In this document: positions 1 to 64,000 of the stretch, in pieces
Position numbering within the stretch: the stretch's first letter is position 1
Layout of the letters: each line of letters starts with the position of its first letter
Position numbers and translations under genes: made by a program
Origin: a virus
Lineage: Duplodnaviria; Heunggongvirae; Uroviricota; Caudoviricetes
Virus record (IMG/VR): IMGVR_UViG_3300030055_000004
Direction: 5' to 3' (one strand)
Length of the DNA: 64,000 nt
Notes under the pieces: generated by a model
What the model saw: the letters and a program-made list of their open reading frames with translations, nothing else
Database searches by the model: none
Told to the model about the DNA's origin: nothing

Positions 1-2
1 CT

Positions 3-575
3 AATTATACAGTAGATGATTTAAGTAATGAGGAATTATATAGATATGATTTACAATCTAGATATCCAAATTTATCAGATGAAGAATTAGATGCAAAAAT
101 AGCACAAGAAATACTTCAACCTGATACTTTTACTAAAATGACTGATGCTTTAAGAACAGAATACAAAGGTTTAGAAGATGCACAACAACAAGAATTAGTT
201 GAACAAAAAACACAAGAAAGTGAAAAAACTTATGATGCATTAGTAGAAACTATGGTAAAAGTAGCAGAAAATACTAATGATTTATATAGTTTAGATTTAG
301 AAGATAATGATAAAGAAGAAGTATTATCATTTTTATTAGATAGAGATATTAATGGACAAAGTGAATTTGCTAAATTACTTGATAATCCAGAAGACTTATT
401 TAAGTTAGCTTGGTTTGCAATTAAAGGTGCAGAGGCATTTGATGTAACACATGAATATTATAAAAAAGAAATAGATACGGTTAGAAAGCAGGGTTCTACC
501 AAACCTCCAAGGACAGTGATAGTAAAGTCAGAGGAAAATACAGAAGATACTTATGGTATCTGGGATAAAAAATAA
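3..575 (+). CDS. 5'-truncated acidic helical protein upstream of MCP (possible scaffold; function unknown)
   Basis: Frame open from nt 3 through the 138 ATG to TAA 573-575; position immediately before MCP. Confidence 0.75.
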   Translation, partial: NYTVDDLSNEELYRYDLQSRYPNLSDEELDAKIAQEILQPDTFTKMTDALRTEYKGLEDAQQQELVEQKTQESEKTYDALVETMVKVAENTNDLYSLDLEDNDKEEVLSFLLDRDINGQSEFAKLLDNPEDLFKLAWFAIKGAEAFDVTHEYYKKEIDTVRKQGSTKPPRTVIVKSEENTEDTYGIWDKK

Positions 576-598
576 ATCAATTAAAAAATTAATTAATT

Positions 599-3098
599 AT
601 GGCAATAATTGCTGAATTTACAACAGTAAAACCTGAATTAGCTCACTCTAAAACGTATGAAGATTTTTATAAATTTCTTGGTGCTCGTCCAACTCGTTTG
701 GGTATCGTGTCTAAAATGTATGAACATTTAACTGCTTCATATTTAACAGAAGGACTAGGAAACATTATGTACAATAGTCAAAAAACAGGTTCTAAATTTC
801 AAAAAATCAATTCTCTTATGTTTGAGTGAGAAATTGATGTTAACTTTATCAAACGTATAGAATTTGCAGCTGTTCCAACTGGAAATGGTGCTAATGGTTC
901 TGATATTACCATGCAATTTACAGAACGTTATTTTGAACGTAATGATACTTTCATTATTGAAGAATCAAAACAACAATGTATTGTTATGGAAGCCCCAATT
1001 CGTAAATCAGATAATTTCTGGGAATATTCAGTAAGATTAATCGATTCAACTTATAAAGAAACTTTAGATTTTACATCATGTCAAATTGGTATGACTACTC
1101 GTTTCGTATCTAATATTCAACCAGAATATCATGAAGAAGGTTTTGCTAAATTCCAATCAAATATTGAAAAACATCGTAATTGGATTACTGAACATAGAGT
1201 TGATGTTAATTACTCTTCTCGTTATGCTTTAACCGAAGATGTATTCTTGAAAATCTCTAATGGAGAAGATGGTGGAGCTTACAAAGAAGCAATCTTTAAA
1301 ATGCCTAAAGCAAAAGAACAAGCATTAGCTAGTTTCATGGAAGCTCGTAACAATGCTTTACTTTTACAAAAAGGTACTATGGATGTGAATGGTAAGTCTT
1401 CAATCATTGACAAATTAGGTCGTCCATTGATTGCTGGTGATGGAGCAATCCCTCAAATTAATCGTTTTGCAGGTAAATATAATTACTCTAAATTAAGTGT
1501 AGCTGTATTTAATAAAGCCATTACTACAATGACTCAAAAAGCTTCTTCTCCAGGTGGAAATACATTTGTATTTGTATGTAATGAGGTAGCTTATGCTGAT
1601 GTTCAAACTACATTAGCTGAATACTTAAACAACTTCAAAGTATTAAATTCTTACATCTACTCACAAGCAGAAGGGAAAACTATTAAAGTTGGTGCTACTT
1701 ATAGTTCTTATGAATTCTTAAATAACACAATCGTATTCAAAGTAGATCGTGCTTTATCTCGTGAATATCCAAATAAAGGTTATGCAATCTTAGTAGATTT
1801 AACTGCTGATAAAGCAAGTGGTCAACCAGCATTACAATTATTCTCTTTAAAAGGCGCTGAATTTACAAGTAATACTTTAGCTGGTGTTGGTGGTCTTGAT
1901 GGTGCAACTTCAGGTGTAGTTTCTACTCCAGTTGCAGGTAGCAAATTAATCAATAGTGGATTTGCAGGTATTGGGGTATTTACACCGTATAGAGCGTTCG
2001 TACTTTGTCAATCATAATCAATATAGAAATATTTGATTAAATATCTGATTATAGTAATATTTAAAATATATTCTAAATCATTTTGTTTTACCACATAAGT
2101 TTCGTAACTTTGCATATTATTAAAATAAATATGGAGAAATACAAAATTAAAAATAATCACTATTTATATAAAATTACCAATGTAATAACTAAAGAATATT
2201 ATTTAGGTGTAAGAAGTTGTGATTGTGAAGTAAAAAAAGATAGATATATGGGTTCAAGTCAAGTTTGGACTAAGGAATATATTAAAGATAATAAACAAAA
2301 TCTTAAGAAGGAGATTCTAAATGAATTTCCTTCGAGAGAAGAAGCAGATATTAATGAAGTTATATTATTAAAAGAGAATGAACATAATTCTTTATGTATC
2401 AATATTTTATATGATTCAATTCCTAGTTGGTTGGGTAAAAAACAATCTGAGGAACATATAAATAAACGGAAATTATGTGGTGAAAGAAATGGTATGTTTG
2501 GTAAACATCATACAGATGAAGTTAAATTTCAAATTTCTGAATCACTTAAAGGACGTACTATTACAGAAGAAACTAGAGAAAAGATGTGTAAAGCTCAAAA
2601 AGGTAGAGTAATAACAGATGAAACTAAAGAAAAACTTAGAATTGCTAAAGAAGTTAAGAAATTAATTATAGATACAATTACTAATGAACAATGGGTTATG
2701 GGTTTAAAGTCATTTGCCGCTGAACATAATTTAGTTTATACAAGTTTACGTTATGCTGAAAAAAATAAAACTTTATATAAAAAACGATACAAAGTAGAAT
2801 GCATTAATGATGCGGCCTTCATTGGTAACAATGATTGCAAATTGGGTGAAAACGGGGAATAACCAGAAGTGGTCAATCCCGTCGGAAGTTTGGGAAAACT
2901 AATTAAAGTACCAAAAACCGCTAACGACTAATAGGTGAGTATAGTAAACAATAATCCTAACACGAGTGCCCGACCTCTTTATTTAGAGAGGATGATATAG
3001 TCTGAGCAATGGTATAACAAAAGAAGCCATTGAATTAAGGGATAAAGAGCCTTTAAGATAACAACACTGACAGAAGCTTCGTACTTATGCAAAACTAG
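599..3098 (+). CDS. Major capsid protein, join(599..1988,3070..3098), 472 aa, TGA=Trp at 827-829
   Basis: ORFs 599..829 and 911..2017 are in one frame across a single TGA (MFE-W-EIDVN); crAss MCP-like sequence; splicing gives C-terminus FTP-YRSFVLMQN-TAG, followed by a terminator. Confidence 0.92.
2082..2112 (+). promoter_or_regulatory. Bacteroidota primary-sigma promoter inside the intron, driving the endonuclease
   Basis: TTTG (2082-2085) - 19 nt - TAACTTTG (2105-2112), 18 nt upstream of ATG 2131. Confidence 0.8.
2131..2862 (+). CDS. GIY-YIG homing endonuclease with NUMOD3-type repeats (243 aa)
   Basis: YLYKITN...YYLG and RYMGSS motifs; repeated (H/I)T(D/E)E(T/V)(K/R)xK segments; ATG 2131 after an A-rich leader; ORF ends within the ribozyme core. 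Confidence 0.88.
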   Translation: MEKYKIKNNHYLYKITNVITKEYYLGVRSCDCEVKKDRYMGSSQVWTKEYIKDNKQNLKKEILNEFPSREEADINEVILLKENEHNSLCINILYDSIPSWLGKKQSEEHINKRKLCGERNGMFGKHHTDEVKFQISESLKGRTITEETREKMCKAQKGRVITDETKEKLRIAKEVKKLIIDTITNEQWVMGLKSFAAEHNLVYTSLRYAEKNKTLYKKRYKVECINDAAFIGNNDCKLGENGE

Positions 3099-3126
3099 GA
3101 TTAAGTTTAAATAATCCAAAATTAAA

Positions 3127-3166
3127 ATATAACTGCTACATAAATCGTGTAGCAGTTATATTTATT
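3127..3166 (+). terminator. Intrinsic terminator after MCP exon 2
   Basis: 14-bp stem ATATAACTGCTACA/TGTAGCAGTTATAT, 7-nt loop, T-rich tail. Confidence 0.75.
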
Positions 3167-3230
3167 AGATAATAAAATATAAAAAATAGATATGTAGTTT
3201 AACTACTACTTAAATTAAAAATGAATTAAT

Positions 3231-4046
3231 ATGAATGATAATATTATTATTATAAGAAGTGTATTTGGAAAAGTTGAACAATCATTCTTTATCCAACCAT
3301 GTCCTAATCCAAAAACTGGTCAATTACCTGCACATGTAAAACCAATAAATTCAAATGGGGATATGATTTTATCTGAAAAAGATAGAACTGAGATGAGTCA
3401 AGGTGCAATATTTATTGCCGCTGATGAAGCAATTGAAATAGTTGATGGAACTATGTTCGATTTAGACAATGATTATCAAAAAGCAAGATGGGAAGCTATT
3501 CAATATTCTAAACTGATTGCAAAAGAGAGAACCGCTACTAATGAACAAGGTGAATTCCTTATTGATGGTGGTCAAAAAAGATATGGAATTGCAGATTTAT
3601 ATATACAACGTCCAGGAGAAGATACTAAGATTAAAAATACTAAAAAACGTTTAGTTATTAAAGCTCAAAATTTTGTTTTAGAAGATTCACAAGAAGGTAG
3701 AGTTACAAAATGTAAATTACTTGGTAAAGAAATGGGTAGTGCACATTACAGTGATGTTGAAGATTACTTATTAAGTATTGCAGAAAAAACCCCAAATAAA
3801 ATTATTGATTTGTATACAGGTACAGATACAGAAATTCGTATGTTATTAATTGATGCTTTAAAAGCAGGAGTTATATTAATTAAATCAGGTATTTATACCT
3901 ATGGTGATTATGTAAATCTTGGTGTAACTGAAAATGCAGCTATTGCATGGTTAAAACAACAAGGAAATGCTAAATTAGTTGCAGAAATTAACTCTGAAAC
4001 ATACCCAAATTATAATAAAGTAGAGAAACCAATCTCTAAAAAATAA
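3231..4046 (+). CDS. Conserved crAss-like protein downstream of MCP (271 aa), function unknown
   Basis: Uninterrupted ORF; position in the crAss structural block. Confidence 0.8.
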   Translation: MNDNIIIIRSVFGKVEQSFFIQPCPNPKTGQLPAHVKPINSNGDMILSEKDRTEMSQGAIFIAADEAIEIVDGTMFDLDNDYQKARWEAIQYSKLIAKERTATNEQGEFLIDGGQKRYGIADLYIQRPGEDTKIKNTKKRLVIKAQNFVLEDSQEGRVTKCKLLGKEMGSAHYSDVEDYLLSIAEKTPNKIIDLYTGTDTEIRMLLIDALKAGVILIKSGIYTYGDYVNLGVTENAAIAWLKQQGNAKLVAEINSETYPNYNKVEKPISKK

Positions 4047-4071
4047 TATCATTCATTAACCTAATTAACCA

Positions 4072-5343
4072 ATGACAGCAAACCAAGTATTCGAAGCAGC
4101 TTTAACAGAGGTAAATAAAACTGGTGCTCCAAGTTTATTATTAGAGGATTATAATTATTTTATCAATAAAGCTATTAATGTTTTTATTAATAAAGGTTAT
4201 AATGCTTATGATATAAATCAGCAGAAATCAGATGATTTAAGAGTGTTAAAAAGTACTGCTGTTTTAACTCCAAAATTACAAAATGTATATCCTACTATTT
4301 CTGGTTCGGGGTCAACAGCAGTATCAAATTCTCAATTATTTAAAGCAACATATGAGGTAAATCTGCCAGATGATTATTTTCATATTTTAAATTGTTTAGT
4401 TGAATATAATGTTAAAAAACGATTTAAATGTTATAATGAAGGAACGTATATACAATTTGGGGCTAAACGATTAACAGGGGATATGTGATCACAAGTTATA
4501 AATAATTATTATATGAGACCTACATATAATAACCCCTATTTCTATATTCATAATGTAAATATACAAAATACATTTCCTACACAAGATACTCAAAAACCTT
4601 TAGTAGTAGATAATTTTACTGATATTTCAAATATAGGGCCTTTAACATTGAAAGGATATTATAAAATAAATACTGTAGGAAAAACAAATCAAACTACATA
4701 TTATTATACTTCTGAACCAATTACGAGAAAAATTATTACTGGAACTTTTACAGTAGGAGGACAAGATGTATTATTAAAAACTCCTACTACATATACAAGA
4801 ACTACAGGAAATTTTATTACTGATGGTTTACAAATTAATGATTTGGTATATATAGCAACTGGTGGTCCAGCTTTAACAGCAAGAATACTTGAAGTTACAG
4901 AACTTGTAATTACATTAGATACTTATTCAAATTCGCAAACTACTTTTATAGGTGATATATATGCTTATTTAAATTTAAATAAAGTTGATCCAGATTTTAA
5001 TATGAATTTAGTAGAAAAAGAAGAAGAAATGAGATATGGAAACACTAATGCTGTAAGAATGGAACTTCGTTTTGGAAAAGATGATACTGTTTTTAAACCA
5101 ACAAGTGTTTATGTAGATTATTTAAAAACTCCTCAATATATAAGATTAACACCAGATCAAGTTGATGCAGTAGAAGATACTTCTCAAATATTAGAATTTC
5201 CTGATTATGTAGTTCAAGAAATTGTAAATGAATTAGTTGTTTTATTAATGGAAAATGCCGGTGATCAAAGATTACAAACGACTATTCCTATAAACCAATC
5301 AATAGCTAATCCTGCACAACAACAACCTCAAGGAAAAAGATAA
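4072..5343 (+). CDS. Tail/neck ring-type structural protein (423 aa), TGA=Trp at 4486
   Basis: ORFs 4072..4488 and 4513..5343 in frame across one TGA; Y(V)DYLKTP and EFPDYV..EIVNE segments resemble crAss ring proteins; function inferred from synteny. Confidence 0.7.
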
Positions 5344-5414
5344 GATTCGTACTATTATTTAGTACATTAAAAGATTAAGAGGAAACTCTATTAACAAAAA
5401 TAAAAAAAAACAAT

Positions 5415-6524
5415 ATGTTTCAATTCACAACAGAAACCATTATTAATTCAAATGTAGATTCAAGTGGTGCTACTAAATTTTTCGCAAATGGTAACACTTT
5501 TAGTGTACTACGTGCAGGTAATTATAAATCTTCAGAAGTAGTAAGTGTATTTAAAAATCCTTATTCAGCTGCTGTTAAAGAAACTTTAGTAACTACTATT
5601 ACGGGTAATCCTGTAGTTGGTCAAATCTATCGTTTAGCTTTAGATATTAAATTATCTGGTTCAGCTAATTCAGAATATGCAAATGATTTTGTAGTTCGTT
5701 CAAAAAGATTCTTCTATGAAGTTAAAGCAGCTACAACAGTAGCAGCAGACTTAGCAACTTTATTTACAACAGCTGTATTAAAAGAAGCAACTGTAACTGG
5801 TTTCTCTTTATTTACTGTTAGTAATGCAGGTGCAGTTATAACAATAACTTCAGGTACAGAATATCAACGTTTCAAAAAAGCAGAAATTCAAACTTTACTT
5901 GATGGAACAGTAGTTAACGGAGCAGTTCTTACTGGTTATGATAACTATAATGTTTATCAAGATTTAATTGCAACTGGTGCAGTAACAGCTGGAAAACAAG
6001 GATTTGGTACAACTACATGGTTGACTAAAAACTTACGTTTACCAACTATTGATCGTACTAATTGGACTGCAATTGGTCAAGAAGAACTTCCTGCTGCAGG
6101 TGGACAATATACACAATATTCTATTCGTAGTGCTATCAAACGTAGTGTTACAGGAATGGGAGCAGTAGGTCAAGAAATGACATCTATTGTAACTGCTATT
6201 TTCTATGTATTATCAACTGTAACTACAGCTTTTGAATCAGCTATGACAACTGCTGGATTAACTATACTTAATGCACAACCTGCTACTGGTAATGAATTCA
6301 TTGTAACTACTCCTGATACAACTATTGCTGTAGGAGACTTTACTACTTTAACACCTCAAGGTGCAGTTGGTGCAGTAACTTATGCAGTGTCTGATGCAAC
6401 TAAATTTGCTTCTGTAAATGCTAATGGTGTAACTAGTGTTGCTTTAGCACCAGGCGCAAACATTGTTACAGTTACTGATTCACTTGGAAATACAGGAACT
6501 ATTACAATCAATGTAATTGCCTAA
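5415..6524 (+). CDS. Probable auxiliary capsid protein with C-terminal Ig-like domain (369 aa)
   Basis: MFQFTTETIIN start, highly biased codons, own terminator; last ~75 aa beta-rich (TYAVSD..ASVNANG..G...VTVTD). Confidence 0.65.
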   Translation: MFQFTTETIINSNVDSSGATKFFANGNTFSVLRAGNYKSSEVVSVFKNPYSAAVKETLVTTITGNPVVGQIYRLALDIKLSGSANSEYANDFVVRSKRFFYEVKAATTVAADLATLFTTAVLKEATVTGFSLFTVSNAGAVITITSGTEYQRFKKAEIQTLLDGTVVNGAVLTGYDNYNVYQDLIATGAVTAGKQGFGTTTWLTKNLRLPTIDRTNWTAIGQEELPAAGGQYTQYSIRSAIKRSVTGMGAVGQEMTSIVTAIFYVLSTVTTAFESAMTTAGLTILNAQPATGNEFIVTTPDTTIAVGDFTTLTPQGAVGAVTYAVSDATKFASVNANGVTSVALAPGANIVTVTDSLGNTGTITINVIA

Positions 6525-6549
6525 TATTAACATTTTCTAATCACCACTA

Positions 6550-6586
6550 AATTGCGGGCAGGGAACTTCCTGTTCGCAATTTTTTA
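6550..6586 (+). terminator. Intrinsic terminator
   Basis: AATTGCGGGCAGGG / TTCCTGTTCGCAATT stem with G.U pairs, followed by TTTTTT. Confidence 0.85.
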
Positions 6587-6599
6587 TTTAAATTAAACT

Positions 6600-7268
6600 A
6601 TGATTATACAAAAACAAGCATCTGCAATCTGAAATGATGTAGTAGGTGGATTAGAAGGTTTAAGATCTACTCCTGCAATATCTATGGATCAATTAGAAGA
6701 TGATGTAGTAGATACACGTTTACAAGTTATAAAAGAATATTCTACTAAAAATCTTTTACCTATTAGAGATTTAATGGATTCAATAAATTGCATACAAGTC
6801 GATTGTATGAGTTTAGATAAATGCTGTATTGCAATCAATAATCACAGCAAACCTATCTCTCATTTTGAAATACCACAATTAGTTAATGATTTTGGAGAAC
6901 AAGCAATTGGATTTTTAGGAAGTACAGATAAAATGATACATTTTAAGGCTTATACTAATAGAATGTTTAAATATCATAAAACCAAATTTAGAGGTGCGGA
7001 TAAACCTTATGTTTATATTGAAACTACTCCAAATAAAAATAATTTATATGATTGTTGAATTTTTAATGCTCCTTTATTAAAACAATTAACTATTATAGGT
7101 ATTTTTAAAGATCCTAGGCAAGTAGAACAATATTCATGTTGTACAGAAGATTCTGATAATATGACATTTATAAATAAAGAAGTAAGAAAAAGACTTACGC
7201 AAGAAAAATTATACTACTACCGACAAATGGTAGCTCAACCTCAACCGAATACTCAAGTAGCACATTAA
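6600..7268 (+). CDS. Virion tail hub/ring-type protein (222 aa), TGA=Trp at 6630 and 7056
   Basis: ATG 6600 to TAA 7266-7268 in one frame with two TGA (SAI-W-ND; YDC-W-IFNAP). Confidence 0.7.
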
Positions 7269-7269
7269 A

Positions 7270-7977
7270 ATGGATAATACACTAAACTTTTATACTGCAT
7301 ATTCACATTTATATGATGTATATGGAGTCGAAATAAATGAAGATTTATTTGAGACACTAGGTATGGTGGCTTGAAATAAAATAGGAAATAGGCAATCTAG
7401 AATATACAGTATTCAATTAAAACCAGAACCTAATACAATTGGAGGATGATCTATTGAATTACCTTGTAATGTAGATTCTATAGAAACAGTTACTGCTAAT
7501 TATGAAGATTATCAAAAAACTAGTCCAACTCAAAATTTTCCAGGAATATTAAGTATGCCTACAGAAAATCATATTGAATTTGAAAAATATGGAACAAATG
7601 ATCTTTATATATCAGGAAAATTTTTAAAATATAGACAAGTTGGAAATACTTTAACATTCACAGAACCATATAATGTAGTTAATATATTATATAAAGGAAC
7701 TTATGCAGATGAAGATGGATTACCTTATTTAAATATTAAAGAAGTAGATGCAATTGCTTTATATATTGTATATACTGATGGTTTTAAAAAGGCTAGACAA
7801 ACTCATGATCAAGCTACTCAACAAATGGCTATGCTTGATAAACAGTTATGGGATAAAGCTTGTAGTGCTGCAAGAGTTCCAATGACTATTTCACAAAATG
7901 AAATGAATGAAATTTTAGATGCTAATACATCTTGGAATAGAAAAATGTACGGAAAAAGTTTCAAACCAATTCAGTAG
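7270..7977 (+). CDS. Tail tubular/ring-type protein (235 aa), TGA=Trp at 7372 and 7447
   Basis: ATG 7270 in frame with ORF 7555..7977 (VA-W-NKIGN; GG-W-SIELPC); ends TAG. Confidence 0.7.
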
Positions 7978-8029
7978 TAGTATTAAATGATGAAAATTAT
8001 ATTGAACTTTAATTAAAGAATAAAAAATT

Positions 8030-8455
8030 ATGAATTATGCAACAGGATATGGAATATCTCCTAAAGAATTATATACTACTTTTAAATTAGAAAATATAAC
8101 TACTCCACAATCTCAATTATGAGATAAAAGTAAGAAAAAAGTCTGTGGTAAGATATTTACATATTGTATGTTGCAAATTCTTAATGATATTATAGATAAT
8201 AATGTTATTTTTCAATTACCAGTTAATACTGAAGCATATATTGAAATGACAAGTATTACAGGAGATGATTTTAAAAAGGCTAGACAAAATGGAGCATTTG
8301 AAGATATAAATTTAACTACATCTCATTTTACAGGAAATCAACTTGTCTATAGAGCAAAACGTACTGGTTATTGAAAATTAAAACCTATTAAAGTTAGTAA
8401 GGTTTTAAAAAATAGAATAACTGAGCACACAAATAATGGAAAAAACTATAACTAA
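8030..8455 (+). CDS. Conserved crAss protein, possibly IHF/HU-like (141 aa), TGA=Trp at 8120 and 8372
   Basis: MNYATGY start, one frame to TAA 8453-8455 overlapping the next ATG (TAATG); IHF-like call from recalled crAss synteny only. Confidence 0.6.
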
Positions 8456-9033
8456 TGGTAAAAACAATTGAAGATTATATACAAATAGTTCATAATCAAT
8501 TTCCACAGTTAACAGAGAAAGAAATTAAAAAGATCATTACATTTGGATTTAGAATGTATCACTTTGTAAATAAAATGGGTTGTGATGTTCTAATTAAAGA
8601 TGATATGACAACAAAATATACTATGTTTACTGGGCAATTAGGATATTGCCCTTTAAAACATTATAATAGAGGACTTTTCAAATGAAGAATGAAGGAAAGG
8701 ATGTTATATAGATTAAAGAAGATTGAATGAGATGGTTATTACTATTTTGGGGTTAATGAGGAAAAATATCAGGATATTAATAAACAATTATTGAATAAAA
8801 AGATAAAAAATATAAAAATTGGTAGAACATTTTTCTATAAAGTTTTTAAAGAAATAGAACATGATCATGCAATAAAGCATGTATTTAAAATTAAATACCC
8901 AATAGATTGTGGTTATAAATTTATAATTAATAATTTTATAACTAAAGAATTAGAGTATATTGGGATAAACGAAATAAAAATATGGGACAAGAAACAATCT
9001 CAAGTTTCACTGGTGGACTTATCAGTGACTTAA
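8455..9033 (+). CDS. Conserved crAss protein, possibly IHF/HU-like (192 aa), TGA=Trp at 8683 and 8728
   Basis: ORFs 8455..8685 and 8791..9033 in frame; IE-W-DGYYYFG. Confidence 0.6.
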
Positions 9034-10922
9034 ATCCAATAACTACACCTAAAACAGTACTCACAGATTGTCTTAATGGATCACTTTTAACAATGAATGG
9101 TAATGAACTTATATTACAAAATGATATGGGCAATACTACAATTGGTGATGCTAAATTATCAAATGGATTTATCCCATTAGGTGTTAAAGAATCTGGAGGT
9201 ATTGTTTATATAGTATCATATAGTCCTTCACAAGGTAAAACTGAAATTGGTAGTTTTCCTAGTCCAAATTATTTGGATGCAACTATAATATCAACTACAC
9301 CAGATCCATCAAATATAATTACAAAACAAGTAATTATTCCAGGAGAATTTATACCTAGTACAGATATTAATAATACTGGAAAAACTATTTATCTATCAGA
9401 TCATGAACTTTCTGTTGGAGAACCTTTTATGGTTATATTAAATTTAGATGAAACAACTGAAAAACCATTAATAAGTAATTTAATTGGTAATAGAAATTAC
9501 TACATTCCAAAACTTATAAGTATTACTGCTTCAGGTGAAATAGATATAACTGATAAAGTTTCAATTCAAAAATACTATGATAATAAATCTACAGATAATT
9601 TCTGGTTTTTATCAAAACCTATATCTAATACATTTCAAGAATATATTACAGCAAATTTAACTCAAAGGTATAAAAATATTAAATCTGGAATATTAGGTAT
9701 TAGATTTGATTTAGAAAGTATTGATAAATTTCATATTAAATCAGACAATAATGGAAATTATTTTCCAATTTTAAAATATGTAAATGTAGATCAAAGTTAT
9801 ACAGTAAATTTTGATGGATTTTATATAGAACATCCTAGTTTATTTAAATGTAATAAAATTAGTATGATTTATCATATATATGATAATATAACTGGAGCCT
9901 TAGATTCATCTAATGTATCTAATCCTTTTATAATAGAAAATACAACAACAACTATAGGACATCGATTACTTACTGATAGTAATTCAATTGTTGCAACTAA
10001 TATTGTATCTGATATTAATAATGTAATTCCAAGAAAATTTGAAATAGCTATTCCAAATAAGAATAAAACTATGGAATATACAATAATACCATCTAATTCT
10101 TATTATGATTATGAATTTACAAAATTTATAATAAGTGATAGAATAGATTTATCAAAAGATGCATTAACTTGGGGATTAAAACCTTATTTAGCTCTTATAA
10201 CTGTACCTGATCCTAGTTATGCTGAACTAATTGATGATACCAAACTTAGTACATATTTATTTTTATATAATTTAACACACCCATCTGTAGTTAATAGTAC
10301 TGGATCTACAATTAGTTTAGTAACAGATGCATTTACAATAACAACAATATCTAATATTGAAAAAACTATTACAATTCCTAATTTAGCATTAAATATGATA
10401 GCACCCGATTCAGGTGATTTTACTGGGAGTGTAACTTATTCTTTATTTATAAATAATGATGCACGTTTAATTTTAGCAATGAACACATTTACAGGAGTTC
10501 ATAATGCTAATTATTATAATTTCGGAACCTCCTTTGCATTTCAGGATGATGGAAAAAAAGATAATAGTTATGTTCTACAAATAGATGTAAACTATGATGA
10601 TATTGATTCTACAAATGTAACATCAGAAATGACTCTATCAACTCCTATAAATTTAACTTATGGTAATACATCTGGTTATAAAATACATCCATTAATTGGA
10701 AGTTTTGGTTACTTAAATAACCTAGTTATAAAATTAGATAAAAATAATGTATCTATCATAAATAGTGGGTTAAAACAAGCTATTTATAAATATATTAATT
10801 ATACAGGTGATATAAGTAACTATGAACAAATAGGGACTTTTACAATAAATGATAATAATATTGCTGTATTAACACCACATGAATCTGATTTAATAACAGT
10901 GAGAACTCTAAATATAGTTTAA
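8982..10922 (+). CDS. Tail stabilisation/ring-type protein with long variable C-terminal region (646 aa)
   Basis: N-terminal FTGGLISDLNP..TP..VLTDCLNG..LTMNGNE.ILQNDMGN crAss-like motif; remainder N/I/T-rich. Confidence 0.65.
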   Translation: MGQETISSFTGGLISDLNPITTPKTVLTDCLNGSLLTMNGNELILQNDMGNTTIGDAKLSNGFIPLGVKESGGIVYIVSYSPSQGKTEIGSFPSPNYLDATIISTTPDPSNIITKQVIIPGEFIPSTDINNTGKTIYLSDHELSVGEPFMVILNLDETTEKPLISNLIGNRNYYIPKLISITASGEIDITDKVSIQKYYDNKSTDNFWFLSKPISNTFQEYITANLTQRYKNIKSGILGIRFDLESIDKFHIKSDNNGNYFPILKYVNVDQSYTVNFDGFYIEHPSLFKCNKISMIYHIYDNITGALDSSNVSNPFIIENTTTTIGHRLLTDSNSIVATNIVSDINNVIPRKFEIAIPNKNKTMEYTIIPSNSYYDYEFTKFIISDRIDLSKDALTWGLKPYLALITVPDPSYAELIDDTKLSTYLFLYNLTHPSVVNSTGSTISLVTDAFTITTISNIEKTITIPNLALNMIAPDSGDFTGSVTYSLFINNDARLILAMNTFTGVHNANYYNFGTSFAFQDDGKKDNSYVLQIDVNYDDIDSTNVTSEMTLSTPINLTYGNTSGYKIHPLIGSFGYLNNLVIKLDKNNVSIINSGLKQAIYKYINYTGDISNYEQIGTFTINDNNIAVLTPHESDLITVRTLNIV

Positions 10923-10924
10923 TT

Positions 10925-13900
10925 ATGAAAAATCTACCAAATTTATCTATAGAAAAACAACTATATTTATCTTATATTCCAAAAGAAGGTACATTATCAA
11001 ATGTTTATAATCCTTTAAGAAATTTATTAACTAATGATGGAGTTATAAATAACTTTACAACTTCAAATTTAGATTTAGATTTAAATTCACCTATTAATAT
11101 AGAAATTCAACCTTCTTTTGATGGGAGTGTTAATTTAATAATAAATAATGATAAGATAAAACCTAAATTAATTAATTCTAGATTTTCAGTTCAAGAAAAT
11201 AATACATATACAATTATAGATCATAAAGGTAATAAAGATACTAATTTATATGAAGATTTGCAATTAGATCTTGATACTAGATTATATAAAACTATTAATC
11301 AAATTCCTTCATTAGAATTTGAAGGTTTAACTATTAATGGTAAAATGAAATGTGGTGGTTATCATTTTTATTTTAAATTTACTGATAATGATGGAAATGA
11401 AACTGATTTTATATCAGAATCTGGTCTAGTAACTTGTCATATTGGTAATCTTAATGATCCATTCTCTATACGAATGGGAATGCAAAATGAAGATTCTAAA
11501 AAAGCAATTAAATTTAAACTTACTAATTTAGATACTTCTTTTGATTTTATTAAAGTGTATTATACAAGAACAACATCTGATAGTAGTCAACAAGATGTAA
11601 CAACAGCACATTTAATTGATAATAAATATGTAATTAATGGTAATATCGCTGAAATACTAATAAGTGGATTTGAAAATGTTATAGATATATCATTAACTGA
11701 TATAAATCCTTTATATGAAATTGCAAATTCTGTTAAAGCACAAGCTCAATGTCAGAATATGTTATTTTTTGGAAATATATTTAAACCTGAAATACCTTAT
11801 CAAGAACTAGAAGATTTAAGTTTACAATTTATACCTAAATTAGCTAATAAAGAATCTATTGGTAATTTAGATGGTAGTTATAATGATAAATCAGGACAAA
11901 AATTATTTGAATATTATAATACAAAAAATATTTATTACAATTTAGGATTATGACCTGAAGAATATTATAGATTAGGTATTGTATATTTATTAAATGATTA
12001 TACATTATCACCAGTTTTTAATACTAGAGGTTTAGATTTTACTAATTATAATTATCAAAATTATTCTGTATTTACAGATGAAACTAAATTAATACGTAAT
12101 TATATAAATGTGGATGAATCAAATTATTTAGTAAATAAATTAAATACTTTTGAAAATTCAAAAGGAGTTATTAAATTAAATAAAGAACAAGTGATATTTT
12201 CTGATGGTGTAAAACCAATTGGATTAAGTTTTAATATATCTTCTGAAACTATAACAGAATTAAAAAAATATACTAAAGGATTTTTTATTGTTAGACAAGA
12301 ACGTATTCCTACTATATATGCGCAAGGATTAAATATTAGTAAAACAGAAAAAGATTATGGAAATATTCCAGTATTAAGAATAGATGGAAAAGGTATTACT
12401 CAATCATTTCTTACCCCAAAATTATTACTAGGGACAACACAATTAACAACTACTAATATTTCAAATAAAGCAGCTATAGTTCCTGAAGCTGAAATAAGAG
12501 AATCATTATTTAGTCAATTATTTACATCTTCTGAATATAAATTAACAAGTGCTTTTGAACAGAGTGAATTACTAACACAAGTAAATAATAATTTTATAAT
12601 AGATAGAAATGTAACTTTATCAAATGATAATATAAGATCATCATTATTAACTATGGTTAAAGATGGTTTAAAATTAACTACAAATGGTACTGATTATTTT
12701 TCAGCAAAATCAGGAGAAGCAGAGGAAGCTTGATTAACAAATGATTTAACTAATCAATGAACTACTAAAGATGATCCAAGTGATTTAAATGAAACTGCTG
12801 CAAAAGTAAATGATCCATTGACAACAAGTTCTAATTTAATTAGAGGAATGTATGGATCATATGTTGGATTATCTAATGGATCATTAGAATTTGGGACTAT
12901 TTTCAATGTAGGGGTTATATTTAATGTAAGACCTATAGATTTTAGTAATTCTGATGACTATAAATTAAATATGTTTAAAGTAAGAATGGATTCATCTGAA
13001 CCATATTCTGCAGTTAGTGATAGACTTTCTTGAGATACTTTTATTAGTAATGGTTTAAATGTATATAGAGGTGATTGTTTTGTCTGTAATTTTACACATA
13101 GAATGAATCGTAATTTTATTGATCCAGATTTACCAACAAATACTAAAATAATAGATGTAAATACTTGAAAAAAGAATTATACTGTTTATCAAGATGGTGT
13201 TGCAGATAATTTAGCTGCTAATAGAGTTTTAATTAGTTATAAACAAAAAGGAACTGATACACCTATTGAACCTTCAGATGCTAGTTATGCAAATAAAGGA
13301 TCTGGTGTAAGTTCTTTATTGGGTGGTGGTGATGATTCCTATAAAATTAAAGGTGCTGATAAAATAAATAGAGCAGATGTAAATAGTGTTCAATTAGGTC
13401 AATGAGTTACTTTTAAAGTTATGTCTAATATAAATTTATCTATGCGAGATATAGATTATAGTAATACTGCAGAAGAAGCTATATTTGGACATAAACGTAG
13501 TTTTTACCCATTACAACCAATGTCTTCAGAAGGTCCATTTAAATTACCAGATTCTTCTGTAATAAACGGAGCTGCTAATTTAACATTATCAGAACGTAAA
13601 AACTTTATTATACCTGATGTGCCATTTATTAAAAATAAATTTGATACAAGAATTTTATATTCTGATATACATGTAACAGATGCATTTAAAAATGGTTATA
13701 GAGTATTTGAAGGAGGGCATTATCAAGATTATACTAAAACATATGGATCTATAGTAGATTTAAAAGAATGGTATGGAAGTTTATTTTGTACTATGGAACA
13801 TGGTTGTTTATTAATACCTGTAAATGAAAGGGCTATAGCTGCAGAAGGTGCAGGTGGAAATGCTTATATTAATACTTCAAATGTATTACCTGAAAATCCA

Positions 13901-15172
13901 AGAGTTATATCTGATTTATTTGGAAGTACATGACAAGAATCAATTATTAAAACAAAAACAGGTATCTATGGTTTAGATACAGTAGCTAAAAAAATCTGAT
14001 GTGCTACTTCTGGTGGAGATGGGAATATACAATTAGAAACTATATCTGATTTAAAAGTTCAAAAATTTTTAAATGATAATATAAATTTAAAAGAAGCTGA
14101 TAAAATTCCTACAATGGGATTAAAAAATGTAAAAACTCATTATAATAAAAATAAAGGAGATATATTATTTACATTTTATAATGGAATTAAAGAATGAAAT
14201 TTATGTTATAATGAAAATCTTAAGAAATTTATTACATTCTATTCATGAACTCCAAGTCATTCTGCTAATATTGATAATATATTTTTTACTTTTGATAAAA
14301 AATCAAGTAAGAATAATCTAAAATTAGATGCAAATAATAATATCTTAAAAAGTACCAATGGTTTAATGAGTCCAATTACTGGAGTTGTTGATAATAAAAT
14401 TTGAAAACATGGTCAATCTGGTATATATGATAATCAAGGATTAATAATGCCTACAAATTGGTATGGCGAATTACACCCATTTGAATTTGAATTTGTAGTA
14501 GCAGATATACCAATTGCACAAAAGATTTTTAATAATTTAAAATTAATTAGTAATAAAGTTGAACCTGAATCATTTGAATTTGAAATTGTTGGGGAAAGTT
14601 ATGATTGATTTGAAATTAAAGATTTAATTATCTGAATAAATAATCAAGTAAAATCTTATTCAACTACAAATTCTCATTTTGTTGACTTACCAACGGCATA
14701 TAAATACATTCTAGGATTAAATTTATCAGAAATTGAACAAATATATCCTAATTTTATTAGACCTTTCTCAAAAGAAGATACTTTATATGATCTATATAAA
14801 TTTCCTAAATTACCATACTTAAATAGAATTAGAAAATCTAATGGTTTATGAGAAGCTAATTCTGCAAATGTAGAATTAAGAGTAGATGATCTATTAAATG
14901 AAGACAGAATTCATACTCAACAAAATGCTAATAATATGAAAAAATATGGCAGAGTAAAAGGTAATATGCAATATAAAGAAGATGTCTGAGATGTAGAAAT
15001 TAGACCAATAACTTTTAAATATGCTTATTTAAAAAATGGCATTTTAAACTATACAGTAGGTAAAGAATTAAGAATTAGAGATAAATATGTAAAAATTAGA
15101 GTTAAATATACAGGAAAAGATTTAACTATTATACAAGCAATTAAAACAAATTTTACAATAAGTTATGCATAA
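10925..15172 (+). CDS. Muzzle / P22 gp10-like tail protein (1415 aa), 15 in-frame TGA=Trp
   Basis: One frame from ATG 10925 to TAA 15170-15172; TGA at 11951, 12731, 12758, 13031, 13166, 13403, 13931, 13997, 14195, 14246, 14402, 14606, 14633, 14849, 14987 and no TAA/TAG between. Confidence 0.8.
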
Positions 15173-16529
15173 CATTAAAAAATATCAATGAGGTGGAACC
15201 CCATATAAAGATAACCAACAAACTAGTAATGTTTGGGATTCTGCACAAGATAATATTGGAAGTATCTTAGGTAATAATTATAAAAGTTTAATTAGTGCTG
15301 TACAACCTAAAAAATTATCAATAGATTTATCAGGATTTAAAACATCTTTACCAGAAATTAAACCTATTAATTCTGCATTAACAGAAGATACAGCAAGACA
15401 AACTCGTCTTGCTGGTAATAAAAATTCATTTTTAAGTAGTGTATCTAAATATGGAAATCTTGCTGGAGACTTATCTGCATCTATGCCAAATGCTAATAAT
15501 AATCAAGGTACAAATGCTTTAAATACAGCAACAGATGCAATATCTGATACTATGATGACAGTTAATCCCGTAATTGGTGGGGCTATGAAAGTTGCTGGAT
15601 TTGCAAATAAAGGTCTTTCTGCTATAACTGGCGGGGCAACAACTATTAATGATGCTAGTAATGTGGGAGATCAATTATTAAGTAGTGATGTAATGGCATT
15701 AACTCCTGTTGGATTAGTAAATTCATTGACTAAAAAGAAAGTTGCAGGTTCAAGTTCAGCATTAGCACAAAGTGCAGCAAGTTCTGCTTATGGTGCAAGT
15801 GATGTATCTAAAAAAACTGAAATTGGTGGAGTATCTAATTTCTTTAGTAAATTATTTGGCGGTAAAGATTTAGTGAAAAGTAAACAAAAAGAAACAGCTA
15901 GAATTAATAGTGAAAATGCACAGAAAGCAACTAATCTTAGAACAAATGCATTTCAAGATCAAGCTAGAACACAAACAATACAAAATACAGGAGTTAATAA
16001 TCAATCTGTTTTAAATAATTTTGATCCATCAAAAGTATTATTATCAAAAAGAGGTTCTAAATTAGAAAAACTTAAAGAACTTAAAAATAAATCAAAAAAT
16101 ATTAAAAGCAGTCAACATGGTTCTGCACTAGATGTAATTGAATTAGATAAAAAAGGTGGAGATGTAAATGTTATTCCAAGTGGTGCATTACATGCTAGAA
16201 TAAATAATCTAGAAGATACTAATGATGAAATGACTAAAAAAGGTATTCCTGTTATTAATATAGCTAAAAAAGGAGATGTTTTAGAATTTGAAAAAGATGG
16301 TAAAACTCCTAAAGTATTAGCAGTAGGTGGTGAAGTTATTCAACATGCAGAAATTGAACGTGATGAAGTTATTCTTCATTTATCATTAACAAATCAACTT
16401 GAAAAACTTAAAAAAAATAATACACTAGAATCTGCAATAGAAGCTGGTAAATTACTTTCAAAAGAATTAATGGAGAATATAGAAGATAATACTGGTTTAA
16501 TTGATAAAGTAACAGAAAATGAAAATTAA
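15165..16529 (+). CDS. Putative ejected cargo protein (454 aa), TGA=Trp at 15189
   Basis: MHNIKKYQ-W-GG start in frame with ORF 15483..16529; Gly/Ala-rich hydrophobic segments; no Cys. Confidence 0.65.
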
Positions 16530-17094
16530 AATTGGAGAACAAGAATATAATGTTCAAATAGCAGAAACAGAAGAAGAAAAAGAAAATGGATTACAACATA
16601 CTAGGTATCTTCCAAATAATGAAGGAATGTTATTTGTATATGATGAACCTGATGAAGTTAGTTTTTGAATGAAAGATACTCCTTTAGCATTAGATATAAT
16701 TTTTATTAATGATGATTATGAAGTTACATCTATACATAAAGGAGAACCTAATTCTGAAACTCCTATGACAGGTCAAGATGTTAAATTTGTTTTAGAATTA
16801 AATGTAAATTCTGAAGTTAAAATTGGAGATGAATTAGAATTTCCAGATGATAAACAATCCATTAGTAAAATGTTAGTATTAAATGAAAAAGGAGATACTC
16901 AAATGGAATTAGATGGAGGAGAAAGAATTTTTAGTAGACCAAATACTAAAACTCTTATTAAAATGGCTAATAAAGCATATTTATCAAAAAAAGATTCAGA
17001 TTATAAAGCATTAGGACTTAAAGTTTTTAAATTTTTAGAAATACAAGATAATAACAAAGCGGAATTCGTAGAACCGCCAACTAAAAAAGAATAA
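16519..17094 (+). CDS. DUF192-family protein with extra C-terminal domain (191 aa), TGA=Trp at 16666
   Basis: GMLFV...F-W-MKDT..LDIIF DUF192 signature, with TGA at the conserved Trp. Confidence 0.85.
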
Positions 17095-17095
17095 T

Positions 17096-17575
17096 ATGGA
17101 TTTAAAAGAAAAATTATCAGAACATTTTACAGTAGAAGAAGTTGTTTCATCCCCTACTGCTGAAAAGTATAAAATTAATAATGAACCTTCTATCTCACAG
17201 TGAGTTAGAATTAAATCATTAATTACAAATTTGTTAGAACCATCTAGAGTTGCATTAGGACATCCATTCATAGTAAATTCTATATTTAGATCTACAAAAT
17301 TAAATGAAAGAGTAAAAGGTTCAGGAACTTCACAACATTGTGCAAATAATGGTGCAGCTGCTGATATTGAATGCCCTGAATTAGGTAATGACGTATTATT
17401 TACTTATTTACTTGAACATACTGATTTTGATCAATTAATTTGAGAATATGGAACAACAAAATCTCCTGATTGAGTGCATGTTAGTTATGATTCACATAGA
17501 TTAAATAGAAAACAAGCATTAAGATGTACAAAAGATAAGAATGGTAATCCTAAATATATTTCCTATAAAAAATAG
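17096..17575 (+). CDS. Peptidase M15 family Zn peptidase, putative endolysin (159 aa), TGA=Trp at 17201, 17441, 17471
   Basis: LSEHFTVEE, NSIFRS..LN..V.G..TSQH...AAD, FDQLI-W-E, D-W-VHVS motifs; ends TAG. Confidence 0.88.
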
Positions 17576-17582
17576 TTAATAT

Positions 17583-17614
17583 CTTTTTTATTACAAAAAA
17601 TATGAGTAAATTTG
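17583..17614 (+). promoter_or_regulatory. Possible Bacteroidota-type promoter for the Ala/Gln-rich gene
   Basis: TAAATTTG -7 box at 17607-17614; -33 position is T-rich but not TTTG. Confidence 0.45.
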
Positions 17615-17655
17615 CAACAATATATATCAATAAATCTTTAAAGAAAAATTAAATT

Positions 17656-17976
17656 ATGAATTTCAAAGTTAAAAAATACCAAGAAGGTGGAGCTGCTCCT
17701 GCAGCAGACGATCAAGCTGCTGCTCCTGCACAAGGTGCTCAAGATCAAGGTGGGGCTCCTGCAGAACAAGGGCAAGATCCTATGATGCAAATTGTACAAG
17801 CTGCTGCACAAGCAGTTCAAGCTAAAGATCCTAATATGGCATTACAAGTTTGTCAAGCTTTAGTGCAATTAGTACAACAAGCCCAAGGTGGTGGAGCTAA
17901 TGGTGCAGGTGGGGAACAACCACAACCAGCACCTACTTACCAAAGAAAAGGTGGTGTTATTAGTAGAATAAAATAA
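17656..17976 (+). CDS. Small Ala/Gln/Gly-rich protein with KKYQEGG and QRKGG motifs (106 aa)
   Basis: Clean ORF, strongly biased codons, flanked by promoter-like and terminator elements. Confidence 0.8.
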   Translation: MNFKVKKYQEGGAAPAADDQAAAPAQGAQDQGGAPAEQGQDPMMQIVQAAAQAVQAKDPNMALQVCQALVQLVQQAQGGGANGAGGEQPQPAPTYQRKGGVISRIK

Positions 17977-17977
17977 G

Positions 17978-18003
17978 AAAAAAGGGAGAAATCCCTTTTT
18001 TTT
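17978..18003. terminator. Intrinsic terminator, potentially bidirectional
   Basis: AAAAAAGGGA-GAAA-TCCCTTTTTTTT. Confidence 0.85.
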
Positions 18004-18036
18004 ATTATTCAACTGAGAACCAATTTAAAAAATAGT

Positions 18037-18453
18037 ATGAATGAATTACAAATAACACATGAAGATATTACTGGAAAAATGTCAAAACCGGTAAGACAAT
18101 TAAAAAATAATCAATTAATTAAACTCTGAAAATCTTCTAAAGAAGCTGAAAAAGAAGGAGGATTTAACCCATCATCTATAAGAGATGTTTGTTCTGGAAG
18201 ACGAAAAGTACATAAAGGATTTGAATGGGAATATGATAATGAAGAAGATATTTTTTCACAAAAAAATGGAAATGTGGGTATAAAAAAACCTATACAATGT
18301 ATTTACCCTAATGGAGATATAGAAATCTTTGAATCTAAAAAAGATGTTTCTGTAAAATTAAATTTAAAAGAAACAACTGTACAAAATATAGTATTAAACA
18401 AAACCAAACAAAAACAACTTTTCACATTAAGTTATAAACATGGCACAAATTAA
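18037..18453 (+). CDS. Stand-alone tandem NUMOD1-type DNA-binding protein without a nuclease domain (138 aa), TGA=Trp at 18127
   Basis: KPVRQLKNNQLIKL-W-KSSKEAEK..F..SSIRDVCSGRRKVHKGFEWEY, plus a second KPIQC..EIFES.K..S..L repeat; absent from the ORF track. Confidence 0.72.
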
Positions 18454-21400
18454 AAAATTACAAAAAGGAGGGGGTATTTCAAATACTACACCAACACCAC
18501 CTATAGATACTAATAGTATTACATATAAAGGAGTTAATTTTGATAAAAATTCATTAATAAATAGTTATAAAGATTATCTAAAAACAACTGCTCAAAATAA
18601 TGTAACTGGTTTTGGACAAGCTGATCAATATAAAGATATTGATGAACATTTAAATAAAAGAATAGGTGATTTACAAAACTCTACAGTTATAAATGAAAAT
18701 CCAAATTTTACTACAGCTCCTGTACAAGTTAATGGAATTACAGGGTTAAATAAATTTTTAGATAGTGGTGATAAATCAAAATCGCAACAATTTGAAAATG
18801 AAGCATTTTATAATTTTCTTAATAAATCTGTTGAATTAAATAAACAATCACCTACATCTACAACTACTACAGGAGATGATAAATATCATCGTTTTAATTC
18901 AATTATTGGGAGTATTATTCATAATGATTATGGAAATAAAGAAGAAGGATTTAAAACTGGGTGAAGTACTATAGACCCAACTGCAAAAAAAGCTAGAGTA
19001 AAACAAGCAATAGTTACAGAATTAACAAATCTTAAAAATTCTGGAGATAAAAAAGTTTTAGGATTAGATGAAGAAACTGCAACAAAATTAAAAAATGGAG
19101 ATGCAGATAAATATATTACTGAAATACCAGGAGCTACTGATAAACGCTTAGCTGAAATAGCTGGACATTTAGGATTAAATACTGAGTTATCTGATTTATT
19201 ACAACCTACAACAACAGAAGTAGAAAATAAACGATTAGCAGATGCAACAGCACAGGCTACAGCAGATGCAAATGCATTGACTGCTACTAATACTGCTTTA
19301 GCACATCAAACTTTACTTGATAAAATTAATGCTCGTAAAGCCTATAATATAAAAGTAAAAGCATTTAATGCTGCAAATCAAGCAAATGCAGATAAATATA
19401 ATTTACAAAAGAATAAAGCATTTAATATAACACATACACCAGAATCTGGTACTGGTACAGTAAATGAGTTACTTGATCCGAATAAATGAACAGGTGCTGG
19501 TGCATTAGATACATTATCTTTAGTTGGTGATGCTGCTAGTTTTATACCAGGAGTTGGGGCAATAGGGGGATTAGTAGCTACTGGTGCTACTTTAGGTTCT
19601 GATTTAATGAGGGGTAAAGATACAGGAGAAATTGTAAAGAATTTAGGTATGAATTTAGGATTTACAGCTTTATCTTTATTACCTGGAATTGGTGGAGCTA
19701 CTAAATTAGCTAGTAAAGCAGCATTAGAATCTGCAAAAGTGGCACATGGTATAAAAACTGTAGAAGAGTTAGCTAAAATTGAAAAAGCAGCTAATGCAGT
19801 TATTACATCAGAAAAAGCTGTATCAGGTGGAATTAAGACTGCTAAAGTACTTGAAGCTGAAAAAGCTTTAGAAGGTGTAGAAAAAATGAGAGAAGCTAGT
19901 ACAATAGCTGAAAAAGTTGTAAATACTGGATCTACATTAGCTGAGAAACATGGAATGCCTACAATAATAAAAGCTGCTAATAAAGTAGCTTCTATTGCAA
20001 ATCCAAATGCATTAGGTTTATTAGGGACTGTTGGTAGAACTGGATTAGTAGGTACAGGTTTATATGGTGGATATCAAGCAGGTAAACAAACTATTCAAGA
20101 TATTACAACTGGATATAATCAATCTGATAAAGAGGGAAATGATGTTTTAGAAAATATTAAAGGAGGTTTAGGAAATATTTCTGCAAATGATGCAAAAGGA
20201 TTACTTTATGGAGTAATGGCTGGAAAAGGTCTATATAATAGAGCATTAAGAGGTGCAGGTACAAATATTGCAAAAGGAGAGATAAATAATGCATCTGAAG
20301 TTGGATCAAAAGTTAATTTAAAAGGATTACCTGAAGGAGTTAATAAAGAAGTATTAATTAAAGATATGAAAAATCCTAAAGTGGATATTGATGCACATCT
20401 AGATTTACAAAAAGTTCCAAAACTATCTGAAATTGAAACTTTAAAAACTCAACCTTCACCAGAAAATGAAATTAAAATTGCTGAATTAACTAAACAAGTA
20501 GATGCTTTAGAAGCTGCTAAAAATACAGCAACTGTAGATAGGACATCTTCTATAAAAAGTAAATTAGGTGTTAATACTACTAAAGAACAATATGATCCTA
20601 ATGAAAGAGTTCTTAAAACAGAAGTAGATCCTAGATCTTGGTATACTCAAAAATTTCAACAAAAAGCAATAAATAAAATTAATGCTCGTGAAAATACATA
20701 TAAATTAGGTATGGATGAATCTGATGCAAAATTAAAAAAATTACGAGATTTAGTAGAAACAAAAGAAACACCTGTTACAACAAAACCTATAGTAATTGAA
20801 AAACCAATTGAAGTAAAACCTGAAAGTATAGAAACAAAAAAAGTATCACAACCACAAGAAGATACAATTAGAAAAGAAAGAAAACCTTTACCAGAAGTTA
20901 GTGCTTCTCAAAAGAAAATTAATAAGACTAAAGCTAAAGAAGCAATGACTAGATTAAAAGATACAGGAAAAATTAAACCTAGTTTAAAACAAGGTGGTTT
21001 AATACCAATGTTTCAAAATTCTGGAATATTAAAATTTCAAAGAACTCCAACAAATGATTATAATCCTTGGGAATCTCCACTATATAAAGATGATATAAAT
21101 AAAAGTAATAAAGCTAACTGGATAGCAGGTAATGCATCAAATGCAACTTCATTTACTTATAAAGCACCTGCATTAGTACCTGGGAAAGTTTTACCAGAAG
21201 TAACTGTTGTTGGAAAAAAATCTTTGATCACTACTAAAAATCCATTAGTTAATACATTTATAAAACCAACTGCAATAACTCCAGTAAGTAATAATTTAAC
21301 TATACCAAATATTGCAGAACCTATAAAATATTTAGCAGGGCAAGCAACTAATAAACAAAATTTACAAACAGCTATAGAACATCTTACTCCAGTATTAGAT

Positions 21401-22408
21401 ACTCCATTTCAAAAAGCTACTGTAGATAAAAATTGGTTACCTATTCAAGAACAAACTAATAGAACTGCAGTAGAAACACAAAGAATAGCTTCAAAACCAA
21501 TGACTTCAAATGCTAGTTTACAAGCAGCATCTAATTTAGAAGGTGCAACTAAAGCAAATGAAATTAGAACACAAGGTACTGAAAAAGCATGAGGAGTTCA
21601 AGAAGAAAATAAACAAAATGCCAATGCTGTTGCAAATGAAAATGCACAATTAAGAAATGCAACTGCTAATAAAAATCTTGCTACAATGTCAGCATACAGA
21701 GGTGTTATTGGTAATTTAGTTGCTGGAAAAAGGATGCAAGATTATGCTAATCTTACTAAATTTATTGATGCTACATCTAAAAGAATTACTGATAGAAATA
21801 TAGTTAAATATGAGTATGATATAAATGCACAAAAACAAGGTTTAATAGATACATATAAAACTAGTTTAAAACCATTACAAGATAAATTTGATTTTGAATA
21901 TGGAACATCTGGAGAAAATGTAGTTAATACACCAGAATATAAAACTTGGCAAGAACAACAACAAGGTTTAAAACCTGGAGATTATGGATATTATTCATGA
22001 GAATCTAATAAAAATGCAGTAAATAGAGATGCATATACTAATAGAATGACTGAATTAAACAGAAATCTATCTAATACACAAAAAAGAGCTATGGAAACTT
22101 ATGATATAAGTTCACAAGGTCTTAATAAATATTATGATCCTACTGGGTATACAATTAAAAAACCTAATTGATTTCCTACATTTGGAAATACACCTGCAAA
22201 ATTTAAAAAAGGTGGTTCAGTAGATACTATAACTCCAGGACAAAAATATGAAATTGAAATTTTGAAATTAAAACAAAAAGATAAAGAACACGGAGATAAA
22301 AATTTTCAAACAACATTAGATAGAACTGATAAAAATACTTCTAAAGTATTGGATGGTTTATCTAAAGAAAAATTAATGTTATTAAAAACAGTATTAGGAA
22401 CTAAATAA
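18440..22408 (+). CDS. Large ejected cargo protein with Gly-rich hydrophobic helices (1322 aa), TGA=Trp at 18962, 19487, 21590, 21998, 22169
   Basis: Four track ORFs plus linkers in one frame, ending TAA 22406-22408; hydrophobic G/A-rich segment around aa 350-430. Confidence 0.75.
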
Positions 22409-24270
22409 TGAAATTCAATATACAAAAATTACAACAAGGGGGAGGTATGCCATTCGTGTCATACCAACCTTTTGACTATAATCCACAAACTCAGACTGCA
22501 CCTAAACAAAGTGCTCCAGCAAAAACTGAAGAAAAAAGTGGTACAGATTTACTTTCAAAAGAAGTAATAAATGAAATTATTAAAACTGGTATGCCTAATG
22601 AAGTTGAAACATTTTTAAAACAATTGAAACAAGTTGAAAATAGTGGGCCTTTTACATCTAGTTTTGATACTAATAAATTATATGATTTAGCAGCAAAAGG
22701 TAATCAAATAATTACTAATTCTAAATTAATGGGTGAAGCTACTACTAAAGCATATGAAAATGGAGGTTTAGATGAATTAGCAGTTACTTCTACTGGAGGA
22801 TTATATGTTAGAGATTCAGAAGGTTCTTTATCAACTGTTAGTATGGGGGATTTTGCTAAAAATAGAGATAAATACCAAGCTTTAAGTGTTAATGATTTAA
22901 GTCAAGCAAGACGGTATGATACTAAATTATCGTTTGATAAAACTATCATATCTACTGTACAAAATGCAATTGGTATTGATAAAGTTTCTGATCATATTGT
23001 AGAAGTACTTAAAAAATTAGGATCAGAAACTACTGAATCTAATAGGTATCAAAGTGGTAGTGATTATTATAAAAATGCTTTTCAAAAAGGAGTAACATCT
23101 TTAGGTGGGAAACAACCTACAGAATCACAAACAGAGGGTCTTAAACAATTAAGTACAATGTATAATAAAATGGGTAATGAAGGAATCCTAAATATTAAAA
23201 CTGAAAATGAAACTCAAAGAAATCATATAAAAGATGCTTCAGCTTATATTTTAGCAACTATGTCCCCTAATGCAGTTAATTTATTAAAAGCTAGGGCTAT
23301 TGTTAATGGTACAAGTGCTTCTCCAGAAAACCTTATTGCAGTTGCATTTGAATCCTTTACTAATGATAAACATACTTCTAATATAGGTTATGAAGCAGAT
23401 ATATCAAAATTAGGAACTGGAGTTAAAGGAACTGCAGAAAAAACTTATAATCAAACTCCAATGGAACAAATTATTAATGGGGATTTGAACACTACTACAA
23501 TGAGTTTAATAAATCCTGATAAATCTAATTATGGTATGATTTTAAAAGGATCTATGATTGGTAAATTACCAGATATAAATGGTAAACCATTACCAATGGC
23601 TCCTTTAGGTAGAGTTTTAGATAGTGGTTTAGGGGTAGCTGTTGATCAAAATAATATGTTTTTTGGAGATAAAGGAATTAAACCGTATGAAAAAGATCAA
23701 ATTATATATGGTGGAGGTGAAGCAATTAAAACTATGGTTCCAGTAGATGTAAATGGACATCCTAATTTAAAAGCATTAGAACAATTTGAATCTGCTGAAA
23801 AATCTATTGCTTCAAAAGGATTAACAACTCCAGAACAAAAAAATGCTGAATATGCTAAATATGGTTTACAAGGGATTCAATTAGGTACAGATGGTAAATT
23901 AACAACTATGTCTACTAAATATTTAAAACCTTTTATTGTAACTCATGGTTATAGTACAAATGGAGTAGCATCCGCATTAAATAATGATTATACACATACA
24001 GTAGATTCATCTGAACAAAAAGGAGTAACAACAATGTTGCAAGGAATTTATAATAAATATAAATTAACTTTTCCAGCAGCACCTACATTTACATCAAATA
24101 AAATAGTACAAGCACCAATATTTATGCCTATTTTACAAGGAGCACAAAATACAGTATCTGCTTATGAAGGACATGGAAGTGTTGTTCATGCAAATACATT
24201 ATTCGAAGATATACAACGACAACCAAGTTCTGCTACAGGTAGAACAGGTGCAGACATTTTACACCAATAA
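22408..24270 (+). CDS. Putative cargo protein (620 aa; no Trp, no Cys)
   Basis: TAATG-coupled ORF starting MKFNIQKLQQGGG. Confidence 0.8.
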   Translation: MKFNIQKLQQGGGMPFVSYQPFDYNPQTQTAPKQSAPAKTEEKSGTDLLSKEVINEIIKTGMPNEVETFLKQLKQVENSGPFTSSFDTNKLYDLAAKGNQIITNSKLMGEATTKAYENGGLDELAVTSTGGLYVRDSEGSLSTVSMGDFAKNRDKYQALSVNDLSQARRYDTKLSFDKTIISTVQNAIGIDKVSDHIVEVLKKLGSETTESNRYQSGSDYYKNAFQKGVTSLGGKQPTESQTEGLKQLSTMYNKMGNEGILNIKTENETQRNHIKDASAYILATMSPNAVNLLKARAIVNGTSASPENLIAVAFESFTNDKHTSNIGYEADISKLGTGVKGTAEKTYNQTPMEQIINGDLNTTTMSLINPDKSNYGMILKGSMIGKLPDINGKPLPMAPLGRVLDSGLGVAVDQNNMFFGDKGIKPYEKDQIIYGGGEAIKTMVPVDVNGHPNLKALEQFESAEKSIASKGLTTPEQKNAEYAKYGLQGIQLGTDGKLTTMSTKYLKPFIVTHGYSTNGVASALNNDYTHTVDSSEQKGVTTMLQGIYNKYKLTFPAAPTFTSNKIVQAPIFMPILQGAQNTVSAYEGHGSVVHANTLFEDIQRQPSSATGRTGADILHQ

Positions 24271-24271
24271 T

Positions 24272-27200
24272 ATGAATGAAATACAAAAACCGAACGATAT
24301 GTTCGTTTCTACAGTTTTAAATCCACAAGCAAATTTATTAGAGTTATCCCAAGCTGGGGTAACTCCAGATAATACAGCTTTATTACCAATGGATGAATAT
24401 AAAGAGACAAGTTTTGCAAAGAAAACTTTTACAGATGATAAAGGTAATTTTAATAATGCCGCTTTTCAAAATGCTTATGTAACTGCTGCAAATAACTTTA
24501 AATCATTAACTGATACAAGTTATATACAAAATTTACAAAAAGATGCAGAATATGCACCTGATAGTAGATTTAAACCAGTGGGAGCTAAAGAACAAGATTT
24601 ATCAGTAGGTTTACAATTAATTAAAAATCCATATCATACACAACAGGGTATTACTTCTATGTATGGTACTACAGAATCTAATTGAAGTGTTAGAGAACTT
24701 GCTCAAAATAGTAAAATATTTGATACAGAAACTGGTAAATTTACAGATAAATCAGCAAATGATTTAGGATTATTAGGAAGTATATTTAATAAAGATACTT
24801 TAGTATATGCACAGTATGATGAAGATGGTAAACATATGGATACTGATACAGGCAGACAAGTATCTCATAAAAAAGGTGAATATAAAATTGATCCTACAGG
24901 TAATTTTTACACAGAAACTTTAGGTAATAGAGAAATCTATGGAAAAGAAACTGTTAATTCATTAGATTTATTAACTAAAGATGGTGAATTTTTAAATAGT
25001 GTAGATTTTTTTGACTCTGATGGTAAAAATAAAAGTGCTTGGGGAACTACATTTAAAATTGCTGCAAAAATTGCTCCATTTTTAATATCTTATAAAGGTT
25101 TTAATAATATATATGGTGGTCTTTCTGCTGCTGTAGGATTAGCATCTGCTATGCCAGTATTATATAAATCAATTGAAGGTATTCTTACAGGTGAAGATGA
25201 TATTAATAAACAATCAGGAGCTTGGAATTTAGCTAATAAAACTGAAAGTTTTATGGGTAAATTTGGTACTAGCACTTCTGATGAAGGATCTCAAGGTATG
25301 TTTAATTATGAACAAATTGGGGGAATGGTATCAAGTGTATTTGGTCAAATTTATGAACAAAGAGCTATGGCAGGTTTATCTAATTTATTTAAATCAACAA
25401 GTTTAAGTAAAACAGAAGCAGAAGAAATGGCAAGATTTCAAGGAGCATTTGTTGGTAAATTACAATCATTAGAAGCAGAGGGCAAAACTGTAGATGCTGT
25501 TAAATTATATAAAGATGCTGTAAATTTAAATCCAGCAATGAAAGCAATGGGGGAAAAACAATCTGAAATTGCTAAAGCATTATCTTTAGGATATATGGCA
25601 TTAACAACCTCAACTGATGTCTATTCTGATGCTATTAAAGGTGGGTATGATAGACGTACAGCAGGTACTGCATTTTGATTAGCTGCTGCTGGACAATATG
25701 GAATTATGATGAATAATAAAATGTCTACTTGGTTTTTAGATAAAACTGTTGGTTTTTCTGAAGAAACTAATAGATCTTTAGTTAAAAAAGCTTTAATGCC
25801 AGTAATGGATAAAATTGCTGAAGGAACTAATTTATTAGAATCTAATCCAATATTAGGTCAAAATGTACTTAAAAAAGCAATTACATCTGGTAAAAATGCT
25901 TTATATAATGTATTTAATGAAGCATCAAATGGTGGTTTAAGAGGATATTGGGAAGTATCTATGATTGAAGGTGTAGAAGAAGTAACTGAACAAATGGTTA
26001 TGGATGCTACAAAAGGAGCTATAGATGTTGCTAGTTCATTAGGATTAACTAAAAAACAAGGTTCATTTGGTGGGTGGGATACTGTATTCTCAAAAGCAGG
26101 ATTAGAAAATTATGTTTCTAACTTAGTTGGAGGTATGATTGGAGGACCTATGTTTAAAATGAATGAAAAATTAATTGAACCAATGTTTAAAGGTGGTATT
26201 GCACAACCTGAAGATGAATATTCAATGTATTCAATGATAGCTAATGGTAAAACTGATGAAGCACTTACTATGGCTGAAAATATGAGAGGGTATGTAGGTA
26301 ATAAATTTTTAGCAACTGGTACTACTACAATAGATGGTAAACAAATTTTTAATGCAGCAGGTGATGCTAAAACTCATGCAGATTTAATTGTAGATGGTAC
26401 AAAAGAATATATAAAAACTTTAGATAGTATTTTTAATCAAGAAGGATTAAAAGTAGATGATACATCTTTATTTAATAAGGCATTATTAAATCAATATATG
26501 ATTCCAGAATTAGAAAAATCTGGTGTTGATAAATTAATTATTAGTGATTTTAATAAAACAGCTGGTCAAATAGTACAACTTAGATCTGAACTTAAAGATT
26601 TAGAAAGTGCACCAGTTACTGCAGAAGGTGCTACTGGAATTGCATTAAAAAAAGCTGAATTAGATGAAAAAAGATTATCAATTCAAGAAATAACAAATGG
26701 TGATAAATCAGATGATTATTTAATGAAATCTTTATTGTATTTAATTCCAGATATGCATAAACCTTTTATTGCACTTAATAAAGAGCAATATACTCAAGCT
26801 AATTATGATAAAAGTTATTTTGATTTACCTGACAGTGGTGTTGGAGTTACAAAAAAATCTGTAACAACTAATTTTGATGAATATATTAAAAATCCAGATA
26901 TTGTTTCTAATTTAGATACTATTTTAGGAGCATATAAAAATGCACAAGGTATATTTTCAAATACAATTAAAGAATATGCAGAAAGTAAATATAAAGATGT
27001 TCGCTCTGCTGCATTTAAAAATTTATATAATTTAACTGGTCAATTTGATTTAGTAGAAAATTTTAAAGCAAATAATGGGGCATTTAGAGAAATTTCTAAA
27101 TCTGCTGCTAATAATAACTTGAAAAACTTCTCAGTAAATGATATGTTTGATTATGATATTAATGAATATTTAGGTAAAGAAGGATTAATTGATAATAGTA

Positions 27201-30200
27201 TAGTAATTGATCCTGCAAATGATCCTATAGCAGAAAAATATAAAACTTTTGTACAACAAATACCAATGCAAGAGATGAATGTGAAATTTTTACAAGATAC
27301 TGTTAAAGATTTCTTTGCAAATATTATTAGTGAAGGTAATAATAAAGAATATTTATTAGAAACTACTCCTGAAAATATTGCTACTGCTTCACCAGAAGCT
27401 ATTGCATTTAGAACTAATTTTAATGCTTTACAAGATAAATATTATAAACCATTACAAAATTACAATAAACCATTACAAAAATTTGATTTTCAATTAAAAA
27501 TGTTAGTGAATGCTTTATCTGAAAGTAAAGTTAGTACAATTGATAATGAAGTTTTAATAGGTATTAATAAAAAATTAACAGCATCTTTTAATGAAAGTAA
27601 AAAATCATTAAATAATGAATTGAAATCTCCAACTATACAAACTAATATTGGAGATATGAGTTTAGATAATATTTTAGGTATTATATCTGAAGCTACTATT
27701 CCAGATCCTACTTCTACTGATTTTCAATTTAATGATAGTAGTGCAATAAATGTAAGATTACAAGAAAAAATTGATGCAGGACAAACTCATTCAGAAGCTG
27801 TGGCAGAAGTTAAAGGTGAACTTAAACAATTTATAAAAAATAAATTTAAAAGTGAAATAAATCCACTAAGTGAAAATGATTACTTATTAGGTGAATTAAC
27901 TAATAGTCAAAAAACTATTGATAACTATATAGATGATCAATTTAAATTAAATGATACTTTTGATAAGTTTGATAAATATGTTTCAAAGAAAACTGCTATT
28001 GCTAATCCATTATATGATTTTCTAAGAAAATTACAATTAAAATTAGATAAAGGAACTTCAAAAACTGTATTTAATATATTAGAGGATGAAGATAATTTGT
28101 TATCTATGTCTATTATAGATGATTATTTAAAATCAGATTTTACTTTAGGACAAATTAATAGTGCAATAACTACTATTGAAATGGCTAAATCTATATTAAC
28201 TGGTATGTATACTAAACAAGGAGCATTAATAGATGGTAAAGAAACTATGTATGGTTTTAATTATGCTATGCAAAATTATCTTAAAAAATATAAAGAATCT
28301 ACAGGTTTAGACAATTATGCAATAATAAAATCAGAAGATGCTTCTTTAATTAATACAGATTTAAATAATTTATTATCTAAATTAGTATTCTTAAAAGATT
28401 TATCTAATTCTAATACTGAATCTAAAGCAAAAGAACACATACTTTCTAGAGAAAATATGGATAAATTATTTTTAGATTTATTAGATAAGCAAGATTTTCA
28501 ATACAAAGGTAAACCATTAATTGCAGATAAAGATACTATTTTAAATCTTCCGATAAGTCAAGAAGCTAAATTACTTAAATGTCAAGATAGTATTTTTGAA
28601 AATTTCAAAGACACTCTTCCAGAAAATTATGCTGCTGGATTAGAAGAAATTTTTAAAGATTTTGATTTTAATGCAGTATTTAATGGGGATAGTAATGGAA
28701 TTTCTTCTACTACACAAGTTCTATCACAATATGATATATTCATAAATATGTTAACAAATCTTTCTTTACGTTCTACAGAAGTACAAGAAAGAAATAAACG
28801 TATTATAGAATCTCCTGAATTTAATTATGCTCCTTTTTATGGACAAGAATATGCAGCAAAAATAGCTTTAGCATTAGTTAAAAATCCTAAATTATTTTAT
28901 GAAGCTCAAGAATTAATTTATAGAAAAGTTAATGGAGAACAATCACAACTTAAACCTGGTGCATTTAATCTTATGTCAATTACAGGTGTTGCTGGATCAG
29001 GTAAAACTTCAGTAGTAGGGCAATTTATTTTAAAATACATGTTACAAGATGATGCAAAATCAAACATTATTATAAGTTCACCAACTGCAACGCAAACTAA
29101 AGGATTACAAAATTCTTTATTATCTACTTTTTCAGAGGATGAAGTTAAAAAATTAAATCAAACAACTAAAACAACAGAAGAAATCTTTAATAAATTTTTA
29201 CAATTTAATTATGCAGATTTTAAAAATGAGATTAAAACAGTATCATTTGGTAATAAGAAAACTTATAAATTCTTTGATGAAGTTGAAATAAATGGCAATA
29301 CTACATTAGTATTAAAAAATAATCAAATCAATTATAAATATCTAAATAAATTAGATACTCCAAAAGCTATTTTCTTAGATGAAGGTACTCATTATAATAG
29401 TTTAGAATTAGCATTATTTGCTAATATTTCAAAGAAATTTGGATTTCCATTTATTATATTTGGAGATAAAACTCAAAATGGAGCAATGATTAATAATAAT
29501 TCTTTTAATTTAAATAGAATATTTACTTTAAATTCTCCTGTTCTTACATCATCTATACGAGCATCTAATATTCATCAACATGATAATAATTTTAAACTTG
29601 CATTAGCTAGTAGTAGTGTTATTAGAGCAGTAGCAATGAGTCCTGGTTTAGATCCTGAATTAGATCAAGAAAATGCTGTTAAAAGATTAGATGAATTAGA
29701 TATTACTTTAAATTATTTTCAAGATAAAAATGTATTTAATGGTGGGAAAATTGTAAGTTCTATTACTGATGAAGATTTAACAACTATAAAAGAAGCTTTA
29801 GATAGAACTTTAATTGATAATCCAACTGCAAAAGTAGGAATAATTACTGATAAAGGAGAAATAGATGATAATTTAGTTATTCAATTAGCAAAAGTTGGTA
29901 TTACTCCTGATCATTATATATTCTATTCATCGGATAATAATGGTACTAATCCAATGCAAGGTAACCAAGAAGAATTTATGATTATTGATAAGGATTTAAC
30001 TATAAATTCTAATAATAGGATTGAAACTTTCTTTCAAGATATGAATACATTAGGTAGTAGAGCTTTTCAAGGTTCTTTAATTCTTGATAAAAATGGTATA
30101 TTAAATCAATTTAATATTAAAAATAAAAAAGAAGATTATACTTCAGAAAGAAGATTAGGAGAAAAGATTATAAATGATGTTAAAGAATTAAGAAAAAAAG

Positions 30201-32893
30201 ATTTTGTAGATATGGGAATCAAAGACTATATCCCAACAACTACTATTACTCCAGTTGTAAAAAATCCTATAACTACTCAACAACCTATTGTAGATAAAAA
30301 ATTACAAGATAAATTAGATGAATTAAAAAATCCATTAGTTATAGTGAATAATTTTGGTAAAAAAGAAACTGCAGAGACAGATACAGATGGAATTACTAAA
30401 AATCTAACGCCAGAAGAACGAAAGAATAATTTAATGATTCATGCTTTTTATAATCATTTGTCTGTACCAGTTGATGAACATCAACATTTATTAGAACAAA
30501 CTGGAAATGAAAACTTACAATTACTTAGTCATAACAATGGAGATTTATTTGATTCAAAATTAGTAAATACTTTTATAGAATTTAAAAATATAGTATCTTT
30601 GTATTACGATAATGAAGAAATTTTAACAAAATTGTTAATTGGAGATTCAATAAAAGAATCTAAATTTACAGACTTAATGTCTAAGTTAGGTATTACAGAT
30701 GTAAATTTATTAATATCTTCAATGAAATCTAATATAAAAGTTGTTGGAAATAGATATATAAATAATATAGATGATCCTAGATTTAAAGCTGGATTTGATG
30801 CTACTAAAACTTTAACAGGGGATGGAAATATTGGAGATGATATATTTCTTAGATTAGTCTTAAAATTAAATTTAGAGAATAATAAAGTAGGTTATATAAC
30901 AATAGGTGCATTACCAACATTAGATACTTTAACAAAATCTTTTACATCTAAAACTGGTATAGTAGACCAAGAAACAATAGATTTATTTAGTAGTATGAAT
31001 AAAAAAGTTAATACTACATTATTAAATAATGATACTGACCAATCTACAACTAATAAAAATCCTATTATAGAATTAGATTTTAATGGTGACATAGTTAGAA
31101 AATTTACATCTGGTTTAAGATTTATTGAATCATCACAAAATATATCAGCCGATAGTTTACAAATACTTCACCCTGATATTAAAATTGAGACACAAATTAC
31201 AAATGGAATTGAAACTATTCCAATATTTGGAGGTTTAAATGTATATAAAAATGATTCTTATAATGATCAAACTATAGAACAAACTATATTAAAATATGGT
31301 TATAATCGCGATCCAAAATATAGAATTGATGCAGATACATTAGCAAGTTATAGGTCTAGACCTTATGTAATTGTATCTTTTAGTGGAGAAAATGGAAATG
31401 AATTTAAAAAACTTATTGTATTAACTCCAAAAACTAGAGGATATGAAGATTTAACATCTGAATTTAAAGAAATAAAAGATAATTTATATGATAAGGAAGA
31501 AAAATTTGAAAATATTAATAATAATTATTCTTTTAATGTAAGTAAATTATTTAGCAAATATACTGGATTTGAGATGTTTTATAATATAAAATCTAGTAAT
31601 ATAAATAATATGCAATCAATTGTTGAATTATTTAAATCTCAAATTAATAAATTTTATGCTGGTAATACAACTAAAATTAATAAAATTAATGGTGAGTTAG
31701 ATTTATTAAATAAATTTAATTCTCCTGCAGAATTTACTAAATATATAAAAGATAATGTATTAGCTTTTCCAGAATTTAATGTTGGCCAAATAATAATGAC
31801 TACTTTAGATGCAATGGATAAATCTTCTGATAAAGAAATTTTTAAAGATACAATAGAAACTATTAAAAATTCTTTAACATCTAAAAATGGTCAAGATTTA
31901 GTTTATGCTTATAATGGAAGACCTTATTCATTAGGTATAACAGAAGATATGTTAGGTATTAGTATTGATGATTTAAAATATTTTGAAATGAATATTATAC
32001 CTGAAATGCCTAGATATGTAGTAGATTTTAGTAATATTAATATAAATCAAAAAGTATTAAATATTCCAGTAAATCCTATTGTTAATAATAATTCTGGAAC
32101 TGATAATTACATAACAAAAGCAGAAATTAGTACTCAAGGAGATTTAGATATTTATGTTACAGGAGAATCTGGACAAAAATTTAGAATAAATGTTAATCCT
32201 ACTGGAGTTTATGATATACATCTAATCAATAAATTTGATGATAGTTATCATTTATCAATAGAACCGTATACAGATACACAGATTCATAATCTTGTAACTA
32301 AATATGTATCAACTGATACACAAAGTATGATTGATAAATGGATTCAATATAGTAATGATAATTCAACATTAGAACAATTCCGTATATTTAAAAATGAGGA
32401 ATTAGAACCTTATATATCTAAATTAAATAAAAATCCAGAAATACTTCTACCTGAAATTTTACCACCAAATGTAGATGAAAAAACTAATTATATAAATAAT
32501 TTATCTAATAAAGCTATTGAAAATAATTTAACTAATAATTTAATTCCTGCATTAACTTCAAGATTTAATATTGCAGATATTAATAATTATTACAAAAGTA
32601 TTTATTATGGAGATTTCTATGAAAAATTAATGAATTATAAAACTGATTTATCTAATATATTAAGTAAATTAAATGTAGTTGATGGTAATTTCCAACCTAC
32701 TGGTGAAACACCTATAGAAGAAGTTATTAAAAATGTTAAAGACTCATTTAGTACTTTAATTGATCCACTTTTAAAAGGTATACAAAATTATCAAGAAGTT
32801 ATGGGTGAAGAAGTAAAAGATGCTAGACTTAGAAAAGTAAAAATGGATTTAATTAATGAATTAACATTAGATCTAAAATTAAAAGATTGTTAA
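24272..32893 (+). CDS. Giant virion protein with SF1 (RecD/Dda-like) helicase domain (2873 aa), TGA=Trp at 24683 and 25676
   Basis: ATG 24272 in frame through to TAA 32891-32893; GVAGSGKT, FLDEG, FGDKTQ, QG and SRA motifs; ends ...LKDC. Confidence 0.82.
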
Positions 32894-32912
32894 AAATAAA
32901 AATAATAAATAA

Positions 32913-35900
32913 ATGGCAAATTGCACAGTATCAAAAAAAGGATATACAATAGATTTTTTAAAAGAATCTGTAGTAGATGTGATAGCAAAAGGGGGAGATT
33001 TATATTCTCCCCTTTTAGCACTTAAAACAGACCTTGAAGAAGAGTTAAATACAAATGAATATTTGGATATTGATGATTATCTTCAATCAATAAAATCAGC
33101 AGTAAAAGATTATAATCAAACTGCTGAAAAAAAGTTATACTTTGATAAAAATATATTTAATATTAAATTAGAGAATTTAACTAAAACTAAAGCATCAACA
33201 TCTAAAGAATTAACTATTAAAGATAATGTTGCAAATTTATTTACTAACAAATCTAATGCATATAATTATTTTATTAATGAATTTAATAATAATATGATTG
33301 AAGCTTCTTTAATGAATAAAAAAGATAGTCAAATTGTTGATACTGAGGATAAATTAAATGCTTATATAGTAGATTTAAAAAATAAATTATATAATACATT
33401 ACAAACTTATTTAGGTTTAGAATCTAAACCATTATATGATGAAGTTGGTAATTTAACAGAAGAAATTGTAAATTATAATGATATATTATCTAAATTTGCA
33501 GTAGATAATTTTTCTCCATTTTTTACTGAAGATTTACAAGATACAATGATAAGACATCATTTAGATGCTTATAATGCAGCTGTAACTTTGAATAATTTTG
33601 ATGCTTTAGTAAGTAATACATTTTCTAGTATTGTAAAAATTGATTATAGATATAAAGGATTTTTAGAAAATGGGAATGGAACAAAATATAGTTTTGATGA
33701 AAAATCTATTGAAACACAATATTGGAAAAAAGATAATCATTCTACAAAAGCTGCTAGTTTAGTTAGTTCAAACTTAATTAAGGTTTTTACTAACAATATT
33801 CCATTATATGATAAATTAGGTAAAAGAATTCATGGACAATACTTTGGAATGAGTAGATTATACAATTTTGCAGCTTTAATTAAACAATTAGAATTTGGTA
33901 ATACAAATAAATCTTTTTCTTCTAATCCTACAAAATTATTAGAACATTATTTAAAAAATTATAATAATTATACAGCATTAAAAGAGAATGCAGATATTGC
34001 ATATTCTTTACAAAATTATATTTATGGTAATCATGGTGTAGCTGATATCTTTTTAGATAGTAATTATAAACTATCTGGAAATACTACTAATATTATGAAT
34101 ATTGAGGCATTATTTGCTTTCGAAATAAATAAAGTATTTTCTCCTAGTTATGGTGTGTATAATAATAATACTTTAGAAATTAAGGATTTTAGTAATTATC
34201 AAAAAGTAACTAGTGTTGTAAAAGATTTAATTGGGTCTACAATTATATTAAAAGTACCTGATCCAATTAGTCCAGATAAATATAAACTAGCATTTGATAA
34301 TTTATATAATGCTGATCATAAAGTGTATATAAATGGAACTAGTAAAGCAGTTACTAATTTAGATATAAATGATTTAAGAACTTCTGAATTTAAAAAATAT
34401 TTTTTAAAATTAACAGGTATACAATTAACTAATAGTTTATATAAAGCTATTAGTAAACAAAAACAATCAGGTGCTGAATGGGAATCAGTAGCAGTTATTA
34501 AAAAAGTTATAGAATTAACTAATTCTATAGCAAAAGATACTCAAACTGAAATGAATGGAGATAATAATCCTACAGTTATTGCTGATATTAATAATAGATT
34601 TAGTGAAGATACTAATTATAATAGTTTAGCAAATGCATATGTAGATACATTAATGTATATACCAATTCAAAGCATTCGTAACAGTGAAGGTAGTGAGATA
34701 CCTTTATATAGACAAACAAGTTTTACTGCAAATGATAAAAATACTATTGAAAATAATGTTCATCCTGATGAAAATTTCTTTGCAGCTAATCCAACTTTAT
34801 TAAAAAATACTATTATTAGATTAGAAGGAACTTCAGAAGAATCTGATACTGGTAAAAATTCAGCTAAATTTACAGCAGAAGAAGGCATTTTTTCAGCATT
34901 CTTTGCTGATTATTTAAGTAGTTATTTAAATAATAAAAGTGTTGTAGTTCAACCTTTTCCTTATTCAGATAAATCAACTGATTCTTTAAAACAAGTTTCT
35001 ATAAATACAGATGTTGCCATTAATGGTCAATTAGTTACAAATATTATTGTTGATGCTTATTCTAAATTAGGTGTGAAAATTGATAATACTAATTATAAAA
35101 TTTCTAAATTTGATGATACTATTAAAAATATTAATACTTTTTTATCTGGCAAAAGTATGCAGGAATTAAAAGCATTAGGTTTAAAAGATGGCTTACATTT
35201 TAAATTTGAAGGAAAAACAGCTAAATTAAATACTCAAATTATAACAAATGTAAAAACTAAATTAGAAAATTTATCTATTAAAGAATTAGAACATTTACAT
35301 TATTATTATAATAATACTTATTTTACTGAATTAAATAAAAGAATGATGAATACTTGGACTACTTTAATAGGTAAACTTCCAGGCGGGACTAAAGCATTAA
35401 ATACTAAATTAGCTAAATTAGAATATTCTGATATTTATAAATTATTATTAAAAAATCCAGGGATTGAATTAACTGAAGGATTACATTATGTAGTTTATAA
35501 TGATAAAGGTAAAAAGAAAATTCAATTAAATAATTCTTTTTTAGATTATGTAAAAAATAATAGCACTAAAGAAGCATTTGATAAATGGAATTTAGATAAT
35601 AAAGTAAAATCTTTATTAGATTTAAATAAACTAACTGATATTAATAATATATTTAATCCATATAATTTTAATCAAGATTTAGCAATAATTAGAGGAACAT
35701 TAACTACTCCAGAGGAAAAAGTTAATTTTGATCGTACAACTTCTACTAGTAATTTTGATACATTACTTGAATTTTATCCGATAGCTATGAATTTTAGTGG
35801 ACAATGGGTAGGAATTGATTTTCAATCAGAACAATTTGATATAGCAATGAAAAAATTGAAATCTGGTAGTTCTGATGTAATAATTAATCCTCTTATAGAT

Positions 35901-38900
35901 AAATTTATTCAATTTACTAATTTTACTAAAGATCAATATTCTTCTTTAACTACAAAACATGAATATCTATATGTTGCAAAAGTTAATATGAATGAGAATA
36001 TAGATATTGAAAATTCTATGAGATATAAAGTATTATCTAAACGTATGGTTGGTCATCCAGGTACTATACAACCTTATATGCAAGGATTAATTAATGGTAT
36101 TCCTAGTAAATATAATGTTTCAATTGTAGAAGATGCAGCATTTCCAGTATTTAATTATTCTGGAGATTTTAAAAAACAAGATGGATATGATGGATCTGCT
36201 TGGATGAATCCATTTATTGCAGTATTAGAAAATAATTCATTACCTGGGTCAGGTATTAAAGGTACTAAAAAACCATTAGGATTACATATTGGAGATGGAT
36301 TTTCATCTTTATTTAAATTTGCACAATTTCCTATAACAAATAGTTTAATTAGAAATTCTACAGAGTCAGAAAATTCATTCTATGAAATTATGAGAAAAAT
36401 GAATAATCAACCTTTAGATTCTTCTTTAAATTTTACACAAAATTTAAATAAAGAATTATTTCAAATTGATGATGCTATACATAAGTATAATCCTGAAGGT
36501 CTTTTTGTAAAAAAGAATGGAGGTTATGAAAAGATTACTAATATTAATCTTAATAGAGATATTAATAATATAATTGATACTACAAATAAATATGTAGTTG
36601 TTAGTCAAAAAACTGATGAATTTGGAGTTCCTTATGGAAATATAATTACAAAACCTATAAATATAAATTCAGTATTTGATTTATGGAATACATTAGGTGG
36701 TCAATATTCTATGGAATTAAAAGATGGTAAATTAGAATGGGGAGATCTTTCTATTAATGCTGTTTCAGAATATATGAATAATATAGGTAGTCAATCTAAA
36801 AATACTTTTAATCAGCCTTTAAAAGATTCTGTAGTTGCTATGCTTGCTAATAAATCTGCAGTTAAAATGGGAGCTACTAATGTAAATATTGTTGATACTT
36901 GGAAAAGTCCAGAAAATTTATTATCATTTAAAGTAAATACAACTAATTTTGGTATTCAAATGGATGCTAATCATGAAGCAGATGATTCTGAAATTACTGA
37001 AATGACACAAATTATTAGTATGCTTTCTGCTTTAGGATATACTTCTACTTATGCTGAAACTGCTTATACTGCATTAGCAGATATTATGGAAGAAAGTTTA
37101 AAAGAAGTTGATAAAGTATTAGCTGATAAAACTGGTAAAGAAGTTTATAAGTATTTATCTAAATTTGTTATAAGTGAATTTTCTAGAGCAAATAAAATTA
37201 GTACTGCACAAAATGTAATTGAAATTTTATCAAAAAATCAAGCAATTGGTATTCCATTTAGTGATAGTAGTATATTTAACTTATTTACTACTAATTTATT
37301 ATCTAAATTAAATAAAGATACTCTACGTCGTAAATTATCAGGTCTAGCAGGTATTTTAAATCCTTCTCATGGTGTTATTCAATTATTTGAAGACTCTAAT
37401 GGACGTAAAATGTTATGGAGTGACATGTTAAATGATATCTATAAAGGATTAGAAAATCCCAATGAAAGTGACCCATTATATGGTAGATTAAGAACTATAC
37501 TTGCAACAGGAGAAATAAATAATACTAATGTTAATGCAGATCTTGTAAAAGAATATATAGCTACTAAATTTAAAAATATTCAAATTGATGCTGATAAAGT
37601 AAAACTATTTGATACTATATTAGTTAACGGTGAAGAAAAAATTTTATTAACACCAACTGATATACAAAATTTTACTGATACTATAAAACCAACTGATATA
37701 ATTCAAAAAGTACAAGGAAAAGCTAGAGATTTAAAACCTGCTGAATTAACTTGGGTAGATAATTTAGGGAAAACACAAAATATTTGGACAACAACTCCAC
37801 TTAGAATTGTAACTAATTTTGAACAATATAAAAATTCAGATGTATTAAAAGATTATTTAGAATTTGCTAAACCTATTTTAATATTAACAAATCCTAAAGA
37901 TGAAGTTCCTATTTATAAATCAGAAGGTACACAATTATTTGAAGATTTACAATCTACTAATAAAGATATTAAATCTAATGCAGATACAGTAACTCATGAA
38001 CTTCTTAATAATTGGACTCAAAAATTATTTAGTGCATTGAAGAATAATGTAATGTATAAAGATTTAGTTTTAAATAAAAAAATAGGTCGTTATGATTTTG
38101 GTACCTATTTTAAAGGAGATGATTTAGTACATAAAGTGGATACTAGTTATTATACTCAAGATAATTTTAATCCTATACAAAATTTTGTATTAAATAGAGC
38201 AGAGACTATTATTCCTAAAATTTATAAATCAACTTTAGATTTACATAATGATTCTTTACATGAAATATTATCTCAAGGAAAAGAATATTTTAAAGGAAAA
38301 CTTAATGCAAATTATGAATTTTCTGAAAGTACTGAAAATATAGATGCTATGTTTAGAACTACTTTAGGAAATATAGGAGTTATGGTTTCAAATAAAAAAA
38401 TAGATCCTTCTTTAAAAGAAAATATTATGTTAGAAGTTTATGAAGATTCTAATGATGTATTTAGAGTAGATGAATTTGGTGAAAAAATGTATAAAATGCC
38501 TAAAGATTCCTACATAATTAAAGAAGGTAAGGCAGATATATTAGTAGTGAATAATGTTAATCAAATAGCACAATTTGCAGGAAGTTTAAAGAACAAAACT
38601 AATAGTATTCAAATATTTGGTAATAATATAAAATCAAATGAAGATATGCAAACCCTATTAAAAGTAGGAGTTGATTATAATTCAGTAAAATATTACTCTA
38701 ATAAATATAGAGAATATGGTAATACATTAGAATCTAATATTGATAATAAAGATAGTTACAAAACTTCACAAACAAGTGCAAATATATTTTATTTAGATAA
38801 ACAAACTAATATTGATGTTATAGGTAATGCAATATATAATTCATTTCTTAAAACTCAAGAAATAATTGCAGGTCGTATTCCATCACAAGCATTACAATCT

Positions 38901-41561
38901 TATATGTCAATGCAAAATGTTGCTTTTACTGAAACAGGTTCAAGTGATGTATATGTATCATTATGGCAAATATATTTACAAGGGGCCGATTTTGATATTG
39001 ATAAAGTGTATATGATGGCTTATGCATTAGATGCAAATGGTATGTATGAAAATTGGTCTCCATTATTTGATTATTCAAGTAAAGAAGCTTTAGATTTATC
39101 TGAAAAACTTCCTATACCAACTGGTATTCCTATTAATTTTCAAATTATGTCTACTAAAGAAATTAAAGGATTAAATAGAACTGGAGTTGATTTAACTGAT
39201 ACAATTAAAACAGCAAATGGTAAATTAAATCATATAGAAACTTTGAATTTAATTAATGATTTACTTCCACGTATTAATAAAAATCCTGATGAATTCTTTT
39301 ATAGTAAAATAGCAGATGAAAGTGGATTAATGGATAAAATTAATCAACATAATACATATAGTAATCAAAAAGAAGGATTAAAAAATAATGTAGTAACAAT
39401 GGTTCATAATGTAAATATGGATTTAGAAAATCAAGTATCTGCATATACCTCTATTGATTCTGGAACAGCACCATGAACTGAACAAGTTAAAAAAGCTGAT
39501 ACAGGAGATATTTTATCTGCACATAGTGTAGTTTCATTATATAAACTTAAAGAAACAAATTCTGTGGGTAAAGATACAGTAGGTGTAATGGCTAATGGTT
39601 TAAAAACATTTTTTGCATTAACTCAATATTTTAATAAATACTATAAATCAACTGACAGTATTTCTCCAAATGATAATGCTTATTTTATAAAGAAATTTAA
39701 TATAGGTGGTGGAGATAAATATGTTAGTACAATTGGAGATATTAGAATTACTAGTGAACAAGCTGATATGATTAATAATTATATTAATAAAGTAGCTGAT
39801 ACTGATAATACTTATATGTATTTTAATAATAATGATATTTCAATTTCATTATCTGCATTAACTAGTTTAGCAGTAGATAATGCTAAAGAATTGGCATTGG
39901 CAAAACTTAATGCTGGATTAGAATTAGCAAGTATGCATATTTATTTAACTATATTAGGATTCACACCAAAAATGGTTGCAGATTATATGATGGGGCCTAA
40001 TGTAAGTAGATTAGTTGCTTCTCTTAAATACAATTTCTTTACAGATGAAAAAACATCAGTAGATGATTTAGTAACTAAAAGTGGAGATAGACAATTTATT
40101 CAAATTTATCAAGGGGCTAAAGAATTAAGAGCATTAAATACCTTTTTGGCTTTAAATCAAGGAGTAAAATCTAATATCTATGAAATTCATGGTTCTTTAG
40201 AATCTATGAATCAAATTATTTATACTAGAGAAAGTATTTTATATAAAGGCAATACTGGAAATATGCAAAATAATTTTGATACAACTGTAGATAAAATGGT
40301 AAAAGAAATTAGTGTTAATAAACCATACTTAACTAAAGAATATATTAAAAATACATTAATACAAGCTCATAAAGAGAATATAATAATGCAGAATTTTAAT
40401 TTAGATAAATATCTTAATGATCCTATGTATAGAAAAGTAATTGTAGATTATTATAATATATTAAAACATACTATTAATATCTTTGATAGTATAAATAATC
40501 TTCCTCATTTTTATCAAATGTTACAATCTTTAAATTCATCAGTAAATTTATTAAAAGTAACATCAGCTAGAGTAAGTTTTATTGAAGATACAGTTCCAGT
40601 AGTTTTAAAATATTATAAAGATACATTAAAAAAGAAAATCACTATTAACAATGATCCCTTTGCACCATTAATATATTCTAAAGATGGGGCAAAAGCAATG
40701 AGTACTTTATTTACTGATCATGTTATATATGAATGAATGAAGTCTCCTGATTTAGATTTTTTTAGTCTTAATTTAGAACAAATTGCAAACTTAACATCTA
40801 ATTCTAAAATTGAATATTTTAATGATAAAGGTAGATTTTCAAATGATAATGTAGAAACTACTGCTGGGAATGTAATTATAGATACTAAATCTTTAGATAA
40901 TTTAGCTACAATTAAAGTACTTATGGAGAAATATTTGATTCCTTATTTAAAAGAAAATGAATCTGATAATACATTTGTTAAATATTTAATTAAAGCTACT
41001 AATAAATATTCTAAAAGAGAATTCTATAAATTAAATATTAACATGAGTGCTTTAAATGATAGTATATCTGGACCATTATTTAATGAATTACTTAGTTCAT
41101 TTAATGAATTATCAGATAAAAATAGTGGTTTAACTGGAGAAAATGATACAAACTTAAATTGAGGTGACATATTTTTTGTTTATAATACTATTATAAATAA
41201 AAATGCAATTGGAAATGAAAGAATGAGTAGAATTTTTGATGATTATGTACAAAAACCAAATTCATTAGCTATTAAATTACCAATATTTTTTGCAGAATTT
41301 GATAATAAAACTAGAACTTTAGATATTAGTCCATATGATATAATGTATAGTTTATATAATAAACATGGAGTATTAGACCTTGTAAAAAAATCAGGGGAAA
41401 AAACAATACCAGAATCATTAGAAATATTAAATCAACATTATACTTTAAATGTGGATTTAATTCCTTCAAATAATGAATCTAAATTAAAAAATCAATTATT
41501 AACCAAAATTATGAATGCTATGAATAATGGGCATTTCACAATAGATTTAAACTGTAACTAA
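32913..41561 (+). CDS. Virion RNA polymerase, crAss two-barrel type (2882 aa), TGA=Trp at 39474, 40734, 41160
   Basis: RIPSQ and GADFDID catalytic motif (38982-39002); four track ORFs in one frame. Confidence 0.92.
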
Positions 41562-42409
41562 TGGCTTGTGACTATATAATAACAACTAAAGATGGAGGTA
41601 CTTTTAAAGTACCTTCACCTTTTGATACGAAATCTGATACATTATTTTCTAGTATTTTATCTAATTTAGATACTAAAACTTTAGGGCAATTAATGTCTAC
41701 TATTCAAACTTCTATAAATAAAAAGATACCTAATAAACCAGTAATATCTGAAGAAATAATAAAACCAACAGATAATAATGAACTATTAGATACAATATTA
41801 ACAGAAATGACTTCTAAATTTGGTATACAATTTGTACAATTTAATAAAGATAATTATGCAGATATACAACAATTATCAGTAGAAGATTTAAATAAAGTTA
41901 AAGCATTTGCAAAAGATGGTGTAATTTACTTTAATAAAACAGAAGGAACTATTGAAGAACCTTTACATGAATTTATGCATTTGATTTTAAATACATTAAA
42001 AGTTAGAAATCCAACTTTATTTGAAAATATTGTAAAAAATATGTATAAAGTAGAAGGATATCAACAAATTGCAGATTTATATCCAAATTTAACAAGATTA
42101 GATTTAGGTGAGGAAGCATTTGTAAGATTATTTTCTAGTAAAGCAACAGAATTAATGCAAAGTACTGATTTAATGACAGCTGTTAAACAATCATTAAACG
42201 ATATATTACAACCAACTAAAGATACTTCTAATATATCTACTGAAGATTTACTTGATTTATCTATAACAGACTATATAAATCAATTTGGAAGTGAATTAAT
42301 ACAAGGTAAACAAGGTTTATATAATAAAACAGATAGTAATTTAGGAACTCAAATCTTAAATATAAAACAAAATTTAATGGAATCTAAAGAATTAGGAGAA
42401 AAATGTTAA
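41561..42409 (+). CDS. Zincin-like (HExxH) protein of the RNAP cargo cluster (282 aa)
   Basis: KAFAKDGVIY...PLHEFMH...GEEAF motifs; TAATG overlaps at both ends. Confidence 0.75.
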   Translation: MACDYIITTKDGGTFKVPSPFDTKSDTLFSSILSNLDTKTLGQLMSTIQTSINKKIPNKPVISEEIIKPTDNNELLDTILTEMTSKFGIQFVQFNKDNYADIQQLSVEDLNKVKAFAKDGVIYFNKTEGTIEEPLHEFMHLILNTLKVRNPTLFENIVKNMYKVEGYQQIADLYPNLTRLDLGEEAFVRLFSSKATELMQSTDLMTAVKQSLNDILQPTKDTSNISTEDLLDLSITDYINQFGSELIQGKQGLYNKTDSNLGTQILNIKQNLMESKELGEKC

Positions 42410-45400
42410 TGGAGGGATGTAAATATATATTAAAAAGTAAAGGAATGGAATTTGATTCTGAATTAGAATTAAATGATTATATTAAAAATAATATTGATGA
42501 TTTTGACCATACTGGTAATATTGTTTATAGTTTGGCAGATAAAAAAGAAATTAATGTTTCTAAAATAAAAGAATTAATTAAAACTTACAGCCAACGTGTA
42601 AGTGATGGTACTTCTTTATCTGTTAATGATTTTCTTGTACAAGAACATCAAATTGGAGAAAATACTGAAAGATTAGTTCCAGAATATATTGAGGAAAATA
42701 GAATTAAAAATACTATTACTCAAATTATGAAAAATAATCCTAGTTATACTGAAGCATTTGCTAGAGCAGAAATATTAAATACTATTGCTCAAGAAAATAA
42801 GATGGTAAATGTAGGTACATGAATGCATAAACTTTTACAAAAAGGGTGAAAAAGTACTTCTAGCTCAGATTTTATATCTGAGTTAGCAGGTATGGCTCAA
42901 TTTAAAGATGTATTAGGTACAACAGATGAAACCGCACAACGAAAAGTTAGTGATGCTATTATAGAAGTTATAAGATTAATTTCATCAACACATCCAAATG
43001 CAACATCATTTCCTAATCTTCAAATTGTAACTGAAGATATGCTAGGTAGAAAAGTTAATGGAAAAATTGATTTACTTTTAATTGGCGAAGATGGAAAAGC
43101 TCATATTTATGATTTAAAAATATCTACTAAAGCATTTAATGATTGGGATTCTGCTAAAAAATTAAATACTAATTATCAATTGGGAGCATTAAGACAAATG
43201 TTATCTGCAAATGGAGTTAATATTCAAGATGCAACATTAAATGTAATTCCTATTACTATACCATTTGGTAATATAAATAGAATGCAAACTGATATAAAAA
43301 TTGAATTATTAAATCCTAAAACTCAATTAAATAATAAATTAAATTATTTTCAAGGAGATGTAAGTTTAAAACTTAAAAAATACTTACCATCTACTATATC
43401 TAATGCAGATGTTGAAAATGTTCATTTAGATAATACTTTAATTGATCAATTAGGTGTTTTATTTCCTAAATTTAATTTTGAATCTCAACAAATTAAAGTT
43501 AATTCAGAAGAATTATTTAATAACGCATCTAAAACTAAAAATTCAAATGGTGAATTTCAATTCTATAATAAATTACAAGGTAAACGTACTACAGCAAAAA
43601 ATGAAACTGAATTAAAAGAAAAAATTGATCAGTATGTTATAGATTTAGATCAACAAAAACATACAGTTATTGAGGGTTTATATGAACAATTGGATGGTTT
43701 TATAAAAACTGGACAAAAGCCTGAAAATTTATTTGGTAAAAATACTAATGCAGTTTTAAATGAAGCTATTTCATATAATTTTGATAAATACATGGATGGT
43801 ACATGGAATCTTATTAAAATAGATGCATTAATGTCTGCTGGTATTTTAGGTTTTCAAAGTGAAAATGGCATGCTAGAATTCATGGTTATTTCAACTAATA
43901 GAAAAAATATATCTTATAAATTACCAGAAGGTAATTCTTTATTAGGTAAATTTCTTAATAATGAAAAAGCAAGAGAATTCTTTCCAGAAGTATTAGAAGC
44001 AACTACTAGTAATATTGAATTAATGAAAGTATTAACTGTACTAAATTCAATACCTGAAATCTTTAATGGATATACATTAGGAGATATAAAATTTCTAAAT
44101 TATCTTGAAGGTAAAGCTGATTCTAAAGATTTAAATATATTAATTAGAAATTTTAATGCATTAGCTGAAAAAGGAGGTATTGAAAGTAATTTTAAAAATA
44201 GTAAAATTAAACCTGTTGAAACATTAGATTATATATATAATAATTTAAATTCAATTCTTAAAGTAAGTACAAATGCTGCATTGACAGATATTTTTAATGC
44301 TGTTGAGAGAGAAGATTTAATTACATTAAAACTTGAAACTTTACAAGAATTAAGACAAAAGATTTTAGATATGCCTAATCAAGCTTATTTAAAAAATAAA
44401 TCTCCTAATGAAATGCTTAATTTTAATACACAAGAAGAATATGCATTATATTTAGTTAGTTTAGGAATTGCCTATTATTCTGGAATTACTAATAATGGAG
44501 ATTATATTATCCCTCAATTAGGAATAAGTGGTGCTAATACTGTAGATGTTTTAAAGTCACCATTTACTTATAATGAAACTTCAAGAGATAAACAAGGTAA
44601 TAAAGTTGTAGGGTTTCTTGGAGGTTTAACATTTGCAACTGCAAGTACACTACCTTCTAAAGATTTACATAGTATTGTAAATTTAGTAAGTATTGGTAAT
44701 CAAAGAATTAGAGGTGAATATGAAAAAGTATTAACTGAAATTATACCACATACTAAAAAATATTATAAAGATTCAGGATATTCTGAAGTTTATCAACATA
44801 TAATTGGTAACACATATCCATTACATGATAATTTTTATAAAAGAATGTCAGATGATACTTTAGATCCAGCAATGATGTTTAAAAATCCATATGATGAACA
44901 TGAATCTTTATTAGTGCCTCAAAGAGACTATTTAATGAGAATGTTATGGGAAATAAATAAAAGACGTTTAGGATTATCTATAGAAGAAAAACAAACCGAT
45001 TATAAAAAAGCAGATAAATTAGAGAAAGTTATAAAAGCTGGTGATAAATATTTCGAAGTACCATTAATGAGGGGTACAGATGCTTCTAAATTGCATAATA
45101 TAACACTTAAAAATACTCTTGAATCTATAAAAAATAAAGTTGATGAAGTTAGAGATTATATAGATCCTAGAGAATTAACTGAAGAACAACGTATTAATGT
45201 AGTTAAACAAAAAAATAATTATCAAAATATGTACAATCAATTTAGAATGTCTGAAAATTCAAGATCTAAAATGATTGCAAATAAAGGAGTTAAATATTTT
45301 GAGACTAATCTTGATAGAATAACATTAGAATATGTATATGCTGATATAAAAGAAAATATAATGAATAATGTATTAAGTAAAATGAATTCAGCAATTTATT

Positions 45401-46962
45401 TACTTAAATTTTATGCTAAACAATCTGGGGATGATATATCTTCAACTCTTCAATATTTTCAAGATTACATACAATCAAATATATATAATGAACCTATAAT
45501 TTCATCAGAATTACAAGATGTAGTTAAATGAGTAGAAGCTGCAAAAGGTTTTACAAGTAAATTAATTATGCCTTTTAGACCTGCAATGTTAGTAAAAGAA
45601 TTAAGTATGGGAACAATTGTTAATGTTTCAAGAGCTTTTACACAAATTTATGGAGAAAATTCATTTAATATTAAACATTTAGCAGAAGCATATAAAGTTA
45701 TGATAGGATCTAATAAACAATTTTCAAGAGATTTTAATAAAGTAGATGCTGTTAATAATGCCTATGGTGTAGTAAATTTAGATATGAATGTACTTGTTAA
45801 TAAAACAAGAACAGATAGAGTTGGGGCATTAAATGCATTTAATGAATGGATGTATTTTACTGCAGGACATGGTGATTATGTAAATAGAATGACTTTATTT
45901 ATTGCACAAATGATACATGATGGTGTATGAGATGCTCATACTGTAAATGAAGATGGGCATTTAATTTATGATTTTGAAAAGGATACTAGATTTGCAGAAT
46001 ATAATGCTCATAAAAACTCTAAAAATTATACTTCAAAAGCATTTTTAGATCAAAAATCTCTCTATAAAGTAATTCTACAACAATTTAATACAGAAGGTTA
46101 TACTAAAGAAGATGGTTCCTTGTATACAGAAGGAGATGCATTACCACAAGCATATACAGTTAAAGATAAAGAAAGTTTAAAATCTTTTGCTGATTTAGCT
46201 TATGGTTTTTATGATCATGAACGTAAATCTATGTTTAATAAAACTGCAACAGGTATTGTATTTATGCAATTTATGACATTCTGGACTGCTAAAAAAGCCT
46301 TATGGTTTACTAAACCTGGAAGTACAGAAAATAGTCAAGGTATGTGAAAAACTAAAGAAGTTATAGATCCTACTGATGGTATAAAGAAAACAGTATTTAA
46401 ACGTGAATTTAAAGATGAAAATGGTATTATAGAGCATGTAGAAGAAACATTTGAGAATGATGGTAAAATGGAACCAGTAAAATATTGGGAAGGTAATCCA
46501 CATGTTGGATTATTTTATGCATTAACTCATACTTTTAGAGATTTAAGTAGAGGTAATTTTAAAGAAGCATTTGCAGATACTAAACGTAATAATAGATCAA
46601 AACAAGCTTTACATGATATACTTGCTGTAATGTTTTATGCATTTATTGCAAGATTAATGTTCGGAGCAGCTAGAGAAGCTATGGGAATGGATACAACAGT
46701 TGATCCATTAAAACCAACTAAAAATGGTGGAGATTTAACTATAGTACAAAATTCATTATCATTACTTGAAAAATCCCAATTAAAAGCCTTTGGTGAATTT
46801 AATCCAGTATCAAATATTTTTGGTGGATTTAGTTGGGAACCAGCATTTGCTACTAAAGTTACAAATGTAGTTACTGGAGCTCAAAATGTAATTTTTGGTG
46901 ATGGAGATCTTCTTAACTATGCTAAAAAGAATGTTACAATGTTAGAAAATTTCAATATTTAA
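42409..46962 (+). CDS. Giant virion protein with N-terminal PD-(D/E)xK nuclease domain (1517 aa), TGA=Trp at 42820, 42847, 45529, 45928, 46345
   Basis: GT-W-MH, GKIDLLL, IYDLKIS, YQL motifs; five track ORFs in one frame; start at 42409 preferred for the TAATG overlap (42403 possible). Confidence 0.8.
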
Positions 46963-47013
46963 AAAAATAGCCCCTATATATCGGTTAAGATACATAGGGG
47001 CTATTATTATTTT
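46961..47013. terminator. Bidirectional terminator at the late/early strand switch
   Basis: AATAGCCCCTAT (46966-46977) / ATAGGGGCTATT (46994-47005) with A-run and T-rich flanks, between convergent genes. Confidence 0.85.
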
Positions 47014-47015
47014 AA

Positions 47016-47723
47016 TTAAGAATTATAAAATTTACGAGCATATTGTCGTCTTAAACTCTCCATTTTTGCATTTGGTGCAGGATTTTCAAAATGTTTTCTA
47101 AATAATTCAGCTGCATCTTCTGGAGTTTTTGCTTCTTTTATCTTAGAAAGAACACCACTATAACTATTATTTAATTCATGCCATAGATATTCCATTTGAC
47201 CATTTACAGAGGTATTATCTAATCCTCTTGCAGTTGAAAAGTTTTTTAAATTAGTCCATCTTCCTTGACCTACAGTTGGATCTCTCCATTGTGCTAACCC
47301 AAAAGATGTACCTTTATCCCCACCTGCTGTGGTATTTAATCCAGATTCAACCATTAAATTACCAACTACACCAGAAGCTGCTTCTTTAGATAAACCTTTA
47401 TTAGTTAAAAAAGAAACCATATCTTTAGCTACACCTGTTTGTCCTTTACTAATTTTTATATTAGCAGTAATTGGGGTTTCTTTAGGTACAATTGGTGTTA
47501 CAATTTGTGGTGTAGAAGTTGAAAATAAAGGACTAGTAGATTTTATAACATCAGGTATATTATAATTTGGTAGAGTTGGTGTTTGTATATTAGTTATTGG
47601 TGCTGTATAAATAGGTGCACCTGTATATTGTACAAAAGGTAAAAGTACAGAGGTTTCTCCTGGATTATATTTATTCATATACTCTGCATATTGATTTATA
47701 TCATTTGTTGTATCGTAGTCCAT
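47016..47723 (-). CDS. Phage tail lysozyme (Phage_lysozyme2-like) with Pro/Thr-rich N-terminal linker (235 aa)
   Basis: GNLMVESGLN, GTSFGLAQW, QMEYLWHEL, AA..F..HFE motifs; ATG 47723 preferred over GTG 47810. Confidence 0.85.
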   Translation of the reverse strand: MDYDTTNDINQYAEYMNKYNPGETSVLLPFVQYTGAPIYTAPITNIQTPTLPNYNIPDVIKSTSPLFSTSTPQIVTPIVPKETPITANIKISKGQTGVAKDMVSFLTNKGLSKEAASGVVGNLMVESGLNTTAGGDKGTSFGLAQWRDPTVGQGRWTNLKNFSTARGLDNTSVNGQMEYLWHELNNSYSGVLSKIKEAKTPEDAAELFRKHFENPAPNAKMESLRRQYARKFYNS

Positions 47724-47745
47724 ATTTTTAGATTTATTTAATTTG

Positions 47746-47753
47746 TAAAGGTA
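47746..47753 (-). promoter_or_regulatory. Possible -7 box (TACCTTTA) for the lysozyme gene
   Basis: One mismatch to TAnnTTTG, located between a terminator and ATG 47723. Confidence 0.35.
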
Positions 47754-47790
47754 CAAAATAAAACCTATAAAAAATACTAAAATATAAATA

Positions 47791-47832
47791 AAAAAAAATA
47801 GCCTAACCACATCATCACGACGGGGTTAGGCT
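47791..47832 (-). terminator. Intrinsic terminator ending the ligase operon
   Basis: AGCCTAACC/GGTTAGGCT stem followed on the - strand by A and a long T run. Confidence 0.8.
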
Positions 47833-47883
47833 TCACTACTTTATAAACAAAAAAGTATTTTTTACGTGTACTACACGTTATAT

Positions 47884-48234
47884 TTAAGAAAATAGTTTAC
47901 TCCAGGCAGATTTTCTGGATAAATTATTTTCTAATTGAGTTTTAAATTCTTCTTTATTATTGTTATCAATTGATATTCTTTGATTAATACCAAGTAATAA
48001 TTCAATAATTTTTGATTCTAATGCTTCTACTGATTCTGGTATTGACTCTGTAGAATTTATCTCCCTATTAAAAGGAGATAAATCTATAGATCTACATGAA
48101 TAACTATCAGTTTTAAAATAAATATAAGTATAAAATTTATTTTTATTTATTTCTATATTTAGTCTTTTATTTTCTTCTAACATTTGATCATATTGCCATT
48201 TAGGCATTGTAATTGTTATTTCATCTCTATTCAT
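47884..48234 (-). CDS. Hypothetical protein (116 aa)
   Basis: ATG 48234 overlaps the ligase stop; ends TAA. Confidence 0.7.
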   Translation of the reverse strand: MNRDEITITMPKWQYDQMLEENKRLNIEINKNKFYTYIYFKTDSYSCRSIDLSPFNREINSTESIPESVEALESKIIELLLGINQRISIDNNNKEEFKTQLENNLSRKSAWSKLFS

Positions 48235-49402
48235 AATCACGAACGCATTTAAATACAGGTTGACTTGGAATACCATCATCTGACCAACTAAAAAATGTAA
48301 CAGATGCTTTTTTACCAACTAGGTCTTCCCATGTTGCTAAATATTCTGCTCTTACTTCCCTAGTTCCCATTGGTTTTGCATCAAAACTCTTCCCTGTTTT
48401 AGTTTTTAAAGTGAAACAGAAATCTTCATCACGAAGTCCTTCTGATACACCTATTATTTCAAATTCTTCTTCCATACGTTCTTTTAGTTTAACCATAAGA
48501 ACACTAGAACGCTTTCCAATACCATATGGTTTATTAGGATTACGCATTACTAAACCTTCATAACCTTCTCTTACAAATTGATCATGAGTTTTTTTAATTT
48601 TTAAATATCCAGATAATAAATAATGATCTATAACTGTAATTTTAGGTTCATCTTTCATTATTTCTTGTAATTCCATTAATAATTCATATCTATCAACAAA
48701 ATTTAAAGTTGGATGATATATATCATAAATCCAATAATTTAATACATCACATTTAGATTCCCATTCTTTAACTCTAGCCATACCAGACAGTTTTTGAAGA
48801 GAAGTACCATGATTATATAATTCACCATCCAATTTTAAATCTGGATTAGCAATAAACCATTTAATTAATTTTTCACTAGCTCTAATTTTAGTAGTTGGTA
48901 TATTATATTCTCCACCACCACGACTTGCACTATGTATCTCATTATCTTTAAGAAATAGGCAACATCTAACTCCATCAAGTTTTCTTGAACAATACCATTC
49001 TTTTTCAAATATATTTGAAGAACACTTTTCAGAAGATACTGCAAGCATGGGTTTTGGTACACCATTTTGATCTTCTTTGTCAGTATTTACTAATTCATCA
49101 ATTTCAGAATCTGATAAATCTTCAAAAGAGATTTCAGTTAAATCTTCAATTTTTGTATATCCTTTATCCATATATTTTTTTAATATGGATTTATATTCTA
49201 ATTCAGCTTGTTGGATTGGAGTTCTTTTTACTTTACCACTAGTTATAGTAATAACAGGTTGAGGAGTTATCTTTCCAGCCAATTGACTTGTAAATCTTTT
49301 TATTTCAAATGAGGTAGTATTTTGTTCACAAATAGTATGAACAATTTGTACTTTACCTCTAACATTTCTACTTACTAAGTAGTTTTCAAATACTATTGCC
49401 AT
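48227..49402 (-). CDS. lig: ATP-dependent DNA ligase (391 aa)
   Basis: KPMLA, SRKLDGVRC (KxDG), LDGELY, EGYEGLVMR, KLK motifs and OB-fold C-terminus. Confidence 0.95.
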   Translation of the reverse strand: MAIVFENYLVSRNVRGKVQIVHTICEQNTTSFEIKRFTSQLAGKITPQPVITITSGKVKRTPIQQAELEYKSILKKYMDKGYTKIEDLTEISFEDLSDSEIDELVNTDKEDQNGVPKPMLAVSSEKCSSNIFEKEWYCSRKLDGVRCCLFLKDNEIHSASRGGGEYNIPTTKIRASEKLIKWFIANPDLKLDGELYNHGTSLQKLSGMARVKEWESKCDVLNYWIYDIYHPTLNFVDRYELLMELQEIMKDEPKITVIDHYLLSGYLKIKKTHDQFVREGYEGLVMRNPNKPYGIGKRSSVLMVKLKERMEEEFEIIGVSEGLRDEDFCFTLKTKTGKSFDAKPMGTREVRAEYLATWEDLVGKKASVTFFSWSDDGIPSQPVFKCVRDYE

Positions 49403-49758
49403 TAAATTTTTTTATTTTGTTCTAATTTATCTAATTCCCAACCAATACATTCTTCAAGGCAAGTTCCACCATTATAAAAACCCACTCTAAATTCATACAT
49501 ATCATTTCCTAATGGATTTAGACTACAATCATCATCATTAACTTCCGAATGATCAAATATCCAATAAAGATCATTGTTATGAACCATATAAGTTTCATAA
49601 CTATCTTCATATACTAAATAATCAATCCAATCTTCTACTTCTTCAGTAGGATAATCATGGGTTTCTAAATAAATACGTTTACATTGTTCATCTAATGGTT
49701 CAAATTTTAATCTTGGTAATAATTTTAATTTACCAATATGATATTCTATATCACTCAT
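49402..49758 (-). CDS. Hypothetical acidic protein (118 aa)
   Basis: ORF coupled to the ligase start. Confidence 0.7.
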   Translation of the reverse strand: MSDIEYHIGKLKLLPRLKFEPLDEQCKRIYLETHDYPTEEVEDWIDYLVYEDSYETYMVHNNDLYWIFDHSEVNDDDCSLNPLGNDMYEFRVGFYNGGTCLEECIGWELDKLEQNKKI

Positions 49759-49764
49759 AATTTA

Positions 49765-49950
49765 TTATTCTATTACTGTCCAACAAGAATCAATGTTTTC
49801 CCACATCCAAGCTTCATATTCACCTTGAATTATTTGATCTGGATCTTTATCACAATCATAATCATCTGGTATAGATATAATTTTAATATGTTCTCTTTCT
49901 GAACCTTGACATCCTGTTGCTACATAAAAATTTACTTTTATATTTTTCAT
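49765..49950 (-). CDS. Small hypothetical phage protein (61 aa)
   Basis: ATG 49950, FYVATGCQGSE; ends TAA. Confidence 0.65.
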   Translation of the reverse strand: MKNIKVNFYVATGCQGSEREHIKIISIPDDYDCDKDPDQIIQGEYEAWMWENIDSCWTVIE

Positions 49951-49988
49951 TCTACAAATACCTTTTGTATTGTTTTTTCTGTATTCAT
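49947..49988 (-). CDS. 13-codon coupling minigene [13 protein letters not shown] ending in TGA
   Basis: TAATG overlap with the dut stop and ATGA overlap with the next start. Confidence 0.4.
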   Translation of the reverse strand: MNTEKTIQKVFVE

Positions 49989-50473
49989 TATTTTGTTCCT
50001 GTTGAGTTAAAGCCACCTTCACCTCTGTCTGTTTTATCTAAATGAATTACTTCATTCCATTCAATTAAAGATACTTTAGCTAAAACTAATTGAGCTATTC
50101 TATCTCCTTGTTGTATTTCAAATACATCATCACTTAAATTCATAAGTATAACACCAATTTCTCCACGGTAATCACTATCAATCGTTCCAGGTGTATTTAA
50201 TACTGTTACCCCAAATTTTAATGCAGTACCACTTCTTGGTCTTACTTGTAGTTCATATCCTGGAGGAAATGAAGTGTATAATCCTGTTGGGATTAATACT
50301 CTACCACCACTGAATACTAATAATGTATTTCTTTCTTCATCAAATGCTGCTCCGAACATATATTCAGAATTTAAGCCATTGGTAAAGTTAGCACGGAGAT
50401 CCTGTCCTGAATCTCCGGGTTTCGCATATGTTGGGAGGGCATTCCCTCCATCATTTATTACGTTTACTTTCAT
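49988..50473 (-). CDS. dut: Trimeric dUTPase (161 aa)
   Basis: All five motifs: [35 protein letters not shown]. Confidence 0.97.
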
Positions 50474-50612
50474 CGTTTATTTTTTCTTTTTCTAATTTCT
50501 TAATTAACTCAACAAGATTATAATAACCTTGGCATTTAGTACTCATATCACTAAGAATACTGAAATGAAGTTCAATATATTTAAGAGTGTATAAATCCAG
50601 TTTCTTTTCCAT
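50451..50612 (-). CDS. Hypothetical protein (53 aa) ending in TGA
   Basis: ATG 50612 to TGA 50451-50453, overlapping the dut start; fills an otherwise empty gap. Confidence 0.5.
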
Positions 50613-50760
50613 TATTTTGTATTATTTCAAGTACTTTTTCTAATTCAACATATTTTTTAGTTACTGGACAGAATTTTATACTAATCCATTTATTCTCTAT
50701 TATATTAATAGTTTTTAATTTATTAATTTTTAATTCTATTTTATCCGACTCTAAACTCAT
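50581..50760 (-). CDS. Hypothetical protein (59 aa)
   Basis: ATG 50760 to TAA 50581-50583; below the track length cut-off. Confidence 0.5.
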   Translation of the reverse strand: MSLESDKIELKINKLKTINIIENKWISIKFCPVTKKYVELEKVLEIIQNNGKETGFIHS

Positions 50761-50950
50761 TGTCTTTTAATGTATTACTAATTAATATTTCATAGTGTTT
50801 ATAACTACTTAATCTAGTACCATCTTCTTCAATACCTATGCATAATTCTTGTAGAAGAACCGTAGCAGTAGTTGAATTCATAACAATGAACTCAACTACT
50901 CCTTTCATACTCTTACTAATTATTGCTTCATTTAATAATTTTTGTATCAT
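50741..50950 (-). CDS. Hypothetical protein (69 aa)
   Basis: ORF in operon orientation. Confidence 0.6.
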   Translation of the reverse strand: MIQKLLNEAIISKSMKGVVEFIVMNSTTATVLLQELCIGIEEDGTRLSSYKHYEILISNTLKDNEFRVG

Positions 50951-50960
50951 TTATTTTTTA

Positions 50961-51203
50961 TTAATTATCATAGTATACTTCATCTAATGGAACTGTTACT
51001 ATTGATTCTAGATGTTCCTCACTCCAATAACTATATTCACCATCTTCATCATTAGTATCAATCACACATTCTCTATCTGTATTGAATTTGAATTCTCCTT
51101 TATTAACCCAACCTTCAATAAATCCTACTATAAACCCAGTATAAAGATCACCACATTCAGTAAACCAAACTTCATCTCCTACAAAAAACTTTTTCTTCCC
51201 CAT
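50961..51203 (-). CDS. Hypothetical acidic protein (80 aa)
   Basis: ATG 51203 just after the RNR stop; KFFVGDEVWF. Confidence 0.65.
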   Translation of the reverse strand: MGKKKFFVGDEVWFTECGDLYTGFIVGFIEGWVNKGEFKFNTDRECVIDTNDEDGEYSYWSEEHLESIVTVPLDEVYYDN

Positions 51204-51205
51204 TT

Positions 51206-53767
51206 CTATGCACATTTCGAATTACCGCAATTAAGACATTGCTTGCATCCTGATTGATAAACAATTGTCTCCATTCCACATTCTGTACAAATTTCTCCAT
51301 GAGATTGTGTACCATCTTTTACAAATGGTTTTAATGATCTTTCAATACCATTTTTCCAGTTATTCATTCCTTTATTAGTGAACATTAATCCACCAACAAC
51401 TTTAATAACTTGTTCAATAGGAGTTTTATGTCTTAATAATGCTGATACAAATCGAGCATAATTCCAAAATTCTTTATCAAAAATACGAGATAATCCTCCT
51501 AATGTATTAGTATATCCATAAGAATCAATATATCTAAAATCATATCTTGAGGTTCCATCATTTTGTTGTACTTTAATAATTTGTCCACTAGTTACAAAAG
51601 ATGGAATTGGAAATACATCCATATCTTTAGGGCCAGTAAATATTTCATAAGGTAAATCATTCATAATTCCTATAAATGCAACCCAATCTTTTTTCTCATT
51701 TTTAAATTGTTCAACTTTACATTCTAATTCAATAGGTCTTTCTTCTAGAATGTCAGAAGATACATCTGCAGTTTTAGTTAAAATACCAGCTCTACATCCA
51801 TCACGATATACAGTTGTCCCTTTTAAATCATACTTCCATGCTAATCTATAAAGAGTATCTATAGTTTCCTTAGGAGTATCACTTGCTAAATTAATAGTAG
51901 AACTAATAGAATGAGTAGTATATTTTTGTAATAAACTCTGAGTTTGAATTCTCACTTCTGGAGTAATATCTTCAGCCATATTATTATACCAAGGAGAGTT
52001 TTCAATTAAGAAATCTAACTCAGCATCTGGCATTTTCATTAATACTTCAATAGTACTTAATGGATTTTTTGATATATACCATTTCTTAAAACTACCATGA
52101 ATAACTCTATTATTAGTATAACCTTGGCCACTTAAATCAATAAAATCAGGAGTTTCATTTCCATTACATTTCTTTCTGCGATTGTAATATGCCATAAATA
52201 ATGGTTCACAACCACTTGTTGTACCTGCTTCAATACTGATAGTACCAGTAGGTGCAATTGTGCTCCAACTAATATTTCTCCTGCCATATTTTTTCATTTT
52301 TTCATATTGAGGTCTAAAATTAGTTCTCAAAAATTGATAAAATTGATTACCTGCCGACTCAAGATCTCCATCTAAAGGGTATTCTAAATCTTTATCATAA
52401 ACAGGAAATGGATCATTAATAATTGCTAAATCAATAGTTGCATCTGATTCAGCTTTCATTTTGAGAGCCATGATTTGTTTAGTGATAGCTACATCTCCAT
52501 AATCTACACCTAATGCAGCACATAAATCTCCATAACCAGTTATACCTACTCCTGTACGTCTGCCATTTTGACCTACTTCATAAATTTTTTCCCAAAGGAC
52601 TTTTTCATCTCCTATTGTTGCATCAATTATTCTTTGTACATGTTCAAGTTCTAAATCAACAAGAATATCACCAATTACTTGTGCTTCATAAAATACTTTA
52701 TAAGCCTTATCTATATTAATTGTAGCATTGTCTTCAAATTGATTATCTACTAAATTGAATAAATTCACTGCAATTAATCTACAAGAATCATAAGGTGAGA
52801 GTGGAATCTCTCCACAAGGATTTGTGCTAATTGCTCTAAATTCTGGATATACACTTGCAGGATCATTATCAATGATGGTATCCCAAAATAAAATACCAGG
52901 TTCTGCTGTATTCCAAGCACATTGAATTATAGAATCCCATAATTCTTTTGCTTTAATTTTCTTTGCATATGCAACTAATACACCATCTACTTTAATACTT
53001 TTTAAAATATTATAAGGAAATTCCATTTCAGATTCAAGTAATTCATTACATTCATAATCAACTGGCCACCTTAGTATATAATCTTCATTTGCTTCAACAG
53101 CTTTCATAAATGTATCTGTTAATCTTACAGATATATTTGCCCCATTAATTTTAGTTAAATTTTGTTTAGCTAAAATAAATTCTGGAGAATCTGGATGATC
53201 AATACTTAATGAAAGCATTAATGCTCCACGTCTACCATCTTGTCCAATAGTTTCAGTAACTTTACTGTATAATTCTGCAAATGGTACAATACCACCAGTA
53301 GTTTTTGCTGCATTATTTACATAAGCTTTTGCAGGTCTAATAGGAGATAAATCAGTCCCATTACCACCTCTACGTTTATAAATCTGCGACATATCTCTTG
53401 CTGTATTAAAAATATCAGCAATAGAATCATCTGTTGGCGTAACAAAACAATTAGATAATGATACTAATTTTCCACTACCTAATCCTGCTAGTACAGAACC
53501 ACCAGGAATTATATATTTAAAATCAGTAAATAATTCTAATAATTTTTCTTTAAAATCTTGATCATTTCGTTTTTTTCCATAATCTGATAAATCCGCATAT
53601 TTTTCAGGAGATATTTTATTAATATTCATAAAATTATCTTTTCTTGCAAATTCTGATGCTAAACGATTAAAAAACTCAGATAAAGTTTCGTCATTTAATC
53701 TATATTTATCAACCCACACTTTTCGTGCTAAATCATCGTTTTTGAAGTAATCTTCAATTTCTATCAT
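51206..53767 (-). CDS. nrdJ: Class II (adenosylcobalamin-dependent) ribonucleotide reductase (853 aa)
   Basis: PGGSVL, SNCF, GGNGTDLS.IRP, TNPCGEIPL..YDSCRL, RRTGVG, TIAPTGTIS, C-terminal CxxC..CxxC..C; no beta subunit gene nearby. Confidence 0.93.
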   Translation of the reverse strand: MIEIEDYFKNDDLARKVWVDKYRLNDETLSEFFNRLASEFARKDNFMNINKISPEKYADLSDYGKKRNDQDFKEKLLELFTDFKYIIPGGSVLAGLGSGKLVSLSNCFVTPTDDSIADIFNTARDMSQIYKRRGGNGTDLSPIRPAKAYVNNAAKTTGGIVPFAELYSKVTETIGQDGRRGALMLSLSIDHPDSPEFILAKQNLTKINGANISVRLTDTFMKAVEANEDYILRWPVDYECNELLESEMEFPYNILKSIKVDGVLVAYAKKIKAKELWDSIIQCAWNTAEPGILFWDTIIDNDPASVYPEFRAISTNPCGEIPLSPYDSCRLIAVNLFNLVDNQFEDNATINIDKAYKVFYEAQVIGDILVDLELEHVQRIIDATIGDEKVLWEKIYEVGQNGRRTGVGITGYGDLCAALGVDYGDVAITKQIMALKMKAESDATIDLAIINDPFPVYDKDLEYPLDGDLESAGNQFYQFLRTNFRPQYEKMKKYGRRNISWSTIAPTGTISIEAGTTSGCEPLFMAYYNRRKKCNGNETPDFIDLSGQGYTNNRVIHGSFKKWYISKNPLSTIEVLMKMPDAELDFLIENSPWYNNMAEDITPEVRIQTQSLLQKYTTHSISSTINLASDTPKETIDTLYRLAWKYDLKGTTVYRDGCRAGILTKTADVSSDILEERPIELECKVEQFKNEKKDWVAFIGIMNDLPYEIFTGPKDMDVFPIPSFVTSGQIIKVQQNDGTSRYDFRYIDSYGYTNTLGGLSRIFDKEFWNYARFVSALLRHKTPIEQVIKVVGGLMFTNKGMNNWKNGIERSLKPFVKDGTQSHGEICTECGMETIVYQSGCKQCLNCGNSKCA

Positions 53768-53789
53768 ATTTATTCTTTTAAATTGTATA

Positions 53790-53821
53790 CAAAGATACAA
53801 CAATTTTTCAATTCTCGCAAG
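53790..53821 (-). promoter_or_regulatory. Bacteroidota-type promoter for nrdJ
   Basis: CTTG - 20 nt - TATCTTTG on the - strand, 22 nt upstream of ATG 53767. Confidence 0.75.
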
Positions 53822-53865
53822 TATTAAAAAATGTTAACTCTCTATATATTATATGTTTATAGATA

Positions 53866-54138
53866 TTACATATCTAAAAATTCTTGGATTAACTCAGGTG
53901 TTAATTCCTTTTTACTTTCAGGCCAATATGCCGCATATTCGACCACATTTTCATTCTCAAATATTAAAATAGGTAATTGTTTAGCCCCATGTCTAGTCAT
54001 TAAAAGAATAGCATTTTTACGTTGTTTATAATTATCAAAATTATATGTTTCTAAATAAATAGGATATGTAACTTTATCTAATATACTAAAAACATTATCT
54101 TTTGTTTCATTATTATAAACTAATTTAATTACTCTCAT
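53866..54138 (-). CDS. Hypothetical protein, possibly glutaredoxin/thioredoxin-like fold lacking Cys (90 aa)
   Basis: Size, GAKQLPILIF segment and position next to RNR; no CxxC. Confidence 0.45.
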   Translation of the reverse strand: MRVIKLVYNNETKDNVFSILDKVTYPIYLETYNFDNYKQRKNAILLMTRHGAKQLPILIFENENVVEYAAYWPESKKELTPELIQEFLDM

Positions 54139-54394
54139 TTTCTATATAATATTTAATTATTTGTCCATTTTTATCATATAAGATAGTTAATGGAATATCT
54201 AGTTTAATACATGATAATTTTACTGCATATAATAAATCAAATTGATGGGTTCTTATTAGTTGAACTATATTTTGTAAATCTACAGGAGTTGGTTGTTGTC
54301 GTCCAAATAAGTCTGTAACATTTACAATAAATTGATTTAACTCACCTATTGTCATTTGAGTATTATTAATAATTTTCTCAATTATTTCTTTCAT
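54125..54394 (-). CDS. Hypothetical protein (89 aa)
   Basis: ORF in operon orientation. Confidence 0.7.
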   Translation of the reverse strand: MKEIIEKIINNTQMTIGELNQFIVNVTDLFGRQQPTPVDLQNIVQLIRTHQFDLLYAVKLSCIKLDIPLTILYDKNGQIIKYYIENESN

Positions 54395-54434
54395 ATAATA
54401 TTTTTTAGTTGTGAGTAGTATTTAAAATCATTTT

Positions 54435-54479
54435 AATTAATTGTAATACCAAAACTGAATAATGGTATTACAATTAATT
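54435..54479. repeat. Perfect 17-bp intergenic inverted repeat
   Basis: AATTAATTGTAATACCA (54435-54451) - 11 nt - TGGTATTACAATTAATT (54463-54479). Confidence 0.9.
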
Positions 54480-54500
54480 TTAAATGTTTAAAATGAAAAA

Positions 54501-54728
54501 TTATACATTAATAGATAAATAATCTATTTCATAATCTCCATGTAATAATTCTTTAATAAGATTCTCATTTTCTTCATCATACACCTCACTCAATTCTTCT
54601 GCTGTTATATCAGATGGGATTGTAATAAATTTAGTAATACAAGCTTCAACTAGTACTTCTTGAGTATTTTGATTCCAAGGTGCATCTTCTGTATGTTCTG
54701 ATACTCCAGGTGGATAATTTGATAACAT
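54501..54728 (-). CDS. Small acidic protein with NYPPG...APWN motif (75 aa)
   Basis: ORF; motif recalled from small phage proteins. Confidence 0.7.
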   Translation of the reverse strand: MLSNYPPGVSEHTEDAPWNQNTQEVLVEACITKFITIPSDITAEELSEVYDEENENLIKELLHGDYEIDYLSINV

Positions 54729-54729
54729 A

Positions 54730-55170
54730 TTAATTTCTTTTTAAAAAAATATAATCTACACCTTTATAATAGTAAATTTCTCTTGGTTCAGTATCTAATA
54801 TATCTTCATAATTATTCAAACAATATTCTTCAAGTTCATCTTCATCTACTATAAAAGTGGATGGCATATAATTTGAATTTCTCATATTATATTTTAAATC
54901 TTGTTCTGCATTATAAATTTCATTAGGTAATAATTCATATTTAATTAAATTATGCATTTCTGTTGCTGTATAAATTAAATAATTATATTCATCTTCATCA
55001 TTATAAGTAGCTTTGAAATTATTATCATCATCACTATCTTCATCTAACTCTACAATTTCTAAATCATCACTATCTATTTCTAGAAATTCTTCTAAAGCTT
55101 CAATTTTTAAAATTACTACTTGTTGTTCTTCAGTAAGGATTATTTCCTCTACATTTTCTAAATTATTCAT
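54730..55170 (-). CDS. Very acidic hypothetical protein (146 aa)
   Basis: ORF, D/E-rich. Confidence 0.75.
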   Translation of the reverse strand: MNNLENVEEIILTEEQQVVILKIEALEEFLEIDSDDLEIVELDEDSDDDNNFKATYNDEDEYNYLIYTATEMHNLIKYELLPNEIYNAEQDLKYNMRNSNYMPSTFIVDEDELEEYCLNNYEDILDTEPREIYYYKGVDYIFLKRN

Positions 55171-55471
55171 ATACTACTATTGTTTTTGTTATTGGAAATA
55201 CTTCCTTTATCTCTTCTATTTCAAAATAATCATAACCATGTATACTAATCATACAAAAGTATTTATTATCTGAAATCCTTTTAAATATTGTTTCTCTAGT
55301 TATAGAACCACCATGACCTTCATCATAACTATCAATAGTAGAGTCAACTACTTCAAAAAGTAATTTTGAATCATCATCACAATCATCATCTATATAAATA
55401 TCTTCAAAATAAGTAAGTTGATCAAAATTATATTTATCCCATTGGGATTTATCAATTATTTCTCTATTCAT
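55163..55471 (-). CDS. Acidic hypothetical protein (102 aa), probable paralogue of 55464..55748
   Basis: IFKRISDNKYF...EVFPITKTIVVYE versus ILQRATDDKFF...EVQPKQVMTTIYE. Confidence 0.7.
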   Translation of the reverse strand: MNREIIDKSQWDKYNFDQLTYFEDIYIDDDCDDDSKLLFEVVDSTIDSYDEGHGGSITRETIFKRISDNKYFCMISIHGYDYFEIEEIKEVFPITKTIVVYE

Positions 55472-55748
55472 AGATTGTAGTCATTACTTGTTTTGGTTGT
55501 ACCTCCATTAAAATAAATTCTTCATCATCTTCAGTATAATCAGACATATTACAATTATAATTATAAAAAGCACTTGTACTAAAGAACTTATCATCAGTAG
55601 CTCTTTGAAGAATTACTTCAAATTCCCAAAGGTCATGATCAACTCCTAATAATTTTTTATAATCTTCAACTATTTCAAAATTATCAGATTCATTATCTAG
55701 AATTTCTATGAATTCTTTACCAAATATAATAACTTCTTCTTTAATCAT
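55464..55748 (-). CDS. Acidic hypothetical protein (94 aa)
   Basis: ORF with overlapping start/stop; similar to its neighbour. Confidence 0.7.
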   Translation of the reverse strand: MIKEEVIIFGKEFIEILDNESDNFEIVEDYKKLLGVDHDLWEFEVILQRATDDKFFSTSAFYNYNCNMSDYTEDDEEFILMEVQPKQVMTTIYE

Positions 55749-56514
55749 TAGTAACTCCTAATAAACGGTTAATAATCATAGTCTTTTCAAACTTATTCAT
55801 AATATCTTTTTTATCATCAGTTACTATTTGAGTAAATGCATTATATACATCAAATAGTGAAGGATCATGACCTTCTGGAATAAAATATTCACTCTCTTGA
55901 TTAATAAATAATTGTTTATATGCATCAATTGGAGTAGATACTGCAATTTTTACTTTACCAAAACCATAGTCTTGTGATTCTCTTAAAGAGTAGTCAACCC
56001 ATTCTCCAAGATATTGTTTACGCATATCCCTACTAAGGAATTCACTTTTCATTTTTGCCATATTAATAGCAAAGTCATTAGTATATTCCATTAAATCCTT
56101 AATTGGTTTAAAATTAATTGGATCTCCTGGGATTAAATCTTGTACATTTAACCATTGAGGATTAAATACTGTTAAATTTGTACAGGCTTGATTCAAATAT
56201 CCTCTATAGATTTTAACTACTGGTTTCTTTACATCTATACCATATAAAAATCCTATAACTTCATCATGAGAATCAATACTGTATTTCTCAGGTAATACTG
56301 CTTGAATTAAAACTCTATTAAAAGTTATATCAGTATTCTCTGTATTTGTGGTCATTTGATCAGGCATTTTTACTTGAATCCTAAAATCTTCTGTAAAAGC
56401 AGTCATTCTTTCTAAAAATGGTTCTACATAATTTTTAGTTGCATTAAATTCTTTATTTTTTATAAGGGTTGACTTCCCTCTTAGCAATTCTGCTATACTT
56501 ATTTCATTTGCCAT
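55741..56514 (-). CDS. Conserved crAss-like protein, possibly DUF932-like (257 aa)
   Basis: Long ORF; ACTNL..F and S.FDVYNAFTQ segments; family call from recall only. Confidence 0.6.
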   Translation of the reverse strand: MANEISIAELLRGKSTLIKNKEFNATKNYVEPFLERMTAFTEDFRIQVKMPDQMTTNTENTDITFNRVLIQAVLPEKYSIDSHDEVIGFLYGIDVKKPVVKIYRGYLNQACTNLTVFNPQWLNVQDLIPGDPINFKPIKDLMEYTNDFAINMAKMKSEFLSRDMRKQYLGEWVDYSLRESQDYGFGKVKIAVSTPIDAYKQLFINQESEYFIPEGHDPSLFDVYNAFTQIVTDDKKDIMNKFEKTMIINRLLGVTND

Positions 56515-56516
56515 TA

Positions 56517-56798
56517 TTAATCATTATTATTTTCATTTGCATATAATAAACCTTCATCATAACCTTCACTATATCCATTTTCGTACCCATTTTTATATCC
56601 ATTTTCATATGCCCTGTCAGATTCTTCACTACAACCTCTATCATAACCTTCATCATAACCTTCAGCAGAACCATCAGCAAATGCTAAATTATATTCTTCA
56701 GCTAACTGATCTTCAAAAATAGAATATAATTCTTCAACTAATTCATCTTCTTCATACTCGAAATTTTCAAGTAAAAATTCTCTTATATTTTCTTTCAT
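56517..56798 (-). CDS. Acidic protein with GYxxG (GxxxG) repeats (93 aa)
   Basis: EGYDEGYDRG...NGYKNGYENGYSEGYDEG. Confidence 0.7.
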   Translation of the reverse strand: MKENIREFLLENFEYEEDELVEELYSIFEDQLAEEYNLAFADGSAEGYDEGYDRGCSEESDRAYENGYKNGYENGYSEGYDEGLLYANENNND

Positions 56799-56799
56799 A

Positions 56800-57165
56800 T
56801 TAATAACTTATTTTTTTTCCACATTCAGGACAATAATTTTGTTCATTAAATTTTGCATCATCACAACAATTAACTATTTTTAATTCTCTTTTTTTAATTA
56901 AATAACTATATTGTTTAACTAATTCATCTAAATTTAAAAATTCTAATTCTGGATATTCATCTGTATCTTCTAAATCTTCAGGATCATATAATAAATCTTT
57001 ATTGACATGATAATTTATATAATCTTGTATAAAACTCTCTAGTTCATAATTACTATAAATATCTATATCATTATCTTTAATAAATTCCTCAATATCAAAT
57101 TCAATATCTGTATTAAATAATTTATTAAGTTGGATTGTATATCTGCTTTTTATTTTTACTATCAT
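56800..57165 (-). CDS. Acidic hypothetical protein with C-terminal CC...CPEC (121 aa)
   Basis: ORF; possible Zn ribbon. Confidence 0.7.
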   Translation of the reverse strand: MIVKIKSRYTIQLNKLFNTDIEFDIEEFIKDNDIDIYSNYELESFIQDYINYHVNKDLLYDPEDLEDTDEYPELEFLNLDELVKQYSYLIKKRELKIVNCCDDAKFNEQNYCPECGKKISY

Positions 57166-57533
57166 AATTTACAATTTTCTAAATTAAATTCATATTCAAA
57201 ATCTTCACTTTCTTCCATAAATTGAATAGGAGGAATTTCTCCATTCTTTAATTTATAAGTATAAAATTTATTATGTAGTAAAGGTAATCCTTCTACATCT
57301 GAATCATATTCAGATTGCATATAAGCTATATCCTCTGCAAAGTTTAAATAAGGATAATCTTCTTCTTTAATATCTTCATCATCATATGATGTATTATATA
57401 AACCTGCTGGAGTTTGTTTTACATCATGAAAATATTTACAGAAATGATCAATAAAATCTTGATTAATTACTGTTTCATCTATTTCAACTGTATAAATCTT
57501 TTCAGATTTAATTGTTACTTCTATTGTTTTCAT
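57162..57533 (-). CDS. Acidic hypothetical protein (123 aa) ending in TGA
   Basis: ATGA overlap with the next gene; TGA immediately followed by TAG. Confidence 0.7.
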   Translation of the reverse strand: MKTIEVTIKSEKIYTVEIDETVINQDFIDHFCKYFHDVKQTPAGLYNTSYDDEDIKEEDYPYLNFAEDIAYMQSEYDSDVEGLPLLHNKFYTYKLKNGEIPPIQFMEESEDFEYEFNLENCKL

Positions 57534-59122
57534 TAGTATAATGTAGTATAAGACATTGTAAATTGATTAAATGTAATAGATTGTCTTTTGCCATGTTTAT
57601 TTAATGTTACTCCATTATATGCCCAGCCAGATAATCCACTATTATATCCATGTTGTTTAGAACATGAAATACCTACTTGATAACATCCTCCAACAATTGA
57701 TGGTGAGTGCGAATGACCAATAATTGTTTTAGATGATAGTTGAGCAAATGATTTAATACTTCCTTTAGAACCATTAGGTCCTTTATGCCCATGTAATGCT
57801 AATTCTATATTATTTTTAATATAAGAATCATTAACTCCTAATGCAGTGATTTTATTAAATCTATCATTTATATAATAAGGTATAATACCATCTTTAGCTT
57901 TACCAGATAATGTTAATGATAACATTTCTACAAATAATTCAGCATTTTTAATATGTTCTTGCCAAGTAGTTTGATACATTGCTCTATCAAGCATATCATC
58001 ATGATTTGATCCTACTACTATAGTTTTTTTCATATTGTTATTAAACCAATTCAATTCAGTATTCATTTGATCTAATTCTTTCCTTAAATCATCTTTTCCT
58101 TCTTTCATTAATTGAAATTGCACTATTGGGTTTTTAATATTATGAACATTTATAGATTGACTATCCCAAACATCATGTAAGACTGACATTTCAATTTTTA
58201 AATCATAGCATAATTTACGAAAAGCATTAGTTACACGATCTTCTTTTTGAGCAAAATGACTGTCCCCCCAAACTAAACATTCTACTGCTTCTTTTGTAAC
58301 TACTCCATTTTGAACTCTATAAATTAAATCATTAAATTCTCCAAATTCATTAGCAGATACACTTCTAGTATGAACTACTTCATCACTTTCAATTTCTACT
58401 ACTATAAATCCATAAGAATGATTTTCAGCTGCTTTACCACCTGCAACAGTATCAGTAAAACTAGGCATAGTTACACTGCCAGTTGAAAAAAGAAATTTTT
58501 CTTTTTGACCTGGTAAAACTGCTACAGAACGCATTTCTATTTTAGGATTACCAACAATACAAGATGCATGTCCTCCAAATAACTCAATTCCACTAGTTGG
58601 ACTAGGACAAGTTGCTTGTATTTTTAAATCAGCCAATACTACTAAATCATTATGTAGAAATTGTCTAGTTGCAATTAAATATTCTTGAACTTCTTTAGCC
58701 CAGACATCCCTTCCTTCACACCATATTGAAGTAGGATTTTTATATCTTGAAACTATAATTCCAATTTCTGCATCAATAAATTTTGCATAAGCTTTTATAT
58801 TATTTAAAAAACTTATATTTACTGGAGATGCATTTTGAGCACTTGAAATTATGTATCTTTTTTTCTTTTTTAATGTATGTAGTTTAGCTGCTGAGAATTG
58901 AGTAGGATATAATACAATATTTAAAGATTCAAGCCAAATTTTTATAACATCTAATTCTACTTTGAAATGATCTGTTAAAATATCTAATTTACCTTGAATT
59001 GTATATTCTTCATTTTTACAAATTCTTCTAATAGTGTCTTTATCAATATCAGAAAGATCTGGTTTAGTAATTTCAACTGTATTAACTGTTCCAACTTTTT
59101 CTACATTTTCTTCTTTATTCAT
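57533..59122 (-). CDS. Calcineurin-like metallophosphoesterase resembling T5 A1-type proteins (529 aa)
   Basis: YIISSAQNASPVN..FL and RYKNPT N-terminal motifs; GDSH, HD, GSNHD, HGH, GHSH metal-binding motifs. Confidence 0.75.
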   Translation of the reverse strand: MNKEENVEKVGTVNTVEITKPDLSDIDKDTIRRICKNEEYTIQGKLDILTDHFKVELDVIKIWLESLNIVLYPTQFSAAKLHTLKKKKRYIISSAQNASPVNISFLNNIKAYAKFIDAEIGIIVSRYKNPTSIWCEGRDVWAKEVQEYLIATRQFLHNDLVVLADLKIQATCPSPTSGIELFGGHASCIVGNPKIEMRSVAVLPGQKEKFLFSTGSVTMPSFTDTVAGGKAAENHSYGFIVVEIESDEVVHTRSVSANEFGEFNDLIYRVQNGVVTKEAVECLVWGDSHFAQKEDRVTNAFRKLCYDLKIEMSVLHDVWDSQSINVHNIKNPIVQFQLMKEGKDDLRKELDQMNTELNWFNNNMKKTIVVGSNHDDMLDRAMYQTTWQEHIKNAELFVEMLSLTLSGKAKDGIIPYYINDRFNKITALGVNDSYIKNNIELALHGHKGPNGSKGSIKSFAQLSSKTIIGHSHSPSIVGGCYQVGISCSKQHGYNSGLSGWAYNGVTLNKHGKRQSITFNQFTMSYTTLY

Positions 59123-59167
59123 TTTCAATTTTTTATGGGTTGTACCCCGTTAATTCGTGTATTAATG

Positions 59168-59202
59168 AAAAAAGGCCGATAGAATTTAATCTACCGACCT
59201 TT
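59168..59202 (-). terminator. Intrinsic terminator
   Basis: GGTCGGTAGA-TTAAAT-TCTATCGGCC-TTTTTT on the - strand. Confidence 0.85.
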
Positions 59203-59313
59203 ATTTTTTTATACTTTTATACTGTATTCAGTAAATGACTTACGACATTACTCGACTCAATATCCAATAGAGTTTCAGCTTCCTATTAACGGTAGAAGAT
59301 TCCGTATTGAATC

Positions 59314-59937
59314 TTACAATTCAACTCCAAAAGCAACATAAGTTCCTTCTTTTGCAGAGATAGATGGAGTATAAACACCATAAGCTGCAATTGCACTTCC
59401 TTCTACTACTTCTTTAGCAATTATAGTTACATAATCACGTTTTTCAGCAGAAATCCAATCTTTCATTTCGTCTAATGCTTCTGATTTTTTATCAGCAGTA
59501 GCTACAACAGAACCTAAAGAAATAATTTCAGCAGTTAAAACTTCTTTAACTGTTACAATACCTTCTGCATCAGTTTCATTTACTTTAACTAATTTAGTAG
59601 CTAATTCAGCTTCTACAATTTGGTGAGTACGTTTGAATTTACGAGCACCATCTGTAATAACAGAAATAACTTTATAAGGACGTTCACGAGTATCAGCAAT
59701 ACCTGATTCAACAATTACATAAGCTCCTAGACCTTCTTTAAATTTGGTTTTCTTTTTTAATTGTTCAGAAGCGAATACCTTGAACGCACTAGTACCATTT
59801 GCAGGTTTTCCAGCTTTAATCCATGCTTGTGTAGCATTTGAACCTGACAATGTTAATACATCAAATCCGATTTTTTCTGTTGCTAATGCTTCTACTTTGG
59901 TAAATCCTGTTGCTTCTTTAATTTTTACTTGATTCAT
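59314..59937 (-). CDS. Highly expressed conserved crAss-like protein (207 aa), function unknown
   Basis: Own consensus promoter and terminator; strongly biased codons (CGT, GCT, GAA). Confidence 0.8.
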   Translation of the reverse strand: MNQVKIKEATGFTKVEALATEKIGFDVLTLSGSNATQAWIKAGKPANGTSAFKVFASEQLKKKTKFKEGLGAYVIVESGIADTRERPYKVISVITDGARKFKRTHQIVEAELATKLVKVNETDAEGIVTVKEVLTAEIISLGSVVATADKKSEALDEMKDWISAEKRDYVTIIAKEVVEGSAIAAYGVYTPSISAKEGTYVAFGVEL

Positions 59938-60008
59938 AATTTTAATTTTTACTTATTAATTCATTAATATTTTATATCTAATTGTATTTATTATCTCCTT
60001 TTGTTATA

Positions 60009-60040
60009 CAAAGATACTGCTTTTTTTCCATTTCACCAAA
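60009..60040 (-). promoter_or_regulatory. Consensus Bacteroidota promoter
   Basis: TTTG - 20 nt - TATCTTTG on the - strand. Confidence 0.85.
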
Positions 60041-60108
60041 TGTTTTGGTAAATATTTTCAAAAAAAGTATCTTTTTATTACACAACATTTTTTTAATTTT
60101 TATTTAGA

Positions 60109-61047
60109 TTAAAATCCTAATACAGGTTTGTTATGTTCAAAACTGTCATATCGTTTCTTAGTTAAAGGATTTTTAATCTGTTCAATAACTTGATCAAAAT
60201 TATTACCTAAAACATAAGTTCCAATAAATAATTCTTTTAATTGAGATATAGAGAATTTTGTAGTACTATTTACAAATTTTTCTATATCAATTTTTTCAAC
60301 ACCTTTATTTTCAAAAAATATTGTTCTAGATTCTGAAGATGGGAAATCAATAATAACTCTCATATCTATTCTACTAGGACGTAATAATGCATCTGACAAT
60401 CCAGATGAATCATTTGTTGTAGCAATAACTAAATGATGATTTATTGACATTTTACCATCCAAAAAATCCAGTAATTGAGGTTCAATTGGTCCTGTTGCAA
60501 TTTTATCAATATCCTCAATGACAGTGATTATTTTGCGAGTTGGTTCAATTTTTCTTAATATATTTTTATAAAAATCATATATTATTGTGAAATCTTGTGA
60601 AGAACCTACTAAAAATACAATTCCATCTTCCTTTAATAATTCATTTATTAATAAAGTAATAGTGGCAGTTTTACCTGTACCTGGAGGACCTTCCAATAGA
60701 ATTCCTCTTTTATGTATCATCCCATACTCAGCAAATTTAGGAGTTCTCTCCCAAAATTTCTTTGATTCTTGAAGAATTGTAATAGTTTGAGAATCTGGTA
60801 ATAAATATAAAGAATCTGAAATAAGTTTTTGTGGAATACACGTAACTTTATCTCCAAGAACTCCTAATTTATAAACTCCAGACTTTACTCTCTTAACTAC
60901 TTCTACTTCAATAGCAGGATAATAATTTCCTTTCTCATAAATCCAACTAGAAAAATTATTTTCCAAATAGTATTTTTCAACATCTGAATTTTCTAATTCT
61001 CCACTAGCAACTAAACTATTAATAGTTATTTTTTTAGTATCACTCAT
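60109..61047 (-). CDS. AAA+ ATPase (312 aa)
   Basis: GILLEGPPGTGKT, IEDID, TTN, ALLRPSRID. Confidence 0.93.
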   Translation of the reverse strand: MSDTKKITINSLVASGELENSDVEKYYLENNFSSWIYEKGNYYPAIEVEVVKRVKSGVYKLGVLGDKVTCIPQKLISDSLYLLPDSQTITILQESKKFWERTPKFAEYGMIHKRGILLEGPPGTGKTATITLLINELLKEDGIVFLVGSSQDFTIIYDFYKNILRKIEPTRKIITVIEDIDKIATGPIEPQLLDFLDGKMSINHHLVIATTNDSSGLSDALLRPSRIDMRVIIDFPSSESRTIFFENKGVEKIDIEKFVNSTTKFSISQLKELFIGTYVLGNNFDQVIEQIKNPLTKKRYDSFEHNKPVLGF

Positions 61048-61050
61048 ACT

Positions 61051-61428
61051 TTAAAAAGGTAACCATTCAGCTAATAGTTCTTTAATACGTTTAATAATTT
61101 CCCCAGAAGACGTACATCCTAAAGAACTAATATCATCTACTCCAAACATCATATCATCACATACAATACTTAATCCTATTAGGAAATTATCATATGCATT
61201 ATTATAATTTAATACATGACCTACTATTTTTTCAATTACATCTTTAGTTGTAACAGTTTTACTATCAGTAGACATTTTTTGACTAACTAAACAAATTAAT
61301 GTTATTAAGTCTAATTTATTAACTAATTTACCTGAGGTTTGATTTCCCATAGTAAATAAAGAGGAATATAAAGTCCTCTTATCATCATAAGATGCATTAA
61401 TAATAATTTTTTCTATTTGTTCTTTCAT
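61051..61428 (-). CDS. Hypothetical protein (125 aa)
   Basis: ORF in operon orientation. Confidence 0.75.
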   Translation of the reverse strand: MKEQIEKIIINASYDDKRTLYSSLFTMGNQTSGKLVNKLDLITLICLVSQKMSTDSKTVTTKDVIEKIVGHVLNYNNAYDNFLIGLSIVCDDMMFGVDDISSLGCTSSGEIIKRIKELLAEWLPF

Positions 61429-62525
61429 TATTCTTCTTCATTTATTACAACATCATATCCATTTAATTCATGGAATGCTACTCTACATAATAATTCTTTT
61501 AATTCAGTCATTCCAGCAGCAATAAATTTTTGTGGTACATTATGTAAACGAGTATTAAAATCTGGAAGAGATTGTACTACTGCTACATTTACTTTATAAG
61601 AGTACCCATCATATCCTAATGATTTACAATACATTTGTAAAACTATTAAATATAAAGCTAATTGTCTTGCATAATGATACTTTTGAAAACTACCATCAAT
61701 CCAATACATATTACCATTTCTATTTCCTTTATCATCTAATTCAGGAATATTATTACCCATAAAATAATCAACATTCTTAGCACTAGTTTTTAAATCATTA
61801 AGATGTATAGTTTTCTCTGAAGGGTCAATTCTATAGTTATCTAATTTACTTTTTAAAGGTATAATAACTGATCTGCCATCAGGTAAAGTTACATTCACAT
61901 CTACAAATAAAGCATCTTCATTATAAATTATACATGAATCAAAGAAATTTTGTCCAAATAGTGCATATCTTAATTTAGGATTACTATTTAAATTCTTAAT
62001 ACAAGACTTGCAATCATCTTGTTGTTTTCTACTAAGTACTATAACTTCTCTACCTTGCGCATCTTCATATAATCCATGCATTACTGCTAGATAATATGGT
62101 AGACTTTTAGTAATAGCTGTTTTAATAATTTTATCAGATAACTTACCACTATAATAATCAGCACTTACAGAAGCTTCTATAGATGCATCGATCAGACTTA
62201 AACCTTTCAATCTAAACTTTCTAAATTCATCAACAAATACTCCTAATTTAGCAGTAGGTTTTTCACTATAATCACTTAATACAAAATCATTTGGTTGAAG
62301 AAATAAAGCATGTACTGCTGATCCAAAATCAAATGAAGAATTATAAGATGATTTCAATCCATCTCTATATTTTTGTGGAGAACCATCCTGTGCAGGATTA
62401 ATATAAGATAATTTAGAGTTACTCGAATACCCTTTATAGGCATCCGAGAAGTACTCTACATCTGACATTTCTTTTTTATTTACTGTTTCAAGTAAAAAAT
62501 TAACTTTATAGTTTGTTAAATTCAC
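61428..62525 (-). CDS. PD-(D/E)xK nuclease, RecE/exonuclease VIII (DUF3799)-like (365 aa)
   Basis: SNSKL, FGSAVHALFLQP, KSKLD, DLKT, HYARQLALY. Confidence 0.8.
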   Translation of the reverse strand: MNLTNYKVNFLLETVNKKEMSDVEYFSDAYKGYSSNSKLSYINPAQDGSPQKYRDGLKSSYNSSFDFGSAVHALFLQPNDFVLSDYSEKPTAKLGVFVDEFRKFRLKGLSLIDASIEASVSADYYSGKLSDKIIKTAITKSLPYYLAVMHGLYEDAQGREVIVLSRKQQDDCKSCIKNLNSNPKLRYALFGQNFFDSCIIYNEDALFVDVNVTLPDGRSVIIPLKSKLDNYRIDPSEKTIHLNDLKTSAKNVDYFMGNNIPELDDKGNRNGNMYWIDGSFQKYHYARQLALYLIVLQMYCKSLGYDGYSYKVNVAVVQSLPDFNTRLHNVPQKFIAAGMTELKELLCRVAFHELNGYDVVINEEE

Positions 62526-63000
62526 TATATTTTTCTTTAATTTCCGCTAGAGTTAGCGTATAAATACGATAAGGAGTTTCAAATCCTTGATTATGTGGGG
62601 CATCCATTAAAAGACATGGAATTCCAGATTTATTAATTTTCATAAAATTACTAATAGAATCATCCACAAATACATCTACTTTACCTTTTATCATAGTAGA
62701 TTTATCACCCCTTTGATAGTACATTTGATATACACTTCTTTCTGGAAAATGATTAGCAGCAAGCCAATCTTTAGTCCAAGTTTTTGGTGAAATTCTTTTT
62801 GTACAGTAAATGGCGGGAACAAAATCAATATCTCTTAATTTTGGAAGTGTTACCCAAAATTCTCTATTAGTTTTTAATTTTAATACATTTTTGGTAATGT
62901 TAGCATCTACCATATCTTTTGGTTTGGTAAATGTTACTTTATACATATCAAAAAAGCCTGCTAAGACATCATCTATGTCTAATCCTATTCTTAAATTCAT
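62506..63000 (-). CDS. HAD-family 5'(3')-deoxyribonucleotidase-like protein (164 aa)
   Basis: IGLDIDDVLA and VFVDD motifs. Confidence 0.85.
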   Translation of the reverse strand: MNLRIGLDIDDVLAGFFDMYKVTFTKPKDMVDANITKNVLKLKTNREFWVTLPKLRDIDFVPAIYCTKRISPKTWTKDWLAANHFPERSVYQMYYQRGDKSTMIKGKVDVFVDDSISNFMKINKSGIPCLLMDAPHNQGFETPYRIYTLTLAEIKEKYSEFNKL

Positions 63001-63001
63001 A

Positions 63002-63532
63002 TTATTTTACTTCTTCTTGTTTTTTAAATAAATTCCAAAACTGTCTATTTCCTTTTAACCAATGTTGATTATAATTATACTCTGGAGTATTACGTCTACA
63101 GATATTACGTTCAACTAAAGTACGACCTGTACCTGGTATTATGATATGATAATCTAAATTACTAGACAATGTCATACCTGCATCACGTTCTTCTAATGAA
63201 GTAAATCCACCAATTAAAATAAAGTTTGCAGCAATATTTTTTGGAGTTTTACCTGTATGAAATACATTGACCCTTGATTTATCTTCCAATAAACGATCAA
63301 ATATTTGTTGTAGCATTACTGCACAACCATTATCATCACTTATATTAAAATAAATATTTGGATCTTTTACTAATTCAGAAATTTGAACAGCATAATAATT
63401 TAAAAATTGTTTTTCTGTCAAATTTGTGTTACCAGACATAAAGATTACTTTTTTATTTTCATTAATTACTACTTCTGATCCTGCATTAACAGTTTCTGGA
63501 TTTCCTTGTTTTAATTCTTGTTCAATTACCAT
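63002..63532 (-). CDS. Hypothetical protein (176 aa)
   Basis: ORF in operon orientation. Confidence 0.75.
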   Translation of the reverse strand: MVIEQELKQGNPETVNAGSEVVINENKKVIFMSGNTNLTEKQFLNYYAVQISELVKDPNIYFNISDDNGCAVMLQQIFDRLLEDKSRVNVFHTGKTPKNIAANFILIGGFTSLEERDAGMTLSSNLDYHIIIPGTGRTLVERNICRRNTPEYNYNQHWLKGNRQFWNLFKKQEEVK

Positions 63533-63837
63533 TAAATACTATTTGCTATTGTTATTAATAAATTACAAAGTAATGGATAATCATCATTATCAATTTCTTC
63601 AATATCTTCTTTTATATCTTTAAAGAATTCTCCTGCATATTTAAATGATAAAGTACTCATCATTGTATACGGAGAAATTTGTTTTTCAGTAGAAAATAAT
63701 TCTTCTTGAATAATCTCCAAAGTGTCATTAAAATCTGAACCATTCTCTTCTAAATAATTGTTGATTTCTTCTATTAAATCATTATATTCTTTAAATTCAA
63801 AATATAGTGTTATTTGTGTTATTATATCTATAATCAT
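63532..63837 (-). CDS. Acidic hypothetical protein (101 aa)
   Basis: ORF in operon orientation. Confidence 0.7.
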   Translation of the reverse strand: MIIDIITQITLYFEFKEYNDLIEEINNYLEENGSDFNDTLEIIQEELFSTEKQISPYTMMSTLSFKYAGEFFKDIKEDIEEIDNDDYPLLCNLLITIANSI

Positions 63838-63846
63838 ATTGTTCTT

Positions 63847-64000
63847 TTATAAATTATCATTATCACGATCACATTGATCATAACCTTGTTCAAAGGCCAT
63901 TTCTAATATATTAACTAATTCATCATACAATTCTTGACTATATTCAATATTGTATATTCTTAAAATTGTAGTTAAGTGTTCTGTTAAATCTTCTTTTTCC
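63847..64000 (-). CDS. 5'-truncated acidic hypothetical protein
   Basis: Open frame (..EKEDLTEHL...AFEQGYDQCDRDNDNL) ending TAA 63847-63849. Confidence 0.6.
   Translation of the reverse strand, partial: EKEDLTEHLTTILRIYNIEYSQELYDELVNILEMAFEQGYDQCDRDNDNL

Follow-up and report, generated by a model that had tools for sequence, protein, structure and literature searches.

In the window, by which we mean the whole stretch of 64,000 nucleotides analysed here (IMG/VR record IMGVR_UViG_3300030055_000004), the major capsid protein (MCP) gene of a crAss-like phage is interrupted, 29 nt before its stop, by a mobile group I intron that is putatively self-splicing. The phage genetic code used for this window was TGA=W. 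Exon 1 was assigned by its matches to Pfam Crass_capsid (3e-11) and to the major head protein of PHROG, and by its colinearity with 79 related MCP genes, in which the position of its in-frame TGA (W77) is occupied by an invariant Trp. The features of the locus are as follows:

599..1988, plus strand: exon 1 of the MCP gene, with a single in-frame TGA read as Trp
1985..1990, plus strand: 5′ strand of P1 (CCGU/AU), with the predicted 5′ splice site after U1988
1989..2017, plus strand: spare ending (surrogate exon 2), which finishes a split Tyr codon and adds eight codons and TAA
2018..2130, plus strand: AT-rich spacer in the P1 loop, not conserved and barely alignable between loci
2131..2862, plus strand: ORF of 243 aa for an I-TevI-like homing endonuclease (PHROG, NUMOD3, 1I3J profile)
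2810..2815, plus strand: internal guide sequence AUGCGG, the 3′ strand of P1, about 820 nt 3′ of the 5′ splice site
2820..2833, plus strand: P2 hairpin (CAUUG-GUAA-CAAUG), compensatory changes in all 6 pairs (helices 1-2)
2842..3069, plus strand: ribozyme core and 3′ domain, P3-P9.1 (partial Rfam match, RNAalifold, covariation); P4-P6, P7.1, P9 and P9.1 are placed within this range as a whole
2842-2847 with 2968-2973, plus strand: P3, part of the core
2926-2930 with 2998-3002, plus strand: P7, invariant
2974-2991, plus strand: P8, part of the core
3070..3098, plus strand: exon 2, the terminal 29 nt of the MCP gene; its TAG acts as a stop under TGA=W
3125..3163, no strand assigned: 16-bp hairpin 3′ of exon 2, with equivalents after exon 2 in relatives

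The two endings of the capsid gene

Exon 2 follows directly on the terminal G of the intron, in register, in 16/16 loci, and it matches the C-terminal consensus derived from 76 intronless alleles. A preliminary description of this DNA had noted that the intron begins with a stand-in for exon 2, and the comparison confirmed it: the segments 1989-2017 and 3070-3098 each span 29 nt, are identical at 18 of 29 positions in an ungapped alignment and have TTCGTACTT in common. Agreement with exon 2 at 18 or more of the 29 bases is found at 7 of about 128,000 window positions on both strands (5.5e-5 per position), and two of these seven are the element itself. The spare ending is in frame with exon 1, and its stop lies in the same register as that of exon 2. 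Without splicing, the ORF 599-2017 encodes 472 aa (TGA=W) with the C-terminus PYRAFVLCQS; joining 1988 to 3070 likewise yields 472 aa, now ending in PYRSFVLMQN, and six of the nine residues are identical between the spare ending and exon 2. As the first bases of the intron repeat the last nine codons in frame, a full-length capsid protein is expected from spliced and unspliced RNA. This core reading, an intact intron with a surrogate ending in its first 29 nt and full-length MCP either way, is supported by the comparative data presented below, while the proposal of a capsid isoform distinguished by an extra Cys was abandoned, as this Cys is not conserved among spare endings. No terminator-like hairpin was found between the stop of the spare ending and the endonuclease gene (2018-2130); the hairpin at 3125-3163 is probably the 3′ end of the capsid transcript or its terminator.

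Ribozyme and endonuclease

The 6-bp P1 proposed previously does exist, with CCGUAU (1985-1990) pairing with AUGCGG (2810-2815) and U1988.G2812 at the splice site. This guide sequence was identified from the alignment upstream of P3; in every locus it lies some 30 nt 5′ of P3, and it covaries with the end of the exon. A naive search for the complement of the exon end had pointed to GTGGTG at 2477, within the endonuclease ORF, a candidate that was rejected because it is absent in relatives. Across 16 loci, exon and guide sequence occur in seven combinations, all of which retain U.G at the splice site. Compensatory changes affect three positions: -2 (G-C, U-A, A-U), +1 (A-U, G-C) and +2 (U-A, C-G, U.G). 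Covariation in P1, the absence of which had been named beforehand as speaking against the intron, is hence present across the relatives. Extended P1 pairing past +2 is absent.

The helices P2-P9, described earlier as intact, are backed by compensatory changes at 35 of the 52 pairs of P2-P9.1. The fold comprises 52 pairs in 11 helices with 98% of the cells paired, and none of 500 shuffles was as good; slid controls reached 31-47% paired. The helix P7.1 between P7 and P3′ covaries, as is expected of subgroup IA, and a G (G3069 here) precedes exon 2 in 16/16 loci. An ORF-less relative (L190) folds as P1-P9.1 with a z of -4.8. The covariation of P1 and core implies that the fold is still being selected for, and the comparative structure identifies the element as a genuine intron of the group IA type. 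A search of the whole window with Rfam yielded no match at the gathering score (50 bits for the group I model RF00028), and chance matches only were obtained over 1900-3250 with E up to 10. On 2840-3110 alone, RF00028 gave a 5′-truncated partial match of 19.2 bits (E 0.007). This model poorly fits a P1 whose strands are separated by an insert of 820 nt and a divergent IA core. Given the missed gathering score, the ribozyme call rests on comparative structure and not on Rfam. No second intron of the same family was found in the window.

The P1 loop of about 820 nt contains both the spare ending and the endonuclease gene, whose final codons run into the ribozyme and are formed by the 3′ strand of P1 and by P2-P5. 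The protein matches PHROG 314 (homing endonuclease, 6.6e-28), NUMOD3 (1.3e-7; present in 4/4 homologues, best E 2.3e-12) and the profile of the I-TevI DNA-binding domain 1I3J (2.5e-5), which indicates a C-terminal modular DNA-binding region of the NUMOD3, I-TevI type. In an alignment of four homologues, a GIY-x10-YIG-type motif (YLYKITN-x9-YYLGVRS) and the residues R28, E76 and N91 are invariant. The match to Pfam SegE_GIY-YIG was not significant (E 0.86), the AlphaFold model of the protein is poor (mean pLDDT 53), and phmmer against PDB sequences gave no match. A further endonuclease of the same type was not found elsewhere in the window.

Occurrence in relatives and selection on the spare ending

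A survey of related MCP introns for the duplication, as suggested in the preliminary description, revealed the spare-ending layout in 13 further IMG/VR contigs, spanning about ten lineages. The link between endonuclease and spare ending is probably of one origin, so that these contigs do not represent 13 independent observations. Two ORF-less introns at the same site (L190 and L017) are devoid of a spare ending; their unspliced reading stops immediately in L190 and after three codons in L017, and splicing is therefore required for the full protein there. A related intron in the GC-rich phage L181 has a short last exon and no spare ending. Several additional capsid-gene introns are borne by relatives in the comparison set.

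Among the 79 surveyed alleles with a readable C-terminus, the intron is patchily distributed, being present in three and absent in 76. In the 2 kb upstream, and again from approximately 135 nt downstream, the intron-containing L003 and the intronless L004 share an identity of about 100%. Their differences are confined to the -2 base (CCG vs CCT), which pairs in P1, to the intron, exon 2 and the hairpin region, the hairpin after exon 2 having been swapped along with the intron. Between exon 2 of L003 and the end of L004 there are 5 nt differences, each of them synonymous. This pair displays a homing-type co-conversion tract and shows recent mobility at the DNA level. Together with the patchy distribution, it leads us to predict that cleavage of the intronless allele by the endonuclease drives homing.

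Mean pairwise identity amounts to 0.55 in the spare ending, 0.58 in exon 2 and 0.64-0.66 in exon 1, and falls to 0.34-0.38 directly past the stop of the spare ending. The spare ending thus shows much the same degree of conservation as exon 2, and the background level starts right after its stop. This is difficult to reconcile with the idea that the copy is a functionless leftover, carried along with the endonuclease cassette and undecayed, in a gene that is spliced efficiently and in which only exon 2 matters. Further properties of the spare endings argue against such a hitch-hiking relic, which we regard as unlikely. Close pairs differ synonymously only (CAA/CAG in L022/L014, AGT/AGC in L012/L025), and Ser9 is retained across AGY and TCN codons, a switch between codon families that preserves the residue. 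TGA=W applies to seven of the loci and TAG=Q to six; read in the code of its own phage, every spare ending consists of nine codons and a stop. Reassigned codons occur accordingly, with TAG for Gln in the TAG=Q phages and TGA for Trp in L059, and TGA serves as the stop of a spare ending in TAG=Q phages only. The copy also resembles exon 2 of its own genome, at 6.5/9 aa within compared to 4.5/9 between genomes (permutation p<1e-5), and L062 has lost the endonuclease and retained the spare ending.

However, some observations are in line with a leftover. Position 8 of the spare ending is Gln in 8/11 and Glu in 76/76 intronless alleles; this mark of the spare endings indicates shared descent of one cassette, and part of the similarity is consequently due to inheritance and not to selection. 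Furthermore, synonymous and non-synonymous codon differences number 72/194 in the spare ending and 117/154 in exon 2. This higher non-synonymous share, with no excess of third-position changes, suggests a weaker constraint on the spare ending than on exon 2. A stretch of eight codons in AT-rich DNA is also fairly often free of stops by chance. Taken together, a protein-type constraint is observed on both endings, and the layout appears to be kept under selection in the related phages. The earlier statement that splicing is dispensable is too strong, because exon 2 and the ribozyme are under selection as well; both routes therefore appear to be used.

Less probable still is a non-coding role of the copy as an extended P1/P10 mimic, as a homology arm for homing, or as a target mimic that modulates the element's own nuclease. 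The first two bases of the copy do pair with the guide and covary with it, and the same is true of the first bases of exon 2; moreover, the junction of exon 1 and copy mimics the uninterrupted target site. The pairing with the guide ends at +2, however, and the copy bears the marks of protein-coding sequence in its frame, length, stop register, use of code-specific codons and synonymous changes. Between copy and exon 2, there is no consistent difference near the insertion site. The two are near-identical beside it in several lineages (identical across the first 13 nt in L012; 25/29 identical in L015), and for this reason we rejected as unsupported the proposal that the substitutions beside the insertion site act as a shield against the intron's own nuclease.

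The least probable alternative, which draws on analogy, is a dead intron that no longer splices, with the upstream ending as the sole one used and 3070-3098 as a displaced pseudo-ending: the gene is complete without splicing, the Rfam gathering score was missed and fungal mitochondrial atp6, atp9, cox2 and nad3 show the same layout (PMC3630166), but the covarying fold, an exon 2 that retains the capsid consensus and changes only synonymously between L003 and L004, the dependence on splicing of ORF-less relatives that lack a spare ending, and a transcript hairpin located 3′ of exon 2 and not of the spare ending all oppose it.

Possible function and comparison with known systems

In our view, the spare ending is best explained as a fail-safe for mRNA that is translated before it is spliced, a reading to which we assign a probability of roughly 0.7. 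In this long-range P1, the last four bases of the exon and the first two of the intron pair with a guide about 820 nt downstream, and ribosomes trailing the RNA polymerase would arrive at the 5′ splice site long before guide and core have been transcribed. Translation of the unspliced RNA would then terminate on the spare ending, and spliced RNA would supply the genuine ending, so that a capsid protein of 472 aa would result by either route. We infer here that splicing takes place in vivo and that unspliced RNA is translated in meaningful amounts. The spare ending would have been kept by selection, given that a loss of nine residues from the capsid protein would presumably be costly. As a likely origin, we suggest recombination of an endonuclease cassette, which brought along the final part of a complete capsid gene, into the P1 loop of an intron without an ORF that occupied the same site; the guide sequence, made for pairing across the exon junction (P1 plus P10), would still fit the junction of exon 1 and spare ending.

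For the group I introns of phages known from textbooks, tolerance hinges on splicing. In the T4 td gene, the ORF resides in a loop at the periphery of the core, and a truncated protein results when the RNA is left unspliced. The element described here resembles the td intron and I-TevI in its IA-type core within a phage protein-coding gene, its modular I-TevI-like endonuclease, an in-frame stop shortly past the 5′ splice site, and homing with co-conversion of the flank. It differs in that the ORF is placed in the P1 loop and that the sequence lying between splice site and stop duplicates the rest of the coding sequence at working length. Integrative elements bring along a replacement for the 3′ end of the tRNA or tmRNA gene into which they insert, and here, too, the target gene is kept working by a substitute for its displaced part. 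These elements use site-specific recombination by an integrase at the DNA level and no RNA splicing, and the analogy is therefore conceptual.

The relationship between translation and splicing of phage group I introns has been reviewed (PMC3984707), and translation running into the intron was described there as a barrier to the spread of introns in protein-coding genes. Group I introns in the capsid genes of crAss-like phages and stop-codon reassignment in late genes have been reported by Yutin et al. 2021 (PMC7886860), who recognised the introns by endonuclease domains splitting the ORF; no intron that leaves the ORF apparently complete is described there, and none with a duplicate ending. 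Since the ORF of the present gene is apparently complete, an ORF-based survey would score it as uninterrupted. In the literature, we found no published report of such a spare-ending layout in phages.

Mobile endonuclease ORFs with a carried C-terminus are known from atp6 of Allomyces (Paquin et al. 1994) and from atp6, atp9, cox2 and nad3 of Glomus (Beaudet et al. 2013) (PMC3630166). As in these fungal mitochondrial cassettes, an endonuclease ORF is situated close to the 3′ terminus of an essential gene, where it supplies a substitute C-terminus in frame and displaces the resident ending to a position further downstream. The two copies of the ending diverge far more in DNA than in protein in the fungal cassettes (PMC3630166), which, in contrast to the phage element, are without a ribozyme, and their displaced ending is unexpressed in atp6 and cox2. 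They are free-standing insertions, whereas a covarying ribozyme encloses the cassette here, with P1 on the left and the terminal G on the right. Because the splice sites of the intron coincide exactly with the boundaries of the cassette, the downstream ending can be rejoined. The element thus works partly like this endonuclease/C-terminus family, yet is not a member of it. In thermophilic Bacillus/Geobacillus, flagellin genes harbour group I introns close to their 3′ end (Hayakawa and Ishizuka 2009, 2012, cited in PMC3984707); these introns are bacterial, ORF-less and located in another host gene, which likewise encodes a structural protein and is very highly expressed.

If the fail-safe reading is correct, annotation has a blind spot: ORF-based pipelines call the gene uninterrupted and the endonuclease free-standing, and as such introns are missed, the intron counts of crAss-like phages would be underestimates. 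Through their reassigned stop codons, the spare endings would also report, on a small scale and independently, on the recoding of late genes. Self-splicing introns and endonuclease cassettes carrying a C-terminus, formerly described apart, would be united, and two capsid isoforms are predicted. It is conceivable, although we consider the odds to be somewhat below even, that spare-ending introns are a general, selected solution which allows group I introns burdened with an endonuclease to establish themselves close to the 3′ ends of those structural genes that are translated most heavily (phage capsid, bacterial flagellin), even though transcription and translation are coupled. Both capsid isoforms would in this case be present in the virions of this phage at a ratio set by the speed of long-range P1 formation, and the spare and genuine endings would coevolve to fit one shell. 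The fail-safe would also account for the persistence in a capsid gene of an intron with its guide 820 nt away from the splice site, and it would mean that the intron, by means of a substitute coding sequence, frees the phage's most abundant essential protein from its dependence on splicing.

Two capsid endings in a recoded late gene

From position 599 on, the + strand of the window carries the late genes of a crAss-like phage in which TGA is read as Trp, a recoding required for the great length of many + strand ORFs. ORF 599-2017 matches Pfam Crass_capsid and a PHROG major head protein, and its single in-frame TGA is aligned with Trp, invariant in the relatives. The + strand late ORFs (599-46962) have many in-frame TGA codons, for example 15 in ORF 10925-15172, while the - strand ORFs (47016-63837) have almost none. 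No tRNA, and hence no suppressor tRNA, was found by ARAGORN within the 64-kb window. It is established that crAss-like phages reassign stop codons in late genes and that group I introns often interrupt their capsid genes (PMC7886860). The features concerned are:

599-1988, + strand: exon 1 of the major capsid gene
1989-3069, + strand: intron
1989-2017, + strand: spare ending, the first 29 nt of the intron
2131-2862, + strand: endonuclease ORF
2810-2815, + strand: guide sequence, the 3' strand of helix P1
3070-3098, + strand: exon 2, the final 29 nt of the gene

The preliminary description had proposed a self-insuring intron that opens with a copy of exon 2. This in-frame copy was confirmed: 1989-2017 and 3070-3098 are 29 nt each, identical at 18 of 29 positions and matched in stop register, and encode YRAFVLCQS-stop and (Y)RSFVLMQN-stop, respectively, resulting in a capsid product of 472 residues both from the unspliced and from the 1988/3070-spliced reading. 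A match of this quality was observed at 5.5e-5 of window positions. The comparative evidence supports the main interpretation as well; it did not support the suggestions that the substitutions in the copy shield it from the element's own nuclease, or that a capsid isoform with an extra Cys is produced.

Ribozyme and P1 pairing

Rfam yielded no match at gathering score in the window and a 5'-truncated group I match of only 19 bits when 2840-3110 was searched alone, and relatives were therefore collected. The same element is present at the same capsid codon in 13 IMG/VR contigs, and two further IMG/VR contigs carry an ORF-less version. When 13 distinct ribozyme regions were aligned (A1), the consensus structure contained P2, P3, P4, P5, P6, P7.1, P8 and P9.1; P7 was entered by hand before the pairing test. 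With P7, 98% of cells were paired and 35 of 52 pairs showed compensatory changes, values reached by none of 500 shuffles; slid controls were 31-47% paired. Energy-only folding of the ORF-less locus L190 (268 nt) gave P1 to P9.1 (z -4.8).

The guide sequence AUGCGG (2810-2815) lies approximately 30 nt upstream of P3, far from the intron 5' end, and pairs with CCGU/AU (1985-1990; slash, splice site). Covariation support for P1, whose absence the preliminary description had named among its refuting conditions, was found in 16 loci, where seven exon/guide sequence combinations occur with a U.G at the splice site in all. Covariation between the guide sequence and the third position of the Pro codon fixes the 5' splice site after U1988. 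Given where the guide sequence lies, a P1 loop of approximately 820 nt encloses both the spare ending and the endonuclease ORF.

P1 combinations in 16 loci (exon end/first intron bases; guide sequence)
1: CCGU/AU; AUGCGG
2: CCUU/AU; AUGAGG
3: CCUU/AC; GUGAGG
4: CCAU/AC; GUGUGG
5: CCAU/GA; ACGUGG
6: CCGU/AU; GUGCGG
7: CCGU/AA; AUGCGG

The P3-P4-P5 block (GGGTGAAAACGGGGAA...AATCCCGT) is also found in many group I introns of other, unrelated phage genes (L029, L030, L041, L049, L053 and about 15 further loci), which makes it a useful search seed for IA introns overlooked by Rfam.

Endonuclease and spare endings in relatives

ORF 2131-2862 matches PHROG 314 (6.6e-28) and NUMOD3, and a four-sequence profile of the endonuclease matches the I-TevI DNA-binding domain 1I3J (2.5e-5). 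A GIY-YIG-type motif is visible in the alignment, with R28, E76 and N91 invariant. Since the Pfam GIY-YIG models gave no significant match to the endonuclease and the predicted structure was not good enough to use, we call it I-TevI-like, with a putative catalytic class. The guide sequence, P2 and P3-P5 encode its final codons. All spare-ending loci but L062 have an intact homologue (243-268 aa), and the in-frame TGA or TAG codons in these homologues agree with the code of their own phage. In two TAG=Q phages (L013:116-180, L024:824-890), the endonuclease ATG is located 2 nt past the spare-ending stop (intron +32), compared with approximately 75-115 nt in the other lineages; in these two, endonuclease translation could be coupled to capsid termination on unspliced RNA.

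In every endonuclease-bearing locus, the intron starts by repeating the final capsid codons in frame. Four endings seemed two codons short and one extended; in the phages concerned, it is TAG=Q rather than TGA=W that increases coding capacity, and in its own phage's code each spare ending comprises nine codons and a stop. Gln at position 8 is encoded by TAG in TAG=Q phages, to which TGA stops are limited, as TAG stops are to TGA=W phages. The Trp at the split codon of L059 is TGA in both copy and exon 2; this variant is not restricted to intron-bearing genes, because TGA (Trp) also replaces the usual Tyr in L281 (CCGT/GA), an intronless allele of a TGA=W phage.

Mean pairwise identity is 0.64-0.66 across the final 54 nt of exon 1, 0.55 for the spare ending, 0.58 for exon 2, and 0.34-0.38 for the regions that follow the stops (54 nt after the spare ending, 27 nt after exon 2), conservation falling exactly at the stop codon of the spare ending. 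Close pairs of spare endings differ only synonymously, and Ser9 is retained through AGT, AGC, TCT and TCA codons. Judged from synonymous/non-synonymous codon differences (72/194 versus 117/154), the spare ending is under weaker constraint than exon 2. Its position 8 is Gln in 8 of 11 lineages and Glu in 76 of 76 surveyed intronless alleles, and Gln8 marks common descent of the cassette. Spare ending and exon 2 are alike at 6.5 of nine residues within a genome and at 4.5 of nine between genomes (permutation p<1e-5, an optimistic value because the lineages are related), for example in Trp1 (L059), Tyr4 (L039, L015), Ala6 (L015) and Val5 (window). This points to co-adaptation or gene conversion, with the likeness of the first codon being partly RNA-caused, since one set of guide bases pairs with both endings.

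Splicing, mobility and a possible mechanism

Several comparisons suggest that splicing is in use. The same ribozyme and site are found in L190 and L017, with P1 loops of 5 and 29 nt, respectively, and with neither endonuclease nor spare ending; their unspliced capsid ORF ends immediately (L190, CCG TAA) or three codons on (L017), and they would thus need splicing. L062 retains the spare ending although most of its endonuclease gene is gone, exon 2 agrees with the C-terminal consensus of intronless alleles, and a transcript-end-type hairpin sits after exon 2, not after the spare stop. At the sequence level, selection is shown on P1, the ribozyme core and both endings.

Recent DNA-level mobility is likewise apparent. 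The intron-plus locus L003 (3366-4560) and the intron-minus locus L004 (4195-4330) are approximately 100% identical over 2 kb upstream and from approximately 135 nt downstream; they differ in the -2 base (CCG versus CCT), which pairs in P1, the intron, five synonymous exon 2 changes and the hairpin region. This is a homing-type co-conversion tract, and it shows that spare ending, endonuclease gene, ribozyme, exon 2 and terminator region move as one unit. The swapped tract takes in the post-capsid intergenic hairpin and extends approximately 135 nt on the 3' side but only 2 nt on the 5' side, whereas I-TevI would be expected to cleave upstream. Only 3 of the 79 alleles with a readable C-terminus, taken from the best-matching capsid loci, carry the intron.

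Among phage elements, IA introns with an I-TevI-type endonuclease come closest; in these, unspliced RNA gives a truncated product. Literature searches turned up no published account of a phage intron with a substitute last exon; general background on translation and splicing is available (PMC3984707). The nearest layout is that of fungal mitochondrial mobile endonuclease ORFs, which bring in a foreign C-terminus and displace the native one (PMC3630166; Paquin 1994), but lack the ribozyme that the window element has. Further group I introns occur at other positions in the capsid genes of the relatives L007, L008, L009, L010, L011, L017, L059 and L190, several holding a GIY-YIG-type endonuclease that is larger and of a different kind (N-terminus MKYIVY...KIYIG); the capsid gene region of L010 contains at least four P7-type motifs. 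L181:400-860, from a GC-richer phage contig, carries a tandem pair of related IA-type introns with a mini-exon of approximately 50 nt between them; its last exon comprises 26 nt plus stop only, and no spare ending was seen there.

As to origin, the likely course is that an endonuclease cassette behind a complete capsid gene entered the P1 loop of an intron without an ORF by recombination; the guide sequence of that intron, evolved for pairing both exon ends (P1, P10), can still pair across a junction that looks uninterrupted. Equally, the ORF-less forms could have arisen by deletion. For expression of the capsid gene, we infer a sequence of two endings. Because the guide sequence and core are transcribed approximately 820-1080 nt later than the splice site, early ribosomes would encounter unspliced RNA and end at 2015-2017, giving full-length capsid protein with the spare ending; later, P1 formation would lead to excision of the intron and use of the genuine ending.

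Follow-up and report, generated by a model that had tools for sequence, protein, structure and literature searches.

Cysteines at the facing termini of consecutive cargo proteins in a divergent crAss-like phage suggest an end-to-end linked chain

The window analyzed here is a 64,000-nucleotide stretch of viral DNA (IMG/VR record IMGVR_UViG_3300030055_000004). It contains four adjacent genes for proteins that we call A, R, Z and D, preceded by a group of upstream cargo-region genes (Table 1). Open reading frames in the window were translated with table 4, in which TGA is read as Trp. There are two such codons in A, and the reading is supported because a homologue that uses code 11 has Trp opposite the in-frame TGA codons at A138, A469, D1174 and D1313. 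N-terminal homology to MT835470 backs 24272 as the start of A, and an alternative start at 24164 adds no Cys. The starts of Z and D each overlap the stop codon of the gene before them (TAATG). An alternative ATG for D at 42403 would make its Cys residue 6.

Table 1. Coordinates and sizes of the genes described in the window.
Feature	Coordinates	Strand	Length	Mass
Protein A, first link of the proposed chain	24272..32893	+	2873 aa	323 kDa
R, virion-type RNA polymerase	32913..41561	+	2882 aa	327 kDa
Z, zincin-like protein	41561..42409	+	282 aa	32 kDa
Protein D, last link of the proposed chain	42409..46962	+	1517 aa	173 kDa
Upstream cargo-region genes	15165..24270	+	454 aa (15165-16529); 191 aa (16519-17094); 1322 aa (18440-22408); 620 aa (22408-24270)	

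The identity of R is given by its motif GADFDIDK (residues 2026-2030), with the catalytic DFDID encoded at nucleotides 38988-39002. This motif aligns with 1361-DFDID of phi14:2 gp66 and with the corresponding motifs of crAss001 gp50, DAC15, crAss002, cr1_1 and others. The virion RNA polymerases (RNAPs) of crAss-like phages are recognized by a catalytic DFDxD motif together with a length above 2000 amino acids, and R has both. There was no direct match to R in a sequence search of solved structures. Z contains an HExxH motif (HEFMH, nucleotides 41966-41980), and five homologues all retain H136, E137 and H140, although no zincin family profile in Pfam or PHROG matched it. The relatives of Z comprised one distinct cluster among 5.8 billion proteins, besides the protein of the window itself and a fragment of it, and Z used as the sole query recovered no relatives in IMG/VR. 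Residues 127-270 of D form a PD-(D/E)XK nuclease domain (PF12705, 26.8 bits against a cut-off of 22), and residues 1567-1766 of A are a weak SF1-helicase-like P-loop region. Searches of PHROG, Pfam and the sequences of solved structures with all four proteins returned only weak helicase matches and this nuclease match. AlphaFold models of Z and of the N-terminus of D had low confidence (pLDDT 55.7 and 57.5). Both models have a short hairpin followed by a helix right after the Cys, an observation to which we give no weight.

For the structural proteins of the phage as a whole, PHROG gave only weak matches, one at 1e-6 to a major head protein and one at 8e-19 to a virion structural protein, and the closest genomes are unclassified 'Bacteriophage sp.' records with about 27% identity. 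The best reading of A, R, Z and D is as the block of injected cargo in a crAss-like phage that has diverged strongly. Judging from the position of their genes, they are probably packaged in the virion. Packaging and ejection of the RNAP module are established for phi14:2 and for crAss001 (PMC10172136).

Together, the four proteins comprise 7554 amino acids and 855 kDa and contain 7 Cys. Approximately 82 would be expected at the Cys frequency of 1.09% found in 200 ordinary ORFs of these phages. A has one internal Cys at residue 1437 (nucleotides 28580-28582) and one at its last residue, 2873 (TGT, 32888-32890), and none at its N-terminus. The sole Cys residues of R are Cys 4 (TGC, 32922-32924) and the penultimate residue, Cys 2881 (TGT, 41553-41555), and those of Z are Cys 3 (41567-41569) and the last residue, Cys 282 (42404-42406). 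D has a single Cys, Cys 4 (42418-42420), and none at its C-terminus. Six of the 7 lie no more than 4 residues from an end that, at one of the three gene junctions, faces the neighbouring protein, and neither outer end of the chain has one (0 of 2). Random placement of 7 Cys would put at least 6 of them among the 36 junction-facing terminal residues with a probability of 8e-14.

These positions agree with the original prediction, which had counted only 7 Cys in about 7550 amino acids, with a C-terminal Cys facing an N-terminal Cys at all three junctions (6 of 6 facing termini) and free ends without Cys (0 of 2). We reproduced the ORFs and the Cys positions exactly, and a recount for many internal Cys found only C1437 of A. 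The 454-, 1322- and 620-amino-acid upstream proteins had been described as free of Cys; they have none, nor does the 191-amino-acid protein. These four upstream proteins are outside the chain, yet have the same avoidance of Cys.

We tallied terminal Cys in 22 lineages, from four Crassvirales families, a cyanophage and a Lightbulbvirus, that use genetic codes 4, 11 and 15 and have a mutual identity of only 20-30%. An IMG/VR scan with crAss001-type N-termini, whose search pattern itself contained Cys, was kept out of the tally. A Cys was present at all 74 of the 74 junction-facing termini, at residues 3-6 of N-termini and at offsets of 0-8 from C-terminal ends. There was none at the 19 N-termini that start a chain or at the 22 C-termini that end one (0 of 41; Fisher p = 4e-32, a value that overstates independence since the lineages are related). 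Ordinary ORFs of these phages have a terminal Cys in 8.5% (N) and 12% (C) of cases. The chain in the window has four links, and a relative has five. Pairs of terminal Cys had been proposed as a comparative test at the split junctions of homologues, and they were found at every one. Two further homologue searches recovered only close relatives (77-98% identical), which were consistent with the rule and added little.

We also took a census of 123 full-length RNAP representatives with no more than 50% mutual identity. An N-terminal Cys was present at positions 3-8 in 113 of the 123 (92%), with one more at positions 9-15, and a Cys was present in the last 10 residues of 109 (89%). In most of the other 14, a Cys lies slightly further in, 10-13 residues from the end. 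The pattern persists even where internal Cys are frequent, and in 43 aligned N-termini of R the Cys is the sole invariant column. N-terminal positions hinge on start-codon calls, and the roughly 8% of the census without an N-terminal Cys are possibly miscalled starts.

The rule is seen in two cultured phages. In phi14:2, the only Cys of g067 is its last residue, those of g066 are C3 and C2179, and that of g065 is C3. In crAss001, the single Cys of gp47 is third from the end. The gp47 gene is on the opposite strand from those for gp50 and gp49, with the partners about 11 kb apart. This arrangement excludes translational coupling or a DNA motif as the cause and places the rule at the level of the protein. 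It also overturns one part of the earlier proposal, that the chain follows gene order: the order is that of the proteins, not of the genes.

There is a next to negligible chance that the pattern is an artefact, whether from coincidence, misplaced gene boundaries, an incorrect genetic code or a junction signal acting in DNA or translation. Starts are inferred, and some annotated boundaries are indeed wrong (the start of crAss002 gp33 and RNAP genes split by introns), but once they are corrected the rule is restored, not broken. Chance is excluded by the placement in the window and by the counts across lineages, the alignment supports TGA as Trp, and the separated crAss001 genes speak against a signal in the DNA.

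The terminal Cys come and go with the gene boundaries. In MT835492, A is split into A1 and A2, and there is a Cys pair at the new joint. Z and D are separate in the clade of the window, with a Cys pair, but canonical crassviruses have them fused: in IAS gp057 and cr1_1 gp077 the nuclease domain is found 570-790 amino acids into the protein. Fused A-R proteins (cr1_1, cr118_1, cr50_1 and cr108_1) have no Cys within about 100 amino acids of the mapped joint, and fused R-ZD proteins (crAss002, cr127_1, cr3_1, cr11_1, P0046 and P0062) keep the N-terminal Cys alone. The mapped fused joints were thus without Cys, as had been predicted for fused neighbours. Together, the split and fused cases set the pairing as the C-terminus of A with the N-terminus of R, and the C-terminus of R with the N-terminus of ZD. 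The possibility that the Cys are relics of polyprotein cleavage sites was rejected, given that the fused joints have none. Intramolecular closure of R and Z, N-terminus to C-terminus, is disfavoured, as fused A-R and R-ZD proteins each keep exactly the one Cys that head-to-tail pairing predicts.

The terminal Cys could instead bind other partners: capsid, portal or tail proteins, thiol-disulfide enzymes of the host periplasm, or an identical protein in a homodimer. We consider this unlikely. The crAss001 structural study describes virions with many inter-subunit disulfides in the tail and portal vertex (PMC10172136), and the cyanophage Lbo-JY46 has an additional 674-amino-acid protein whose one Cys is N-terminal and for which no partner is evident. 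However, binding to other partners leaves unexplained both the strict parity, with outer termini always empty, and the loss of both Cys on fusion and gain of both on fission. The conservation of the pattern strongly supports a functional pairing of the C-terminal Cys with the N-terminal Cys that faces it across neighbouring proteins.

Our best explanation of this pairing, in which we place about as much belief as doubt, is that, inside the virion, each C-terminal Cys is bonded to the N-terminal Cys of the following protein, most likely by a disulfide, to give a linear chain of approximately 855 kDa. The chain would run from A to the RNA polymerase, the zincin protein and D, unbranched and resembling a polyprotein. 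A bond a few residues from both termini would keep it linear, and a linear chain, partly unfolded, could traverse a narrow tail channel. Cys at other positions would create loops or branches, which would explain why such Cys have been purged. The reducing cytoplasm of the host would then open the links and free the enzymes. From the pattern of residues we infer a bond, its chemistry (disulfide or metal), a covalent 855-kDa chain in the virion, its ordered threading and its release by reduction. As first proposed, the chain interpretation included terminal pairing that is conserved, gained at splits and missing at fused joints, all of which stood, and an order that was that of the genes, which did not.

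Some features of crAss001 bear on a disulfide chain. According to the structural study, crAss001 virions contain inter-subunit disulfides, and their packaged cargo includes gp47, gp49 and gp50, which have to unfold in part to leave the particle (PMC10172136). Reduced and non-reduced virions were both run in that study, and a giant disulfide-linked species is not reported in the accessible part of its text (PMC10172136). The two termini that would be joined were also compared by complex prediction. The C-terminus of a crAss001-like gp47 (200 amino acids) with the N-terminus of gp50 (250 amino acids) scored 0.39, compared to 0.01 for the best of 3 controls, which weakly supports docking; runs agreed in at least 16% of contacts, and partner pLDDT was at least 73. 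Of 80 solved complexes, 58 reached the mark used for such predictions, as did 2 of 110 mismatched pairs, but scores of 0.60 or less among those passing it came from only 7 of the 80 solved complexes and from both passing mismatches; our prediction used its own alignment, and these counts are only rough guides to it.

Phage assembly occurs in a reducing cytoplasm, and many of the hosts are strict anaerobes. A disulfide would have to form late, within a completed capsid or once the cell has lysed, and the termini would have to dock noncovalently first. A metal ion such as zinc, shared by the facing termini and possibly bridging two copies per junction in the manner of a zinc hook, would work during assembly in that environment with no disulfide and accounts for the same pairing and parity. 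Acidic or amide residues are common before the C-terminal Cys in the census (D at -7 and G, D or N at -4). Nevertheless, we judge a shared metal quite unlikely: each terminus has a single Cys with no conserved His or second Cys nearby, and the distance from Cys to the end varies (N-terminal residues 3-8, C-terminal offsets 0-13), so the free amino and carboxyl groups are not fixed ligands.

Alternatively, the termini might dock noncovalently, with the Cys serving as a redox or activation switch that, for example, keeps the RNAP inactive until it reaches the cytoplasm. Recombinant phi14:2 gp66 crystallized in a self-inhibited form, which the authors suggest becomes active once it has been translocated. 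Both Cys have hydrophobic neighbours (L, I or V after the N-terminal one, and I, L, M or F before the C-terminal one), and the complex prediction is also on the side of docking. We find a switch very unlikely, because links that do not involve a polymerase (A1 with A2, Z with D, and those of Lbo-JY46 and phi17:2, which have no RNAP) obey the same rule, and because a switch does not require Cys at the extreme ends.

The closest known counterparts are phi14:2 gp67-gp66-gp65 and crAss001 gp47-gp50-gp49, which have the same module in the same order (a helicase-like giant protein, a DFDxD RNAP, and a zincin plus nuclease) and the same Cys rule; phi14:2 gp66 is a virion RNAP with a solved crystal structure. 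In contrast to those proteins, the ones in the window share identity below the reach of BLAST except in the catalytic region, have the zincin part as a separate 282-amino-acid protein, which makes four links, and are read with TGA as Trp. The accessible text of the papers on the phi14:2 and crAss001 RNAP cargo blocks does not mention Cys. N4-like Schitoviridae also have a giant virion RNAP and ejection proteins (gp50/gp71, gp72 and gp73) in which Cys is strongly suppressed, attributed to passage through channel and periplasm (PMC11445570). There, however, Cys is wholly removed and the RNAP is one chain, whereas the proteins in the window keep exactly one Cys at each facing terminus. The fused 'polyprotein' forms of crass-like phages have the same job, with the cargo in one chain, but a peptide bond replaces the Cys pair and the joints have no Cys; the phi14:2 authors propose that such a polyprotein is cleaved by the zincin domain.

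Two-chain bacterial toxins are a mechanistic analogy only. In them, a partly unfolded enzyme chain stays tethered to its partner by one disulfide while it passes a narrow channel, and reduction in the target cytosol then frees the enzyme (PMC6899712). These proteins are unrelated, though, and their disulfide is internal to one cleaved precursor, with no virion and no head-to-tail series of separately translated proteins. The disulfides in the tail and portal vertex of crAss001 (PMC10172136) show that crassvirus particles do link different proteins by disulfides, but they are static structural bonds and are not between departing cargo proteins. The terminal-Cys pattern or an end-to-end link is described in no paper that we found.

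A wider reading, about which our doubt slightly outweighs our belief, is that crass-like phages and some neighbouring groups use a reversible, post-translational 'polyprotein': a linear thread of 0.6-0.9 MDa in which giant cargo proteins, translated separately, would be held head to tail by single terminal disulfides, ejected in order through the tail and reduced by the host, with evolution freely exchanging a peptide bond (by fusion) for a Cys pair (by fission). A rule read from sequence that forecasts which ends come together is a concrete handle on how podovirus-like phages pass megadalton amounts of protein in order through a narrow tail, including the RNAP for the first transcripts, a question that extends to the phages most abundant in the human gut. 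The rule is testable in cultured crAss001, DAC15 and phi14:2. It also helps to delimit the set of ejected cargo in genomes of uncultured phages, including those with recoded stop codons, and can be used to fix gene starts and to spot genes split by introns. False termini are created where a homing-endonuclease intron interrupts the D[FY]DID motif, and no Cys is conserved at them.

We read the four consecutive, probable cargo ORFs, A, R (the RNA polymerase, RNAP), Z (zincin-like) and D (nuclease-domain protein), on the + strand of the window with genetic code table 4; table 11 breaks the same four ORFs at in-frame TGA codons. The four products contain 7 Cys in 7554 residues (855 kDa), compared to 82 expected from the Cys frequency of 1.09% in 200 ordinary ORFs of these phages. 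Retranslation reproduced the sizes and positions of the original observation, with six Cys at termini that face each other across gene junctions; the seventh, A-C1437, is the only non-terminal Cys of the set. If seven Cys were placed at random, at least six would fall within the 36 junction-facing terminal residues with a probability of 8e-14. At the DNA level, R|Z and Z|D each have a stop/start overlap, TAATG, and A|R has a 19-nt spacer. The upstream cargo-region proteins of 454, 1322 and 620 aa, originally noted as free of Cys, have none on translation, nor does a 191-aa protein in the same set; the 1415-aa tail protein that precedes them has nine.

Coordinates of the four chain proteins in the window and of inserts in related RNAP genes
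Feature	Position	Strand	Description
A	24272-32893	+	2873 aa; Cys as last residue, plus internal C1437
R	32913-41561	+	2882 aa; Cys 4 and Cys 2881
Z	41561-42409	+	282 aa; Cys 3 and Cys 282
D	42409-46962	+	1517 aa; Cys 4
Insert, L004 (MT835470.1)	~19943-21005		Inside D[FY]DID of RNAP
Insert, L012 and L014-L017 (contigs related to MT835470)			Inside D[FY]DID of RNAP
Insert, L109 (cr116_1)	15567-16406		Inside D[FY]DID of RNAP

The reading of TGA as Trp is supported by alignment to a code-11 homologue, which has Trp opposite the TGA codons at A138, A469, D1174 and D1313. In-frame TGA is confined to the late genes of the + strand (window 1-47000, versus 47016-63532 on the - strand), and the large - strand ORFs in 47016-63532 are all the same under tables 4 and 11. 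ARAGORN found no tRNA genes in the window.

R contains GADFDIDK at residue 2026, and the flanks of this motif have a weak BLAST match to phi14:2 virion RNAP gp66 around the catalytic 1361-DFDID. HExxH is invariant in Z, D has a PD-(D/E)XK match scoring over the Pfam cut-off, and the SF1-helicase matches of A were all sub-threshold. None of the four proteins was matched in PHROG or, by sequence, among solved structures. The phage is very divergent: database genomes came no closer than ~27% identity, in two 'Bacteriophage sp.' records from the human gut that carry no annotation, and a 70%-identical relative was present on short Logan contigs.

The Cys of the window follow a simple rule, with one Cys at each junction-facing terminus and none at the two outer ends of the chain. 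The 70% relative retains these termini (..KCN* / MNC..ETC* / MKKC). MT835470, which uses code 11, has a single Cys in A, five residues from the end, MAC and ..RINC* at the ends of R, MSC..ENC* in an 804-aa Z, and a sole Cys in the MAC start of D. In MT835492 (TAG=Gln), A is in two pieces, and the A1|A2 joint has its own Cys pair (..EACKVIA* / MQSNC), making a five-link chain. A-C1437 of the window (28580-28582, almost exactly mid-protein) lies ~25-30 alignment columns from this joint and could be the remnant of such a joint, although this is only suggestive, with a probability of roughly 2% for a chance position. Three further lineages from IMG/VR loci obey the rule. One of the three, L024, lacks a separate Z gene between RNAP and D and has 1 Cys in 2920 visible residues.

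A motif search equated A with gp47/g067, R with gp50/g066 and Z+D with gp49/g065 of canonical crassviruses. In crAss001, the sole Cys of gp47 is the third residue from its end, gp50 combines Cys 5 with an internal Cys and with another placed 8 residues ahead of the last residue, and Cys 5 is the only Cys of gp49. The crAss001 gp47 gene is on the opposite strand from the gp50 and gp49 genes, and therefore the rule cannot stem from translational coupling or a junction DNA motif. The cleanest case was phi14:2: its g067 carries no Cys but the last residue, g066 none but C3 and C2179, and g065 none but C3. The rule was also obeyed by DAC15, IAS virus, cr116_1, cr108_1, cr1_1, cr118_1, cr50_1, cr109_1, cr127_1, cr3_1, cr11_1 and crAss002, in the last case only after the gp33 start was shifted to an in-frame ATG. 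This ATG, at 9366 (NC_055828.1, 9270-9366), yields the family-typical MSC and lies 32 codons downstream of the annotated start, which was probably placed too early. Outside the order, the rule is obeyed as well by two phages that lack a DFDxD RNAP, the cyanophage Lbo-JY46 and Cellulophaga phage phi17:2. A 674-aa protein upstream of the Lbo-JY46 chain (2626-4650) carries just one Cys, residue 5 (MKKKC), and no adjoining partner with a C-terminal Cys is evident; the head-to-tail rule does not explain this unpaired Cys.

Over 22 lineages, Cys was present at 74 of 74 junction-facing termini, 0 of 19 chain-start N-termini and 0 of 22 chain-end C-termini (Fisher p = 4e-32 for facing versus outer termini, a value that overstates independence because the lineages are related). 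The background in ordinary ORFs was 8.5% for N-terminal and 12% for C-terminal Cys. With the catalytic part of crAss001 gp50 as query, an exhaustive HMMER search gave 150 representatives with mutual identity ≤50%, of which 123 were full-length and were scored. Cys was found at positions 3-8 in 113 of the 123, at 9-15 in one and at 16-22 in two; it was among the last 10 residues in 109 and at offsets 20-29 in two, and most of the 14 proteins without Cys among the last 10 have one 10-13 residues from the end. Internal Cys number 10-30 in many of these RNAPs, which means that those at the termini are not mere leftovers of depletion. The Cys is the single invariant column among 43 aligned R N-termini, and the flanks are hydrophobic (L/I/V after the N-terminal Cys, I/L/M/F ahead of the C-terminal one). 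Among close relatives of gp49, Cys was N-terminal in 118 of 120 and C-terminal in none of 120; for gp47 these counts were 0/120 and 120/120.

Full-text literature searches found no description of the terminal-Cys pattern. The available part of the crAss001 structure paper (PMC10172136) does not mention cysteine in gp47/gp49/gp50-type proteins, nor does the phi14:2 RNAP preprint mention it in these cargo proteins. The window contributes a chain of four links in which the zincin protein stands alone, together with the validity of the rule across three genetic codes, and its clade contributes the five-link relative.

Gene fusions bear on how the Cys are paired. In fused A-R proteins, the ~100 aa on either side of the mapped joint are free of Cys, and fused R-ZD proteins retain the N-terminal Cys and lack the C-terminal one. 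Pairs are kept at split junctions and missing at fused joints, as predicted. The sole pair left is R-C with ZD-N in fused A-R and A-C with R-N in fused R-ZD, which fixes the pairing as head-to-tail and speaks against closure within one molecule.

Where a homing-endonuclease intron interrupts the D[FY]DID motif, the apparent termini depart from the rule; annotated protein ends at this insert are not real termini. The intron was seen in MT835470-like contigs and cr116_1, and some sister contigs (L007-L011) are uninterrupted. Within the insert is a Cys-rich ORF of 215-238 aa that resembles a homing endonuclease (48% identical between the MT835470-like contigs and cr116_1), and the insert has the look of a mobile intron targeting active-site codons. 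The fused A-R gene of cr108_1 is annotated as two CDS, the second with a non-ATG start, around a 290-nt non-coding gap (17123-17412). This gap has no endonuclease ORF and is possibly a small intron, and the 'termini' beside it lack Cys. For the IAS virus RNAP, the annotation gives two overlapping CDS, gp055 and gp056 (13522-13532), with ambiguous bases near both C-termini; rather than a real split, this probably reflects a sequencing or frameshift error.

From these sequence patterns we infer a bond between facing terminal Cys in the A-R-Z-D chain, in which the extreme C-terminal Cys of one protein would be joined to the extreme N-terminal Cys of the next. A terminus-to-terminus bond would be the sole type of cross-link that keeps the chain linear, which would explain why Cys is retained at termini and purged elsewhere. 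According to the structure paper, crAss001 gp47, gp49 and gp50 are packaged cargo that must partially unfold at constrictions <50 Å, and inter-subunit disulfides occur in the virions (PMC10172136); N4-like ejection proteins avoid Cys (PMC11445570). Reduction in the cytoplasm could free the cargo parts, as in two-chain toxins, whose interchain disulfide is opened by reduction (PMC6899712). Since the cytoplasm is reducing, no disulfide could form there while virions are assembled, and the termini would have to dock non-covalently beforehand.

We ran a complex prediction, using our own alignment, for the C-terminus of crAss001-like gp47 and the N-terminus of gp50. The score was 0.39 compared to 0.01 for the best of three controls, at least 16% of contacts agreed between runs, and partner pLDDT was at least 73. 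Of 80 solved complexes, 58 attained the mark for such predictions, as did 2 of 110 mismatched pairs; at scores ≤0.60, however, only 7 of the 80 attained it, along with both passing mismatches. For our own alignment these counts are only rough. The model thus lends weak support to gp47/gp50 docking. The N-termini of R (32913-32960), Z (41561-41620) and D (42409-42460) are alike, with the Cys, a short hydrophobic strand, a K/G-rich turn and a second strand, and this common shape could be a shared docking module. In low-confidence models of both Z and D, the Cys is directly followed by a small hairpin, after which comes a helix.
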